This document shows positions 1 to 64,000 of a DNA stretch of 64,000 bases, piece by piece; positions within the stretch are counted from its first letter, which is position 1; every line of letters starts with the position of its first letter. The notes under the pieces are model-generated. The model did not search any database, had not been told where the DNA came from, and worked only from the letters and a program-made list of their open reading frames with translations. A program made the position numbers and the translations under genes. Source of the stretch: Macrostomum lignano (Eukaryota); the NCBI GenBank assembly GCA_002269645.1, contig NIVC01000916.1, positions 1 through 64,000 of the forward strand, read 5' to 3'.

Positions 1-102
1 ATCAGATTGTCTGAGTTAATCCTCTGCGGGCTGACTCACTGCTGCTCACTGGGCTTTGCGGGCTCGTGGTCAAAATGGACAACCTGGCCCACCTCTGCTA
101 AA

Positions 103-781
<679 letters not shown>

Positions 782-812
782 GTAAATCCCACACGAATAT
801 CCCGATTTTCAG

Positions 813-1668
813 GCGCAGAATGCCGCGCGCAGCCGCCGGCCCAGCTGACTCTAGAGAAGACCCCGGCTTACCTGGTTGATCCGAAAGTGCCTGTCAGAGT
901 CCGGCAGATGAACCCGGAGATGAAGCTGGTGCTGGCTGGTGCGCGACCCCGTGACACGAGCCATGTCTGACTATGCACAGGTGGGACACCAGCTGCTGAC
1001 TCACCTGTCCTGACCCATCATTATGACTCACCTCGTCTGACTCATAATTAATGACTCACCTGTCCTGACTCATCATTATGACTCACCTGTCCTGAACGAT
1101 CTTCCTAACTCAGCACTGACTCAGGCGCTCTGGATTCACAAAAAAGTTCCCACTGTATACATTGAACTTTCGCAGGCAGTTGACAACGCCGCCCGGCGTG
1201 GTCGACCACCACCGCCGCCGTTCGAGCAACTCGCCTTTGTCCGACGTCCAGACGGCAACCTGACGGTGAACACAGCCTGGTCACCGGTGCGCATTGGCCG
1301 GTATGCAGAGCACCTGTCCCGGTGGCTGGACGAGTTTCCGCGCAATCAAATTCTCGTGCTGTCAGCCGAGCGCCTGGTCCGAGATCCGGCGCCGTGATGA
1401 CTCAGTTGCAAAAATTCCTCGGCTGCCTCAGCTGGTGACCGAGCATCATTTCTACTGGGACAAGAGAAAGGGCTTCCACTGCTTGCGAAGGTTGCCACGT
1501 CGTGGTAGACGAAAAAGAAGAAGACAGCGTTGCCTAGCCAGGAACAAAGGTCGGAGGCATCCCCCTGTGTCTCCTGAGCGTCTGCGCGATATTCGAACCT
1601 ACTTTAAGCCGTACAACCAACAATTCTATCGAATGGTTGGCGAGAACTTTTACTGGGATGACGTTTAA
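813..1668 (+). CDS. HS3ST: heparan sulfate glucosamine 3-O-sulfotransferase, 3' exons, with 4 apparent frameshifts
   Basis: Exon 813-980 reads MPRAAAG/QLTLEKTPAYLVDPKVPVRVRQMNPEMKLVL/LVRDPVTRAMSDYAQ (family motifs EKTP.Y and RDPV.RA.SDY). Exon 1176-1668 reads ...WSPVRIGRYAEHLSRWLDEFPRNQILVLSAERLVRDPA/VMTQLQKFLG/LPQLVTEHHFYWDKRKGFHCL...CLARNKGRRHP...YFKPYNQQFYRMVGENFYWDDV*. Single-base indels near 841, 934, 1391 and 1421. The 5' exons lie outside the window. Confidence 0.9.
1000..1095 (+). repeat. short ~30-bp tandem repeat in HS3ST intron
   Basis: 3-4 degenerate copies of TCATTATGACTCACCTGTCCTGAC. Confidence 0.75.
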
Positions 1669-4178
1669 AAGTAATTTACAACGAAAAATCTGCATTTTTG
1701 TACTTTAGAATTACGAGGTTTAGCCGGTCCTAATTCTTCTCAAGGGTAGGTGACATTGCAGGGTGATTCTTTCTGTATTTTACGTGTACAATGAGTTTAC
1801 TTTCATGTACGTTTATGGAAGTATTTAAACTTAAGATTATGAAGTAGTTCAATAAGTGGTACTTCATTTATACATGTACAGAGTGTACTTTTATTTTACG
1901 CATATACGTATGTTGTACACGTAATATGTATTGCTACTCCAAAAGTCGTAAATGTTGTCCACGCCGTAAAATAAAATAACTAACCATTTATTCTTCCTTA
2001 GCAAGGGCTTGTTGCCACTCTCAAGGACGACTTAAGTATCGTAATTCTCTTTTTAAACAATCGTTTGGTCACACTCTATACACATGTATGTTTTGGTTGT
2101 AGTGGCCACTAAACTTTTTTTTGTAGTAAAGGCCATGTGCATGGTAAAAAAATCAAGGACCACTTATATAGCTATATACAGTGGTCCTTGAAAAAATAAC
2201 GAGAACGAGTGTACATGTGTAAGAACTTTTGTGGAATACGTATGTAGGGCATTTCAAACATTCTTTGACCCCGGCTTATTGTTAATGGATCTCCAAAGTC
2301 GATTTAAGGATGACTTAGATGACTAACCAGGGTAAACTTTAAGTAGCTTAGTATTTTCAATAACAATACAGTGAAAATTAATATAGGTCGAAATTAATAC
2401 AGTAATTTTGGAGTACTTTACGTCGCGACTGCAGTTCTAGAGCACAATAATTTTATGCGATAATAACTAAATTAATTGTATTTAATAGTAGGAATAATTA
2501 TGAAGATAAATAAATCGGCGCACTTTCCATCATCTTTAACCACCTGGAAGATTATTTATGCGGTAAAACAAATAGATTTTACTCTAACGTGCTTTAAAAT
2601 AAAATATAGTGTTAAAAGCTTACCGAAAGAAGGTGCTCTAATTTATTTTTCTAGCACATTATTTTTATTAGCTTAAGAGCAAAAAAATTTATACTGGGAC
2701 TGTACACAAAAATATGACTTTTCCAAAACCTTAGTTTTAGTTAGCGGAAAGTGAATTAAAAAGGGCCGACCAGAAAACTATTTATCTTAATATATAGACA
2801 GGCTAATTTTTTAAATTTCTCTTGTTCTGCTATACTCTTAAATTCTGTAGTTTTGCACTCTCGAAAAAGTATTAAACGATCATAATAGGTATACTTTTTG
2901 TTGGTTACATAAATGCTGGTTAGGATTGGTACTCAATCTGTGGCTCAATCTGTTAGTTAACCACTATCATAGGTGCTGGAGTGTTTATAAAAGTGGGGGT
3001 CAGGTACCATTAATATACCCCCCCCCACTTTTAGAAGGGGGCCATCCCCCCCCCCCCCCCCTTGGTCCCATCATTCTGACACCATGATCATTACTCATTT
3101 GTTATTATCAATTAATTACTGATCCAACAGATCTCAGATCCTGGATCTAACCTAATTGAATCCTTATTTTAATTACAAGCTCCCTTGTAAGATATAAAGG
3201 TAGCAAATACTTGAATGGTTTAAAAAATATGTAACAATTTAATTTAGGAAAATTTAAGAAAGTTTAAGTAAAAGACATCAAAATTTGCTAGAAAATTGTA
3301 GGGCCAAGTACTTTATACTTTGGATTGCCTCTCACTTTCAAAATGGGAACCTATCCTCTCAGCCCCCCTTTTTATGCCAATGGCCACTATTGTTTTCTCT
3401 TTTGTCAATAACTCCTTTTGTATACTACTCTTAAAAAATAATTTCTTATTTTATTCTATAAATCAATTTATCAAAATCAATCACAATTAAGTAACAATTA
3501 CAAACAAATTACAAACAAATTAAAACTTGCAATAATCATCAGCAAAGTCTAAACAAGTTTTTTTATTTCTATACAAAATACAGTTTATTCTCATTAAAAA
3601 AAGTATAGCAACTTCTATATGCTTAAAAAAATTTTTTATTAATTTTACTTTTTTACTCTTTCTTACTTTAAATTTTTCATTATTCTCTTGTCAGTAACTA
3701 TTGTTACTGTTTACTAAGCCTACACAGAGATTGATATGATTAGTTGTTTTTTGCCTACTATGTATAGTATTTGGCTTATTATAATTAATAATACTATTAA
3801 TAACACTTTATATACTTTATACTTTGGATTTTGTATACTATCAATTCACAAATTAATATAAGTTCTTACAAATTTAATTACAATAAAAAATAGTCTTCAA
3901 AGTCATTTAGCAGTAGGCAAATATATTGATGCCCCTTACAAAATTTTAGTACATTTGTGTTTGCTATTTGTAAGGTTAGTGTTAATTTTCAGTCCCACCT
4001 TTTCAGTACTAAATCAAATAGATATTTTTGGCTTGATAATTTTGTTTTGAAGCTCTTAAAATTCATTCGCGCTACTAATAGTAATTCATGAGTTTGTGAA
4101 TTTAATATTGTTTTAAAATTTATTAATAAACAATCTGTAGATTTCTTGACTCTTCATCCCACGTTCCAGTCTTCCAAG

Positions 4179-4573
4179 ATGTCCGCTGTAGGCAAGTCAG
4201 GCGCCGCCAGATCTGTCCCGGTGCCGCGTGCTGCCCGCGCCTCGCGCCCCCAGCCGCAGCCGCCGCGCCAGTCACAAAATTGGACGGCCCGCTGCACCAT
4301 GTGAAATTCGAAATCCACGGCAAAGTGCAGGGCGTCTTCTTTCGCAAGCACACTGAGCGGGAGGCGCGCCGGCTTGGTCTGGTCGGCTACGTGCTCAACA
4401 CGGAGCACGGAACGGTGCTCGGCGAGGCTTGCGGGCCCGCGCCGCATCTGGAGGAGTTCAAGCGCTGGCTGAGAACCAAAGGCAGCCCTAAGAGCCGCAT
4501 TGACAAGGCCGTGTTCACGGATGAGGGCCCCAGCACCGACTGCCCCTTTGCCGATTTCACCATTAGCAAATGA
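4179..4573 (+). CDS. ACYP: acylphosphatase, single exon, start out of frame by one indel
   Basis: 4280-4573 reads FEIHGKVQGVFFRKHTEREARRLGLVGYVLNTEHGTVLGE...WLRTKGSPKSRIDKA, with the G.VQGV.FR catalytic loop and the GSP.S.I motif. No in-frame ATG exists back to the stop at 4127. The nearest ATG (4179) is 101 nt upstream. Confidence 0.9.
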
Positions 4574-5198
4574 CGCCATGGTTCTTAATTAGAACTACAC
4601 CATATTGTAACCATGGCAACCACACCAGCCCTACATAGGCCTATCATTTTCATAGCTTCTCTACTTTAAGTAGTCTGTTGTGAAACCCCATAGATTTCAT
4701 TAGTTTGTATTCACTGCACAGTCTTGTAATGCCACATTTTCAGAGCAGTGTCACACTGACTTGACTGCTGGATAAATTTTACATGCTCAGGACCTCGCAC
4801 CTATTAGTCTCAGTAGACTTTGGATGTACAGGCACGCACCTGTTAGTGCTGCTGCTGCTGCTGGTTTAGCATTTTTTTACTTTCTGCTCATCGCCAAATA
4901 TCAAGTGGAGACTTCGTGGTGGCTTTTGTACTTTATTTTTATTGAAATTATTAAGAGACAGTGGGAGCCTTTGGGCAAATAAAGTCAAAACAAAACAAAG
5001 ACTTTTGAACAGCTATTACAGAGAAAATTTTTTCTCACAAATCAATCAATTGATGTCAGTAGTGTAAGGATTATACGTGTACATTTAATGCATACATGCA
5101 GCATGCATTCAACGGAGTGCATTGTACTTCAGCCTGTCATTTGCAGCGGTTCCAAGCTTTTGTCTTTCTGTCTGTACCAAAGCGGCCATGCAGTCCGT

Positions 5199-6486
5199 TC
5201 ACTGGGTGACCTTGAGAAACTCTGTAATTTCAAAATAAGTTCACACAGATGTTCACCTACAATTTTTTTTGCTTTGTCAGATTTCTACCTCAGTTAACGC
5301 CCACCACCTATCTACACCAAACCCCATTCCAATCGGCACCCACCTCACGCCATACCGCGTCCCTCCATTTCTACCCCAATCGACACCCACCTCACGCCAT
5401 ACCGCGTCCCTCCATTCCTACCCAATCGACACCCACCTCACGCCGTGTCCCTCCATTCCTACCCCAATCGACACCCACCTCACGCCATACCCCGTCCCTC
5501 CATTTCTACTCCAACCGACACTCACTATATACGTCACGGGCTAAACCAACATTGACCAACTCAAATAGACACAATTGCATCAAACTTCACCCGGACAAGT
5601 TTCACCTTTCTTAGTCCCCTTAAACTTGATTTTTAAAGAGCTGCAATACTAGAAGTTTTATTTCTCACCCTCCCAACTGATCTTTCCCGTATTGTCCGCA
5701 TCCACAACCGACAGCATCTGTTTGAGCTCTTCCGTCGATAGCTTCATCCCTGCTTTGGCGAATTCGGCGCGCAGTTGGTACTGAAAGCAAGGTAAAAATG
5801 ATGAGCTGGGTGGCTGCAATCTCTGTGGAAGCAAAGCAGTTTAAATTGGGCATCCCTACATGCGTTAGGAAGCCGGTCTTTTTGATGTCCATGGCTTGAA
5901 ATGCGTCTCGCAACAGCTGATTGAAGTCAGCTGATCTCGACTGCATGTAGCTGATGAAGTCATCCTCCGTTATCATGCCGGATCCTGAAATGCGCAGATA
6001 TACAGATAGCAATAATTAGATTAACCATCTTCTGAAACTTCAGATGATTACGCGACGCCAGTATGTACGCGGTTGGAGGTGGCATTTTCATCTACAAGGA
6101 CCACTAGAAGTTCCCTTTCTACCAGGACGTAGGACTCGCGTTTTTTGGACATTTTATCTGAAGGCTCAATTTCGCTTGCGATGCGAACACATTAGCGAGA
6201 TGGCTAACCTATATTTTGAGCATGTCGTGTTAGCATGCAATCCGTTACTTTCTCATAAAGCTACGTAGCATGTGCTGGTTCCGAGATGGCTTATTTAATT
6301 AATAAGAGACAGACAGAAACAGATCCAGTTACCTTTGGTATCTGCCTGGCCAACAATATTCCTAGCATCAGCCTCCGTGACGTCCTCGCCGATTCTCTTC
6401 ATCACCTGGCAGAGCTCCTGCACGGTGATGCCGCCTCTGCCGGTCTTGTCGATGGCGCGGAACACTTTTCGCACCTCTGGCCGCAT
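5199..6486 (-). CDS. calmodulin-like four-EF-hand protein, 137 aa, 4 exons
   Basis: Exons 6486-6333, 5984-5860, 5780-5669 and 5221-5199, all GT-AG and phase-compatible: MRPEVRKVFRAIDKTGRGGITVQEL...ADTKGSGMITEDDF...AFQAMDIKKTGFLTHYQLRAEF...LSVVDADNTGKISWEEFLKVTQ*. Confidence 0.9.
5300..5520 (+). repeat. ~47-bp minisatellite in last intron of the EF-hand gene
   Basis: 4-5 copies of CCCCAATCGACACCCACCTCACGCCATACCGCGTCCCTCCATTCCTA. Confidence 0.9.
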
Positions 6487-7814
6487 TGTCAGGTTATTGA
6501 GGATAATTGTTTTAATGAAATGAATGACGGAATTGGCATTGAAAAATGATTGAAAAGTTATTTCAAGAATTTTATTGAATGCACACGCGTAGCTGTCGAG
6601 TACGTGCGGTTTAAAAATTAAATAATTAAGCTTATCCAATGTCGCTTCTTGGTTGTACCTTGATAGAGAAACGTAAGCTTCTAAAGAACCATGACAGTGT
6701 AGTAGCAACCAACGGACTTTTCAGTCCAAGCCCTTATTGTACTTCACAGGAACACCAAATGGTTCTTCATCGGAACACCAAATGGTTCTTCATAGGAACT
6801 AGTCTTCAAAAGTGCACCTGACCGGTGCTCATAGAATAATCCGGTTCCTTGATGAAGTAGCTCGTACTACACTTACCATATGCACATATGGAATTTTTTA
6901 GACACACAATAAGATACGAAGTTAAACAAATTTCGTTCTGAACTTACGAGTCTCGTCAAAATGGCTATTGCCCGACATTTCCTGTAACTTGAAAAAAACT
7001 TCAGACTATGTACTACAGATACGCCAGATCTATTTGAAGTTGAGAACAGCATATTTATAGCATATATATATACATCGGTGTATGGACTCTGAGTTACAAA
7101 TTTATACAACGATTTTTGTCTATTTTTGTTGCAAAGAGTAGCTTATAGTATACTGAGTGCTCAAACTGAGTTTTGCGTAGCTTTGAGCACGCGCTGCAAC
7201 TGCAGGCTTCGTTGATTGCCACACCGCCAAGTCCTCAGACGAGGCCCATGAGCTGAAATTTGCATTTCGCGTGGCTTTACAAACGATGAGAGGCGCGCAG
7301 TGTAGAAAGCATTTGGAGCCCGAAGGTCACAGGGGTTGTCGCACAATGACTGTTTGCCTGTTATGACAGTTTGAGCACGATTGACACTTGAAAGGTACAA
7401 AATTAATTGCAAATGAAACTTGAGAGAGAAGCTGTCTCAACAGTCTCTGAGCTCAGTGTTACAGTGGTTCGACTGTGGTGCGATTCTCAACTCCCTTAAA
7501 TTGCAGGCAATTACGCTGTATTTCTGCAGTCGCTGTAATCATTCTTGAGCCTAATTATTTTTGCACCGCATTCTATCAACTGCAACTCAGAAAGCAGCTC
7601 ATGAATAAGAGCCATATTTCACTCGTGATAATGACTTCAAATAACAATAGTTTTAGAATGAAATGTTTGTTAAATTTGAAGCAAATCAACAGCAATCCAT
7701 GTACCATTCCTTCAGGATGCAGCATTAGCCGTTCGCGCTAAAAATGGAACTCATGTAGTACGATACATTTGGAAAAGACGAACGAAAATCTTTCAGTACA
7801 AAACAATTTTTGCT

Positions 7815-7942
7815 TAGGCCAACTTCACAAGCTCGAAACTTCACAAGCTTGAAACTTCACAAGCTCGCAACTTCACAAGTTCGAAACTTCACAAGCTCGC
7901 AACTTCACAAGCTCGCAACTTCACAAGCTCGAAATTTCACAA
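7815..7942 (+). repeat. 16-bp tandem repeat
   Basis: About 8 copies of AACTTCACAAGCTCG(A/C). Confidence 0.9.
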
Positions 7943-9888
7943 CAAAAAGACCATGCACGCAAGCTATAAAGCACGATCAAGATGAGTTATAGTTATTTTA
8001 TTGATCGAAAGCTACAGTTTGTTACAAGAATTTGGCTAGGGAGAAAATATACTGAAAGCGGCTCTAAATTTGGTCATTCTCGGCCTATGGCCCGCGCTTA
8101 CTGGCATCAGTCAGTCAGGCCAGGGAACACTGGAGTCTGGAGATTTAGCATGATGCATGCGGACAGCTTGGTCTCATCCCAGGGGCGTGGCAACCGGGGG
8201 GGGGCAAGGAGAATATCCCCCCCAATAAAAGCTATGAACCCGTGACCCGTTATGAAAATCCATAATTTAGTTTCAGGGCGCCAATAATATACATGCGCTC
8301 GTATATAGTACCTTCGGCGCCAAAATGGATGCCCTTGTGGTGCCAAATTGAGTGCCTGATGAAGCTGCGGCCCTCATAACGCTCATTAATTTCTGCAAAT
8401 GAACGAATGCTCCAGGATAATTACATGTATCAGCAAAAATGCAAACAGATTCGTCGCACACAAAAGTTTTCAATGACAAAGCCACCAACAAAGTAACAAA
8501 AATCAACGCAATCCAAAATGATCCCTTTAAAATACATGTACCGTATGGTATTGGCGTTTTATGATTCTTGTTTTAACATTTAGAAGAAATCATTTTATGG
8601 AAAACAAGCCTTCCACAAGTGGTAAAACATCAATATTAAAATCGTTTTTTTGCGCTCCCAAAACTGGCGAATACATTTGCAGACTCAAATCTATCCACGC
8701 ACCACATCCACAGATGTAGTTCACAAATTTACTTGTTCTGTTGAGCAGAACATTTCCCTTACATTAAAAAATGAAAACACACTTTTATACACTAAGGTTC
8801 TGTTGTCGGTTGTCATTGTCGTTGAAGATTGTCTACACAGGTCGGAGATTATTTGATGCAAGTACAAGAGTGAGCAAGGGCGAGCGAGCAAAGGGAGGAG
8901 AGAAGAAATTAGGCGCAGCTTCTTGCTTGGTTTGATAAGGGTTTGTTTATACGTCCTTTTCTCAGTCTTTCGCAAACGCAATCCTTAGCTTTTATTGGAG
9001 CATATCCATCAGTTGCTAATACATTCAAAGCTGGATAGAAACTTTAGGGCCGAAAATACATCACTTCATTACCGTGTCTGTCTGCTTGCGTTTGACAGAA
9101 GTAGCCGCAATGCCTGGGCGATCAATAATTGTTTTCAGTCTCCTATCAGTCATTTTTCGAAGGTCGAGGCCCAATGTGTGTCGCTAACAGCTGCAGTCGC
9201 TAATTGAGAAAGTTCGAACCAACAAGTAATAAAATAATTACAACAGGAATCTATTTCAGTCTGTGTGAGAGGTTCACGTATTCGCACTGCTTTAAATCTT
9301 TCCATCAACTGAGTTGCTACTAGGGTGAAATCCTATACTCAGTTGTTAACGCTGGCTGAAGAAGTCAAACAAACTCAAAGAGCCGGTTCTTGGCTATCGC
9401 GAGTTGCGAAAGGCATGTAGAAGATCATAGCCGACATTGGTTTTTAATCTAGCCCATCACCCTTAGTCCTGGCTTAAATTAATCACCTTGTGGGTTTATG
9501 GGTTAAAAATTCAGTATTGAGTTGGATTACACAAAACTGGATGAGAGTTGGACAACAACGATTTACCTTAATACTGAAAAACTTTCTAATTTTCTAAAGC
9601 GATTGTTCACGAGTATCATAAATCATTAATCTAAACTTTTTCCATCCAATCAGGACGCTATCAGCACGCCTCGTATATAATGGAAGAATTAGTGTCCTAG
9701 AAAAAATGAAAAAGAGACTTAAAAAACAGTAACATTAACTGTAGCGTCTCCTACAGATAGAATATTACGTGTTTTATTAAAAGAATAAAACCAAAACCAA
9801 ATTAGTGCCTCAAAAACAAGTTAGAGTTAAAACAGGTTGCGATTAGAAAATATTCATGGATTGCAGAACTTCACAAACTGCTACAAGC

Positions 9889-11691
9889 TTAGATACCCTT
9901 GGCGTTGCCTCCGATCCTGATCCGTCTCGACATGCTTTTGGCGTTGCCTCCGATCCTGATCCGTCTCGACATGCTCTTGGCGTTGCCTCCGATCCTGATC
10001 CTTCTAGACATGCTCTTGGCGTTGCCTCCGATCCTGATCCGTCTCGACATGCTCTTGGCGTTGCCTCCGATCCTGATCCGTCTCGACATGCTCTTGGCGT
10101 TGCCTCCGATCCTGATCCGTCTCGACATGCTCTTGGCGTTGCCTCCGATCCTGATCCGTCTCGACATGCTCTTGGCGTTGCCTCCGATCCTGATCCGTCT
10201 CGACATGCTCTTGGCGTTGCCTCCGATCCTGATCCTTCTAGACATGCTCTTGGCGTTGCCTCCGATCCTGATCCTTCTAGACATGCTCTTGGCGTTGCCT
10301 CCGATCCTGATCCGTCTCGACATGCTCTTGGCGTTGCCTCCGATCCTGATCCTTCTCGACATGCTCTTGGCGTTGCCTCCGATCCTGATCCTTCTAGACA
10401 TGCTCTTGGCGTTGCCTCCGATCCTGATCCGTCTCGACATGCTCTTGGCGTTGCCTCCGATCCTGATCCGTCTCGACATGCTCTTGGCGTTGCCTCCGAT
10501 CCTGATCCGTCTCGACATGCTCTTGGCGTTGCCTCCGATCCTGATCCGTCTCGACATGCTCTTGGCGTTGCCTCCGATCCTGATCCTTCTAGACATGCTC
10601 TTGGCGTTGCCTCCGATCCTGATCCTTCTAGACATGCTCTTGGCGTTGCCTCCGATCCTGATCCTTCTAGACATGCTCTTGGCGTTGCCTCCGATCCTGA
10701 TCCTTCTAGACATGCTCTTGGCGTTGCCTCCGATCCTGATCCTTCTAGACATGCTCTTGGCGTTGCCTCCGATCCTGATCCTTCTAGACATGCTCTTGGC
10801 GTTGCCTCCGATCCTGATCCGTCTCGACATGCTCTTGGCGTTGCCTCCGATCCTGATCCGTCTCGACATGCTCTTGGCGTTGCCTCCGATCCTGATCCTT
10901 CTCGACATGCTCTTGGCGTTGCCTCCGATCCTGATCCGTCTCGACATGCTCTTGGCGTTGCCTCCGATCCTGATCCGTCTCGACATGCTCTTGGCGTTGC
11001 CTCCGATCCTGATCCGTCTCGACATGCTCTTGGCGTTGCCTCCGATCCTGATCCGTCTCGACATGCTCTTGGCGTTGCCTCCGATCCTGATCCGTCTCGA
11101 CATGCTCTTGGCGTTGCCTCCGATCCTGATCCGTCTCGACATGCTCTTGGCGTTGCCTCCGATCCTGATCCTTCTAGACATGCTCTTGGCGTTGCCTCCG
11201 ATCCTGATCCTTCTAGACATGCTCTTGGCGTTGCCTCCGATCCTGATCCTTCTAGACATGCTCTTGGCGTTGCCTCCGATCCTGATCCTTCTAGACATGC
11301 TCTTGGCGTTGCCTCCGATCCTGATCCTTCTAGACATGCTCTTGGCGTTGCCTCCGATCCTGATCCGTCTCGACATGCTCTTGGCGTTGCCTCCGATCCT
11401 GATCCGTCTCGACATGCTCTTGGCGTTGCCTCCGATCCTGATCCTTCTAGACATGCTCTTGGCGTTGCCTCCGATCCTGATCCGTCTCGACATGCTCTTG
11501 GCGTTGCCTCCGATCCTGATCCTTCTAGACATGCTCTTGGCGTTGCCTCCGATCCTGATCCATCTAGATGGTGGATACCTGATTATTACCCTATTCGCAT
11601 TGCTGACTTCCTCGCAGTCGGCTGTAGTTGTAATGATGTAGCAGGCGAGGACGGCCAGTAAACAGCTTAGTATGGGCTGTCCGAGTACCAT
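9889..11691 (-). CDS. putative secreted multi-copy peptide precursor: signal peptide + 43 x IRIGGNAK linked by SMSRR, 600 aa
   Basis: ATG at 11691 starts MVLGQPILSCLLAVLACYIITTTADCEE (hydrophobic signal-like segment). The frame runs through the 39-bp array to a stop two codons after the last unit. Variant sites TCG/TCT, CGG/AGG and AAG/AAA are all synonymous. AATAAA on the minus strand at 9773-9778. Confidence 0.7.
   Translation of the reverse strand: MVLGQPILSCLLAVLACYIITTTADCEEVSNANRVIIRYPPSRWIRIGGNAKSMSRRIRIGGNAKSMSRRIRIGGNAKSMSRRIRIGGNAKSMSRRIRIGGNAKSMSRRIRIGGNAKSMSRRIRIGGNAKSMSRRIRIGGNAKSMSRRIRIGGNAKSMSRRIRIGGNAKSMSRRIRIGGNAKSMSRRIRIGGNAKSMSRRIRIGGNAKSMSRRIRIGGNAKSMSRRIRIGGNAKSMSRRIRIGGNAKSMSRRIRIGGNAKSMSRRIRIGGNAKSMSRRIRIGGNAKSMSRRIRIGGNAKSMSRRIRIGGNAKSMSRRIRIGGNAKSMSRRIRIGGNAKSMSRRIRIGGNAKSMSRRIRIGGNAKSMSRRIRIGGNAKSMSRRIRIGGNAKSMSRRIRIGGNAKSMSRRIRIGGNAKSMSRRIRIGGNAKSMSRRIRIGGNAKSMSRRIRIGGNAKSMSRRIRIGGNAKSMSRRIRIGGNAKSMSRRIRIGGNAKSMSRRIRIGGNAKSMSRRIRIGGNAKSMSRRIRIGGNAKSMSRRIRIGGNAKSMSRRIRIGGNAKSMSRRIRIGGNAKSMSRRIRIGGNAKSMSRRIRIGGNAKGI
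9898..11567 (+). repeat. 39-bp tandem array, ~43 copies, two main variants
   Basis: Unit CTTGGCGTTGCCTCCGATCCTGATCC(G/T)TCT(C/A)GACATGCT, with no indels across the array. Confidence 0.99.
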
Positions 11692-12808
11692 TGCAGAGTT
11701 GGAGAATGCGGTTGGAGATTTGCTGAGAGTGTAAAATGGCGATTTGTAGCTTAAGAGCTGGTTGCTTTTATAGTATTTAAACTCCAAAGAGAAATATTGT
11801 ATCACCTGCTGTTTAATGACGTCATAATAACTGACGCAGTAACAATTAGCGTGGTAATGAAAGATTTTTGACTCAGGTCTCAGCCAAAAATAGTCAATGC
11901 TATTGAGTGCAAACAGTTTTCGTCATTTAACTACATGTATATTGCGTAATTTTCAATGCTAGCTGGCGCAAAAGAAGCTGTTTTTTAGCGAGCACAAATC
12001 TTAGAGGCTTTGACAGAAATGAAATTTTGAAGATGAAAGACGAGTTTTGAATTTTGGGACTGTGACAGGCATCTTCTTCAGACTTCCAGATGTATGTGAG
12101 AACGTCAGCTCGAGTCCTGATAGATCCTTGAGGAGTTAGTAGTTAAAATTACACTACAATTCAGCAGCAAGGAGCACAGTTGACAACACCTCGAAATAAT
12201 CATATTTATTTGAAGGCCCAAGTCAGGTAGAAAATGCGCCAGGGAGATGCGAGCCTCGGATCTCGAAAGAGAAGGAGAACTCGAGAATGTGAGCCAATGC
12301 ATTTTGCAGAAATGGTGTCCCAATGACCACTGTCCTTGGTCCTTGAAATTGAAAATCAATTTCTAACCAAACGCAGCAGGTGACAAATATAAAATCCTTC
12401 AGCAGTGGTATTTTATGCGGTAATTAACTCGCACCACGTGTTTATTAATGTTTCCAGATTATTTAATAAGAGCTGATAAACAAGATTAAAATTGTTTGAA
12501 ATTGCTGATTGCAGGGCATTGAAAACCGACTAAAAAGTTTAGTGAGACCTGCTGTCAGCTGATCATTATAATTAAGGCAAAGCACACGTAGGGTTAAATC
12601 TATATTACTAAATCTGAATTTTTAACTATAATCAGAAGATATTCTGCGGATTAAATGTCATAAGTACCAAACAGACGGTGCATTTAAGGTTTAAATGCAG
12701 GCAGCTGTTCAGCTACGGGTACGGATTAGCGCTGCTGGGCCGCTGGGTTCGGGTTGCTGGGTGAGCAGTCTTGTTCTTGTTATTACTATTAGTAGGATTC
12801 GTTAGCGA

Positions 12809-13601
12809 TCAGTCCAGGACCTTCTCCATCTGCGGGTTCTTCTTGTTGCCGCGGCAGGCCGTCATCGGAATCAGCGGGTGCTGCGTGGTCTTCAGGTAGT
12901 CCTGCGATTCAAAATGGACCAAGTGTTAGTAGAGAGCCCGGATCATCTTAAACTCTGGGGTGCAGAATAGTTCAGCGGGTAATGTATCTAGCTCGTAACT
13001 CTCTGACTTTGAACTCCAAAGGCACAGAGCTCAGGGGTCAGGGAAATGAGCGCCCACAGCCCCCCGCCCACTAGCACAATCTAACTTCACAACAGCTATC
13101 TCAAACTCGAGCAGTCACTCACATGACCACTGCAGCGCGTTTATCTTCTCGGCGTCCGAGGCCCTAGCGCCGACGTAAACGATATAATTTCCACGCCCGT
13201 GTCGATGATGTACACATCCCTGGGAATGGTCAATTCTGTGATCATCTGCAACCAACACTACTCATAAAAAAGCTGAGAAATTAAGTCACACTTACATCCT
13301 CATTTATCATGGATCTGGGGCAGTTGCCCTCTGAGACCAGAGAGTACTGCAGCTAGCCCGACTCGTCTGACAGCCTATGGGTAATTAAGATGGCGAGATG
13401 AGCGAGATAGAGGGAGAATGGGTGAGAGTGCGGGACTGAAACCCGCGCGGACAATGGCGTGGGTGAAAGACAAGCCATCATCAGCCAACAGAACCGCACC
13501 TGAATATGGCCTTCCTGCCGCTGCGCACATCGCTTTTCACCTCCAAGGACTTCTTGGCGTAGGGCACGTCGGGCAGGCTCTGATAGAACTGCTGCCCCCG
13601 C
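12809..13601 (-). pseudogene. gelsolin/severin-family actin modulator, C-terminal domain exons only, disrupted
   Basis: Exons 13601-13500, 13374-13296, 13219-13123 and 12901-12809 read ...KAIFRLSDESG*LQYSLVSEGNCPRSMINED/DVYIIDTGVEI/IVYVGARASDAEKINALQW/DYLKTTQHPLIPMTACRGNKKNPQMEKVLD* (RLSD.SG and DV.I.DTG motifs). In-frame TAG at 13353-13355 plus indels. No 5' exons recognisable before the cytochrome b5 gene. Confidence 0.75.
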
Positions 13602-14024
13602 CTGCACCGCCACTGCACTTAAGGTAAAGGAGCATAGGCACTCACTGCACGATCTGCTATTCGGGATCATCAGCAGGTTAGGTTTGCAAACAATTTTGAG
13701 ACAGTGAGCAGATCGATCACTTTAAGATTATTGATAGGTGCCAGTCTGACTTGAATAATTTATGAAAACGCGTCAGAAATAAACAAACCAAATTTGACAA
13801 TGCCAATTTTATTTCTTCTAAAGAGAACTCTGTATTTTTTGTAATAAACGGAACTACCACGCAAATGAAAATAAACCATTGATTTAAATTACTATTTTCT
13901 TCGAATGCAAACTTATCGCACTAATTGCTCTCGAGCACGGCGGCAAGCTGCACTGATTTACTTTTTCACAACTGTCGATTTGCTATTGAATTCTATTTCA
14001 TAAGGTTTAACTGAATTTGCCACT

Positions 14025-17000
14025 ATGTCTTCACTGCGTCAGATCTCAATGCAAGAAATTGCTGCCCACAAATCATCAGAAAGCTGTTGGCTGGTGATCA
14101 ACGACAAAGTGTATGATGTCACGAAGTTTCTTGAAGAGGTAAGTGAGCTGCGCCATGATATAGATTTTCATTGAGTGTAAGCTAGTAAAAAATGTATTAC
14201 TTCTAGAGTACGAACTCTAGATTTACAAAGTAAAAGCCAACAACAGGGTAGACCTAGTAGTAGTTAAATATTGTAATAAGGGCAGTCATTAAAGTCATCC
14301 TTTGGATTTCTTTCTTGGCTTGATAAAATGTGCAGAAACACAAAAGCTTAACTCACTTCAAGACTGCTATTATGAAGAGTTGTATAAAATTATCTCATAA
14401 TGCTACATTAATCAGTTTTATCTCTTGTAACTGATTCTTAGTGATTACTGATTAGTTTTAGGCCTATACCATTAAAAGCAATCAATTTGATTTGAAGTAG
14501 TATGCAATGTTACTTTTTTTCTAAAAGCAGTTGATTTGTCCTGATCTATACTATACTATTTTGCAATCAGAAATCTAAGTCAATTTGGATAAAAAATATC
14601 TATCCATCTAGAGAACTGCATTGTATACCAATAATAAAATACATTTTTTCTAATTAACAATAAATCAATTTATGTTAGAAATTTTAGTCTAGATTCTGGC
14701 TTTGATAAGATTTATAAAACATAATTATAAAGATTAATCTATTTATACAACTGCTTAATATGCTGCATTAAGTTTTAATTGTATAGTATAATATCTTTTT
14801 TATTATGTCTCCATATTTTATTTTTAAATATTTGTAACTTCTATCTATGCAATAATTTATTGCTACTTAGAAAGCGCATAGAAACTAGTAAAGCCTAGTC
14901 TAATAAAATTAAAAGTAATTAAAAGTAAAGTAATTATTGTATTTTAATTTAACTAGTTTAAAGTCATTATTGATTGCTTTGAACCAAATTACTAGAATTT
15001 TTAGATTATACTAATAGATCTTTGTTTATGATTATTTATGCAAAGATATCAATATTGATTTCTAAATAGATCTTATATTATTTAATTTTTAAATTCTTCC
15101 AACTATAAAAAATTTATAAGTATAAGTAAAGATCAGTGACCATTATACAATGGTGTAGCTAAGATTTTCAAAAGGGGGGATAACTTTTAGGGACAAAATT
15201 ACAGACTAATAAAATAGTTTTTTTGCATTTTTGCTTAAAATATGCATTTAAAAAATAATAAAATTGGCTAAAAAACTTTACTTTGTTAAAATCAGAATGA
15301 AGCTATCAGATATCTATCCTGACTAGAGCATTTTAGGAACTAGGAATTTGTGGAAATATCATTTAAAACATTTTATTAGTAATATACGAGTTAAATAGGC
15401 CAATTTTAGGCAATTTTGCTAAGTCAAAGCTGCTTTATTTTGCTTTTTTTAAAACCTCATTTTCGTTTCCTATAAATCATCAAAATGGGGGAGGGGATAT
15501 ATTCCCATATCCCCCCTAGCTATGCTACTGCCATTATATTTTAGGCATGAATAGGTCTTTAGATAAACAAAAATGAATAAGTTCTATTTATTTTTTCTGT
15601 CATATAATCCCAAAGCCATGATCCCCAAGAAGAATCCCTTATAAAAGCAATAACTTGGCCATTCCACTAACTCTATCTATGCCACAGATCTTGTTAAAGC
15701 TTTGTTATGAAGTGAATTAGGGACATGCATATTTGTAACAGAGCTCAGTGCTACTGTAGAGTTTCCATCTGTACCCTGCATATGAGCTGTACTTGAATCT
15801 ACAAGTACACAGCAAAACTAATTGTGCAGTACTGTTAACAGGCCAGTTCCATTCATATGACCTTCAGTGTCCTCGTGGAAAGAGTGTTAAAAAAACGAAA
15901 GGCGACTGCCCTTCAAACGAAATTTCATTGTCCGCTTGTTTGACCGCTTATTCTCTCTGTCTGTCTCTCCTGTGCTTACTGGTCAGTCCTGGCATTTTCT
16001 CTGCAGCTTTTTGTGCTGACCTATCTGCGGCCTTTTGAGGCCACTGAGCTCAGCTCTCAACTTCACCCCTTCTTCTCTTCTTTATCTGTTTCATTGAACT
16101 CTAAACTTCGTCATACTGGCGTATGCAAAAAATTCGCAGGATAATATCAGCCCAGGCGGTTCGAGTTTTGAAATTTTTCTTAAAGTTTCAATGCTTTGCG
16201 ATATTGAGAGGAATTGGAGTGACTGTTGAATATTTTATAATGTTAGGAAGTTTGAATGACAAGATACCTAGCTAACATCTAGCTAGTATTGGACTGGACT
16301 GAGCTGCTTAGTTTTGATTGCTGGCCTGTCCTTCACCCTCCCAGACCCTCAGTTGCTGACCACAACTGCTCTCCCAGATCCTCAGTTGCTGACCACAACT
16401 GCTCTCCCAGATCCTCAGTTGCTGACCACAACTGCTCTCCCAGATCCTCAGTTGCTGACGACAACTGCTCTCCCAGATCCTCAGTTGCTGACGACAACTG
16501 CTCTCCCAGATCCTCAGTTGCTGACGACAACTGCTCTCCCAGATCCTCAGTTGCTGGGCCAGCCTCCCAGATCCTCATTTGCTGGGCCAGCCTCCCAGAT
16601 CCTCATTTGCTGGGCCAGCCTCCCAGATCCTCATTTTGCTGTGCCAGCCTCCCAGATCCTCATTTGCTGTGCCAACCTCCCAGATCCTCATTTGCTGGGC
16701 CAGCCTCCCAAATCCTCATTTGCTGACCACTACTGCTCTCTCAGATCCTCAGTTGCTGGGCCACAGCCTCCCAATCCTCAGTTGCTGGGCCAGCCTCCCA
16801 GATCCTCAGTTGCTAGGCAAGTCTGTCCGATCCTCGGTTGCTGGGCCATCACCACCGCAGACCGCAGGTCCCAGCCGCTGTGCGCACATGATCATAATTT
16901 ACTATCACAATCGCTGACTAAAACACTCCGCAGCACCCTGGCGGCGAGGAGGTCCTGCTGGAGCAGGCGGGCGGCTACGCGACCGAGCCGTTCGAAGACG

Positions 17001-17491
17001 TCGGCCACTCGACGGACGCCCGGGAGCTCATGGCCAAGTACCTGATCGGCGAGGTGGTGGAGAAGGAGCCGAAGCCAAGCAAGCCGAGCTCAGAGTCTGC
17101 CGGCAAATCTTCGGGCCCCGGGTGAGTTGAAGGAGGACTGGGATTGAGCGGTGTAAGTGCACATTCTGTGTGAGTGCACATTTTCTATAAGTGCACATTC
17201 TGTGTGAGTGTACATTCTGTGTGAGTGCACATTTTCTATAAGTGCACATTCTGTGTGAGTGTACATTCTGTGTGAGTGCACATTTTCTATAAGTGCACAT
17301 TCTGTGTGACTGCACATTTTCTATAAGTGCACTTTCTGTGTGAGTGTACATTTTACATGAGTTTATATTCTGTATGTGCTAATGTACATCACTCTGTCAC
17401 TTACCCGCCACCCGGCAGCTCCGTGATCGGCTTGCTGGTTCCCATCGGCCTGGCGGTGGCGGCCTTCTTCATCTACAAGTTCTTCTACTGA
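14025..17491 (+). CDS. CYB5: tail-anchored cytochrome b5, 3 exons, ~124 aa
   Basis: Exons 14025-14138, 16934-17121 and 17419-17491: [18 protein letters not shown]|[33 protein letters not shown]... with the HPGG and GHS heme ligands and a C-terminal TM segment [28 protein letters not shown] at 17575. Confidence 0.97.
15148..15530. mobile_element. non-autonomous hAT-type MITE in cytochrome b5 intron 1
   Basis: Identical 8-bp TSD CCATTATA at 15140-15147 and 15531-15538. Degenerate TIRs CAATGGTGTAGCTAAG and (reverse complement) CAGTAGCATAGCTAGG match at 11/16, with internal G-run and C-run. Confidence 0.8.
16345..16850 (+). repeat. 33/28-bp minisatellite (CCTCCCAGATCCTCAGTTGCTG core) in cytochrome b5 intron 1
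   Basis: 33-bp units ending ACCACAACTGCT grade into 28-bp units ending GGCCAG. Confidence 0.95.
17155..17350 (+). repeat. 51-bp minisatellite in cytochrome b5 intron 2
   Basis: About 4 copies built of GTGCACATTCTGTGTGA and GTGCACATTTTCTATAA subunits. Confidence 0.9.
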
Positions 17492-17912
17492 GTTGGAGCT
17501 AGCTGGCTGCGGAGCTGCCTCAGGCAGACCACCGTTCTGAGCGCAAACTGCACTGAGCAGTTTGTTATAACGATAATAAAGCACTGGCTTGGACTGCCAG
17601 TGTCGTTTCTACGATGATTTATATTGAATTATTATGCCTATATGCTTATTTCGCTGCTAGTAAACGAAAAAATGTAGAGAACATTATGGTTATATATGCT
17701 TCCGAGTAGTAGCATTAGAGTATGAGCTCAATCAGTTGTCACGTGACATGTTTCTAATTCCCTTATTTGTATATTTCTTAGAAATGGCGATGGAATTTAT
17801 TAGTTCTTGAATTTGGGTCGTTAAAAATGTTTTGGTGTGGTGCGATTGCAAATTGATTGACAGACAGACAGAAGGTGACAGGTTCTCGGCAGCAAAGTCG
17901 CTCACGGGCTCG

Positions 17913-20900
17913 CTAATATCGTTCATAGACTCTGGTGTATTGAACGTCCTTGTTGATGATTTTCACCAGCTGAAATAGAGGCCAATTGTGATTGTTTGTG
18001 AGCAGGTACTTTGGCTCGGCGAGATCAAGATTGAGTAATCCGTGATACCAGCCTCCCAGATCCTCAGTTGCTGGGCCAGCCTCCCAGATCCTCAGTTGCT
18101 GGGCCACAGCCTCCCAGATCCTCAGTTGCTGGGCCAGCCTCCCAGATCCTCAGTTGCTGGGCCAGCCTCCCAGATCCTCAGTTGCTGGGCCAGCCTCCCA
18201 GATCCTCAGTTGCTGGGCCAGCCTCCTAGAGCCTTAATTGCTGGGCCAGCCTTCCAGATCCTCAGTTGCTGGGCCACAGCCTCCCAGATCCTCAGTTGTT
18301 GGGCCAGCCTCCCAGATGCTCAGTTGCTGGGCCAGCCTCCCAGATCCTCAGTTGCTGGGCCAGCCTCCCAGATCCTCAGTTGCTGGGCCAGCCTTCCAGA
18401 TCCTCAACTGCTGGGCCACAGCCTCCCAGATCCTTAATTGCTGGGCCAGCCTCCCAGATCCTCAGTTGCTGGGCCAGCCTCCCAGATCCTCAGTTGCTGG
18501 GCCACAGCCTCCCAGATCCTCAGTTGCTGGGCCAGCCTCCCAGATCCTCAGTTGCTGGGCCAGCCTCCCAGATCCTCAGTTGCTGGGCCACAGCCTCCCA
18601 ATCCTCAGTTGCTGGGCCAGCCTCCCAGATCCTCATTTGCTGACCACTACTGCTCTCCCAGATCCTCAGTTGCTGGGCCAGCCTCCCAGATCCTCAGTTG
18701 CTGGGCCAGCCTTCCAGATCCTTAGTTGCTGGGCCACAGCCTCCCAGATCCTCAGTTGCTGGCCCAGCCTCCCAGATCCTCATTTGCTGGGCCAGCCTCC
18801 CAGATCCTCAGTTGCTATTAGTTCAACGACCAGTTGAAGTTGAAGTGGAGCGCAAATTTGAACCCGCATGCACTGAAACCACCTGCATCATTCAATGCGC
18901 TGCCTCACCTCCTGCATTTCTCCATCTTCGGTGATCCACCGCTCTACTTTCACGTCGTGCGGCTTCCCCTTCTGCAGCTCCGAGTACCACCCGGTGGCTG
19001 GGTCGAAGTCCGGCACCAGCTGGCAGATGGCGGTTAAGGAAGGAATAGAATGGATTGCTAATCTAGCCTATCATGGATGCAGGAATAGAATGGATTGCTA
19101 ATCTAGCCTATCATGGATGCAGGAATAGAATGGATTGCTAATCTAGCCTATCATGGATGCAGGAATAGAATAGATTGCTAATCTAGCCTATCATGGATGC
19201 AGGAATAGAATGGATTGCTAATCTAGCCTATCATGGATGCAGGAATAGAATGGATTGCTAATCTAGCCTATCATGGGTGCAGGAATAGAATGGATTGCTA
19301 ATCTAGCCTATCATGGATGCAGGAATAGAATGGATTGCTAATCTAGCCTATCATGGATGCAGGAGTAGAATGGATTGCTAATCTAGCCTATCATGGATGC
19401 AGGAATAGAATGGATTGCTAATCTAGCCTATCATGGATGCAGGAGTAGAATAGATTGTTAATCTAGCCTATCATGGATGCAGGAATAGAATGGATTGCTA
19501 ATCTAGCCTATCATGGATGCAGGAGTAGAATGGATTGCTAATCTAGCCTATCATGGATGCAGGAATAGAATGGATTGCTAATCTAGCCTATCATGGATGC
19601 AGAAATAGAATGGATTGCTAATCTAGCCTATCATGGATGCAGGAATAGAATGGATTGCTAATCTAGCCTATCATGGATGCAGGAATAGAATGGATTGCTA
19701 ATCTAGCCTATCATGGATGCAGGAATAGAATGGATTGCTAATCTAGCCTATCATGGGTGCAGGAATAGAATGGATTGCTAATCTAGCCTATCATGGATGC
19801 AGGAGTAGAATGGATTGTTAATCTAGCCTATCATGGATGCAGGAATAGAATGGATTGCTAATCTAGCCTATCATGGATGCAGGAGTAGAATGGATTGCTA
19901 GTCTAGCCTATCATGGATGCAGGAGTAGAATGGATTGCTAGTCTAGCCTATCATGGATGCAGGAGTAGAATGGATTGCTAATCTAGCCTATCATGGATGC
20001 AGGAGTAGAATGGATTGCTAGTCTAGCCTATCATGGATGCAGGAGTAGAATGGATTGCTAGTCTAGCCTATCATGGATGCAGGAGTAGAATGGATTGCTA
20101 GTCTAGCCTATCATGGATGCAGGAGTAGAATGGATTGCTAATCTAGCCTATCATGGATGCAGGAGTAGAATGGATTGCTAATCTAGCCTATCATGGATGC
20201 AGGAGTAGAATGGATTGCTAGTCTAGCCTATCATGGATGCAGGAGTAGAATGGATTGCTAGTCTAGCCTATCATGGATGCAGGAGTAGAATGGATTGCTA
20301 GTCTAGCCAAACAGGAGGAACAAATCACAAATGCGGAGCCAGCATGCGCGGATTTATAATCTGATGGACTGCTGCAACTCACTCTAACGCTCCTATCGTC
20401 GGGCAACACAGCGTCGATCTCCTGTCCCAGTTGGAATCGGATTTGACCTTTCTTGAAGGCGAGCTGCCAATCGATGATCCAGGTGCCGTCGTCCGCTTTC
20501 TGGAAGTCCAGGTAGACGGTTGCCATGGCGGCCGCTTTGCGCAAAATAAAGCCGACATCTGCAAAATAATTTGTACTTTTAAGTGACTACTTCAAGTAGG
20601 TTACGGTGGCCTCAATTTGTGGCAGTCTTAACTATTCACTTCTCAATTCGTATCTCTCAATCCGTATCTACTTCTCTCAATCCATGTCTACCGCTCAATC
20701 CGTGTCTACCTCTCCCAATTCTTATCTACTCCTCCTAATTTTTGTCTACTTCTATAAATGTGTTTACCTCTCTCAGTTCGTGTCTACTCTCAATCCGTGT
20801 CTACCTCTCTCAATCCGTGTCTACCTCTCTCAATCCGTATTTACTTCTCTCAAAACATGTCTACCGCTCAATCCGTGTCTACCTCTCTCAATCCGTATTT

Positions 20901-21844
20901 ACTTCTCTCAAAACATGTCTACCGCTCAATCCGTATTTACTTCTCTCAAAACATGTCTACCGCTCAATCCGTGTCTACCTCTCTCAATCCGTATCTACTT
21001 CTCTCAAAACATGTCTACCGCTCAATCCGTGTCTACTTCTCTCAATTCGTGTCTACTTCTCTCAAAACATGTCTACCTCTCTCAATCCGTATCTACTTCT
21101 CTCAAAACATGTCTACCTCTCTCAATCCGTATTTACTTCTCTCAAAACATGTCTACCGCTCAATCCGTGTCTACCTCTCTCAATCCGTATCTACTTATCT
21201 CAAAACATGTCTACCGCTCAATCCGTGTCTACTTCTCTTAATTCGTGTCTACTTCTCTCAATCCGTGTCTACCTCTCTCAATCCGTATTTACTTCTCTCA
21301 AAACATGTCTACCGCTCAATCCGTGTCTACCTCTCTCAATTCGTGTCTACTTCTCTCAAAACATGTCTACCGCTCAATCCGTGTCTACCTCTCTCAATTC
21401 GTGTCTACTTCTCTCAATCTGTGTCTACTTCTCTCAATCCGTGTCTACCTCTCTCAATCCGTATCTACTTCTCTCAAAACATGTATACCGCTCAATCCTT
21501 GTCTACCTCTCCCAATTCTTATCTTCTCTTAATTTTTGTCTACTTCTATAATTCTGTGTTTACCTCTCTCAATTCGTGTCTACTTCTCTCAATCTGTCTG
21601 CTTCTCTCAATGTCTAGTTTTCCTCCATCTTCGTCCGTCTCTCCCGATCATTGTCTACTTCTCTCTACCTTCCGACATGTTTATCTAATTTCGAGAAATA
21701 TCATTTGGCTAAAAGCCTCCTATCTGGTGTACTTTTGCTGGAAACAGCTTCTCAAAATGAGTATAGTAACGCACCCATCGCCTTCATGAAGTTGTCAAAG
21801 TTCTCCACCTTAGTGGACTTCCATTTTCCAAGAAATTTTTCCAT
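17913..21844 (-). CDS. FABP: fatty-acid-binding protein (intracellular lipid-binding family), 4 exons, 137 aa
   Basis: Exons 21844-21775, 20558-20383, 19019-18909 and 17969-17913, with GT-AG introns at the classical FABP positions: [36 protein letters not shown]...[18 protein letters not shown]...[24 protein letters not shown] on the minus strand at 17796-17801. Confidence 0.93.
18045..18815 (+). repeat. 28/30-bp minisatellite in FABP intron 3, same family as 16345-16850
   Basis: About 27 copies of CCTCCCAGATCCTCAGTTGCTGGGCC(AC)AG. Confidence 0.97.
19041..20308 (+). repeat. 40-bp minisatellite filling FABP intron 2
   Basis: About 32 copies of AGGA(A/G)TAGAATGGATTGCTA(A/G)TCTAGCCTATCATGGATGC, with G variants enriched on the right. 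Confidence 0.99.
20620..21620 (+). repeat. ~20-bp degenerate minisatellite in FABP intron 1
   Basis: Mosaic of CTCTCAATCCGTGTCTACCT, CTCTCAAAACATGTCTACCG and related units. Confidence 0.95.
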
Positions 21845-22179
21845 TGCTTTCAATAATTTGCCGAAGTTCAAGGACAGAAAATCACAGCCGTTAAATTTTG
21901 CTTTTTCAGTGTCTTCAAGCTACCAGGCCTTATTAACACAGATAGTTTTAGGAGCCTGCCAGCGCCTTAACAGCAAAGTACTTGCCTATTACACTTGCAA
22001 ACAGGGCAGGGAGGCTTGAATGTACACCGCTTGAAGGGAAAGATAATGGACAGTGTAGGCAATGTACATGTGAAAAATGTATACAAGAGAGATAATGGCT
22101 GATTATTTGCATGTCTTCTGGTTGCTCTTGCAGTTGGCTGGTTGAACGACTAAATTTAATGGTTAACTGCATTTCGGGC

Positions 22180-23905
22180 TGACTGTTCTGTACTGTATAT
22201 ACTGTACTGTCAATTCTTTACTGTCCATTCTTTACTGTCCATTCTGTACTGTAGATTCTGTACTGTCAATTCTTTACTGTCCATTCTGTACTGTCCATTG
22301 TGTACTATTCATTCTTTACTGTCCATTCTGTACAGTCAATTCTGTACTGTCCATTCTTTACTGTCTATTCTGTACTGTCCATTCTTTACTGTCTATTCTG
22401 TACTGTCCATTCTTTACTGTCTATTCTGTACTGTCCATTCTGTACTGTCCATTCTGTACTGTCCATTCTGTACTGTCCATTCTTTACTGTCCATTCTTTA
22501 CTGTCCATTCTTTACTGTCCATTCTTTACTGTCCATTCTTTACTGTCCATTCTTTACTGTCCATTCTGTACAGTCAATTCTGTACTGTCTATTCTGTACT
22601 ATTCATTCTGTACTGTCCATTGTGTACTATCCATTCAGTACTGTCCATTCTGTACAGTCCATTCTGTACTGTCCATTCTGTACTATTCATTCTGTACAGT
22701 CCATTATGTACTGTCCATTCTGTACTATCCATTCTGTACTGTCCATTCTGTACTGTCCATTCTGTACTGTCTATTCTGTACTGTCCATTCTGTACTATCC
22801 ATTCTGTACTGTCCATTCTGTACTGTCCATTCTGTACTGTCCATTCTGTACTATCCATTCTGTACAGTCCATTCTCTACTGTCCATTCTGTACTGTCTAT
22901 TCTGTACTGTCAATTATTTACTGTCCATTCTGTACTGTCCTTTCTGTACTGTCCATTCTGTACTGTCCTTTCTGTACTGTCTATTCTATACTATCCATTC
23001 TGTACAGTCCATTCTGTACTGTCCATTCTGTACTGTCCATTCTGTACTGTCCATTCTGTACTGTCCATTCTGTACTGTCCATTCTGTACTGTCCATTCTG
23101 TACTGTCCATTCTGTACTGTCCATTCTGTACTGTCCATTCTGTACTGTCCATTCTGTACTGTCCATTCTGTACTGTCCATTCTGTACTGTCTATTCTGTA
23201 CTGTCCATTCTGTACTGTCCATTCTTTACTGTCCATTCTGTACTGTCCATTCTTTACTGTCTATTCTGTACTGTCCATTCTGTACTGTCTATTCTGTACT
23301 ATTCATTCTTTACTGTCCATTCTGTACAGTCAATTCTGTACTGTCTATTCTGTACTATTCATTCTGTACTGTCCATTGTGTACTATCCATTCAGTACTGT
23401 CCATTCTGTACAGTCCATTCTGTACTGTCCATTCTGTACTATTCATTCTGTACAGTCCATTATGTACTGTCCATTCTGTACTATCCATTCTGTACTGTCC
23501 ATTCTGTACTGTCCATTCTGTACTGTCTATTCTGTACTGTCCATTCTGTACTGTCCATTCTGTACTATCTATTCTGTACTGTCCATTCTGTACTGTCCAT
23601 TCTGTACTGTCCATTCTGTACTGTCCATTCTGTACTGTCCATTCTGTACTATCCATTCTGTACTGTCAATTATTTACTGTCCATTCTGTACTGTCCATTC
23701 TGCACTGTCTATTCTATACTGTCTATTCTGTACTATCCATTCTGTACTGTCCACTCTGTACTGTATATACTGTACTGTCAATTCTTTACTGTCCATTCTG
23801 TACTATCCATTCTGTACTGTCCATTCTGTACTGTATATACTGTGCTGTCCATTCTGTACTGTCCATTCTGTACAGTTCATATTGTACCGTCTATTCTGTA
23901 CAGCC
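22180..23905 (+). repeat. 14-bp minisatellite
   Basis: About 120 copies of TACTGTCCATTCTG with variants. It explains the 629, 557 and 435 aa Cys-rich pseudo-ORFs. Confidence 0.99.
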
Positions 23906-24254
23906 TATTCTCTGCCGTCTTCTTTAGTATTTTTTCTGCTTTTTACCTTATCTTTCGAGTCCAACTCAGATAGATTCGTACTCAAAATTTCACCTTCGGT
24001 CTCTGCACCTGCATGCAGTTTATCAATCAGTCGGGTCGCTCAGGTAAATTTCCACACTCTTCTGTGTGCTTGCTTGACAGTCTGCGCAATTCAATTTGCT
24101 TCATTTCTAGAGTGGCTTGGGTTCCATTTAGTTATGAAAAGACTGAGCACTAACAGCAATTGTGCGCCGCTCAACGCATATTTGTAATGGAGATGTAATA
24201 CTATATGTACTCTGGAACTGAGACTGCTGAGATGGCCTCCCCGATGCCCCCATA

Positions 24255-24600
24255 TTTGACACCCAGAGTCCTGCCATGTCACACCCCAGGGTCTTGCCAT
24301 CTCACACCCCAGAGTCTCGACATCTCACACCCCAGAGTCTCGACTTCTCACACCCCAGAGTCTATCCATCTCACACCCCAGAGTCTCGACATCTCACACC
24401 CCAGAGTCTATCCATCTCACACCCCAGAGTCTCGCCATCTCACACCCCAGAGTCTCGACATCTCACACCCCAGAGTCTATCCATCTCACACCCCAGAGTC
24501 TCGCCATCTCACACCCCAGAGTCTCGCCATCTCACACCCCAGAGTCTCGCCATCTCACACCCCAGAGTCTCGCCATCTCCCACCCTAGAGTCTCGCCATC
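24255..24600 (+). repeat. 23-bp minisatellite
   Basis: About 14 copies of CATCTCACACCCCAGAGTCTCG(A/C). Confidence 0.95.
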
Positions 24601-24989
24601 TGATACCTCAGGTTCAATTGTCATCTGTCACCACGATGTCCTGACATCTTTTAATTTAAAAAAGTCAATAAAAGGTGAAAATACTACTTTCACATACTAC
24701 TATCAAGCAGTAGTAAATCCATAAAAATCGTACAGACAAAAAGGGGTTCAAGTGGCAGTTAAACAAAAGCAGTTTAATGCATTTTTTAATTCAGATAAAA
24801 TTGCGTTACAACCTGATCTGCAGGCAGTGCAGGCCATTAAGATTTAAGTGAAATTGATTGATGAAGATTTCTGCTTCCAGACGCGATTTCATAATTTCAG
24901 GGTGGCCTTTAATGACATTCCATGATGGTACAAACACTTCCGTTGAGTGGATAGAATTCACGGTGAACTTTAAAATGAATGTACTGTAC

Positions 24990-25640
24990 ACCTGAATCAA
25001 AAGATTAACACCTGAATCACAGGATTAACACTTGAATCACAGAATGGATTAACACCTGAATCACAGGATTAACACCTGAATCACAGGATTAACACTTGAA
25101 TCACAGAATGGATTAACACCTGAATCACAGGATCAACACCTGAATCACAGGATCAACACCTGAATCACAGGATTAACACCTGAATCACAGGATCAACACC
25201 TGAATCACAGGATTAGCACCTGAATCACAGAATTAACACTTGAATCACAGAATGGATTAACACCTGAATCACAGGATTAGCACCTGAATCACAAGATTAA
25301 CACCTGAATCACAGGATTAACACCTGAATCACAAGATTAACACTTGAATCGCGGAATGGATTAAAACCTGAATCACAGAATTAACACTTGAATCACAGAA
25401 TGGATTAACACCTGAATCACAGGATTAGCACCTGAATCACAAGATTAACACCTGAATCACAGGATTAACACCTGAATCACAAGATTAACACTTGAATCGC
25501 GGAATGGATTAAAACCTGAATCACAGGATCAACACCTGAATCACAGGATCAACGCCTGAATCACAGGATCAACACCTGAATCACAGGATTAACACCTGAA
25601 TCACACGATAAATACCTGAATCACAGGATTAACACCTCAG
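24990..25640 (+). repeat. 20-bp minisatellite
   Basis: About 30 copies of CCTGAATCACAGGATTAACA, with 24-bp variants containing AGAATGG. Confidence 0.97.
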
Positions 25641-26074
25641 TCGGGGTGATACAGAATGAGTCACTGAGGCACTGCTGAAATTATTCCAAGCACGATGCTG
25701 CACAAGCAAGCAACGCACCCAGTTAGCGGAAGCAAGCGAAAGCAGAAGTCAAGAAAGGAGAATAAAAGATGCGCGCAGCCCGCTGGCAATAAAAAGCAGA
25801 GATCGGTACTTTCGCAAAGCCCGATGACTCGCTCGCTCGGGCCCAGTTCGTGTCGAAACGAATTTTAAAACGCAAAATCGACAGGAAAGTGGAGACAATT
25901 TTGATACAACCGGTTCGAACTTCGTTAAGGCTGGCTCGCAACTTTTAATTCGAAGATAAAACTCTTTTCACTTTCGCTTGGTTGGAAAAGGATTTGCCCA
26001 ACTGCTTCTTTCCCTCAGTATCTTCGTTGGCTTTCTTCTTGATCTGCCTCCAGCTCGTAATATTCCTCCCTGTT

Positions 26075-29000
26075 TCATAATCTCCCTGATTCATAATCTC
26101 CTGTTTCTTAATCTCTCTGTTTCATAATCTCCCTGTTTCTTAATCCCTCTGTTTCATAATCTCCCTGTTTCTTAATCTCCTGTTTCATAATCTCCCTGTT
26201 TCACAATCTCCTGTTTCTTAATCTCTCTGTTTTATAATCTCCCTGTTTCACAATCTCCTGTTTCTTAATCTCCCTGTTTCATAATCTCCCTGTTTCTTAA
26301 TCTCTCTGTTGTATAATCCCCCTGCTTCATAATCTCCTGTTTCATAATCTCCCTGCTTCATAATCTCTCTGTTTTATAATCTCCCTGTTTCATAATCTCC
26401 TGTTTCATAATCTCCCTGTTTCATAATCTCACTGTTTCATAATCTCCCTGTTTCAGAATCTCCCTGTTTCATAATCTCCCTGTTTCACAATCTCCCTGTT
26501 TCACAATCTCCCTGTTTCACAATCTTCCTGTTTCATAATCTCCCTGTTTCATCATCTCCAGTTGTTTCATAATCTCCAGCTGTTTCATAATCTCCAGCTG
26601 TTTCATAATCTCCAGCTGTTTCATCATCTCCAGCTGTTTCATAATCTCCCTGTTTCATAATCTCCCTGTTTCATAATCTCCAGCTGTTTCATAATCTCCC
26701 TGTTTCATAATCTCCAGCTGTTTCATAATCTCCCTGTTTCATAATCTCCCTGTTTCTTAATCTCCTGTTTCATAATCTCCCTGTTTCATCATCTCCAGTT
26801 GTTTCATAATCTCCAGCTGTTTCATAATCTCCAGCTGTTTCATAATCTCCAGCTGTTTCATCATCTCCAGCTGTTTCATAATCTCCCTGTTTCATAATCT
26901 CCCTGTTTCATAATCTCCAGCTGTTTCATAATCTCCCTGTTTCATAATCTCCAGCTGTTTCATAATCTCCCTGTTTCATAATCTCCAGCTGTTTCATAAT
27001 CTCCAGCTGTTTCATAATCTCCCTGTTTCATAATCTCCCTGTTTCATAATCTCCCTTTTTCATAATCTCCCTGTTTCATAATCTCCCTGTTTCATAATCT
27101 CCAGCTGTTTCATAATCTCCCTGTTTCATAATCTCCCTGTTTCATAATCTCCCTGTTTCATAATCTCCCTGTTTCATAATCTCCCTGTTTCATAATCTCC
27201 CTGTTTCATAATCTCCCTGTTTCATAATCTCCAGCTGTTTCATAATCTCCCTGTTTCATAATCTCCAGCTGTTTCATAATCTCCAGCTGTTTCATAATCT
27301 CCCTGTTTCATAATCTCCCTGTTTCATAATCTCCCTGTTTCATAATCTCCCTGTTTCATAATCTCCAGCTGTTTCATAATCTCCCTGTTTCATAATCTCC
27401 AGCTGTTTCATCATCTCCAGCTGTTTCATAATCTCCTGTTTCATCATCTCCAGCTGTTTCATAATCTCCCTGTTTCATAATCTCCAGCTGTTTCATAATC
27501 TCCCTGTTTCATAATCTCCCTGTTTCATAATCTCCCTGTTTCATAATCTCCAGCTGTTTCATAATCTCCCTGTTTCATAATCTCCAGCTGTTTCATAATC
27601 TCCCTGTTTCATAATCTCCAGCTGTTTCATAATCTCCAGCTGTTTCATAATCTCCAGCTGTTTCATAATCTCCCTGTTTCATAATCTCCCTGTTTCATAA
27701 TCTCCAGCTGTTTCATAATCTCCAGCTGTTTCATAATCTCCCTGTTTCATAATCTCCCTGTTTCATAATCTCCCTGTTTCATAATCTCCAGCTGTTTCAT
27801 AATCTCCCTGTTTCATAATCTCCAGCTGTTTCATCATCTCCAGCTGTTTCATCATCTCCAGCTGTTTCATAATCTCCAGCTGTTTCATAATCTCCCTGTT
27901 TCATAATCTCCAGCTGTTTCATCATCTCCAGCTGTTTCATAATCTCCTGTTTCATCATCTCAGGCTGTTTCATAATCTCCCTGTTTCATAATCTCCAGCT
28001 GTTTCATAATCTCCCTGTTTCATAATCTCCCTGTTTCATAATCTCCCTGTTTCATAATCTCCAGCTGTTTCATAATCTCCCTGTTTCATAATCTCCCTGT
28101 TTCATAATCTCCCTGTTTCATAATCTCCCTGTTTCATAATCTCCCTGTTTCATAATCTCCCTGTTTCATAATCTCCCTGTTTCATAATCTCCAGCTGTTT
28201 CATAATCTCCCTGTTTCATAATCTCCAGCTGTTTCATAATCTCCAGCTGTTTCATAATCTCCCTGTTTCATAATCTCCCTGTTTCATAATCTCCCTGTTT
28301 CATAATCTCCCTGTTTCATAATCTCCAGCTGTTTCATAATCTCCCTGTTTCATAATCTCCAGCTGTTTCATCATCTCCAGCTGTTTCATAATCTCCTGTT
28401 TCATCATCTCCAGCTGTTTCATAATCTCCCTGTTTCATAATCTCCAGCTGTTTCATAATCTCCCTGTTTCATAATCTCCCTGTTTCATAATCTCCCTGTT
28501 TCATAATCTCCAGCTGTTTCATAATCTCCCTGTTTCATAATCTCCAGCTGTTTCATAATCTCCCTGTTTCATAATCTCCAGCTGTTTCATAATCTCCAGC
28601 TGTTTCATAATCTCCAGCTGTTTCATAATCTCCAGCTGTTTCATAATCTCCAGCTGTTTCATAATCTCCAGCTGTTTCATAATCTCCCTGTTTCATAATC
28701 TCCAGCTGTTTCATAATCTCCAGCTGTTTCATAATCTCCCTGTTTCATAATCTCCCTGTTTCATAATCTCCCTGTTTCATAATCTCCAGCTGTTTCATAA
28801 TCTCCAGCTGTTTCATAATCTCCCTGTATCATAATCTCCAGCTGTTTCATAATCTCCCTGTTTCATAATCTCCCTGTTTCATAATCTCCCTGTTTCTTAA
28901 TCTCCTGTTTCATAATCTCCCTGTTTCATAATCTCCCTGTTTCATAATCTCCAGCTGTTTCATAATCTCCAGCTGTTTCATAATCTCCAGCTGTTTCATA

Positions 29001-30455
29001 ATCTCCAGCTGTTTCATCATCTCCAGCTGTTTCATCATCTCCAGCTGTTTCATCATCTCCAGCTGTTTCAGAATCTTCCTGTTTCATAAACTCCCTGTTT
29101 CATAATCTCCAGCTGTTTCATAATCTCCAGCTTTTTCTTAATCTCCCTGTTTCATAAACTCCCTGTTTCATAAACTCCCTGTTTCATAAACTCCCTGTTT
29201 CATAAACTCCCTGTTTCATAAACTCCCTGTTTCATAATCTCCAGCTTTTTCTTAATCTCCCTGTTTCATAATCTCCAGCTTTTTCTTAATCTCCCTGTTT
29301 CATAAACTCCCTGTTTCATAAACTCCCTGTTTCATAATCTCCAGCTTTTTCTTAATCTCCCTGTTTCATAATCTCATGTTTCTTAATCTCCCTGTTTCAT
29401 AATCTCCTTGTTTCATAATCTCCCTGTTTCATAATCTCTGTTTCATAATCTCTGTTTCATAATCTCCCTGTTTCTTAATCTCCTGTTTCTTAATCTCCTG
29501 TTTCTTAATCTCCCTGTTTCATAATCTCCCTGTTTCATAATCTCCAGCTGTTTCATAATCTCCCTGTTTCATAATCTCCCTGTTTCATAATCTCCCTGTT
29601 TCATAATCTCCAGCTGTTTCATCATCTCCAGCTGTTTCATAATCTCCAGCTGTTTCTTAATCTCCCTGTTTCAGAATCTCCCTGTTTCCTAATCTCCGGT
29701 TTCTTAATCTCCCTGTTTCATCATCTCCCTGTTTCATAATCTCTCTGTTTCATAATCTCCCTGTTTCATAATCTCCCTGTTTCATAATCTCCCTGTTTCA
29801 TAATCTCCCTGTTTCATAATCTCCCTGTTTCATAATCTCCCTGTTTCATAATCTCCCTGTTTCATAATCTCCAGCTGTTTCATAATCTCCAGCTGTTTCA
29901 TAATCTCCCTGTTTCATAATCTCCCTGTTTCATAATCTCCCTGTTTCATAATCTCCCTGTTTCATAATCTCCAGCTGTTTCATAATCTCCCTGTTTCATA
30001 ATCTCCAGCTGTTTCATAATCTCCAGCTGTTTCATCATCTCCAGCTGTTTCATAATCTCCAGCTGTTTCTTAATCTCCCTGTTTCATAATCTCCTGTTTC
30101 ATAATCTCCCTGTTTCATAATCTCCTGTTTCATAATCTCCCTGTTTCATAATCTCCCTGTTTCATAATCTCCAGCTGTTTCATCATCTCCAGCTGTTTCA
30201 TCATCTTCAGCTGTTTCTTAATCTCCAGCTGTTTCTTAATCTTCCTGTTTCAGAATCTCCCTGTTTCTTAATCTCCCTGTTTCATAATCTCCCTGTTTCT
30301 TAATCTCCCTGTTTCATAATCTCCCTGCTTCACAATCTCCAGCTGTTTCATAATCTCCCCGTTTCATAATCTCCCTGCTTCATAATCTTCCTGTTTAATA
30401 ATCTCGCTGTTTCATATTTTCTCTTTTTCTTAATCTCCCTGTTTCATAATCTCCC
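26075..30455 (+). repeat. 4.4-kb 16/18-bp satellite with higher-order duplication
   Basis: Interspersed ATAATCTCCCTGTTTC (16 bp) and ATAATCTCCAGCTGTTTC (18 bp) units. Block ~27181-27670 recurs exactly 960 bp downstream. Confidence 0.99.
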
Positions 30456-31394
30456 TCTCTCTCTTTTACCTTAAGCTTTTATAACTTTACGAAAGTCCAG
30501 AACCATATAAACTGCTGAAAACTTGTGTTGTTTTGCTCAAGATTGACCCCGCTGCCCTGCAGCAACTGTACAACATAAAGACTACATTTAATAAGCGAGC
30601 TGTGGGAGTGAAATAGAGCCTCACAGTGCAGGGCAGGACTCAGCATCAGAGTAAGAACTAAAATCAGGGCTCCCCTTCGGGCTGCCTTTGTCAGCTTAGC
30701 GCGCATACGGCCTCGCACAGAGCTAGGAGGGCCGCACTTTCCACCTTGAGCTGAGAAGGCCCGCCTGTGTACCTACTAGAAACACTGCATGCGAGTGCAG
30801 ATGCGGCTTTCAAAGCTAGGATAGAAGCCTCGCGATTTCCTTGAGTTCCCCGCCCGCGTCTCCTCTTCCTTCTATCCACGCACCCGTCTGCAGTCTGCCT
30901 GTCTTTCTGTCTGCTTCTTCTTCTTCATAATCTTTCGCTCGTTTTGCGTCCGCAGCTTCTGCTTTGAGTCCCCGACAGCGTCCCGCTCTCGAGAGCAGCT
31001 TTCACAATTCCTTTCACAGCCATAAAACAGAAAGGAAGTTGTCCTCCCCTCCTTCAGGCCGTCATCCCTGCGCAACACACGAGATCTGCGGGGGAAAGGG
31101 AAAGCAGATGGGACGGCATCTCAGTCCATAATCTCTGCAGTGCGCTCGTAGCAAATTCGGCTTCAAATTCTCTCCGATCGCTCTGTGGTAACGAGACACC
31201 TGGCTGATTGACGAACTGCTCACTCGCCTCGATGCAGAAACCATGCAGCGCGTGATTAGAGACTAAAAAGAGGGAAATGCAGGTACCCGGAAATAAGTAC
31301 AATGTATACAGAACTCCCAAACTGTCTTGTCGTGTCACGTGTGCTTATGAGCATTGAACGCTGAGAATGCAAGCCGATCGTGTCAAAGTGGCAG

Positions 31395-32390
31395 GCAGGT
31401 CACCCTACAGTGGAATGGAGGGGGTCACCCTACAGTGGAATGGAGGGGGTCACCCTACAGTGGAATGGAGGGGTCACCCTACAGTGGAATGGAGGGGTCA
31501 CCCTACAGTGGAATGAGGGGGTCACCCTACAGTGGAATGGAGGGGGTCACCCTACAGTGGAATGGAGGAAGTCACCCTACAGTGGAATGGAGGGGTCACC
31601 CTACAGTGGAATGGAGGGGTCACCCTACAGTGGAATGGAGGGGGTCACCCTACAGTGGAATGGAGGGGGTCACCCTACAGTGGAATGGAGGGGGTCACCC
31701 TACAGTGGAATGGAGGGGGTCACCCTACAGTGGAATGGAGGGGGTCACCCTACAGTGGAATGGAGGGGGTCACCCTACAGTGGAATGGAGGGGTCACCCT
31801 ACAGTGGAATGGAGGGGGTCACCCTACAGTGGAATGGAGGGGGTCACCCTACAGTGGAATGGAGGGGGTCACCCTACAGTGGAATGGAGGGGTCACCCTA
31901 CAGTGGAATGGAGGGGGTCACCCTACAGTGGAATGGAGGGGGTCACCCTACAGTGGAATGGAGGGGTCACCCTACAGTGGAATGGAGGGGGTCACCCTAC
32001 AGTGGAATGGAGGGGGTCACCCTACAATGACAGGAAGGGTCATTTTACAGTGACAGGAGGGGGTCATTCTACAATGACAGGAAGGGTCATCCTACAGTGA
32101 CAGGGGGTCATCCTACAGTGACAGTAGGGGTCATCCTACAGTGACAGGAGGGGGTCATCCTACAATGACAGGAAGGGTCATTCCACAGTGGAATGGAGGG
32201 GGTCACCCTACAGTGGAATAGAGGGGGTCATCCTACAGCGGAATGGAGGGGGTCATCCTACAGCGGAATGGAGGGGGTCATCCTACAGTGGAATGGAGGG
32301 GTCATCCTACAGCGGAATGGAGGGGGTCATCCTGCAATGACAGGAAGGGTCATTTTACAGTGACAGGAGGGGTCATCCTACAGTGACAGG
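31395..32390 (+). repeat. 25/26-bp minisatellite
   Basis: GTCACCCTACAGTGGAATGGAGGGG(G), degenerating after 32020. Confidence 0.98.
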
Positions 32391-35300
32391 TCGGTTCGCT
32401 CTACAATGTCGAAGGTAGTATTCCTGCAGTCTGCAGTCTTCAATTCCTGCAGTCTTTCAGGTTTTTTTTTTCAAAACCTCAATAAATCAGAAAGAAATGT
32501 TTTGATAAATTTCTTCACTACATTAAATTTTTACAATGATTTCTAAGAAGTTAATAACAAATGTGAGCCCCACTGGTCTCCCATTGTGTTGATCATGCGC
32601 TACAATCACGAGCTCAGTGGGGTCTTAAATCTTGGACTTGAAAAGCGTGACCTGCTGCACTAGCTCATAAAGGAGATTTAATTAGGATTAATTATTTCAT
32701 CTATTTCCTTGCCCTCGCTAAACTGCGCGCACAATACTGACTCCAGTGAATGTTTGCTCGCTGCGAAATTCAGAATTCTTCCAGTATTCTGCGCAGTGTC
32801 GAATGACAACGCAGGTGCTGCACACTGACGGGTCAGGCACTGCATGGCAGACACGCACGCGGGGCCAAGGCTGACTCACCATATATATACCGGTATATGC
32901 ATTCGAAAAATTATTGTTTATGCTTCAATACCAAAATCGACGAAAATTATTGTATAGATGCTCGAATTCCTTAGAGAGTTGAAGCAAATACTTGACATCG
33001 ATGCTAGGTTACCATGCCCGCTGTCATGGCAGGGTGCAGGTGCTGCATGGCAGGGGGCTGAAGCTGCAGCATGCGTTTCGGGATGCTGATATGATGACTC
33101 TGTGATATAGGAACTGCCTGGCCTAGGTGAGTCAGGCATAATCCTGCAGTCTGATCCGTCAGGTATTTGATAAACTATATAATAGACAAAACTCAGTCAG
33201 AACTGATTCTATCTGGTCCGCGTGACACGTGGATACATTCAGTATCGGTATAGCTAATTTTACTACAATCACAGCTCGACAATTGCCCACGCAATCACTT
33301 TGATTGACAAGTTATTTTTCTCAAGAATGACCCATTAGGAAACTTGGTGCTGACATTTCAGAGCAGACATAAGTAGTACTATAGTAGTACTATAGTAACC
33401 GCTGGTCATGAACTGCTGCAGATCTGCAGTTTTAATGCTTTTAAGAAGGTATGGAACTATATACAAGCTTCTACATGCATTTATAGTTTATACCTACCTG
33501 GTTGAATCCAGGCAAAGGAAAGCAGTATAAGGTGCACACAGGTGCAACTACCTAAGCGTCTGTAAGGTCGATTTTGATCTTTTCCGACATCCGTACAATA
33601 TAACAGAAGTGAAAGCTAAAAAGGAAAATGATGCCACTTGCCCGCAGACAATATTGCATCAGGTGTTGCTACCCACAGAGTGTTCGATTTCTATAAACCC
33701 CCGCCTCAATTCGCTTCTCTCGGCCGCATGGAACCGACCCGAATCTGAGACTCGGGGTCGTGGATTATGGATTTTGCCGCGCGCAAAGATAGTTTTTGGT
33801 GGCTGCAGAATTCAAATTTCAGACGGACGCGCTGCGCAAATTCAGGTGGGGGCAATGAAAAAGAAGTAGCTCGGCTTTGGAGAGGGGGCGCATTTTGGAA
33901 TGGATTCCGCTTTTACTTTCAGTCGTAAAAAATCGAGCAGAAACCTATGCACCTATGGTTTGAAATGTACCGTTTCAGAGCCTTAATTGCAAGGTACTTG
34001 AAAGCTTAGAAGCAATCCGGATAAAAATTTACTTTGCGATATCTGTTGAATATATATAGAATTCGAAATTAATATAGAAAGTGTAGGGTCGTCGTAAGTT
34101 TCTAGGAAATGCGTCAGTTTAAATCTAGTTTGAATTCATCAACCTAACAACCAGAAACGACTAAAAAATGAGTCAAAGTTTTAAAAACTTCGCTGTTTTA
34201 TTATTTCTATTTCATCGGAAAGTTTATATAATTAAAATCTCAACTTTCAGTTATACTAAGCTATTAATTCTCGGATCTCGAATGCACAAACCACACCCTA
34301 AATTACGCATGCCATTTTTGAAAGTGATATGTCACCACCAAACCACCAAAAGCAAACCTCTTGATGGTTGAGTTGGGCTTTTTTGACAGGTTGGCAAACT
34401 TTGGGCATAGGCTGAAGTGAAAGGTATGCCCATAATTCTCTCTGCGGTACGAATTTAGCTGGACCCCCCACAGACAGCCCCAGAACGGTAATGTTTGTGC
34501 ACTGTTGACCAACTAAACACGGGCCGGGGGTCCTGCTCTACCCGCCTTGTTCCGTTATTAGTCAGTTCGTTCGGTTGATTTCAATGTAGACTCAGGCAGC
34601 CCCCCCCGCCCGCTCGATGCATGAACTGGCTGGGTGCACGGGGGAGGCAGATCTTTGATCAAATAATTCCAAGAATTTTTAACTCAAGTGGGAGAAGAGG
34701 ATTGGAGTGGGGCAACAGTGTGTGTATGTGTGTGGGGGGGGGGGGCGTTGGTTTGACTTGGGGGTCTTGCCTCAACTCTCGGTCCTTAAACTCTCAATTT
34801 TTGTCTGTACGAGCTCCGGCTGGGAGGGGACGGCCCCTTTTTACGCTAGCTTATTATTAGCAATGAGTAAATTTTCGCCCCTCAATAAAACGAGCAGAAG
34901 CCTCTCTCCACTTAATTTAAAGAGAAAACTGAAACGAACAAAATGTACACATACACACTAAACACAAATTTGGACGCGTTTAAAGTTTAAACTAAAAGAA
35001 CGGTTCTTAAAAGTTAAAAGTTTCCAACGAAACTCGTGTCAGTTGTAAAGAATTTATTCAGCTTTAAAATGAGACCAAGATTGTCAACATCGGTTCGGCT
35101 ATTCCGAAATTATCGAGAATTCTGTGCAGACAGCATGGCTTCTCCGCCATGCTATCTTATTTTTCGGAAACGAACTGGGGTCCGGCTGGAGCAATGAAGC
35201 AAACCCCAAACAAACCCCTAACACGATGGGTGGCGGGACTGGTGGGTGCTCGGCCCACTGGGGGGTGTCGCAGTTATTTCAAAGTTTGACTAAACCCCCT

Positions 35301-35901
35301 CCGGCCATTCCACCTTCCCTTTTAACACATGTTTTACTGGATGCCCAGCCAGCCCCCCTTTCTCCTTAGCAAGGTTTGTTGAGGTGGTGGGTTCGTAATT
35401 GCAGGGGGGTTGGCTCTTTATTGGCCAGACAAGAGCGGGGCCTAAAGAGAGGCGACAGCCCCACCCCCCAAACTCAGGGCGCCCGGCCTCCTCCTCTAAC
35501 TGAAATTAAAAGTCATTGCCTATCCTGCCCCAGCCCGAGTCGTGCCTAATCCTCCTTGTCCCTGTTTCTATTATATTCCTAGTCTCGCCGCTCCCGTTAA
35601 TAATAAAAAAAAGCGAAAAGCGCGCGTGTCGAGCGAGGCTCCGGCCCAGACTGTCGGTTGCGATTTTCGTATTGAAATAGATTACAGCCCGTATATTTTG
35701 CCTTGGCCTAGTCTTCTATCAACCTAAATAGCAAAGTAAAGATTGTTATAAAGACGAAGAGATTTAGGGTTAGCAGGGCCGCAGAAATCTTCCAGATAAC
35801 TTCCAGATTCCACATTGAATAGCCAGGCAGCAAGCCGTGTAATTCTACCCACACCGACTGGAGATCTGCACTGCATCGCCACACTATATTAGACCTGAGC
35901 G

Positions 35902-36455
35902 ATGCAGCATTACCAATCCGAGCAGTGGGACCGAGCCTCGTCCTCAAAGTACAGCTACCCGCATCCGCGCACAATGGACAGCGATGCCTACGCCGGCGGC
36001 GCAAGTCGACGCGATTTTCAACAAGTCAGCAGCAGCTGCGGCAGCGGCGGCGGTCAAGGAGGTCGAGTAGGCGGCCGGGCCAAGGCCAAGAAGGCGCTGG
36101 GGAGTCGCGCCAGCGGGCCCGGCTTGGCCCCATGGACACGGTTGACGATTTCCTCACTAACGAGAGCGGCAACAGCCTGATGCTGTGCGTGCTCTCCATC
36201 CTGCTCGTGTTCCCCGGCTCCACCTGCCTCATTGTCATTGGCGGCGCCTTCACCTTGGACCAGCAGCTGCAGCAGCAGCACCAGTGGGTCAGACCGTGCG
36301 CAATCTTCATGCTGATTCTGGGCGTCATACTGCTCATCACCGCCTGCGTCATCTTCACCATCATCTGCCGGCCGTATTGGCGTGCCAGGGCGCGCCGACT
36401 GGGCACCGCGACCGCGGCCGAAGGCTCGCCTTACACCTGCGTTGTGCAGCTGTAG
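35902..36455 (+). CDS. orphan two-transmembrane protein, probably one ORF split by a 1-nt deletion in the C-run at 36128-36131
   Basis: The frame from 35902 (MQHYQSEQW...GPGLAP) joins MDTVDDF (ATG 36132) if one C is added. Two hydrophobic helices LMLCVLSILLVFPGSTCLIVIGGAFTL and CAIFMLILGVILLITACVIFTIIC are followed by a basic RPYWRARARR segment. GC-rich island. Confidence 0.6.
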
Positions 36456-36564
36456 GCTTGAGCAATTTTGATGTTGGCGTCTTAATACAATTGAGGCTGT
36501 GCTACAGGTAGGAGAGGGTTGATACATAACGATTGATTTTCCGGTGTTTTTAAAATCTAAACAG

Positions 36565-37945
36565 TCTAGGCCTACAGATTACAGCCTACAGATTACAGCC
36601 TACAGATTACAGCCTACAGATTACAGCCTAGATAGATTACAGTCAGATTACAGCCTAGATAGATTACAGTCAGATTACAGCCTAGATAGATTACAGTCAG
36701 ATTACAGCCTAGATAGATTACAGCCTATAGATTACAGTCAGATTCACAGATTGCAACCTAGATAGATTACAGTCAGATTACATCCTATAGATTACAGTCA
36801 GATTGCAGCCTAGATAGATTACAGTCAGATTACATCCTATAGATTACAGTCAGATTGCAGCCTAGATAGATTACAGTCAGATTACAGTCTAGATAGATTA
36901 CAGCCTATAGATTACAGTCAGATTCACAGATTGCAGCCTAGATAGATTACAGTCAGATTACATCCTATAGATTACAGTCAGATTGCAGCCTAGATAGATT
37001 ACAGTCAGATTACATCCTATAGATTACAGTCAGATTACATCCTAGATAGATTACAGTCAGATTACAGCCTATTATAGATTACAATCAGATTACAGCCTAG
37101 ATAGATTACAGTCAGATTACATCCTATAGATTACAGTCAGATTGCAGCCTAGATAGATTACAGTCAGATTACAGTCTAGATAGATTACAGCCTATAGATT
37201 ACAGTCAGATTCACAGATTGCAGCCTAGATAGATTACAGTCAGATTCACAGATTGCAGCCTAGATAGATTACAGTCAGATTACATCCTATAGATTACAGT
37301 CAGATTGCAGCCTAGATAGATTACAGTCAGATTACATCCTATAGATTACAGTCAGATTGCAGCCTAGATAGATTACAGTCAGATTACAGCCTATTATAGA
37401 TTACAATCAGATTACAGCCTAGATAGATTACAGTCAGATTACAGCCTATAGATTACAGTCAGATTACAGCCTATATAGATTACAGCCTATAGATTACAGT
37501 CAGATTCACAGATTGCAGCCTAGATAGATTACAGTCAGATTACATCCTATAGATTACAGTCAGATTGCAGCCTAGATAGATTACAGTCAGATTACATCCT
37601 ATAGATTACAGTCAGATTGCAGCCTAGATAGATTACAGTCAGATTACATCCTATAGATTACAGTCAGATTGCAGCCTAGATAGATTACAGTCAGATTACA
37701 TCCTATAGATTACAGTCAGATTGCAGCCTAGATAGATTACAGTCAGATTACATCCTATAGATTACAGTCAGATTGCAGCCTAGATAGATTACAGTCAGAT
37801 TACAGCCTATTATAGATTACAATCAGATTACAGCCTAGATAGATTACAGTCAGATTACAGCCTATAGATTACAGTCAGATTACAGCCTATTATAGATTAC
37901 AATCAGATTACAGCCTAGATAGATTACAGTCAGATTACAGCCTAC
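36565..37945 (+). repeat. GATTACA-based ~27-bp minisatellite
   Basis: GATTACAGTCAGATTACAGCCTAGATA and 23/25/29-bp variants. Confidence 0.98.
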
Positions 37946-40279
37946 ACTGCACAGACAGGGGGCAAATTACAGCCTACAGAGACAGGGAGGGGGCAAATTA
38001 CGTATTGTCCCCCTCCTATGCATGAAACCAATATAACATTTTTGACAACCCCATTTCTGCTGTCCCCAGCTATTAAACAGAAGACACTCATATTGCTTTT
38101 TTTCTGTTTCCCAATTTCAGTTCGTCAAGAATTTGCTGAAGAAGAGTTTGCAAGCACCAAAGCCATGTGTGTCCAATCCACAAGAACGCGAACAACATTT
38201 CTAAAAGCAATATTTTTTCCCATATCATTTCTGATTGTAATTTTGATAATCAACATCATACTACTTATTACTTAATTCGTAACACTCGCTAAGTAGCATG
38301 ATAAGGACATTTTCTAGATTTTAAAGCCTAATAGAAGTATTGAAAAATGGTGTTTAGATGCATACGTGTAGTTCGACTTTACAGACAGACATCCCGCACT
38401 TTAAGATGGCGCATTTCCTTACAGTAATAAATTTCATTTTTGTCTTATCATTCGCTGTAAATATAGAATTGCAATCATACTCGAACTCATACTCAAGTTT
38501 CCGGCTTGCTGTATATAGTAAGGCTTGAACGTTCTAATTTGCTATTAAAATCAATGGATACTTATACTTGTAAGCTTTTATAACTTTTTGATAATCTCGC
38601 ACAGAGATCTGTAAAATATTATTTTTTCACCTGTACCAAATATCTATTTTATGTGTATACTACTAAATAAACACAGTGTTTCACCGAGAAAAAAATTAAA
38701 AGCATTATAAAGTTGCAGATCCTTCTTGGGTGCATTCTTAGAACAATTGTAGCTTAAAGTACTTCTCAGTAAGCATAAAAGTAATATATAGTTAATCAAT
38801 TAATTAGATTGCCACTGTCTGGGGGTTTGCAGAATCTGCAGAGTGCAAATCTTATAAGCCTGTGTGGGCCTATATGGTTAGCAAGCATGCGTTCGTGAGT
38901 TGGCCTCATTAATTATTAATTAAAAAGTGTTTTTCGCCTTGTTTCTCGGATGGATCCGCCTTTTAGGCAACTGTGGGCCATGTGGGAGAATTTCCCCATG
39001 TGCAGAAGAAATCCTGTCTTGTCTAGATCTGTATTCTCCCACGTATATTATTGATCAGGTTAGCGTAACCCCCCAGCGCAGCTGCTCAATTGACAGCCTC
39101 ATCAACTCTCGTTCAAGGACTACTAGACTATAACGAAGTGTTCCTACTAGTGGTCCTTGCTCTCGTTTTGGCCTCCCCCTGTCCCACCCACCCACTCAGT
39201 CTCCCCTTGTCCCGGGGGAACAAGGCAACAGTCACATCCGCATAAAACCCCTGCATCTCTCCACTGTAGCGTATGGGCATTCCGCAACAAATATAACAAT
39301 AGACCGTAGTGCCACCCAATTCAGTTGCTTTCATTCGCTTGTCAAATCGGGATTCAGCTCAAGAGAGAGAGAGAGAGAGCGGTGAGGAGAGACAAACTCA
39401 CTTGAAAGAGATCTTCCTACTAGAGGCAGTAGGGGAACCGCGGCTGCTCTGGAGGGGGTGCAGGAAGCGGCTGGGAGCGCAATAATTTAAATGCAGACAA
39501 TTGCGGAGGAGCAGAGCCACTCGGCTGAGCTGGCCGCGTTCCCACGGAAACTGGAGGCCGAGCGCGTTAAACAGCTACAGCAGAGCAGAACTGGTAGCTA
39601 CCTGCGGCTGCTGGATCCGAAGGAGGCGCATTGCCCGGAGCGCCAGGTGAGCTGATTTATGATATAGTGAAATACAAAGTAAATATCCACAGTGAGGGCA
39701 CGAAGGGACTTCTATTATACGAGTTAGACTCAGCCTCAGCGAGTTACGTCGCTTTTCCATATTTTTTTCTTGCAAAAACGGCCCTCAAAAGTTTTTTAAG
39801 ACAATAAGTTTCCCTTTTTCCTCGATAAGTCGCTCTTGTCTCCATTCCATCGCTTAATTTGGCATCAGATCCCCTTTCGTGAGCCCATTGTCTGCTGATT
39901 GCTTTCGAGTGTACATGTAAAGTCTTGAGTTCCCAGCTTGTGTCACCCAACCAATCATCATTGAAGTTCGCTGTTTGCCCACCAAGCGAGCTCGCAACAG
40001 AGACAGCCTCCGCCTCATCCAGCCAGTGGTCCTCAGCCGAGCGGCAGCTGAAGCATCATCACTGCTGCGCAGCGAACAGTCACTGGGAACAGGGAGCCGA
40101 GCTTTGGCAGTCGGAATTCACGGATTGCTACAGGGGCCACCCTTCACAGAATTCGGTAAGGTTTTCATTGCAAGATCTGGCGAGGTTTACCTGCCCTGGG
40201 CTGACTGTCTCATTGTGGTATGGTAGGGGCTGTCGCTTCCAGCTTTAAATTTCTGCTGAATCTGTTTGCGCTGGTTGCA

Positions 40280-40293
40280 GTTGCCATGGCAAG
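40280..40293. promoter_or_regulatory. RFX X-box-like motif
   Basis: GTTGCCATGGCAAG matches 13/14 of the palindrome GTTGCCATGGCAAC, 250 nt upstream of ATG 40530. Confidence 0.45.
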
Positions 40294-40529
40294 TCTGAGA
40301 CGCAGCCCAACATCCCGCAGGCTGGCATCGAAGCCGACCTGTACAAAAGTCACATCTTCAATCCCGGTGACAATTCCGCAAATAAAAAGTCGAACTCATC
40401 GAGTCTTTTCAACCTGCCGAAGGTGAGAATCGATTGAAATTTTCTCCACTCTTTACCTGATTCTTTTAAAACCTAAAAAAACGATTTCGCTTCTCGAACC
40501 GCGCGCCCCTACTGCAGCTCGCGGGCGCC

Positions 40530-42586
40530 ATGAGCAGCCAGAGATACCCCAGGCCGAGTGCCACCCGGCCGTCCGACGACCTCCCGACCGCGCCCTGGCA
40601 CTCGCACTGGACTCCCACCGTGGTTGCCAGCCTGATGAAGGGCGGACTGCGGGACGGCGACGCTGAGGAGCAGCTCGGCCGGCACCCGCCGCCGCCGCTG
40701 CTGCCAGCCGACTTTCAACCGGATGTGGCGCGCAGGCGGAGGCGAGAGCAGCTGGAGACGCACTTTGGCGATCGGAGCGAAGCCGCTTCAGCCATGCCAG
40801 TCACGTGAGTTTCTGCTTCTCCTTTCCCACTGGTTGTTTTGTTGTTTATTCGACGGAGGCGTTTCAATATCCATCATTTTTTATTGGGGGATCTCGTACA
40901 CTTTGTGATGGCCGCCATCGATGGGCCATGGGTGCCAGCACCAAGTGGCGCCAGCACCAAGTGGCGCCAGCACCAAGTGGCGCCAGCATCAAGGGACGCC
41001 AGCCAATGCAGCATCTGAACTTATCCAACCTCTCCCCCTCCCCAACCATTCCAGAAGCACCACATTCGCCGACGCGTTCGGTCGCGACGTCGCCGTGACG
41101 CAGATTCGCAACGTGTACGACGCCAGGCGCTTCCTGGAATCCGACTCGCAGCAGCCGGCCGTCGCGGCGAAGCTGCCAGCGGCTGCCAAGCCCAGCGCTG
41201 GCGATTTGAAGAGGTCCAGCTGGCAGGTCAGTCAGTCGTAGTCAAGAGAAAACTAAAAAATAACTCTCTGTACTCTGTAGACTCGAGCCAGTCATGGTTT
41301 CAGCCTCAGGCATGCAGGAAGTGGCAAAGCAGTTTTTTTCTAACGCTTTTTCCTTGCTCAAAACCGCCCAGCCCGCAGAGGCGGCCTCGCCCGGCGCCGC
41401 CCTCAGCAGCACCTACCGGAAGGACTTCCGCCTGGACTCCTACCCGCGGCCCTACATCCAGCCTCCGATGGGGGACTCGGCGCCGCTGCCGCGCATCGGA
41501 GGGTCGCGGGCGCCAGCGGCCGGGGGAGCGAGTCGCAGCGACTACTCAGGAGAGGACTTTGGACTGCTGGCATCCCGGGTTTGCGGATTCACTTGATGTG
41601 TTTTGCTTTTTATGCACTCTAAATTTTCATCCTGCATTTTGAGTCCCCTTTGCTTGTCCGACTCTGACAAACGAAGAAATATCCCCCGTACAAATCCCCA
41701 GTAGAAATCTCCCAAATAGAAATCTCCTCAATAGATATCTCCCCAATAGAAATCTCCACAAAGGAAATCTCCCTAATAGAAATCTCCCCAATAGCAGCCT
41801 CCTAGTAGAAATCTCCCCAATGATAATCTCCCTAATAGAAATCTCCCCAATAGAAATCACCCCAATGGAAATCTCTCTAATAGAAATCTCCCCAATGGAA
41901 ATCTCCCCAATAGAAATCTCCCCAATGGAAATCTCCCTTATAGAAATCTCCCCGTAGAAATCTCCCCAGTAGAAATCTCCCCAGTAGAAATCTCCCCAGT
42001 AGAAATCTCCCCTGTAGAAATCTCCCTGTAGAAATCTCCCCAGTAGAAATCTCCTCAGTAGAAATCTCCCCAGTAGAAATCTCCCCTGTAGAAATCTCTC
42101 CCAATAGGAATCTCCCTAATGGAAATCTTCCCAATAGAAGTCTTCTAATAGAAATCCCCCAGTAGAAGTCTCCCCTAGTAGAAATCTCCCCCAGTAGAAA
42201 TCTTTCACAGACGCGAATCTCCCAGTAGTTCAAATTTCAAGCAAATCACGCTACTATCAGTAGAGAAAACGGTTTGATTTATATTAACCGAAACAAATTC
42301 TTGGCAGAAAGCGGAGAATGACCGGGCAGCCAGGGAGGCCGCCGATTTCTGCTTTATCGGCGCCGGCGGTCGGCGCGCCATCCGCGGCGCCAATTCGGCT
42401 GACTTCCGCAGCCACCGAGGCTGCTCGGTGAATCTCGCAGACTACGGAGACTTCGGCAGCTCAGCGTACAGGGTGAGAGGCTGGGAGTTGACTGATCCTC
42501 AGGCATGTACTGGCTTTGGCACACGAGCCCCCCAATGGATGCGGGACCAGGGGTCGTGGCGCGAGAGTGAGACGCTACCGTCCTGA
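40530..42586 (+). CDS. putative ciliary/flagellar microtubule-inner-protein-like gene (Mn-type S/T-Y-x-x-D-F repeats)
   Basis: Phase-compatible exons 40530-40804, 41055-41226, 41372-41578 and 42308-42586 contain STTFADAF, SSTYRKDF, SRSDYS and SVNLADYGDFGSSAYR. The donor at 41579 is weak. Possible upstream exons at 39491-39646, 39987-40155 and 40281-40422 need a frameshift to join. The family call is an inference. Confidence 0.5.
40930..40992 (+). repeat. 16-bp tandem repeat, intronic
   Basis: About 4 copies of GCGCCAGCACCAAGTG. Confidence 0.9.
41670..42225 (+). repeat. 15-bp minisatellite, intronic
   Basis: AGAAATCTCCCCA(A/G)T, degenerate, about 35 copies. Confidence 0.95.
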
Positions 42587-42939
42587 TTGAGTCGCCCCGC
42601 TCAGCTTGCCCACCGAGCATGGTGGAATTATGAAACCTAATTGAGCCATTCAAATCTTCCAGAGACAGTCGAGATTCCCGGAGCGAATCGCCTACAAGGG
42701 TGTGGCGGACAGCCTGCAGTTTGCCTGAACTTTAAAAACTGAAAATTTTCTTGAAGTTTCAATCGCTTCAGCATACTTCTAGAAACTTTGCTTGTACCCT
42801 GAGAAAATTTGCACTTTTCCTTTGTGTTTTTTAGATAGAAAATTTGTTTCCTCTGCATTTTGTATTTTGTCAACTTTTTATCTGCCTTGCTCCTTTTGCT
42901 CAAGCACTATTAGAGGAAGAAAAATAAATAAAAAATATC

Positions 42940-43013
42940 TGGTCGGGGAGGGGCTCGAACCCTCGACCTTCGCGTTATCAGCACGACGCTCTAACCAACT
43001 GAGCTACACGACC
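42940..43013 (-). tRNA. trnI-GAU: tRNA-Ile, anticodon GAU
   Basis: Reverse complement GGTCGTG TA GCTC AGTTGGTTA GAGC G TCGTG CT-GAT-AA CGCGA AGGTC GAGGG TTCGAGC CCCTC CCCGACC A forms a full cloverleaf with one acceptor mismatch. A and B boxes are intact, a downstream T-run terminator is present and there is no encoded CCA. Anticodon at 42977-42979. Confidence 0.95.
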
Positions 43014-43199
43014 TCGCTGACTCACTCCGCACTGAGCCGGTGCGTTGCCGGGAATTCGAAAGGGCTAAATCCCACAAAGGTCCTTATCTGTGACGGTCCA
43101 GACATGCTGCAGCCTGGCTGCCTGCCAAGTATTAAGAAAATGCTTAAGACTTGGGCTAAGGAGTGAAAGAACAATTGTGCGAAATATGACCTGAGTGAG

Positions 43200-45280
43200 C
43201 ACGATCTGATTCCCTCTGTGATCACAATCTGATTCTCACTGTGATCACAATCTGATTCTCACTGTGATCACAATCTGATTCTCACTGTGATCACAATCTG
43301 ATTCTCACTGTGATCAAAATTTGATTCTCACTGTGATCACAATCTGATTCTCACTGTGATCACAATCTGATTCCCTCTGTGATCACAATCTGATTCCCTC
43401 TGTGATCACAATCTGATTCCCTCTGTGATCACAATCTGATTCTCACTGTGATCACAATCTGATTCCCTCTGTGATCACAATCTGATTCCCTCTGTGATCA
43501 CAATCTGATTCCCTCTGTGATCACAATCTGATTCTCACTGTGATCACAATCTGATTCCCTCTGTGATCACAATCTGATTCCCTCTGTGATCACAATCTGA
43601 TTCCCTCTGTGATCACAATCTGATTCTCACTGTGATCACAATCTGATTCCCTCTGTGATCACAATCTGATTCCCTCTGTGATCACAATCTGATTCCCTCT
43701 GTGATCACAATCTGATTCCATCTGTGATCACAATTGATTCTTACTGTGATCACAATTTGATTCTCACTGTGATCACACTTTGATTCTCACAGTGATCACA
43801 ATCTGACTCTCGCTGTGATCACAATCTGATTCCCTCTGTGATCACAATCTGATTCCCACTGTGATCACAATCTGATTCCCACTGTGATCACAATCTGATT
43901 CCATCTGTGATCACAATTGATTCTTACTGTGATCACAATTTGATTCTCACTGTGATCACACTTTGATTCTCACAGTGATCACAATCTGATTCCCACTGTG
44001 ATCACAATCTGATTCCCTCTGTGATCAAAATCTGATTCCCTCTGTGATCACAATCTGATTCCCTCTGTGATCACAATCTGATTCCCACTGTGATCACAAT
44101 CTGATTCCCTCTGTGATCACAATCTGATTCCCACTGTGATCACAATCTGATTCCCTCTGTGATCACAATCTGATTCCCACTGTGATCACAATCTGATTCC
44201 CTCTGTGATCACAATCTGATTCCCTCTGTGATCACAATCTGATTCCCTCTGTGATCACAATCTGATTCCCTCTGTGATAACAATCTGATTCCCTCTGTGA
44301 TCACAATCTGATTCTTACTGTGATCACAATCTGATTCCCTCTGTGATCATAATCTGATTCCCTCTGTGATCACAATCTGATTCCCTCTGTGATCATAATC
44401 TGATTCCCTCTGTAATCACAATTGATTCTTACTGTGATCACAATTTGATTCTCACTGTGATCACACTTTGATTCTCACAGTGATCACAATCTGATTCCCT
44501 CTGTGATCACAATCTGATTCCATCTGTGATCACAATTGATTCTTACTGTGATCACAATTTGATTCTCACTGTGATCACACTTTGATTCTCACAGTGATCA
44601 CAATCTGATTCCCACTGTGATCACAATCTGACTCTCGCTGTGATCACAATCTGATTCCCTCTGTGATCACAATCTGATTCCCTCTGTGATCACAATCTGA
44701 TTCCCACTTTGACCACAATTTGATTCTCACAGTAATCACAATCTGATTCCCACTGTGATCACACTTTGATTCTCACAGTGATCACAATCTGATTTCCACT
44801 GTGATCACAATCTGATTCCATCTGTGATCACAATCTGATTCCCTCTGTGATCACAATCTGATTCCCTCTGATTCCCTCACAATCTGATTCTCATTGTGGT
44901 CACAATCTGATTCTTATTGTGATCACAATCTGATTCTCATTGTGGTCACAATCTGCTTCTCATTGTGATCACAATCTGATTCCCATTGTGATCACAATCT
45001 GGTTCCCACTGTGATCACAATCTGATTCTCACTGTGATCACAATCTGATTCTCACTGTGATCACAATTTGATTCTCACTGTGATCACAATCTGATTCCCT
45101 CTGTGATCGCAATCTGATTCCCTCTTGATCGCAATCTGATTCTCACTGTGAACACAATCTGATTCCCTCTGTGATCACAATCTGATTCCCTCTATGATCA
45201 CAATCTGATTCCCTCTGTGATCACAATCTGATTCCCTCTGTGATCACAATCTGATTCCATCTGTGATCACAATCTGATTA
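43200..45280 (+). repeat. 23-bp minisatellite carrying a 10-bp palindrome
   Basis: About 90 copies of CTGTGATCACAATCTGATTC(C/T)C(T/A). TGTGATCACA is self-complementary. Confidence 0.99.
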
Positions 45281-45423
45281 TCACTGTACTTTATCTGAAT
45301 TTTTTTTTTTAAAATAAACAAAGAAATTAAAAATAAATTGACTGGCTGTGTAACTTGAAAACTTAATTAAAAAACATATTTTTATTATTAATTTCATTCG
45401 TACATTAAAGACCTCAGGATCAG

Positions 45424-45608
45424 TCAGCCATTGCATGCACACAAGCCGCATCTCGCTACTCATAGTAGAGTCAGCCATTGCATGCACACAAGCCGCATCT
45501 CGCTACTCATAGTAGAGTCAGCCATTGCATGCACACAAGCCGCATCTCGCTACTCATAGTAGAGTCAGCCATTGCATGCACACAAGCCGCATCTCGCTAC
45601 TCATAGTA
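45424..45608 (+). repeat. 47-bp x4 tandem duplication including the Tctex1-domain gene stop codon
   Basis: Unit TCAGCCATTGCATGCACACAAGCCGCATCTCGCTACTCATAGTAGAG. Its reverse complement contains TAC TAT GAG TAG. Confidence 0.95.
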
Positions 45609-46286
45609 GAACCAATAGGCGGCGGCGGAGGCAACGAAGGTCGGCCGGTCCAGACTGGCCGTGGCGCAGCCATCGCAGCCGGCGTCCAGCAGGCAGCGCG
45701 AGGCCTCCAGGCCGCCCTGGCGGGCCTTCTGCACCAGGCCGGCGGTCACGACCAGTTTGAAGCGGCGCGAGCCGGTCAGCGCCAATTTCAGGCGCCGCTT
45801 GACATCCTCGGCGACCATGCGGATGAGCTTGGCGCTGGCCCGCTGGCAGTAGTGCGACTCGCCCAGGAAGAAGTGCAGACTGTGCCGCAGAACCTGGCCG
45901 GGCTCGCCGGGCGATGCGAAGGCTGGCGCGGCCGGCCGCGTCTGGTAGGAGTTGTCGCCGCGACCGGCGCCGCCCCGGCGACCATGCAGAGCCGCATTGG
46001 CCGCCGCCTGAGCCTGAAGGCGAGCGCGGACTTCACGCAGTCGACGCTTGAGCACGATGAGCATCGACAGGCTCAGCTGGCGAGCCGGCTGCTGCTGCTG
46101 ATGCTGGTGATGAGGCAGCTGCAGGTGATGCTGGCTGCTTGGCGTCTTTGACCCAGCTTCTTCTCTGCGGAAGTGGCTCTGCTGCTGATGATGATGCTGC
46201 TGGTGATGCTGGTGGTGCGGCGGCAGGCTGAGCTGCACCGACTGCGGCTGCTGACGGCGGCGCTTCTGGTCTCCTCCGGCTGGCAT
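45597..46286 (-). CDS. Tctex1-domain dynein light chain (TCTEX1D/DYNLT family) with long Gln/His-rich N-terminus, 229 aa
   Basis: The C-terminal ~110 aa VLRHSLHFFLGESHYCQRASAKLIRMVAEDVKRRLK...RFKLVVTAGLVQKARQGGLEASRCLLDAGCDGCATAS...AAAYWFYYE* matches the Tctex-1 pattern (RFKLVV, SRCL.D...D, final YYE). Confidence 0.88.
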   Translation of the reverse strand: MPAGGDQKRRRQQPQSVQLSLPPHHQHHQQHHHQQQSHFRREEAGSKTPSSQHHLQLPHHQHQQQQPARQLSLSMLIVLKRRLREVRARLQAQAAANAALHGRRGGAGRGDNSYQTRPAAPAFASPGEPGQVLRHSLHFFLGESHYCQRASAKLIRMVAEDVKRRLKLALTGSRRFKLVVTAGLVQKARQGGLEASRCLLDAGCDGCATASLDRPTFVASAAAYWFYYE

Positions 46287-46679
46287 TGGCGACTGGCTGC
46301 CAAAGGAATGCGCGAGAGATGCGGCGAAGATCGATCAAATAAAAATCCGCAGGAGGGCTGCAGCCACCCTAGCATAATGCTGCCCATTCCACTGACTGCT
46401 GAGTATACAATTGTGCGCCAATGCTGTACACAGGCTTGCACTCACACACACGCTCACGCAGGGTGTACAGCAGCGGCCCAGACTTTCTAATCGTAAGGCA
46501 TGTACACTCTCTGTGCCTCGGGGGTTGGCCCAAATGGCTGTGAACCGAACGACAGCCCCCCTGACCTCTGACACCCTCCCTAAATAGCTCATGACGACAC
46601 CCAGAGATAGGTTTTTCTGACATGAAAAGTTTCTACCTTGGGCTACCTGAATGGGCTACTTTAGTACCATAAGTAGCAC

Positions 46680-46930
46680 TTCCTGACACCCAAAGTGGGC
46701 TCATCTGACACCCCAAGTAGCACTTCCTGACACCCTGAAGTGGCTCATCTGACACCCCAAGTGGCACTTCCTGACACCCAAAGTGGCTCATCTGACACCC
46801 CAAGTAGCACTTCATGACACCCTGAAGTGGCTCATCTGACACCCCAAGTGGCACTTCCTGACACCCAAAGTGGCTCATCTGACACCCCAAGTAGCACTTC
46901 CTGACACCCAAAGTGGCTCATCTGACATCC
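46680..46930 (+). repeat. 43-bp dimeric minisatellite
   Basis: Alternating TGACACCCCAAGTAGCACTTCC and TGACACCCAAAGTGGCTCATC. Confidence 0.93.
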
Positions 46931-47299
46931 CTAGCAGCACTTCCTTTTACTAACTTTTCTCAGACAACCCAGGTGATTTCTCAGATATCAAAAGCGACTC
47001 CCCCCGACATGCACTCGCAGCTGAGCACGAATATTCGAGATAAGGGCCGAGCCGAGCTGTCAATTTCCAGTCAGTTGCTACGCAAGTACAAGTAACTATA
47101 AATGTTCCAAATCTGCGCAAAGAACTCACCGAAAGAATTGAGCAGCGGGTCAATCAGCTCTCAATGCTGCCGCTGGCTAATAACAGGCTTAAGGCAGGTA
47201 TTCTCGTGTAGTTATATGGCCGCTCCCCAGTTCCAATAAGGCCAAACAATACGCAGCGGTATGCTAAACCAATATCGGATTATCCATCCAATCCACCTG

Positions 47300-47405
47300 G
47301 TTGTCAAGGCAACCAATCCCGTTAAAGCCGATGTGCTCTCTGCTTATCCGATAGAATATTCACATTCTAAGCTCAATCACGGCTGGAAAAGGTTGCCATG
47401 ACAAC
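47300..47405. promoter_or_regulatory. pair of RFX X-box-like motifs
   Basis: GTTGTCAAGGCAAC (47300-47313) and GTTGCCATGACAAC (47392-47405), about 1 kb upstream of the Tctex1-domain ORF. Confidence 0.4.
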
Positions 47406-47689
47406 GGGATCGCCGGAGTAGTAGAATCGTTAATTGGAGGCCCCGGAGTTCCCAGAGCAAGCGTGACAATGCAAGGCAAATGCCGGTTGTTAATTATTAA
47501 CCCGCTGCGAGAAATCGCCGTGTTTGCGTTCATTTGTGTGCACTGCTTGCGCATTAGGGTTGGGGGACCACACAGGGCTTGCACAGCTGCAGTCAGGAGT
47601 GAGTTACTATTGCAATAGGTGGAAACTGCGAGGACAACTCCATTAGAGCAATCCACATAATTCTTACTCCATAACTGCCTGAATAAATT

Positions 47690-48490
47690 GGATGGTGTCA
47701 CGAGAATCTGAACAGTGTTGAGAAGCTAAATGGTACCACGGGAATCTGAATGTTGTCACGAGAATCTGAATGGTGTCACGAGAATCTGAATGGTGTCACA
47801 AGAATCTGAATGGTGTCACGAGAATCTGAATGGTGTCACGAGAATCTGAATGGTGTCACGAGAATCTGAATGGTGTCACGAGAATCTGAATGGTGTCACG
47901 AGAATCTGAATGGTGTCACGAGAATCTGAATGGTGTCACGAGAATCTGAATGGTGTCTAGAGAATCTGAATGGTGTCTAGAGAATCTGAATGGTGTCACG
48001 AGAATCGGAATGGTGTCACAAGAATCGGAATGGTGTCACGAGAATCTGAATGGTGTCACGAGAATCTGAATGGTGTCCCGAGAATCTGAATGGTGTCACG
48101 AGAATCTGAATGGTGTCACGAGAATCTGAATGGTGTCCCGAGAATCTGAATGGTGTCACGAGAATCTGAATGGTGTCACGAGAATCTGAATGGTGTCACG
48201 AGAATCTGAATGGTGTCACGAGAATCTGAATGGTGTCCCGAGAATCTGAATGGTGTCACGAGAATCGGAATGTTGTCACGAGAATCGGAATGTTGTCACG
48301 AGAATCTGAATGCTGTCACGAGAATCTGAATGGTGTCCCGAGAATCTGAATGTTGTCACGGGAATCTGAATGGTGTCACGAGAATCTGAATGGTGTCACG
48401 GGAATCTGAATGGTGTCACGAGAATCTGAATGCTGTCACGAGAATCTGAATGCTGTCACGAGAATCTGAATGGTGTCACGAGAATCTGAG
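47690..48490 (+). repeat. 20-bp minisatellite
   Basis: About 38 copies of GAGAATCTGAATGGTGTCAC. Confidence 0.99.
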
Positions 48491-48722
48491 CAAAAAGCAA
48501 AAAGCCGAAATCATCAAGAATTCTTCACAAATTGAATTGCAAAACGACAGACTTCAAACTTAAGTTCTAGCCATCAGAAGTGGATTATATTTTTAAGCAA
48601 AACAACTACAATGCGAAATTTGAGGTTAAGAAGCTGCACTGTTTAGAGTTGATTGGTGAGAGTTCTGCTAGGAGATGCTGGGCTTGCAGATTTGCTAAGA
48701 TACTACCAGAAAGTCGATGCAG

Positions 48723-50691
48723 CTACTTTTTCTGTCCACCAGGACGTCCGTCGTCTCTGGCCTCGCCGTCGCCGTCAGCTCCGTCCAAGCCCTCTTGCTC
48801 GTCTTCTACGCGGCGCTTGGCCTCTTCAACCTGCCGCTGCCGGTCCGTCTGCAGCTGGGCGTGCGCCTTCGCCCTCTGAGCCGCCCTCGCCGTTTGGTAG
48901 TTCTCGCCGGCCTCCTCGGCCACCCGCTGTCGCCGCTGGTACTCGGCGAACGCAGCCGAGCTCGGGCGCTTCAGCGAGTCCAGCGATGAGGCGGCGGCAT
49001 CGCGAAAAGTTCGCTCGGATGGCTGCTGCGGCGGCGAGTCCAGCAGCTCGCTACGGTAGTGGCCGCCCGTGGATTCCAGCAGCTGGTAGTTCGCCCGGCG
49101 CCGCTTGTCCACCTCCAGCGCCTGCAGATCCTCCTTGTACATGTCGCGCATGCTGGGCGGCAGAAAGGCGCCAGCAACGTGGCGGCCTTCCGAGTTAAGG
49201 AAGTTGAAAGTGGTGAGCGCCTCCTCTGTGGGCAGAATCTCCCAGTTGATACGCAGCTCCCTGGAGACGGGATGCGGCAGCAACTGAGATAGTTAGCACC
49301 TGCTTAGTTTATCAGCCAATCAGCTACCTGCTTAGTTTATCAGCCAATCAGCTACCTGCTTAGTTTATCAGCCAATCAGCTACCTGCTTAGTTTATCAGC
49401 CAATCAGCTACCTGCTTAGTTTATCAGCCAATCAGCTACCTGCTTAGTTTATCAGCCAATCAGCTAACTGCTCGCTTTACCAGCTAATCAGCCACCTGCT
49501 TAGTTTATCAGCCAATCAGCTACCTGCTTAGTTTATCAGCCAATCAGCTACTTGCTCACTTTACCAGCTAATCAGCTAAGCTACCTGCTTAGTTTATCAG
49601 CCAATCAGCTACCTGCTTAGTTTATCAGCTAATCAGCTACCAATAAGCATACAACAAACTGTATCAACCAATCAGCACACAGCAATTTGTATCAGCCAAT
49701 CAGCACACAGTAATCTGCGTCAGCCAATTAGCACACAGCAATCTGCGTCAGCCAATCAGCACACAGCAATTTGTATCAGCCAATCAGCACACAGTAATCT
49801 GCATCAGCCAATCAGCACACAGTAATCTGCATCAGCCAATCAGCACACAGCAATCTGTGTCAGCCAATAAGCACACAACAATCTGCGTCAGCCAATCAGC
49901 ACACAATAATCTGCGTCAGCCAATCAGCACACAGCAATTTGTATCAGCCAATCAGCACACAGCAATTTGTATCAGCCAATCAGCACACAGTAATCTGCGT
50001 CAGCCAATTAGCACACAGCAATCTGCGTCAGCCAATCAGCACACAGCAATTTGTATCAGCCAATCAGCACACAGTAATCTGCATCAGCCAATCAGCACAC
50101 AGCAATCTGTGTCAGCCAATAAGCACACAACAATCTGCGTCAGCCAATCAGCACACAATAATCTGCGTCAGCCAATCAGCACACAGCAATCTGCGTCAGC
50201 CAATCAGCACACAGCAATCTGCGTCAGCCAATCAGGAAAAAGCATAGCTAATTATACCTAAACCAGGTGTTCAGAGCCGAGCTATCCAGGTTAGCAGTCG
50301 GGTCGCCTTTGCCCAACAGGAAGATGTCAGGCCGGGGGTAGAGGACCTGCAGAACGGACAGGCTGGCCGGGCCAATATCGCCCGTTCCGGACACTCTCCA
50401 GCTGAACACGGACTTCGGGAATGCCAGCACGGGGCCGAGCACGAAGATCCCCGTGCTAAGCTTGAAGCCGTAGCGGCCGAATCGCTCAAAGAATACCATG
50501 GATTTATCCTCATTAAGAATAGTCACGGAAGTTTTATTCTCTTCTAGGTCATCATTGAAGCTAGTGGGCACCTCCTGGGAGGTGTCTTTTGATAGCGAGC
50601 GGCCGGTCGGACTGAGTCGCCCCAGCATCCGGCAGGCGCAGCGAGAGCAGAGCAGCATGCGAGCGGACTGCAGGCACTGCTGGAAACGCAT
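48723..50691 (-). CDS. NDUFAF3: complex I assembly factor NDUFAF3 (Mth938 domain) with long charged C-terminal extension, 323 aa
   Basis: Exons 50691-50258 and 49260-48723 (phase 2). Arg-rich mitochondrial presequence, then FGRYGFKLSTGIFVLGPVLAFPKSVFSW...PRPDIFLLGKG...R|ELRINWEILPTEEALTTFNFLNSEGRHVAGAFLPP. Confidence 0.92.
49290..50235 (+). repeat. two adjacent 28-bp minisatellites sharing TCAGCCAATCAGC, filling the NDUFAF3 intron
   Basis: 49290-49630 CTACCTGCTTAGTTTATCAGCCAATCAG; 49660-50235 TCAGCCAATCAGCACACAGCAATCTGCG. Confidence 0.97.
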
Positions 50692-50879
50692 TGGATTTCA
50701 ATGTAGCAGCTGCTTCAAGAGAACAACATGCTGATCGCACTACTCAACAGTAGGAATATATGCTGATCCTTCTATCTGACTTTAATAACTAAAGGTCCGG
50801 TAATAATGAGTGAATGGCATGTCTCAAGCCTCTGGAGAGTTGCCTAAAAGGTTACTAGTAGTCTAGTAGGTCACTCAAG

Positions 50880-51862
50880 AGTAGTCCAGTAGGTCACTGG
50901 AGAGTGGAGTAGGTCACTGGAGAGTGGAGTAGGTCACTGGAGAGTGGATAGTGGAGTAGGTCACTGGAGAGTGGAGAATGGAGTAGGTCACTGAAGAGTG
51001 GAGTAGATCACTGGAGAGTGGAGAGTGGAGAAGGTCACTGGAGAGTGGAGTAGGTCACTGGAGAGTGGAGAGTGGAGAAGGTCACTGGAGAGTGGAGTAG
51101 GTCACTGGAGAGTGGAGAGTGGAGAAGGTCACTGGAGAGTGGAGAAGGTCACTGGAGAGTGGAGAGTAGGTCACTGGAGAGTGGAGGTCACTGGAGAGTG
51201 GAGTAGGTCACTGGAGAGTGGAGTAGGTCACTGGAGAGTGGAGAGTGGAGTAGGTCACTGGAGAATGGAGTAGGTCACTAGAGAGTGGAGAGTGGAGAAG
51301 GTCACTGGAGAGTGGAGTAGGTCACTGGAGAGTGGAGAGTGGAGAAGGTCACTGGAGAGTGGAGTAGGTCACTGGAGAGTGGAGTAGATCACTGGAGAGT
51401 GGATAGTGGAGTAGGTCACTGGAGAGTGGAGAGTGGAGGTCACTGGAGAGTGGAGTAGGTCACTGGAGAGTGGATAGTGGAGTAGGTCACTGGAGAGTGG
51501 ATAGTGGAGTAGGTCACTGGAGAGTGGAGAGTGGAGAAGGTCACTGGAGAGTGGAGTAGGTCACTGGAGAGTGGAGAGTAGGTCACTGGAGAGTGGAGAA
51601 GGTCACTGGAGAGTGGAGTAGGTCACTGGAGAGTGGAGTAGGTCACTGGAGAGTGGAGAGTGGAGTAGATCACTGGAGAGTGGAGAAGGTCACTGGAGAG
51701 TGGAGAAGGTCACTGGAGAGTGGAGAAGGTCACTGGAGAGTGGAGAAGGTCACTGGAGAGTGGAGAAGGTCACTGGAGAGTGGAGAAGGTCACTGGAGAG
51801 TGGAGTAGGTCACTGGAGAGTGGAGTAGGTCACTGGAGAGTGGAGTAGGTCACTGGAGAGTG
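50880..51862 (+). repeat. 20/27-bp purine-rich minisatellite
   Basis: AGGTCACTGGAGAGTGGAG(T/A), with extra GAGTGGA heptamers. Confidence 0.98.
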
Positions 51863-52043
51863 ACTTAGCAGGCTACAATCCAAATGGCACTTCAAATAAA
51901 CCGAAATAAGCGAGGCTGGGAGAGGACAAAATTCCCTAGTCAGAAATGTCAGCAAAGGTGGGTGCACTGCTTCATATACTTGATGGTTACTAAAAAAATG
52001 CACATAAAAGTTATTTAAAAAGGCAGAGATGAAAAAACGCTTC

Positions 52044-55000
52044 TCAGCCGCTCAGCGCGGCCCGTTTGGACGCCCCGCCTCCAGCGGCCTCGTCGCTGCT
52101 GAACCCGCTGCCCTCTTCATCGTCTTCGAACTCCTCGTCGTCGGAGTCGCCTTCAGCGTCTTCGCTGCCGCCTTCGCCCTCCTCGCCGTCGCCTTCGCTG
52201 GCATCCTCGTCGCTCATGTCGACGTCGCCGTCCTCTGCCTGTTGAGTTTGGGAGTTTTAGTTGAGAGGTTTTTTGAGTATGCTGCCGCTCCAGATTAGAA
52301 TCTGCATAATTAGCTACCCAGATTAGAATCTGCATAATTAGCTACTCAGATTAGAATCTGCATAACTAGCTACTCAGATTAGAATCTGCATAACTAGCTA
52401 CTCAGATTAGACTCTGCATAATTAGCTACCCAGACTAGCAATCTAGTGCGGCCCCCCCTTCGGGGCGCCCAATAAGAACGAAGCAAAAACAGTTTATGGA
52501 AATCAATGAAAAAGCACATTTTCTTAAAAACTAAGTCCTTCATCACTTTTAAAAATCACCTTATTCATTTAAAATTGTCATGGACAATAATATTTGCAAT
52601 GAATCTCTTTTTTTCTAAAATTAACAAACAGACAAGAAAATATAGCTTTCACAAAGATCACAGTCATTGCCCCTAAATAGAAAATATTCCCAAGACAGCA
52701 AGCATCCCCCAGTAGCAAGCACCCTCCTCCAAAAGTAAACAACCGCAGATAGCAAGCATCCCCTAATACTCCTAGCAAGCATCCACCCAGATAGCAAGCA
52801 TCCCCTAATACTCCTAGCAAGCATCCACCCAGATAGCAAGCATCCCCTAATACTCCTAGCAAGCATCCACCCAGATAGCAAGCATCCCCTAATACTCCTA
52901 GCAAGTATCCACCCAGATAGCAAGCATCCCCTAATACTCCTAGCAAGCATCCACCCAGATAGCAAGCATCCCCTAATACTCCTAGCAAGCATCCACCCAG
53001 ATAGCAAGCATCCCCTAATACTCCTAGCAAGTATCCACCCAGATAGCAAGCATCCCCTAATACTCCTAGCAAGCATCCACCCAGATAGCAAGCATCCCCT
53101 AATACTCCTAGCAAGCATCCACCCAGATAGCAAGCATCTGCAGATAGCAAGCATCTGCAGATAGCAAGCATCCCCCAAATAGAAGCATCCCCCGGATAAA
53201 AGCATCCCCCCAGATAGCAAGCATTCCCCAAAAAAAGTAGAAGCATCCTTCCAGATAGCAAGCATCCTGCACATAGCAAGAATTCCTAAATAGCAAGCAT
53301 CCCTGGATAGAAACAATCCTATACATGTAGCCAAGCTTATCAAGCGCAGTAATCCTTGGCTATGGAGTGCAGTAATCCTTGGTTTATTAAGACCAATAAT
53401 CTTTGGCTTATCGAGTGCAGTAATCCTTGGTTTATTAATAGTAATAATCCTTGGCTTCTGGAGTGCAGTAATCCTTGGTTTATTAATAGCAATAATCCTT
53501 GGCTTCTGGAGTGCAGTAATCCTTGGTTTATTAATAGTAATAATCCTTGGCTTCTGGAGTGCAGTAATCCTTGGTTTATTAATAGCAATAATCCTTGGCT
53601 TCTGGAGTGCAGTAATCCTTGGTTTATTAATAGCAATAATCCTTGGCTTCTGGAGTGCAGTAATCCTTGGTTTATTAATAGCAATAATCCTTGGCTTCTG
53701 GAGTGCAGTAATCCTTGGTTTATTAATAGCAATAATCCTTGGCTTCTGGAGTGCAGTAATCCTTGGTTTTCCAAGTGCAGTAATCCTTGGTTTATTAAGA
53801 GAAATAATCCTTGGCTTATCGAGTGCAGTAATCCTTGGTTTGCCAAGAGCAATTGACCTTGGTTTATCGAGTGCATTAATCCTTGGTTTAATAATAGCAA
53901 TAATCCTTGGCTTATCTGCATAATTAGCTACTCAGATTATAATCTGCATAACTAGCTACTCAGATTAGAATCTGCATAATTAGCTACCCAGATTAGAATC
54001 TGCATAATTAGCTACTTAGATTATAATCTGCATAACTAGCTACTCAGATTAGAATCTGCATAATTAGCTACCCAGATTAGAATCTGCATAATTAGCTACT
54101 TAGATTATAATCTGCATAATTAGCTACCCAGATTATAATCTGCATAATTAGCTACCCAGATTAGAATCTGCATAATTAGCTACTCTGATTAGAATCTGCA
54201 TAATTAGCTACCCAGCATGAAAACGCCATGCCAGACAACAGCCCTATCAACGCACGTCATCAAGATAATCGTCTGGTCCAGCCTCCGATCCAGATGAGGA
54301 GCCGACATTGCCCAGCAGCTGTCCGGCCAGGTCATCAGGTTCCTCGGCCTCGGATCCGTCGCCTGCTTCGCCGTCGGAGCTCTCCGTCAGCTCCGAGTCG
54401 CTGTCGCGGTGGGTCACGGCCGGCTTCTGCCTGGCGCAGGCGTCTGTTCCATTGGCCGCCACTGCTCTCCGATTGTCCGTCAGGCTGAGCAGCAAGTCCA
54501 GCCGGCCCTTGAGCATGAGCAGCCGCTGCATGCTGGCTAGCCGTGTCTGCCACGTTTTGTCACCGGGTGGCAACGAAAATATTTTTTTGGAGGCTGGGAC
54601 CATTTAAAATAGGGTTTTTATTGCCGGAGTATTCATATGAGCGATTCGGTTTAGGGGTGTTTATCGGGCGATTCTGTTTAGGGATGTTTATCGGGCGATT
54701 CTGTTTAGGGTTGTGTATCGGGCGATTCTGTTAAAGCTTTTCTATTGGAGTGGTTCTTTAATGTGTTTTTGGGGCTACCCATTACCCACGGGTGTTTATT
54801 AGGACTGCCATTATTTTGGGGTGTTTATTGGGACAGCCATTACTCTGGGGTGTTTATTGGGACAGCCATTATTCTGGGGTGTTTATTAGGACAACCATTA
54901 TTCTGGGGTGTTTATTGGGACAGCCATTATTCTGGGGTGTTTATTAGGACAACCATTATTCTGGGGTGTTTATTGGGACTGCCATTATTTTGGGGTGTTT

Positions 55001-55513
55001 ATTGGGACAGCCATTACTCTGGGGTGCTTATTGGGACAGCCATTATTCTTGGGGTGTTTATTCGGACAGCCATTATTCTGGGGTGTTTATTGGGACAATC
55101 ATTATTCTGGGGTGTTTATTGGGACTAGCGTGTTGGCATACCACACTTGGCTTGCATCCGATATTCAAAGATATAATGGACAAAAAAATCTTATTTTATA
55201 CCTGCAGCTGCGATCTCAATTGTCCCAGCCGATTGATGAGGTCAGGCGAGGACATGATGTAGCCAGAGTGGGTTTCAACCAAGCGATTGAGCCACTGCAA
55301 AGCCTGGCTAGCAGACTGCGGGTGCTTGGCAACTAACTCGGTCAGGATGCGCAGAAATGCATCAATAGATTTGGGATTCTGAGCCAGCTGCTGCATCGTG
55401 TCTGACATGAGCTGCCGGTCCTGGCTCTGCAGCAGCATGTGAATGTGAGTGGCCGAGTCTGACAGCAGGCCATCAATTAGGGCGGCCTTCACGGCCGGGC
55501 TCTTCTTCATGGC
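52044..55513 (-). CDS. WDR43: WDR43/UTP5-like protein: Utp12 domain + acidic tail (3 exons visible)
   Basis: Phase-0 exons 55513-55202, 54546-54256 and 52238-52044: ...FLRILTELVAKHPQSASQALQWLNRLVETHSGYIMSSPDLINRLGQLRSQLQ|TRLASMQRLLMLKGRLDLLL...|AEDGDVDMSDEDASEGDGEE...SKRAALSG* (Utp12-domain HP.S...QWL..V..H..Y pattern). No WD40 exons found upstream in the window. Confidence 0.8.
52300..52434 (+). repeat. 28-bp minisatellite, left segment
   Basis: CCAGATTAGAATCTGCATAATTAGCTAC x ~5. The same unit resumes at 53914. Confidence 0.95.
52745..53330 (+). repeat. 42-bp minisatellite
   Basis: CAGATAGCAAGCATCCCCTAATACTCCTAGCAAGCATCCACC x ~9, then degenerate copies. Confidence 0.97.
53345..53913 (+). 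repeat. 48-bp dimeric minisatellite
   Basis: GAGTGCAGTAATCCTTGGTTTATTAATAGCAATAATCCTTGGCTTCTG x ~12. Confidence 0.97.
53914..54214 (+). repeat. 28-bp minisatellite, right segment
   Basis: Same unit as 52300-52434, about 11 copies. Confidence 0.95.
54645..55125 (+). repeat. 27-bp and 29-bp minisatellites in WDR43-like intron
   Basis: GCGATTCTGTTTAGGG(A/G)TGTTTATCGG x3-4, then TTATTGGGACAGCCATTATTCTGGGGTGT x ~11. Confidence 0.93.
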
Positions 55514-58449
55514 CTGCATGCACAGAAATCAATGCAATATACTCGTATGAGGCACATGTGGCATTGTTCCATCTTGCTTACTTAAAGTAGTGCGATTTGG
55601 CTCAAATTTTTTTATTTTAAAGTTGAGTGGCCATAAAAATTTGCATTAAATTCCTTGCGTACTCTTATTTTTTGCCTTTGTCTGTCTCGATAAAACATCA
55701 TTTCAATCAACTCTCTACTTAGATGTGCCAGCAGCCCAGGCTTGATTCCAAGTGCAGTCACATTAATTTGGGGCTAAATTAGAATCTCGGCTTGGCTCTG
55801 CTTGTGCAATTAATGCCTTTGAAGGCCAACCCCCAAGGCACAGTGAAGTGCACATGTATAACAATAAATAGTTAGGGCTACTGTACACTTCTGTGTGTGT
55901 CTGTGGGTATGCCTATGTATGTATCCGTGTGCTTATGTGCCTGCTCAGCTGAGTTAGTGGGATGGGCAATAATGCCTATCGCCATTTGTAAGACAATGTC
56001 ACTTAAAGTGTACTAGGATGCACATAGCTCCTTGCCTCTATCTAAAATAGGTCAGCTATATTGTGATATATAAAGTATAACATATGTATATTTTCTTTTG
56101 AAACTTAGAATAAATAACCTCAAAACAAAAAGACAATATTTATATTAAAAATTTATTTAAGAAAGCATTGTAAGCCCAACATCAGCTTCTACCTGTATGT
56201 CTAAAAGTGAGATTTAAACTTGTAATTGCTAGCTAGGACTAGTTTCTAAATGTTTAATTGTTGTCAGCTAGTCTTTATTGCTAAACTACCACCCTATATA
56301 TATATATATATATGCTCAAATTTGTATTAAACTAATACACTATATAAACTGGCTTTAGATTATTTAGTGCTACTTTTTAATAAGCACTTTCTTTATCATA
56401 ATTAGCCTTAAACAATTTATTATATTACTAAATAATTTTTAGACATTAATATATAATAAATAAAAATTGATAAAGTTAAAAATTTGATGAAAAAAAGAAT
56501 TGTCTAAAAATTTTCTAACACATAGGCCTAATAAACATTATCTTGATAGGTACAAATCCCAAAAATTTTGAATAGAGAGGGGGGCACAGATTACTAAGCT
56601 GGTATATGTTAACATAAATATATATTATACATATGTATATATATATATATATACAATAATGTGTATTTTCTATATAAAAACAATAAAACTCAAACTTATT
56701 AGGGGCACCCTATGGGCATATGTTTAAGGTGGCCACTGGCCACAGTATAGCCTAGGCATTGCTATAAATCAGTTTTTGCAAAGAGAAATAACTTTTAACC
56801 TCTTTAAATTACTATTGGCTATTCTAGCTCCTGAGATATAGGCCTATAGATATCAAAAGACCATGATGATGTCTTATTTCTTAACTGTAACTTTGACCAT
56901 GGGCCAAATTAACAAGTATAGGCCTAATTTTCAATAATATAATACTGACTGCCTATTGGTTATTCAAAAACTAGGCCTATCCAAAACTAGATAGTTTGGC
57001 AAATAAGATATAGAATCATACTCATAGAGTTTAAAATAAGGGAAATTGATGGGAGAGAAAGAGCTTCTATTTATATACCCTAACCTCCTCTTAGCCTTCT
57101 CTTCACAAAGCAATAAGAAATAGGTTTGCCTTGTGGCCACATTGGTCCATCACAACTCATCTTGATTATAAGTAGGCCTAGCTAATTATTTATCTTTTTC
57201 CATAACAATTTTTAAGGGCTTAGAGTAAATAAGCCTAATCTTAAATAAGCTATATTTAGATATATATATATAGACTAGATCATTTTGTTTAAAACCAAAA
57301 GTCATAGAAAAACATTATCCAAAAAGATTGTGTTTTGTTTTTTGCTTCTATAGGTTAGATAATATGTTTTAATTGCTTTCTACATCATAATTAGAGGTTT
57401 ACAATTTAGTTTTTATAAATATGTATTATAATTTAAACAAACAATGCTAGCATACAAAATACAAAGTAGTGTCAGCAGATAAAATAACTTTCTCAAAAAA
57501 GAAATTAAATTTAGCTCCATATATTGTAAAGCTATTTCATAACTGAGATTTGTGAGTCATTTTAAAATTTCTAGTAAGATGTCATTTTTCAACGTATTCA
57601 TTTTCCGATCATTTTTTCAGCAGCCGATTTTCCTAAAAAAGCACTTTTTAAAATCTAACTTGAGAAAAACAAACATCTGAGGATTTCTACTTCAAAAGCT
57701 TCACAAACTGATTTACTGTCCATCAAGCACGTAAAACCAAAAAAAATATTTCGATAATCTTTATTTTATAATTTTAGTTAACATACTTGTAGCTTTACAT
57801 GTACTTTAGTGCAGTTCAGCTAAAGGTGAAGGGTCTCTTGTTTACTTTGTTTTGCCTTGCTTTCTGGTGCTGAAAATTCATATGTATCAAATAATTAAGC
57901 ACCATAACTGGAAGCTGACCTGCAATACTTGCATTTCAAATGATTGAATCGATCGTTACTCGATCGATCATGCTTTCGAGAATTTTTAAAGTCGTCTGTT
58001 GCCGTTTGGGATAGTTAATGAAAATGGTTACTTCCAGTAATGAAAAAGTAAGTAATTACTTGTTTGTTGAGCTCTACTGCTTACAAACTTCAACTCTCGT
58101 GTCTGCAGCAGAAAATTTTGGAAGCTATAGCTCGGCCGCACAAGACCATAATAAATTTTGACATAAAAATGTTTTCTACCTCTAAGACTCAAAGATCGAG
58201 AGCTCAGCAAGTAACATACATTAAGTGTAGATTGGCTGGCCAATCGCTGTTAGCGGGGCTGGGGGGCTTGTCGTCGCCCGTGTTTGGGGGTAGTTGGCCG
58301 GGGGTGGGTGTGCCGCCGCCGGGGCGGGGGTGGGTGTCTGTGGGGCCTTTTTTAGCCCCGTGCGTTGTGCCCGCCTCAGCCTATCTCTCCTCGCCAGCTT
58401 GCGTGCGTTTTTTTGCGATTTTTGGCTAGCCCAACTTACTCTGGGTACT

Positions 58450-59432
58450 ATGAGTTTGCGTAGGATGACTGTAAATTAGCTACGTGAAGAATTGAGAGAT
58501 AGGGGCCTGAGCACGCACGGCTACAAGAAAGACCTGGTCAGTAGACTCTCCACTGCGATGAGCCAGAGCGAAGCAGCTAGTCGTCGGGAACAAGTGGCAT
58601 CAAACTCCGCGGAGACCGACAGCGAAGGGCGGCGGCAGCAGCAGCGACAACGGCTGGAGGCAGGGGAGGCGCTGGACCTAGCAGAGCTCCAGCGGAAGAT
58701 AGCTAGTAGCCTGCAATCGGAGACGGCAGCAATGCGCCAGCAGCTGGAAGGCCAATTTAGACCAGGTGAGGTGGACCATCAGCTTTTTAATGAGCCCTCT
58801 GATTGTAGTAGCGACATGAATATCCCGAGTATGCTCAGAGGTCCCGGGTTCGAGCCCTCAGTAACTCAACCAGGGCTACGGGCGGCACCACTCGTCGTTG
58901 CGGATTTCTGCGGTTGTGACCCTCGGACGGCGTCGACGAGTTGTAGGGAAAAGGTGCTGCATGCAACCGCCAATCAGCCTAAACCTGAATCGCTGGGAAT
59001 CGGTCAGTGGATAGTCGGCAACGCGCGCATCCTCGACGCCCTGATCTCTAGGGGACAGCTCGACCTGGAAGGCGTTCGGCAGTACTTGCAGTACAACGTG
59101 CAGATCGGTGAGCTGGTCGAGGCAGGTTACGACACCACCAGGATCATGCGGTTCGACGACGCATTCAGAAGAGAGCAGCAGGCGGGCATGCAAGACTGGG
59201 CGCGACCGAGTTTCTCGCTGGTGACACGGCACCTCATCGCCCCGTAGCAGACTCCACAACATGCCCGTTCTCGCCTGGACAGGAAGATTCCGGTGATTCA
59301 AGGAGCGCCCGTCTGCATTAAGCTCAACACCGTGGTGGCTGCAAGTTCCAGAATTGCAAGCACACTCATGCGTGCCGGGTCTGCTTGCGCTTGGACCACG
59401 GCGAGACGCAACACGCGGCAAAAAACGAATAG
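58450..59432 (+). pseudogene. retrotransposon Gag-like ORF1 with SAP domain and Cys/His finger
   Basis: MSLRRMTVN*LREELRDRGLSTHGYKKDLVSRL matches the SAP consensus L...V..L...L..RGL...G.K..LV.RL. TAGs at 58477 and 59245, frameshift near 59330. Confidence 0.75.
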
Positions 59433-61035
59433 CCGCGGCTCCAGTGGCCCCGGCAAGCTGGCAGCCGCAACTTTTAATCCCAAGTTATTATTCCATTCGC
59501 GACATCAATTTCAATCCGAGTGGCTCCCTTGACTCAAATGCCTGGGCGAAGGAGCTGGACGGCGACCCCGACGGGCCTTTTTTAATTGACGGAGTCCAAA
59601 ACGGCTTCGCGCTCACTACTGAAACAGATTTTAAACCTTCCGAAGTTGGGAACTACTCGTCCACCATTGAGTACAAGACGTTGGTCGAATAGCAATTGCA
59701 GCGTGAGATCGCCAGCGGGCGGTATGTGTCAGTCAGCCGACGTCCGTGCAAGATCTCCGCGCTTGGTGCCATCCCGAAAGAGGACGGTGGAGTCCATATC
59801 ATCCACAACTGCAGTCGTCCGGAAGGCTGTGCGGTCAACAACCACTTTATCGCAGACCACAAGATTAAGTTTGAGACGGTTAGCGGCCTCTGCTTACAAC
59901 TCAATCCCGGTGACTTCACGGCCAAGATCGATCTCAAGGAGGCGTATTGCTCAGTAGGTGTCCATCCTTTTTCTCTCGACGCTCTGGGCGTCAAATGGCA
60001 ATTAGCGGCGATAGCGAGCCTGGTCGACACCCGGCTGAGCTTCGGCGCTGCGGCCTCGGTGTACCATTTCAACAGGCTGTCTAAGGCGGTGGTGCGCATG
60101 ATGCAACGGCGCGGGTTCACCTGCGTTGGCTACCTCGACGACTTCGCTGTGGCCGGGAGCACCTACGAGGCCTGTTTCGAGGCCTACGAGAGCTTGAGAA
60201 GCCTGGCGACGAGCCTCGGTTTCACCATCAACGAAAAAAAGTCTAGCGGGCCGTCGCGGCGCACGGTTTTCCTGGGCGTCCTGATTGACACAGAGTCGGG
60301 GACGCTGAGCATCCCACCGGCCAAGCTCAGTGCACCCGAAGACGCACTCGGGAGCTGCTTGCATCGACGCGGTGCCATCAGCAAGCGCGACCTCCAGCGG
60401 ATCTGCGGCAAGCTGTCCTGGGTGAGCAGCGTGACCAGGAAAGGCCGAGCTTCCATCCGCCCTCTACTGATGCTGGCGAGCCGGGCGACTAGACCTGGGG
60501 ACAAATTGCAGCGGGCCCCGCACCTCACCGAGTTGCTGCACTGGTAGACGAGAAGCCTTCAGTCCATTGGCTGCGCGCCCATCTGGCCTCGCTACGCTCG
60601 AAGGATCGTCATCGAGACTGACGCCTGCAACTCGGGGGTGGCTGCATTGTTCGGGAGGCCAATAAGTCCGACTGGCTCTTCATCAACTGGAAGAATGACG
60701 CTGGTGGCCGTTTTGCTTCGGCCCACATCAACGTTAAGGAGACCATCACGCCTGTCCTCAGCATCCTCGCGGCCCCGGCCCGCTTCGCCGGTGCGGACAT
60801 CGTCGTATACAGCGACCGCTCGACGGCTGTCGGTGCGCTGAACAAGCTCAGCTCGCCATGTAACGACGTCAACCGGCTCCTGCACACGCTGTCCCTTGCC
60901 TGCGACGCGTGGGGTCTGCGGCTGCGGGCCTTTCACGTTCCAGGCGCTTTCTAGGTCCTGGCAGATCCGGCCTCTCGCCTTGCTTCTAGAAGCGGGGCAC
61001 AGAATTTTTTTCTCCGCTTCTACCGTAGCCTGCAT
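59354..61035 (+). pseudogene. DIRS/Ngaro reverse transcriptase-RNase H
   Basis: ELDGDPDGPFLIDGVQNGF...ISALGAIPKEDG...DLKEAY...YLDDF...FLGVLIDT...TDAC. TAGs at 59690, 60545 and 60952, frameshift near 60635. Confidence 0.9.
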
Positions 61036-61144
61036 GATTTAGCTGCTGAATCCTGCTGCATCTCGCGCCACGCGCTCTGCCCTGCCTCCGTCTCCCTTTT
61101 ACTTTTGCAGGTCCGGTACCTCCTGCCTCCCGCCTACCCGCGGG

Positions 61145-61610
61145 CTGCTCCTTCGCTTCCTCGCCGACGCCTGGGCTCCTAGTACGAGGGCGTCGTACGC
61201 TTCAAACCTCGAACAGTGGTAGCGCTTCTGCGACCTCGAGGGTGTTCAGCCACTAGCGGCATCCCCGGTGCACCTGGTCGAGTACGTGCGACGCCTGGCT
61301 AAGCGCGGCGTGGCACCTGGTAGCCTCGGTGGACACCTGGCGGCCATCAGCTGGAGCTTCAAGCTGGCGCAACTCCCCGACATCACCAAGTCCGGCCTGA
61401 TCGATCTGGCAGTTAAGAGCGCCAAACGGACAAGCAGCCATTCAGTCAAGCAGAAAGACCCCATCACCCCGACGGTTCCGCTTTCACTAGCAAAACAGAT
61501 GAAGTCCCTGCAGACGCCGCCTTTTGGGCTGCTGTGCTCTGCTGCTTCTGGGCGCTTCTCAGGAAAGCAAATGTCTGCGGGCGCCACTCCACTCAGCCGT
61601 TCCGCTGAGG
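61145..61610 (+). pseudogene. tyrosine recombinase, N-terminal half
   Basis: FLADAWAPSTRASYASNLEQW*RFCDLEG...HLAAISWSFKL...KDPIT, then in a shifted frame AFWAAVLCCFWALLRKAN (first catalytic Arg). The sequence switches to AT-rich DNA after ~61610. Confidence 0.8.
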
Positions 61611-62049
61611 TCGATCTAATATGGCTACGCTCGTATTATATTTAACTTTTTCGAAATTGCATCTTTTATTGTGTAACGGCCGGTTTCGTCTCCAATGTTG
61701 AGCATAAAATCAAATCAACGCCACGTCACAAAAATCTCATTTTCTACTATTAAAAATTAGCTCATAGAATAGATATTGCGAGAACAAAGACTATATATTA
61801 ATATGCGATTGCTAAGATATCGCGATAATATTCTGTTACTACCAATTCTCCTTAGATCTAAGGACTGAATTTTTAGACAATGGTGAATAGCTAGAATTCC
61901 TTCCAGATCACTCGAGAACCCAGTATCAGGATAACATAAGAGATTAGTTATGCTGGAAAGCTGGGGATGAAGTTTGCAGTGTATCTTCAAATTTTCGTTG
62001 GTCCCATGCGACAAGTATAGAAAATTTTGAGCTACGAACATGCCGTAAG

Positions 62050-62680
62050 TTAGAACACGGACAGGCACTCGCAGATGTATTTCCAGTTGAAATAGCATCC
62101 GGCATCATCGACGCCGATCTTGTGGACAGCAGCGCAGCCCTCAGTGGGTAATCCGTTTTTCGGCGTCCCCGGCTCCCAGACGTCGGCCCGGATGCTCTCG
62201 TTGCAGGCGTCCCAGATCCAGCCTTCCGTCTTGTCCTCAGAGCCCGGAATCTGGTGGCCACCCAGGTACAAACTCTCTACAGGAATGTTCGACACGTTCT
62301 TGATCCACATCAGGTGACGCGACTCGTCCAAGTCCAGAGCGTCCGTGAACTTCGACAGTCCGGCCGGGAGAGAGCGTCAGCCCAATTGGTCGCAGGTGAG
62401 GCCGACACCTTGTATGAGGATCCGAACTGAGAGTACTCGTATCCGGGTGGGCACAGGCGACCCGGAGCTACTCCAGGTAGCGATCTCACGTACACGGTCA
62501 CTCGGTGAGTGCAGTTGGCCACTGACTACACTCGATGGCTGCACTTGTCGAACAGGAACAGCTTGCAGAGGCAGTCGCCATCCGGCAGCGAGAAGGCCCG
62601 GCAGTTCGGCATCTTGGCGCAGTGCAGGCTGCAGGACTGCGGATCGGACGAGCCCCACACGGTGTGGGTGAAGTGATGCT
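62050..62680 (-). pseudogene. PAN/Apple + C-type lectin domain protein, disrupted
   Basis: SDPQSCSLHCAKMPNCRAFSLPDGDCLC (PAN-like), TAG at 62526-62528, then LCPPGYEYSQFGSSYKV...NWADA, a frameshift, and LYLGGHQ...WIW...WEPGTPKNGLPTEGCAAVHKIGVDDAGCYFNWKYICE (C-type lectin). Confidence 0.7.
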
Positions 62681-64000
62681 CCTTACTACCAAGACTCTCT
62701 CAGTAATCAAGGAACAATTACTTCTAGCTACTTTGCTAGGCAACCCAGTTATCAAATGAAGGTACTGCTTACCTTGACTCCGGTTTGACAGATCTCCTTG
62801 TAGTTCTCGTCCAACGAGTTGTTCTCGCAATCTGTTGCGTTCCTGTCCTTCAGGAAATGTAGACGTCTAGAATCGGTCGATCTGGTCCTGTATCTTCTTT
62901 TACTTCCGATGAAGTTGTTTCCGGCCGGTATCTGCAGTCAGGACCAATCAGAGGCCTCGTGTCAACAATGGGTACCCTGCGCCGACCTGCGGTTTCACTT
63001 AAGCCTTCTCCTTCTAGTAGTGCCTCAATGCACTCTAGGTATTGCTCCGGTAATCTCTAATAGATCCTCTAAGATCTTTTAGGGTAGTCCTTCGGGTGAC
63101 TACAACCAATGGAGTCTCAGATGGACTCAAGAGTCTCAACAGACTCTAACACTATCACTCAGTTTGAGTGAGTCGACTCAAACCACGGGCGCAAATGAGC
63201 AAGGCTTACCGCAACAACTCAACTTGACTTGGTGATCAGGAAGTCCTCCTAAGGCTTCCTCTTCGGAGCTTCTATCGTCGGGAGTTGGCTCCGGGTCCGC
63301 TTCGGACCACTTGTATTTATAGGCAAATGGACCTCTCTCGAGGTCGTCCATCACCTTTTTCGTAAATGTCAAAGGGTCACGCTTTGGTTGCTGGCAAGCA
63401 TGACAGGGTAGAAAGTTGCGCAACTAGTCTAGTGTAAGCGCGCATGATTGTTACCGTAGCTGAGCTATTTTTAGATACCTTTGATTGGTTCATCCGGGTG
63501 CAAGCCGAATGATGAATCGTAGGTGGGGTTTGAACTGACAAATGTTGGTCACACGTGACCAATGATGAATCGCAGATGGGGTTTGAACTGACAATTGTAG
63601 GTCACATGATTGATTGGTTGCTAAAAATTACATGTCCGACTTTTCGCTCTTCTGATTGGTTGATTAAGATATATATGTGATTCAACGCTTATTCGTATAC
63701 ATGCTACTTGTCTTACTACTATGTAAGTAGTACGTTCACAATTTTATCACTTTTTGAGGGAGGTAGAACACTCTACAGAAGCTGAAAGTCACGCAGACAG
63801 CGCCAGAGATGGGGTGAAAAGTCGCTTTCGGAGAGTTGCAAGTTGATTCACTTTTTACGGTAACGCTGAAGTACGTCAGCAGCAGCAGCAGTAGCAGCAT
63901 TTCATGTGGTTGTCTGGTGACAGTAAATTCAGTTTTCGGTCGTATTACTGAGTAGCTCTAATGTGGTCGCTGCAAGTCTAATGCAATAAGGAAAATATCA

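What the first reader, a model, noticed from the sequence alone, without database searches (positions are those of the whole stretch)
9889..11691. Candidate new secreted polypeptide precursor: signal peptide + 43 cationic 13-aa units with dibasic RR sites
Seen in sequence: an ATG-initiated hydrophobic leader (MVLGQPILSCLLAVLACYIITTTA) in frame with 43 IRIGGNAK units joined by 42 SMSRR linkers, a stop 2 codons after the last unit, AATAAA about 110 nt downstream, no indels over 1.67 kb, and three variant sites that are all synonymous. The other arrays in this window mostly carry indels or length variants. Established: signal peptide plus tandem copies split by RR/KR is the architecture of prohormone-convertase/Kex2-processed precursors (neuropeptides, apidaecin-type antimicrobial peptides, fungal KEP/dikaritin RiPP precursors). 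Inference: cleavage at RR would release about 42 copies of IRIGGNAKSMS. There is no Gly-basic amidation signal and no acidic residue (+4 per unit), so it does not fit typical amidated flatworm neuropeptides. It may be an antimicrobial, mucus/rhabdite, adhesive or reproductive secretion. I do not recognise the peptide.
Basis: partly seen in the sequence, partly recalled or inferred. Interest (0 to 1): 0.85.

Follow-up and report, generated by a model that had tools for sequence, protein, structure and literature searches.

The report
Unannotated flatworm gene for cationic repeat protein
A stretch of the flatworm Macrostomum lignano genome that looks like one more DNA minisatellite is most likely a real, unannotated gene for a secreted, very positively charged protein made of 43 (72 in a second genomic copy) identical 13-residue units, but its expression and function are unproven.

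Summary
The minus strand carries ATG 11691 to TAA 9889: a 24-aa hydrophobic leader, a 20-aa unique segment, then 43 IRIGGNAK units joined by 42 SMSRR linkers.

The window is Macrostomum lignano contig NIVC01000916.1. An open frame and absence of indels prove little here: 38% of the window is minisatellite, three of six frames stay open, and many arrays lack indels.

The evidence for a gene is comparative. A second genomic copy (L004) keeps the ATG, leader, stop position, TATA box and AATAAA, with 72 units and no frameshift. Seven of 10 unit variant sites are synonymous in this frame only (P=0.0025), and all common variants are silent. Flank indels are not multiples of 3; the only indel in the unique coding part (the leader) is 3 nt.

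I put the gene at about 0.8 real. No transcript evidence could be obtained, and NCBI annotates nothing here.

Cleavage at RR into about 42 peptides is possible but untested. There is no acidic spacer, no amidation signal and no full furin motif, and AlphaFold2 stacks the repeats as a beta-solenoid. I slightly favour an intact secreted polycation.

The only relative is a chimeric UniParc model of the same locus. Moderately interesting orphan gene.

The parts
11869..11875 (-). AP-1/TRE-like TGAGTCA about 100 nt upstream of the TATA box
   Evidence: locates it and shows such sites are common in the window (17 found, 12 expected). It is identical in L004. Weak, post hoc evidence.
11817..11824 (.). 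Perfect CRE palindrome TGACGTCA, 45-52 nt upstream of the TATA box
   Evidence: It is the only occurrence in the 64-kb window (0.68 expected in the whole window). L004 has TGACGCCA, so only the half-site is kept. Suggestive and post hoc.
11765..11772 (-). TATA box TATAAAAG, starting 81 nt upstream of the ATG (inferred transcription start near 11740)
   Evidence: The proximal 100 nt upstream of the ATG are 96/99 identical between the window and L004.
11692..11742 (-). Inferred 5' UTR. It has no upstream ATG and the Kozak context is gcaATGg. A possible splice or trans-splice acceptor (ttttacactctcAG) lies at about 11722, where the UniParc gene model joins an upstream exon.
   Evidence: Sequence. 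P0120 joins at ...F|SKSPTAFSNSAM. The transcription start and the acceptor are inferred, not shown.
11620..11691 (-). Start codon and 24-codon signal-peptide-like leader MVLGQPILSCLLAVLACYIITTTA (h-region ILSCLLAVLACYII, c-region TTTA, Ala at -1, Thr at -3, Asp at +1)
   Evidence: It has the highest 14-residue hydropathy (2.81) of the 104 ATG-ORFs in the window. In L004 it reads MVLRQPAMLSCFLAVIACYIITTTA: 4 nonsynonymous and 3 synonymous changes plus one 3-nt indel, with hydrophobicity kept. SignalP was not available.
11560..11619 (-). Unique 20-codon segment DCEEVSNANRVIIRYPPSRW. It holds the only acidic residues and the only Cys of the mature protein.
   Evidence: 60/60 nt are identical between the window and L004, while the flanks differ by 5.2-5.5%.
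9898..11559 (-). Coding minisatellite: 42 full 39-nt units (IRIGGNAKSMSRR) plus a final 24-nt IRIGGNAK
   Evidence: L004 has 72 units with no indel. Seven of 10 pooled variant sites are synonymous in this frame only.
9889..9897 (-). C-terminal Gly-Ile and stop codon TAA
   Evidence: L004 has GGC ATC TGA at the same position: one synonymous change and one stop-to-stop change.
9773..9778 (-). Polyadenylation signal AATAAA in a 3' UTR conserved in all three genomic copies
   Evidence: In L003 a LINE is inserted between the stop and this signal.

Best explanation
This is a real, single-exon, lineage-restricted Macrostomum lignano gene whose repeat array is a coding minisatellite. I put the reality of the gene at about 0.8.

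Inferred gene structure: a TATA-type promoter drives a roughly 2-kb minus-strand mRNA running from about 11740 to just beyond the AATAAA at 9773-9778.

Inferred fate of the protein: the hydrophobic leader takes it into the ER and is removed after TTTA. What remains is a 576-residue product (953 residues from the second genomic copy) with 173 Lys+Arg, 3 Asp+Glu and one Cys.

Committed mechanism (inference, about 0.4): the product works mainly as an intact or only partly trimmed secreted polycation. In this reading Ile-x-Ile and Ala/Ser/Met face inward, Gly-Gly-Asn forms the turn, and the four basic side chains of each 13-residue unit form a regular cationic surface. That surface would bind polyanions such as sulfated or acidic glycans in mucus, adhesive or gland secretions, or microbial surfaces. 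Copy number sets valency. Unequal exchange changes copy number freely (43 versus 72 units), while selection removes units that change the peptide.

Shown: the ORF, its conservation, and the synonymous bias. Inferred: transcription, secretion, fold, binding partner and tissue.
For: Identity of the sequence:
- The window is M. lignano NIVC01000916.1:1-64000.

Conservation in the second genomic copy, L004 (NIVC01000337.1):
- It keeps the ATG (19328), the leader, the 20-aa segment, the same stop position (TGA in place of TAA), the TATA box and AATAAA. It has 72 units and no frameshift over 2.9 kb.
- Flanks differ by 19/348 and 20/388 nt, with six indels of 4, 1, 1, 1, 1 and 2 nt. The only indel in the unique coding part is 3 nt, and the array difference is a whole number of units.

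Synonymous bias in the units:
- Pooled interior unit variants are 7 synonymous and 3 nonsynonymous in the IRIGGNAKSMSRR frame, where 24% synonymous is expected (P=0.0025). No other frame is enriched; the best is P=0.14.
- A non-coding 48-bp control array with 29 variant sites shows no bias in any frame.
- The variants that spread through an array are all silent: CGG in 23/42 window units, GGA in 16/71 and TCT in 25/71 L004 units. Amino-acid variants stay at 1-3 copies.
- The two arrays turned over independently. The window's main unit is absent from L004 and L004's GGA type is absent from the window, yet they encode the same peptide.

Other support:
- The leader ranks 1st of 104 ATG-ORFs for N-terminal hydrophobicity.
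- The acidic stretch after the leader fits an N-in/C-out orientation (read from the sequence).
- Promoter elements.
- AlphaFold2 without an alignment gives mean pLDDT 80 (82-92 over the repeats) as a stack of short strands every 13 residues. The antisense-frame control repeat gives 53. Foldseek returns only beta-helix/solenoid proteins.
- Secreted G/R/K-rich polycations are an established component of flatworm temporary adhesion, and are released by polyanions (PMC9229212).
Against: - There is no transcript, peptide or in situ evidence.
- NCBI's annotation of this contig calls no gene here. That annotation also misses the obvious EF-hand gene at 5665-6708, so it is sparse.
- The protein database search found nothing at E<=0.01.
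- The only relative is a chimeric UniParc model of the same locus, whose array shows frame switches. These are probably long-read errors, but that is not proven.
- The synonymous test rests on only 10 sites.
- AlphaFold2 tends to stack any perfect repeat; the control also gave strands. The five models ranged from 50 to 80, and no Foldseek hit was significant.
- Stacking four like charges per 13 residues is unfavourable without counter-ions.
- One RR per unit is exactly what a convertase substrate would look like.
Confidence: 0.4

Rival explanations
1. One reading: a polyprotein precursor. After signal-peptide removal, a PC2/Kex2-type convertase cuts after each RR and a carboxypeptidase trims the arginines. 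This would release about 42 copies (71 from the second genomic copy) of IRIGGNAKSMS as a non-amidated neuropeptide or hormone, or as a host-defence peptide.
For: - There is one invariant dibasic RR per unit in a Ser-rich context, and the unit has the size of a peptide plus its processing site.
- Purifying selection acts on the whole unit.
- The signal peptide is present.
- The TATA box with a CRE palindrome upstream is the layout of many regulated peptide genes. This rests plus my own knowledge and is post hoc.
- Tandem-repeat peptide 'protein operons' are known: apidaecin, Baramicin and D. neotestacea Drosocin (PMC8423362).
Against: - M-S-R-R is not the RX[K/R]R furin motif that Baramicin uses. 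Only R-R-I-R fits the minimal RXXR pattern.
- Ile follows both candidate cut sites. From memory of the convertase literature, beta-branched P1' residues are disfavoured.
- The first unit is preceded by SRW, not by a basic pair.
- There is no acidic pro-piece to neutralise about +170 charge, and no Gly-basic amidation signal.
- The freed 11-mer has only +2 charge and low hydrophobicity (GRAVY -0.15), which is poor for a membrane-active peptide.
- Two L004 units have RI in place of RR.
- 98% identical units and a 43 versus 72 copy difference are more typical of structural repeat proteins than of neuropeptide genes (my own knowledge).
- The AlphaFold2 fold prediction.
Confidence: 0.3
2. Not a gene. 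This would be one more neutral minisatellite in a genome full of them, whose unit happens to lack stops in three frames and which happens to lie beside an ATG and a hydrophobic stretch.
For: - 38 arrays cover 38% of the window, and periods divisible by 3 occur at the chance rate.
- Three frames are open in the window and two are open full-length in L004.
- Many arrays lack indels.
- There is no annotation and no transcript evidence.
- Copy number is unconstrained (43 versus 72).
- A third genomic copy (L003) carries a LINE insertion 37 nt 3' of the stop.
Against: - Synonymous bias is confined to one frame (P=0.0025; about 0.015 after correcting for six frames), and a control array shows none.
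- The ATG and the stop position are kept, with a stop-to-stop substitution.
- The only unique-region coding indel is 3 nt, against six flank indels that are not multiples of 3.
- The leader ranks 1st of 104.
- The TATA box, Kozak context and AATAAA are conserved at the right distances.
Confidence: 0.18
3. The coding strand is the plus strand: either the 601-aa ATG-ORF 9856-11661 encoding (GVASDPDPSRHAL)n, or the ALPPILIRLDMLL frame.
For: Both frames are open in the window. The first also has an ATG and stays open in L004 (988 aa).
Against: - Unit variants are 2 synonymous to 8 nonsynonymous and 5 to 5 in these frames, which shows no constraint.
- The ALPPILI frame is not open full-length in L004.
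- There is no leader, no promoter-like element and no poly(A) signal in that orientation.
- AlphaFold2 confidence is low (53).
- An antisense frame in codon register stays open as a by-product of sense codons that lack TTA, CTA and TCA.
Confidence: 0.02
4. The ORF is an internal exon of a larger gene, as in UniParc model UPI0007A11E81. That model fuses upstream sequence, this array and the downstream EF-hand gene.
For: P0120 (1137 aa) contains the leader and array preceded by 188 residues and followed by the EF-hand protein encoded at 5665-6708 on the same strand.
Against: - The model reads through the in-frame stop and changes frame repeatedly inside the array.
- The in-frame sequence upstream of the ATG is not conserved: L004 has a 1-nt deletion and a stop there.
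- A conserved stop, AATAAA and 3.2 kb separate the array from the EF-hand exons.
Confidence: 0.03

Closest known systems
Tandem-repeat antimicrobial polyprotein precursors: honeybee/bumblebee apidaecin, Drosophila Baramicin A (PMC8423362)
   Same: A signal peptide is followed by head-to-tail copies of one short peptide, each copy ending in basic residues. Copy number amplifies output from a single gene and varies between copies or alleles.
   Different: - Those precursors use RXRR furin sites or RR plus acidic dipeptidyl spacers (EAEP). Here P4 is Met and there are no acidic residues at all.
- They have 3 to about 12 copies, against 43-72 here.
- Their cleavage is shown by mass spectrometry. 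Here it is untested.
- There is no sequence similarity.
Multi-copy neuropeptide precursors (for example the FMRFamide and cnidarian Antho-RFamide type; my own knowledge)
   Same: A leader is followed by many identical short peptides separated by basic residues. The promoter has a TATA box plus a CRE-like element.
   Different: - There is no C-terminal Gly for amidation.
- Nucleotide-level identity of the units is 98%.
- There is a large copy-number difference between genomic copies.
- The first copy lacks an N-terminal processing site.
- No related peptide appears in the literature searched.
Flatworm adhesive polycations: the G/R/K-rich flanks of Mlig-ap1, and the separate ap3 protein of Minona and Theama (PMC9229212)
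   Same: These are secreted flatworm proteins (Tmed-ap3 has a signal peptide) dominated by a long, strongly basic, Gly-containing low-complexity repeat. They are poorly assembled from short reads. Their proposed action is multivalent charge binding, reversed by a polyanion.
   Different: - ap3 is about 88% G/R/K/H/S with about 52% K+R and a loose motif. Here K+R is 31%, with a strict 13-residue unit that also contains Ile, Asn, Ala and Met.
- Homology was not tested because no ap1 or ap3 sequence was at hand.
- The tissue of expression is unknown.
Beta-solenoid / beta-helix repeat proteins (for example the Ag43 and TibA passenger domains, tailspikes)
   Same: The AlphaFold2 model is a regular stack of short strands with a Gly-Gly-Asn turn. 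The only Foldseek neighbours are beta-helices (7kob, TM-score 0.48).
   Different: - No Foldseek hit is significant.
- A 13-residue unit is shorter than their rungs of 19-25 residues.
- The predicted surface is entirely cationic.
- The prediction comes from a single sequence and is prone to repeat artefacts (control).

Membership tests
Convertase-processed multi-copy peptide precursor | N-terminal cleavable signal peptide | tested here: met
   Heuristic only. There is a 14-residue h-region, a TTTA c-region with Ala at -1 and Thr at -3, and the top hydropathy of 104 ORFs. It is conserved as hydrophobic in L004. SignalP was not run.
Convertase-processed multi-copy peptide precursor | Each peptide copy is bounded on both sides by basic processing sites | tested here: inconclusive
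   There are 42 internal RR sites. However, the first copy is preceded by SRW, the last ends in GI-stop, two L004 units have RI, and the P1' residue is Ile.
Convertase-processed multi-copy peptide precursor | Mature peptides demonstrably released | not testable with these tools
   This needs peptidomics. No paper or supplement searched holds the peptide.
Amidated flatworm/invertebrate neuropeptide precursor | Gly immediately before the basic site (amidation donor) | tested here: not met
   The unit ends ...K-S-M-S-R-R. The Gly-Gly is followed by Asn-Ala-Lys.
Furin-type AMP polyprotein (Baramicin-like) | RX[K/R]R motif between repeats | tested here: not met
   The linker reads M-S-R-R. Only R-R-I-R fits the minimal RXXR pattern.
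Apidaecin-type AMP polyprotein | Acidic spacer or pro-piece between cationic peptides | tested here: not met
   The mature protein has 3 Asp+Glu, all in the N-terminal DCEE segment.
Flatworm adhesive GRK-repeat protein (ap1 flanks / ap3) | Composition dominated by Gly, Arg and Lys (His, Ser) | tested here: inconclusive
   G+R+K+S make up 8 of the 13 unit residues and K+R 31%. Tmed-ap3 has about 88% and about 52%.
Flatworm adhesive GRK-repeat protein (ap1 flanks / ap3) | Expression in adhesive gland cells; sequence homology to ap1 or ap3 | not tested
Neutral non-coding minisatellite | Unit variation shows no regard for any reading frame | tested here: not met
   There are 7 synonymous to 3 nonsynonymous sites in one frame only (P=0.0025), and the control array is unbiased.
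Beta-solenoid repeat protein | A confident, regular stacked-strand fold resembling solved solenoids | tested here: inconclusive
   pLDDT is 80 (range 50-80 across the five models), against 53 for the antisense control. The best Foldseek hit has E=0.028 and TM-scores are at most 0.48.

The most novel reading that the evidence does not exclude
The repeat is a new kind of self-stacking cationic beta-solenoid: a secreted rod whose length is set by minisatellite copy number (43-72 rungs or half-rungs), presenting a periodic Arg/Lys ladder that binds polyanions reversibly. It could be an unrecognised component of the flatworm attach-release or mucus system. Alternatively, it could be the highest-copy bioactive-peptide polyprotein yet seen in a bilaterian.
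Probability: 0.15. Interest if true: 0.7.

Novelty: new member of a known kind. Interest (0 to 1): 0.42.

Why it matters
- If transcribed, this is an orphan secretory gene that current M. lignano annotation misses. Its sequence looks like the repeats that annotation pipelines mask, so repeat-rich flatworm genomes may hide more secreted repeat proteins.
- It is a clean natural example of a minisatellite evolving under protein-level purifying selection while its copy number drifts. Two genomic copies have 43 and 72 units that turned over independently yet encode the same 13-mer.
- M. lignano is a model for temporary adhesion, reproduction and regeneration. A 63-105 kDa secreted polycation, or a 40-70-copy peptide, would be a testable candidate for adhesion and release, mucus, seminal fluid or surface defence.

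Tried and rejected
- Exact look-up of the ORF in public assemblies: not on record.
- Word-indexed homology search of 5.8 billion proteins: nothing at E<=0.01.
- Full HMMER scan of 1.84 billion representatives: one true hit, P0120, a chimeric UniParc model of this same locus. The other 197 hits are low-complexity repeat proteins at 8-44% identity, rejected as compositional.
- Pfam: only a below-threshold PCF11 repeat hit, rejected.
- PDB sequence search: nothing.
- Metagenome scan for relatives: none.
- Full-text search for the peptide, and the supplements of the M. lignano seminal-fluid screen: nothing.
- Literature searches for Macrostomum neuropeptides: no match. The minisatellite search returned only unrelated papers.
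- Rfam and tRNA scans: only an unrelated tRNA-Ile.
- Third genomic copy (L003): homology stops 37 nt after the stop codon at a LINE insertion, and the fetched locus ends inside the LINE. Presence of the gene there could not be decided. I considered reaching the far side through the Cyt-b5 neighbour but dropped it, because the gene is multi-exon and exact-match look-up was not feasible.
- A pooled automatic unit analysis of the window plus L004 was mis-registered and is disregarded (last block). The hand-registered analysis is the one used.
- 'No indels' and 'open frame' as evidence of coding: rejected as uninformative in this genome.
Full report
**What is there**

On the minus strand, an ATG at 11691 opens a 600-codon frame that ends at TAA 9889-9891. 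It reads:
- MVLGQPILSCLLAVLACYIITTTA (the leader),
- DCEEVSNANRVIIRYPPSRW (a unique segment),
- 42 full IRIGGNAKSMSRR units,
- a final IRIGGNAK, then Gly-Ile and the stop.

Tandem Repeats Finder gives 9898-11565, period 39, 42.8 copies, 98% matches and no indels. The array has four unit types that differ at three sites (tcG/tcT, Cgg/Agg, aaG/aaA). All three are silent in this frame. AATAAA lies 111 nt past the stop.

**Where it comes from**

A Tctex-1 ORF in the window is 99% identical to a Macrostomum lignano protein. An acylphosphatase ORF led to contig NIVC01000916.1 of assembly GCA_002269645.1, whose first 14,573 bases equal the window. NCBI's annotation calls no gene at the array. It also omits the evident EF-hand gene at 5665-6708, so its silence carries little weight.

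**What does not count as evidence**

- The window holds 38 tandem arrays covering 38% of its length.
- Only 11 of the 38 periods are divisible by three, which is the chance rate.
- About a dozen arrays also have 0% indels.
- The 39-nt unit lacks stops in three of six frames, so 580-601-aa ORFs also exist on the plus strand.
- One plus-strand frame is in codon register with the minus frame. Two of the three window variants are silent there as well.

An open, indel-free frame is therefore expected by chance in this genome.

**What does count: comparison with other genomic copies**

The acylphosphatase cluster has two further members, on other contigs of the same assembly. These contigs are diverged copies of the region, either alleles or duplicates. 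From my own knowledge, this species carries a partly duplicated genome.

L004 (NIVC01000337.1) is collinear with the window and holds the same gene:
- ATG at 19328.
- Leader MVLRQPAMLSCFLAVIACYIITTTA.
- An identical 20-residue unique segment.
- 72 units with no indel over 2.9 kb.
- The same ...NAKGI end, followed by TGA instead of TAA.

Divergence between the window and L004 is as follows.

| Region | Mismatches | Indels |
|---|---|---|
| 5' flank | 19/348 | 4, 1 and 1 nt |
| 3' flank | 20/388 | 1, 1 and 2 nt |
| Leader | 7/72 (4 replacements, all hydrophobic or adding an N-terminal Arg; 3 silent) | one 3-nt indel |
| 20-codon unique segment | 0/60 | none |
| Proximal promoter (100 nt) | 3/99 | 1 nt |

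The TATA box and AATAAA are conserved. In-frame sequence upstream of the ATG is not conserved: L004 has a 1-nt deletion and a stop there. This fixes the ATG as the start.

**Unit variation**

Pooling the interior units of both arrays gives 10 variant sites. In the IRIGGNAKSMSRR frame 7 are synonymous and 3 are not, against an expected synonymous fraction of 0.24 (P=0.0025). No other frame is enriched; the best is 5 of 10, P=0.14. A 48-bp non-coding array in the window, with 29 variant sites, shows no bias in any frame.

The variants that spread within an array are all silent:
- CGG in 23 of 42 window units.
- GGA in 16 of 71 L004 units.
- TCT in 17 of 42 window units and 25 of 71 L004 units.

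Amino-acid variants stay at one to three copies each (R to I twice, M to T three times, G to A once). The two arrays have turned over independently. The window's main unit type is absent from L004 and the reverse also holds, yet the peptide is the same. This is the signature of a coding minisatellite under purifying selection with free copy number.

**Gene signals**

- The leader is the most hydrophobic N-terminus of the 104 ATG-ORFs of at least 60 aa in the window. It has Ala at -1 and Thr at -3 and is followed by an acidic stretch.
- TATAAAAG lies at 11765-11772, starting 81 nt upstream of the ATG. No upstream ATG intervenes, and the Kozak context is gcaATGg.
- The only perfect CRE palindrome in the 64 kb lies 45-52 nt upstream of the TATA box. 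L004 keeps only the half-site.

The promoter observations are post hoc and carry modest weight.

**Third genomic copy**

In L003 (NIVC01001238.1), homology to the window stops at window position 9852, 37 nt past the stop codon. A non-LTR retrotransposon is inserted there, with a 1236-aa endonuclease, reverse transcriptase and RNase H ORF and a tail of 18-nt repeats. The fetched locus ends inside the element. Whether the gene body persists in that copy is unknown. At the least, its 3' UTR is disrupted.

**Relatives elsewhere**

There are none:
- The word-indexed protein search found nothing at E<=0.01.
- The exhaustive scan found one true hit, UniParc UPI0007A11E81. This is a 1137-aa chimeric model of this same locus. 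It fuses upstream sequence, the leader and about 40 units with repeated frame switches, and the downstream EF-hand gene. The switches back and forth look like long-read indel errors, which is an inference.
- Pfam, the PDB, a metagenome scan and the literature gave nothing.

**What the product is like**

After leader removal the protein has 576 residues (953 from L004), with 173 Lys+Arg, 3 Asp+Glu and one Cys.

AlphaFold2 without an alignment models residues 45-285 as a regular stack of short strands every 13 residues. Mean pLDDT is 80, and 82-92 over the repeats. The five models range from 50 to 80. A same-length control from the antisense frame also gives strands, but at pLDDT 53. Foldseek finds only beta-helix and solenoid proteins, none significantly. 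This is a lead, not a result.

**How it most likely works**

I rate the gene about 0.8 real and, if real, very likely secretory. Two mechanisms compete.

1. Several points count against it:
   - The RR is not in an RX[K/R]R context.
   - Ile follows either candidate cut.
   - The first unit lacks an upstream basic site.
   - There is no acidic spacer and no amidation Gly.
   - The freed 11-mer would be only +2 and not hydrophobic.
   - Near-identical units with a 43 versus 72 copy difference are more typical of structural repeat proteins.
2. I therefore slightly favour an intact or partly trimmed secreted polycation that binds polyanions multivalently (0.4, against 0.3 for full processing). 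Flatworm temporary adhesion already uses secreted G/R/K-rich polycations that a polyanion releases (PMC9229212). Composition here is only partly similar, and neither homology nor tissue was tested.

The chance-minisatellite reading keeps about 0.18.

**Verdict**

This is a new member of a known kind: a secreted tandem-repeat protein or polyprotein encoded by a coding minisatellite. It is of moderate interest, and expression evidence is the missing piece.

Noticed in passing
window 1-64000: The minisatellite density is extreme. 38 distinct tandem arrays (periods 2-48) cover 38% of the window, including a 4.4-kb 16-mer array at 26066-30456 and (ACAG)171 at 102-782.
   Followed up: partly
L003 15745-20405; window 52689-53313: A full-length-looking LINE is inserted in the 3' UTR of the gene copy on NIVC01001238.1. 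It has a 1236-aa EN-RT-RNase H ORF and a tail of 18-nt repeats (CCCCAGATAGCAAGCATC). TRF reports the same 18-nt consensus for an array in the window, so some minisatellites here may be LINE tails.
   Followed up: partly
window 5665-6708 (minus): A multi-exon EF-hand (calmodulin-like) gene has clear Pfam hits but is absent from the NCBI gene calls for this contig. The annotation is sparse here.
   Followed up: partly
window 6742-6799 vs L004 12533-13142; window 5329-5525 vs L003 11071-11467: Non-coding arrays differ greatly in copy number between the genomic copies. A 23/24-nt array has 2.5 versus 25.5 copies, and a 47-nt array has 4.3 versus 8.3 copies.
   Followed up: no
window 58400-61700: A retroelement remnant or copy lies here. 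It has a reverse-transcriptase ORF (59696-60547, Pfam RVT_1) and flanking ORFs, possibly DIRS-like.
   Followed up: no
window 42940-43013 (minus): A tRNA-Ile (GAT) gene lies next to a 2.1-kb 23-mer array.
   Followed up: no
window 45597-46286 (minus); 48723-50691 (minus); 4172-4573 (plus); 14025 onward (plus): The ordinary neighbouring genes are a Tctex-1 family protein, a DUF498/NDUFAF3-like gene (two exons seen), an acylphosphatase and a cytochrome b5. The same order is seen on the other contigs (L002, L003, L004).
   Followed up: partly
window 9856-11661 (plus): The antisense frame in codon register with the gene is open in both genomic copies (601 aa and 988 aa) and starts with ATG in the window. 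It shows no synonymous bias. It illustrates how repeat ORFs can mislead gene finders.
   Followed up: yes
P0120 (UniParc UPI0007A11E81): A public protein model merges this ORF, with frame switches, with the unrelated EF-hand gene and with antisense acylphosphatase sequence. This looks like an annotation artefact of an earlier assembly.
   Followed up: partly
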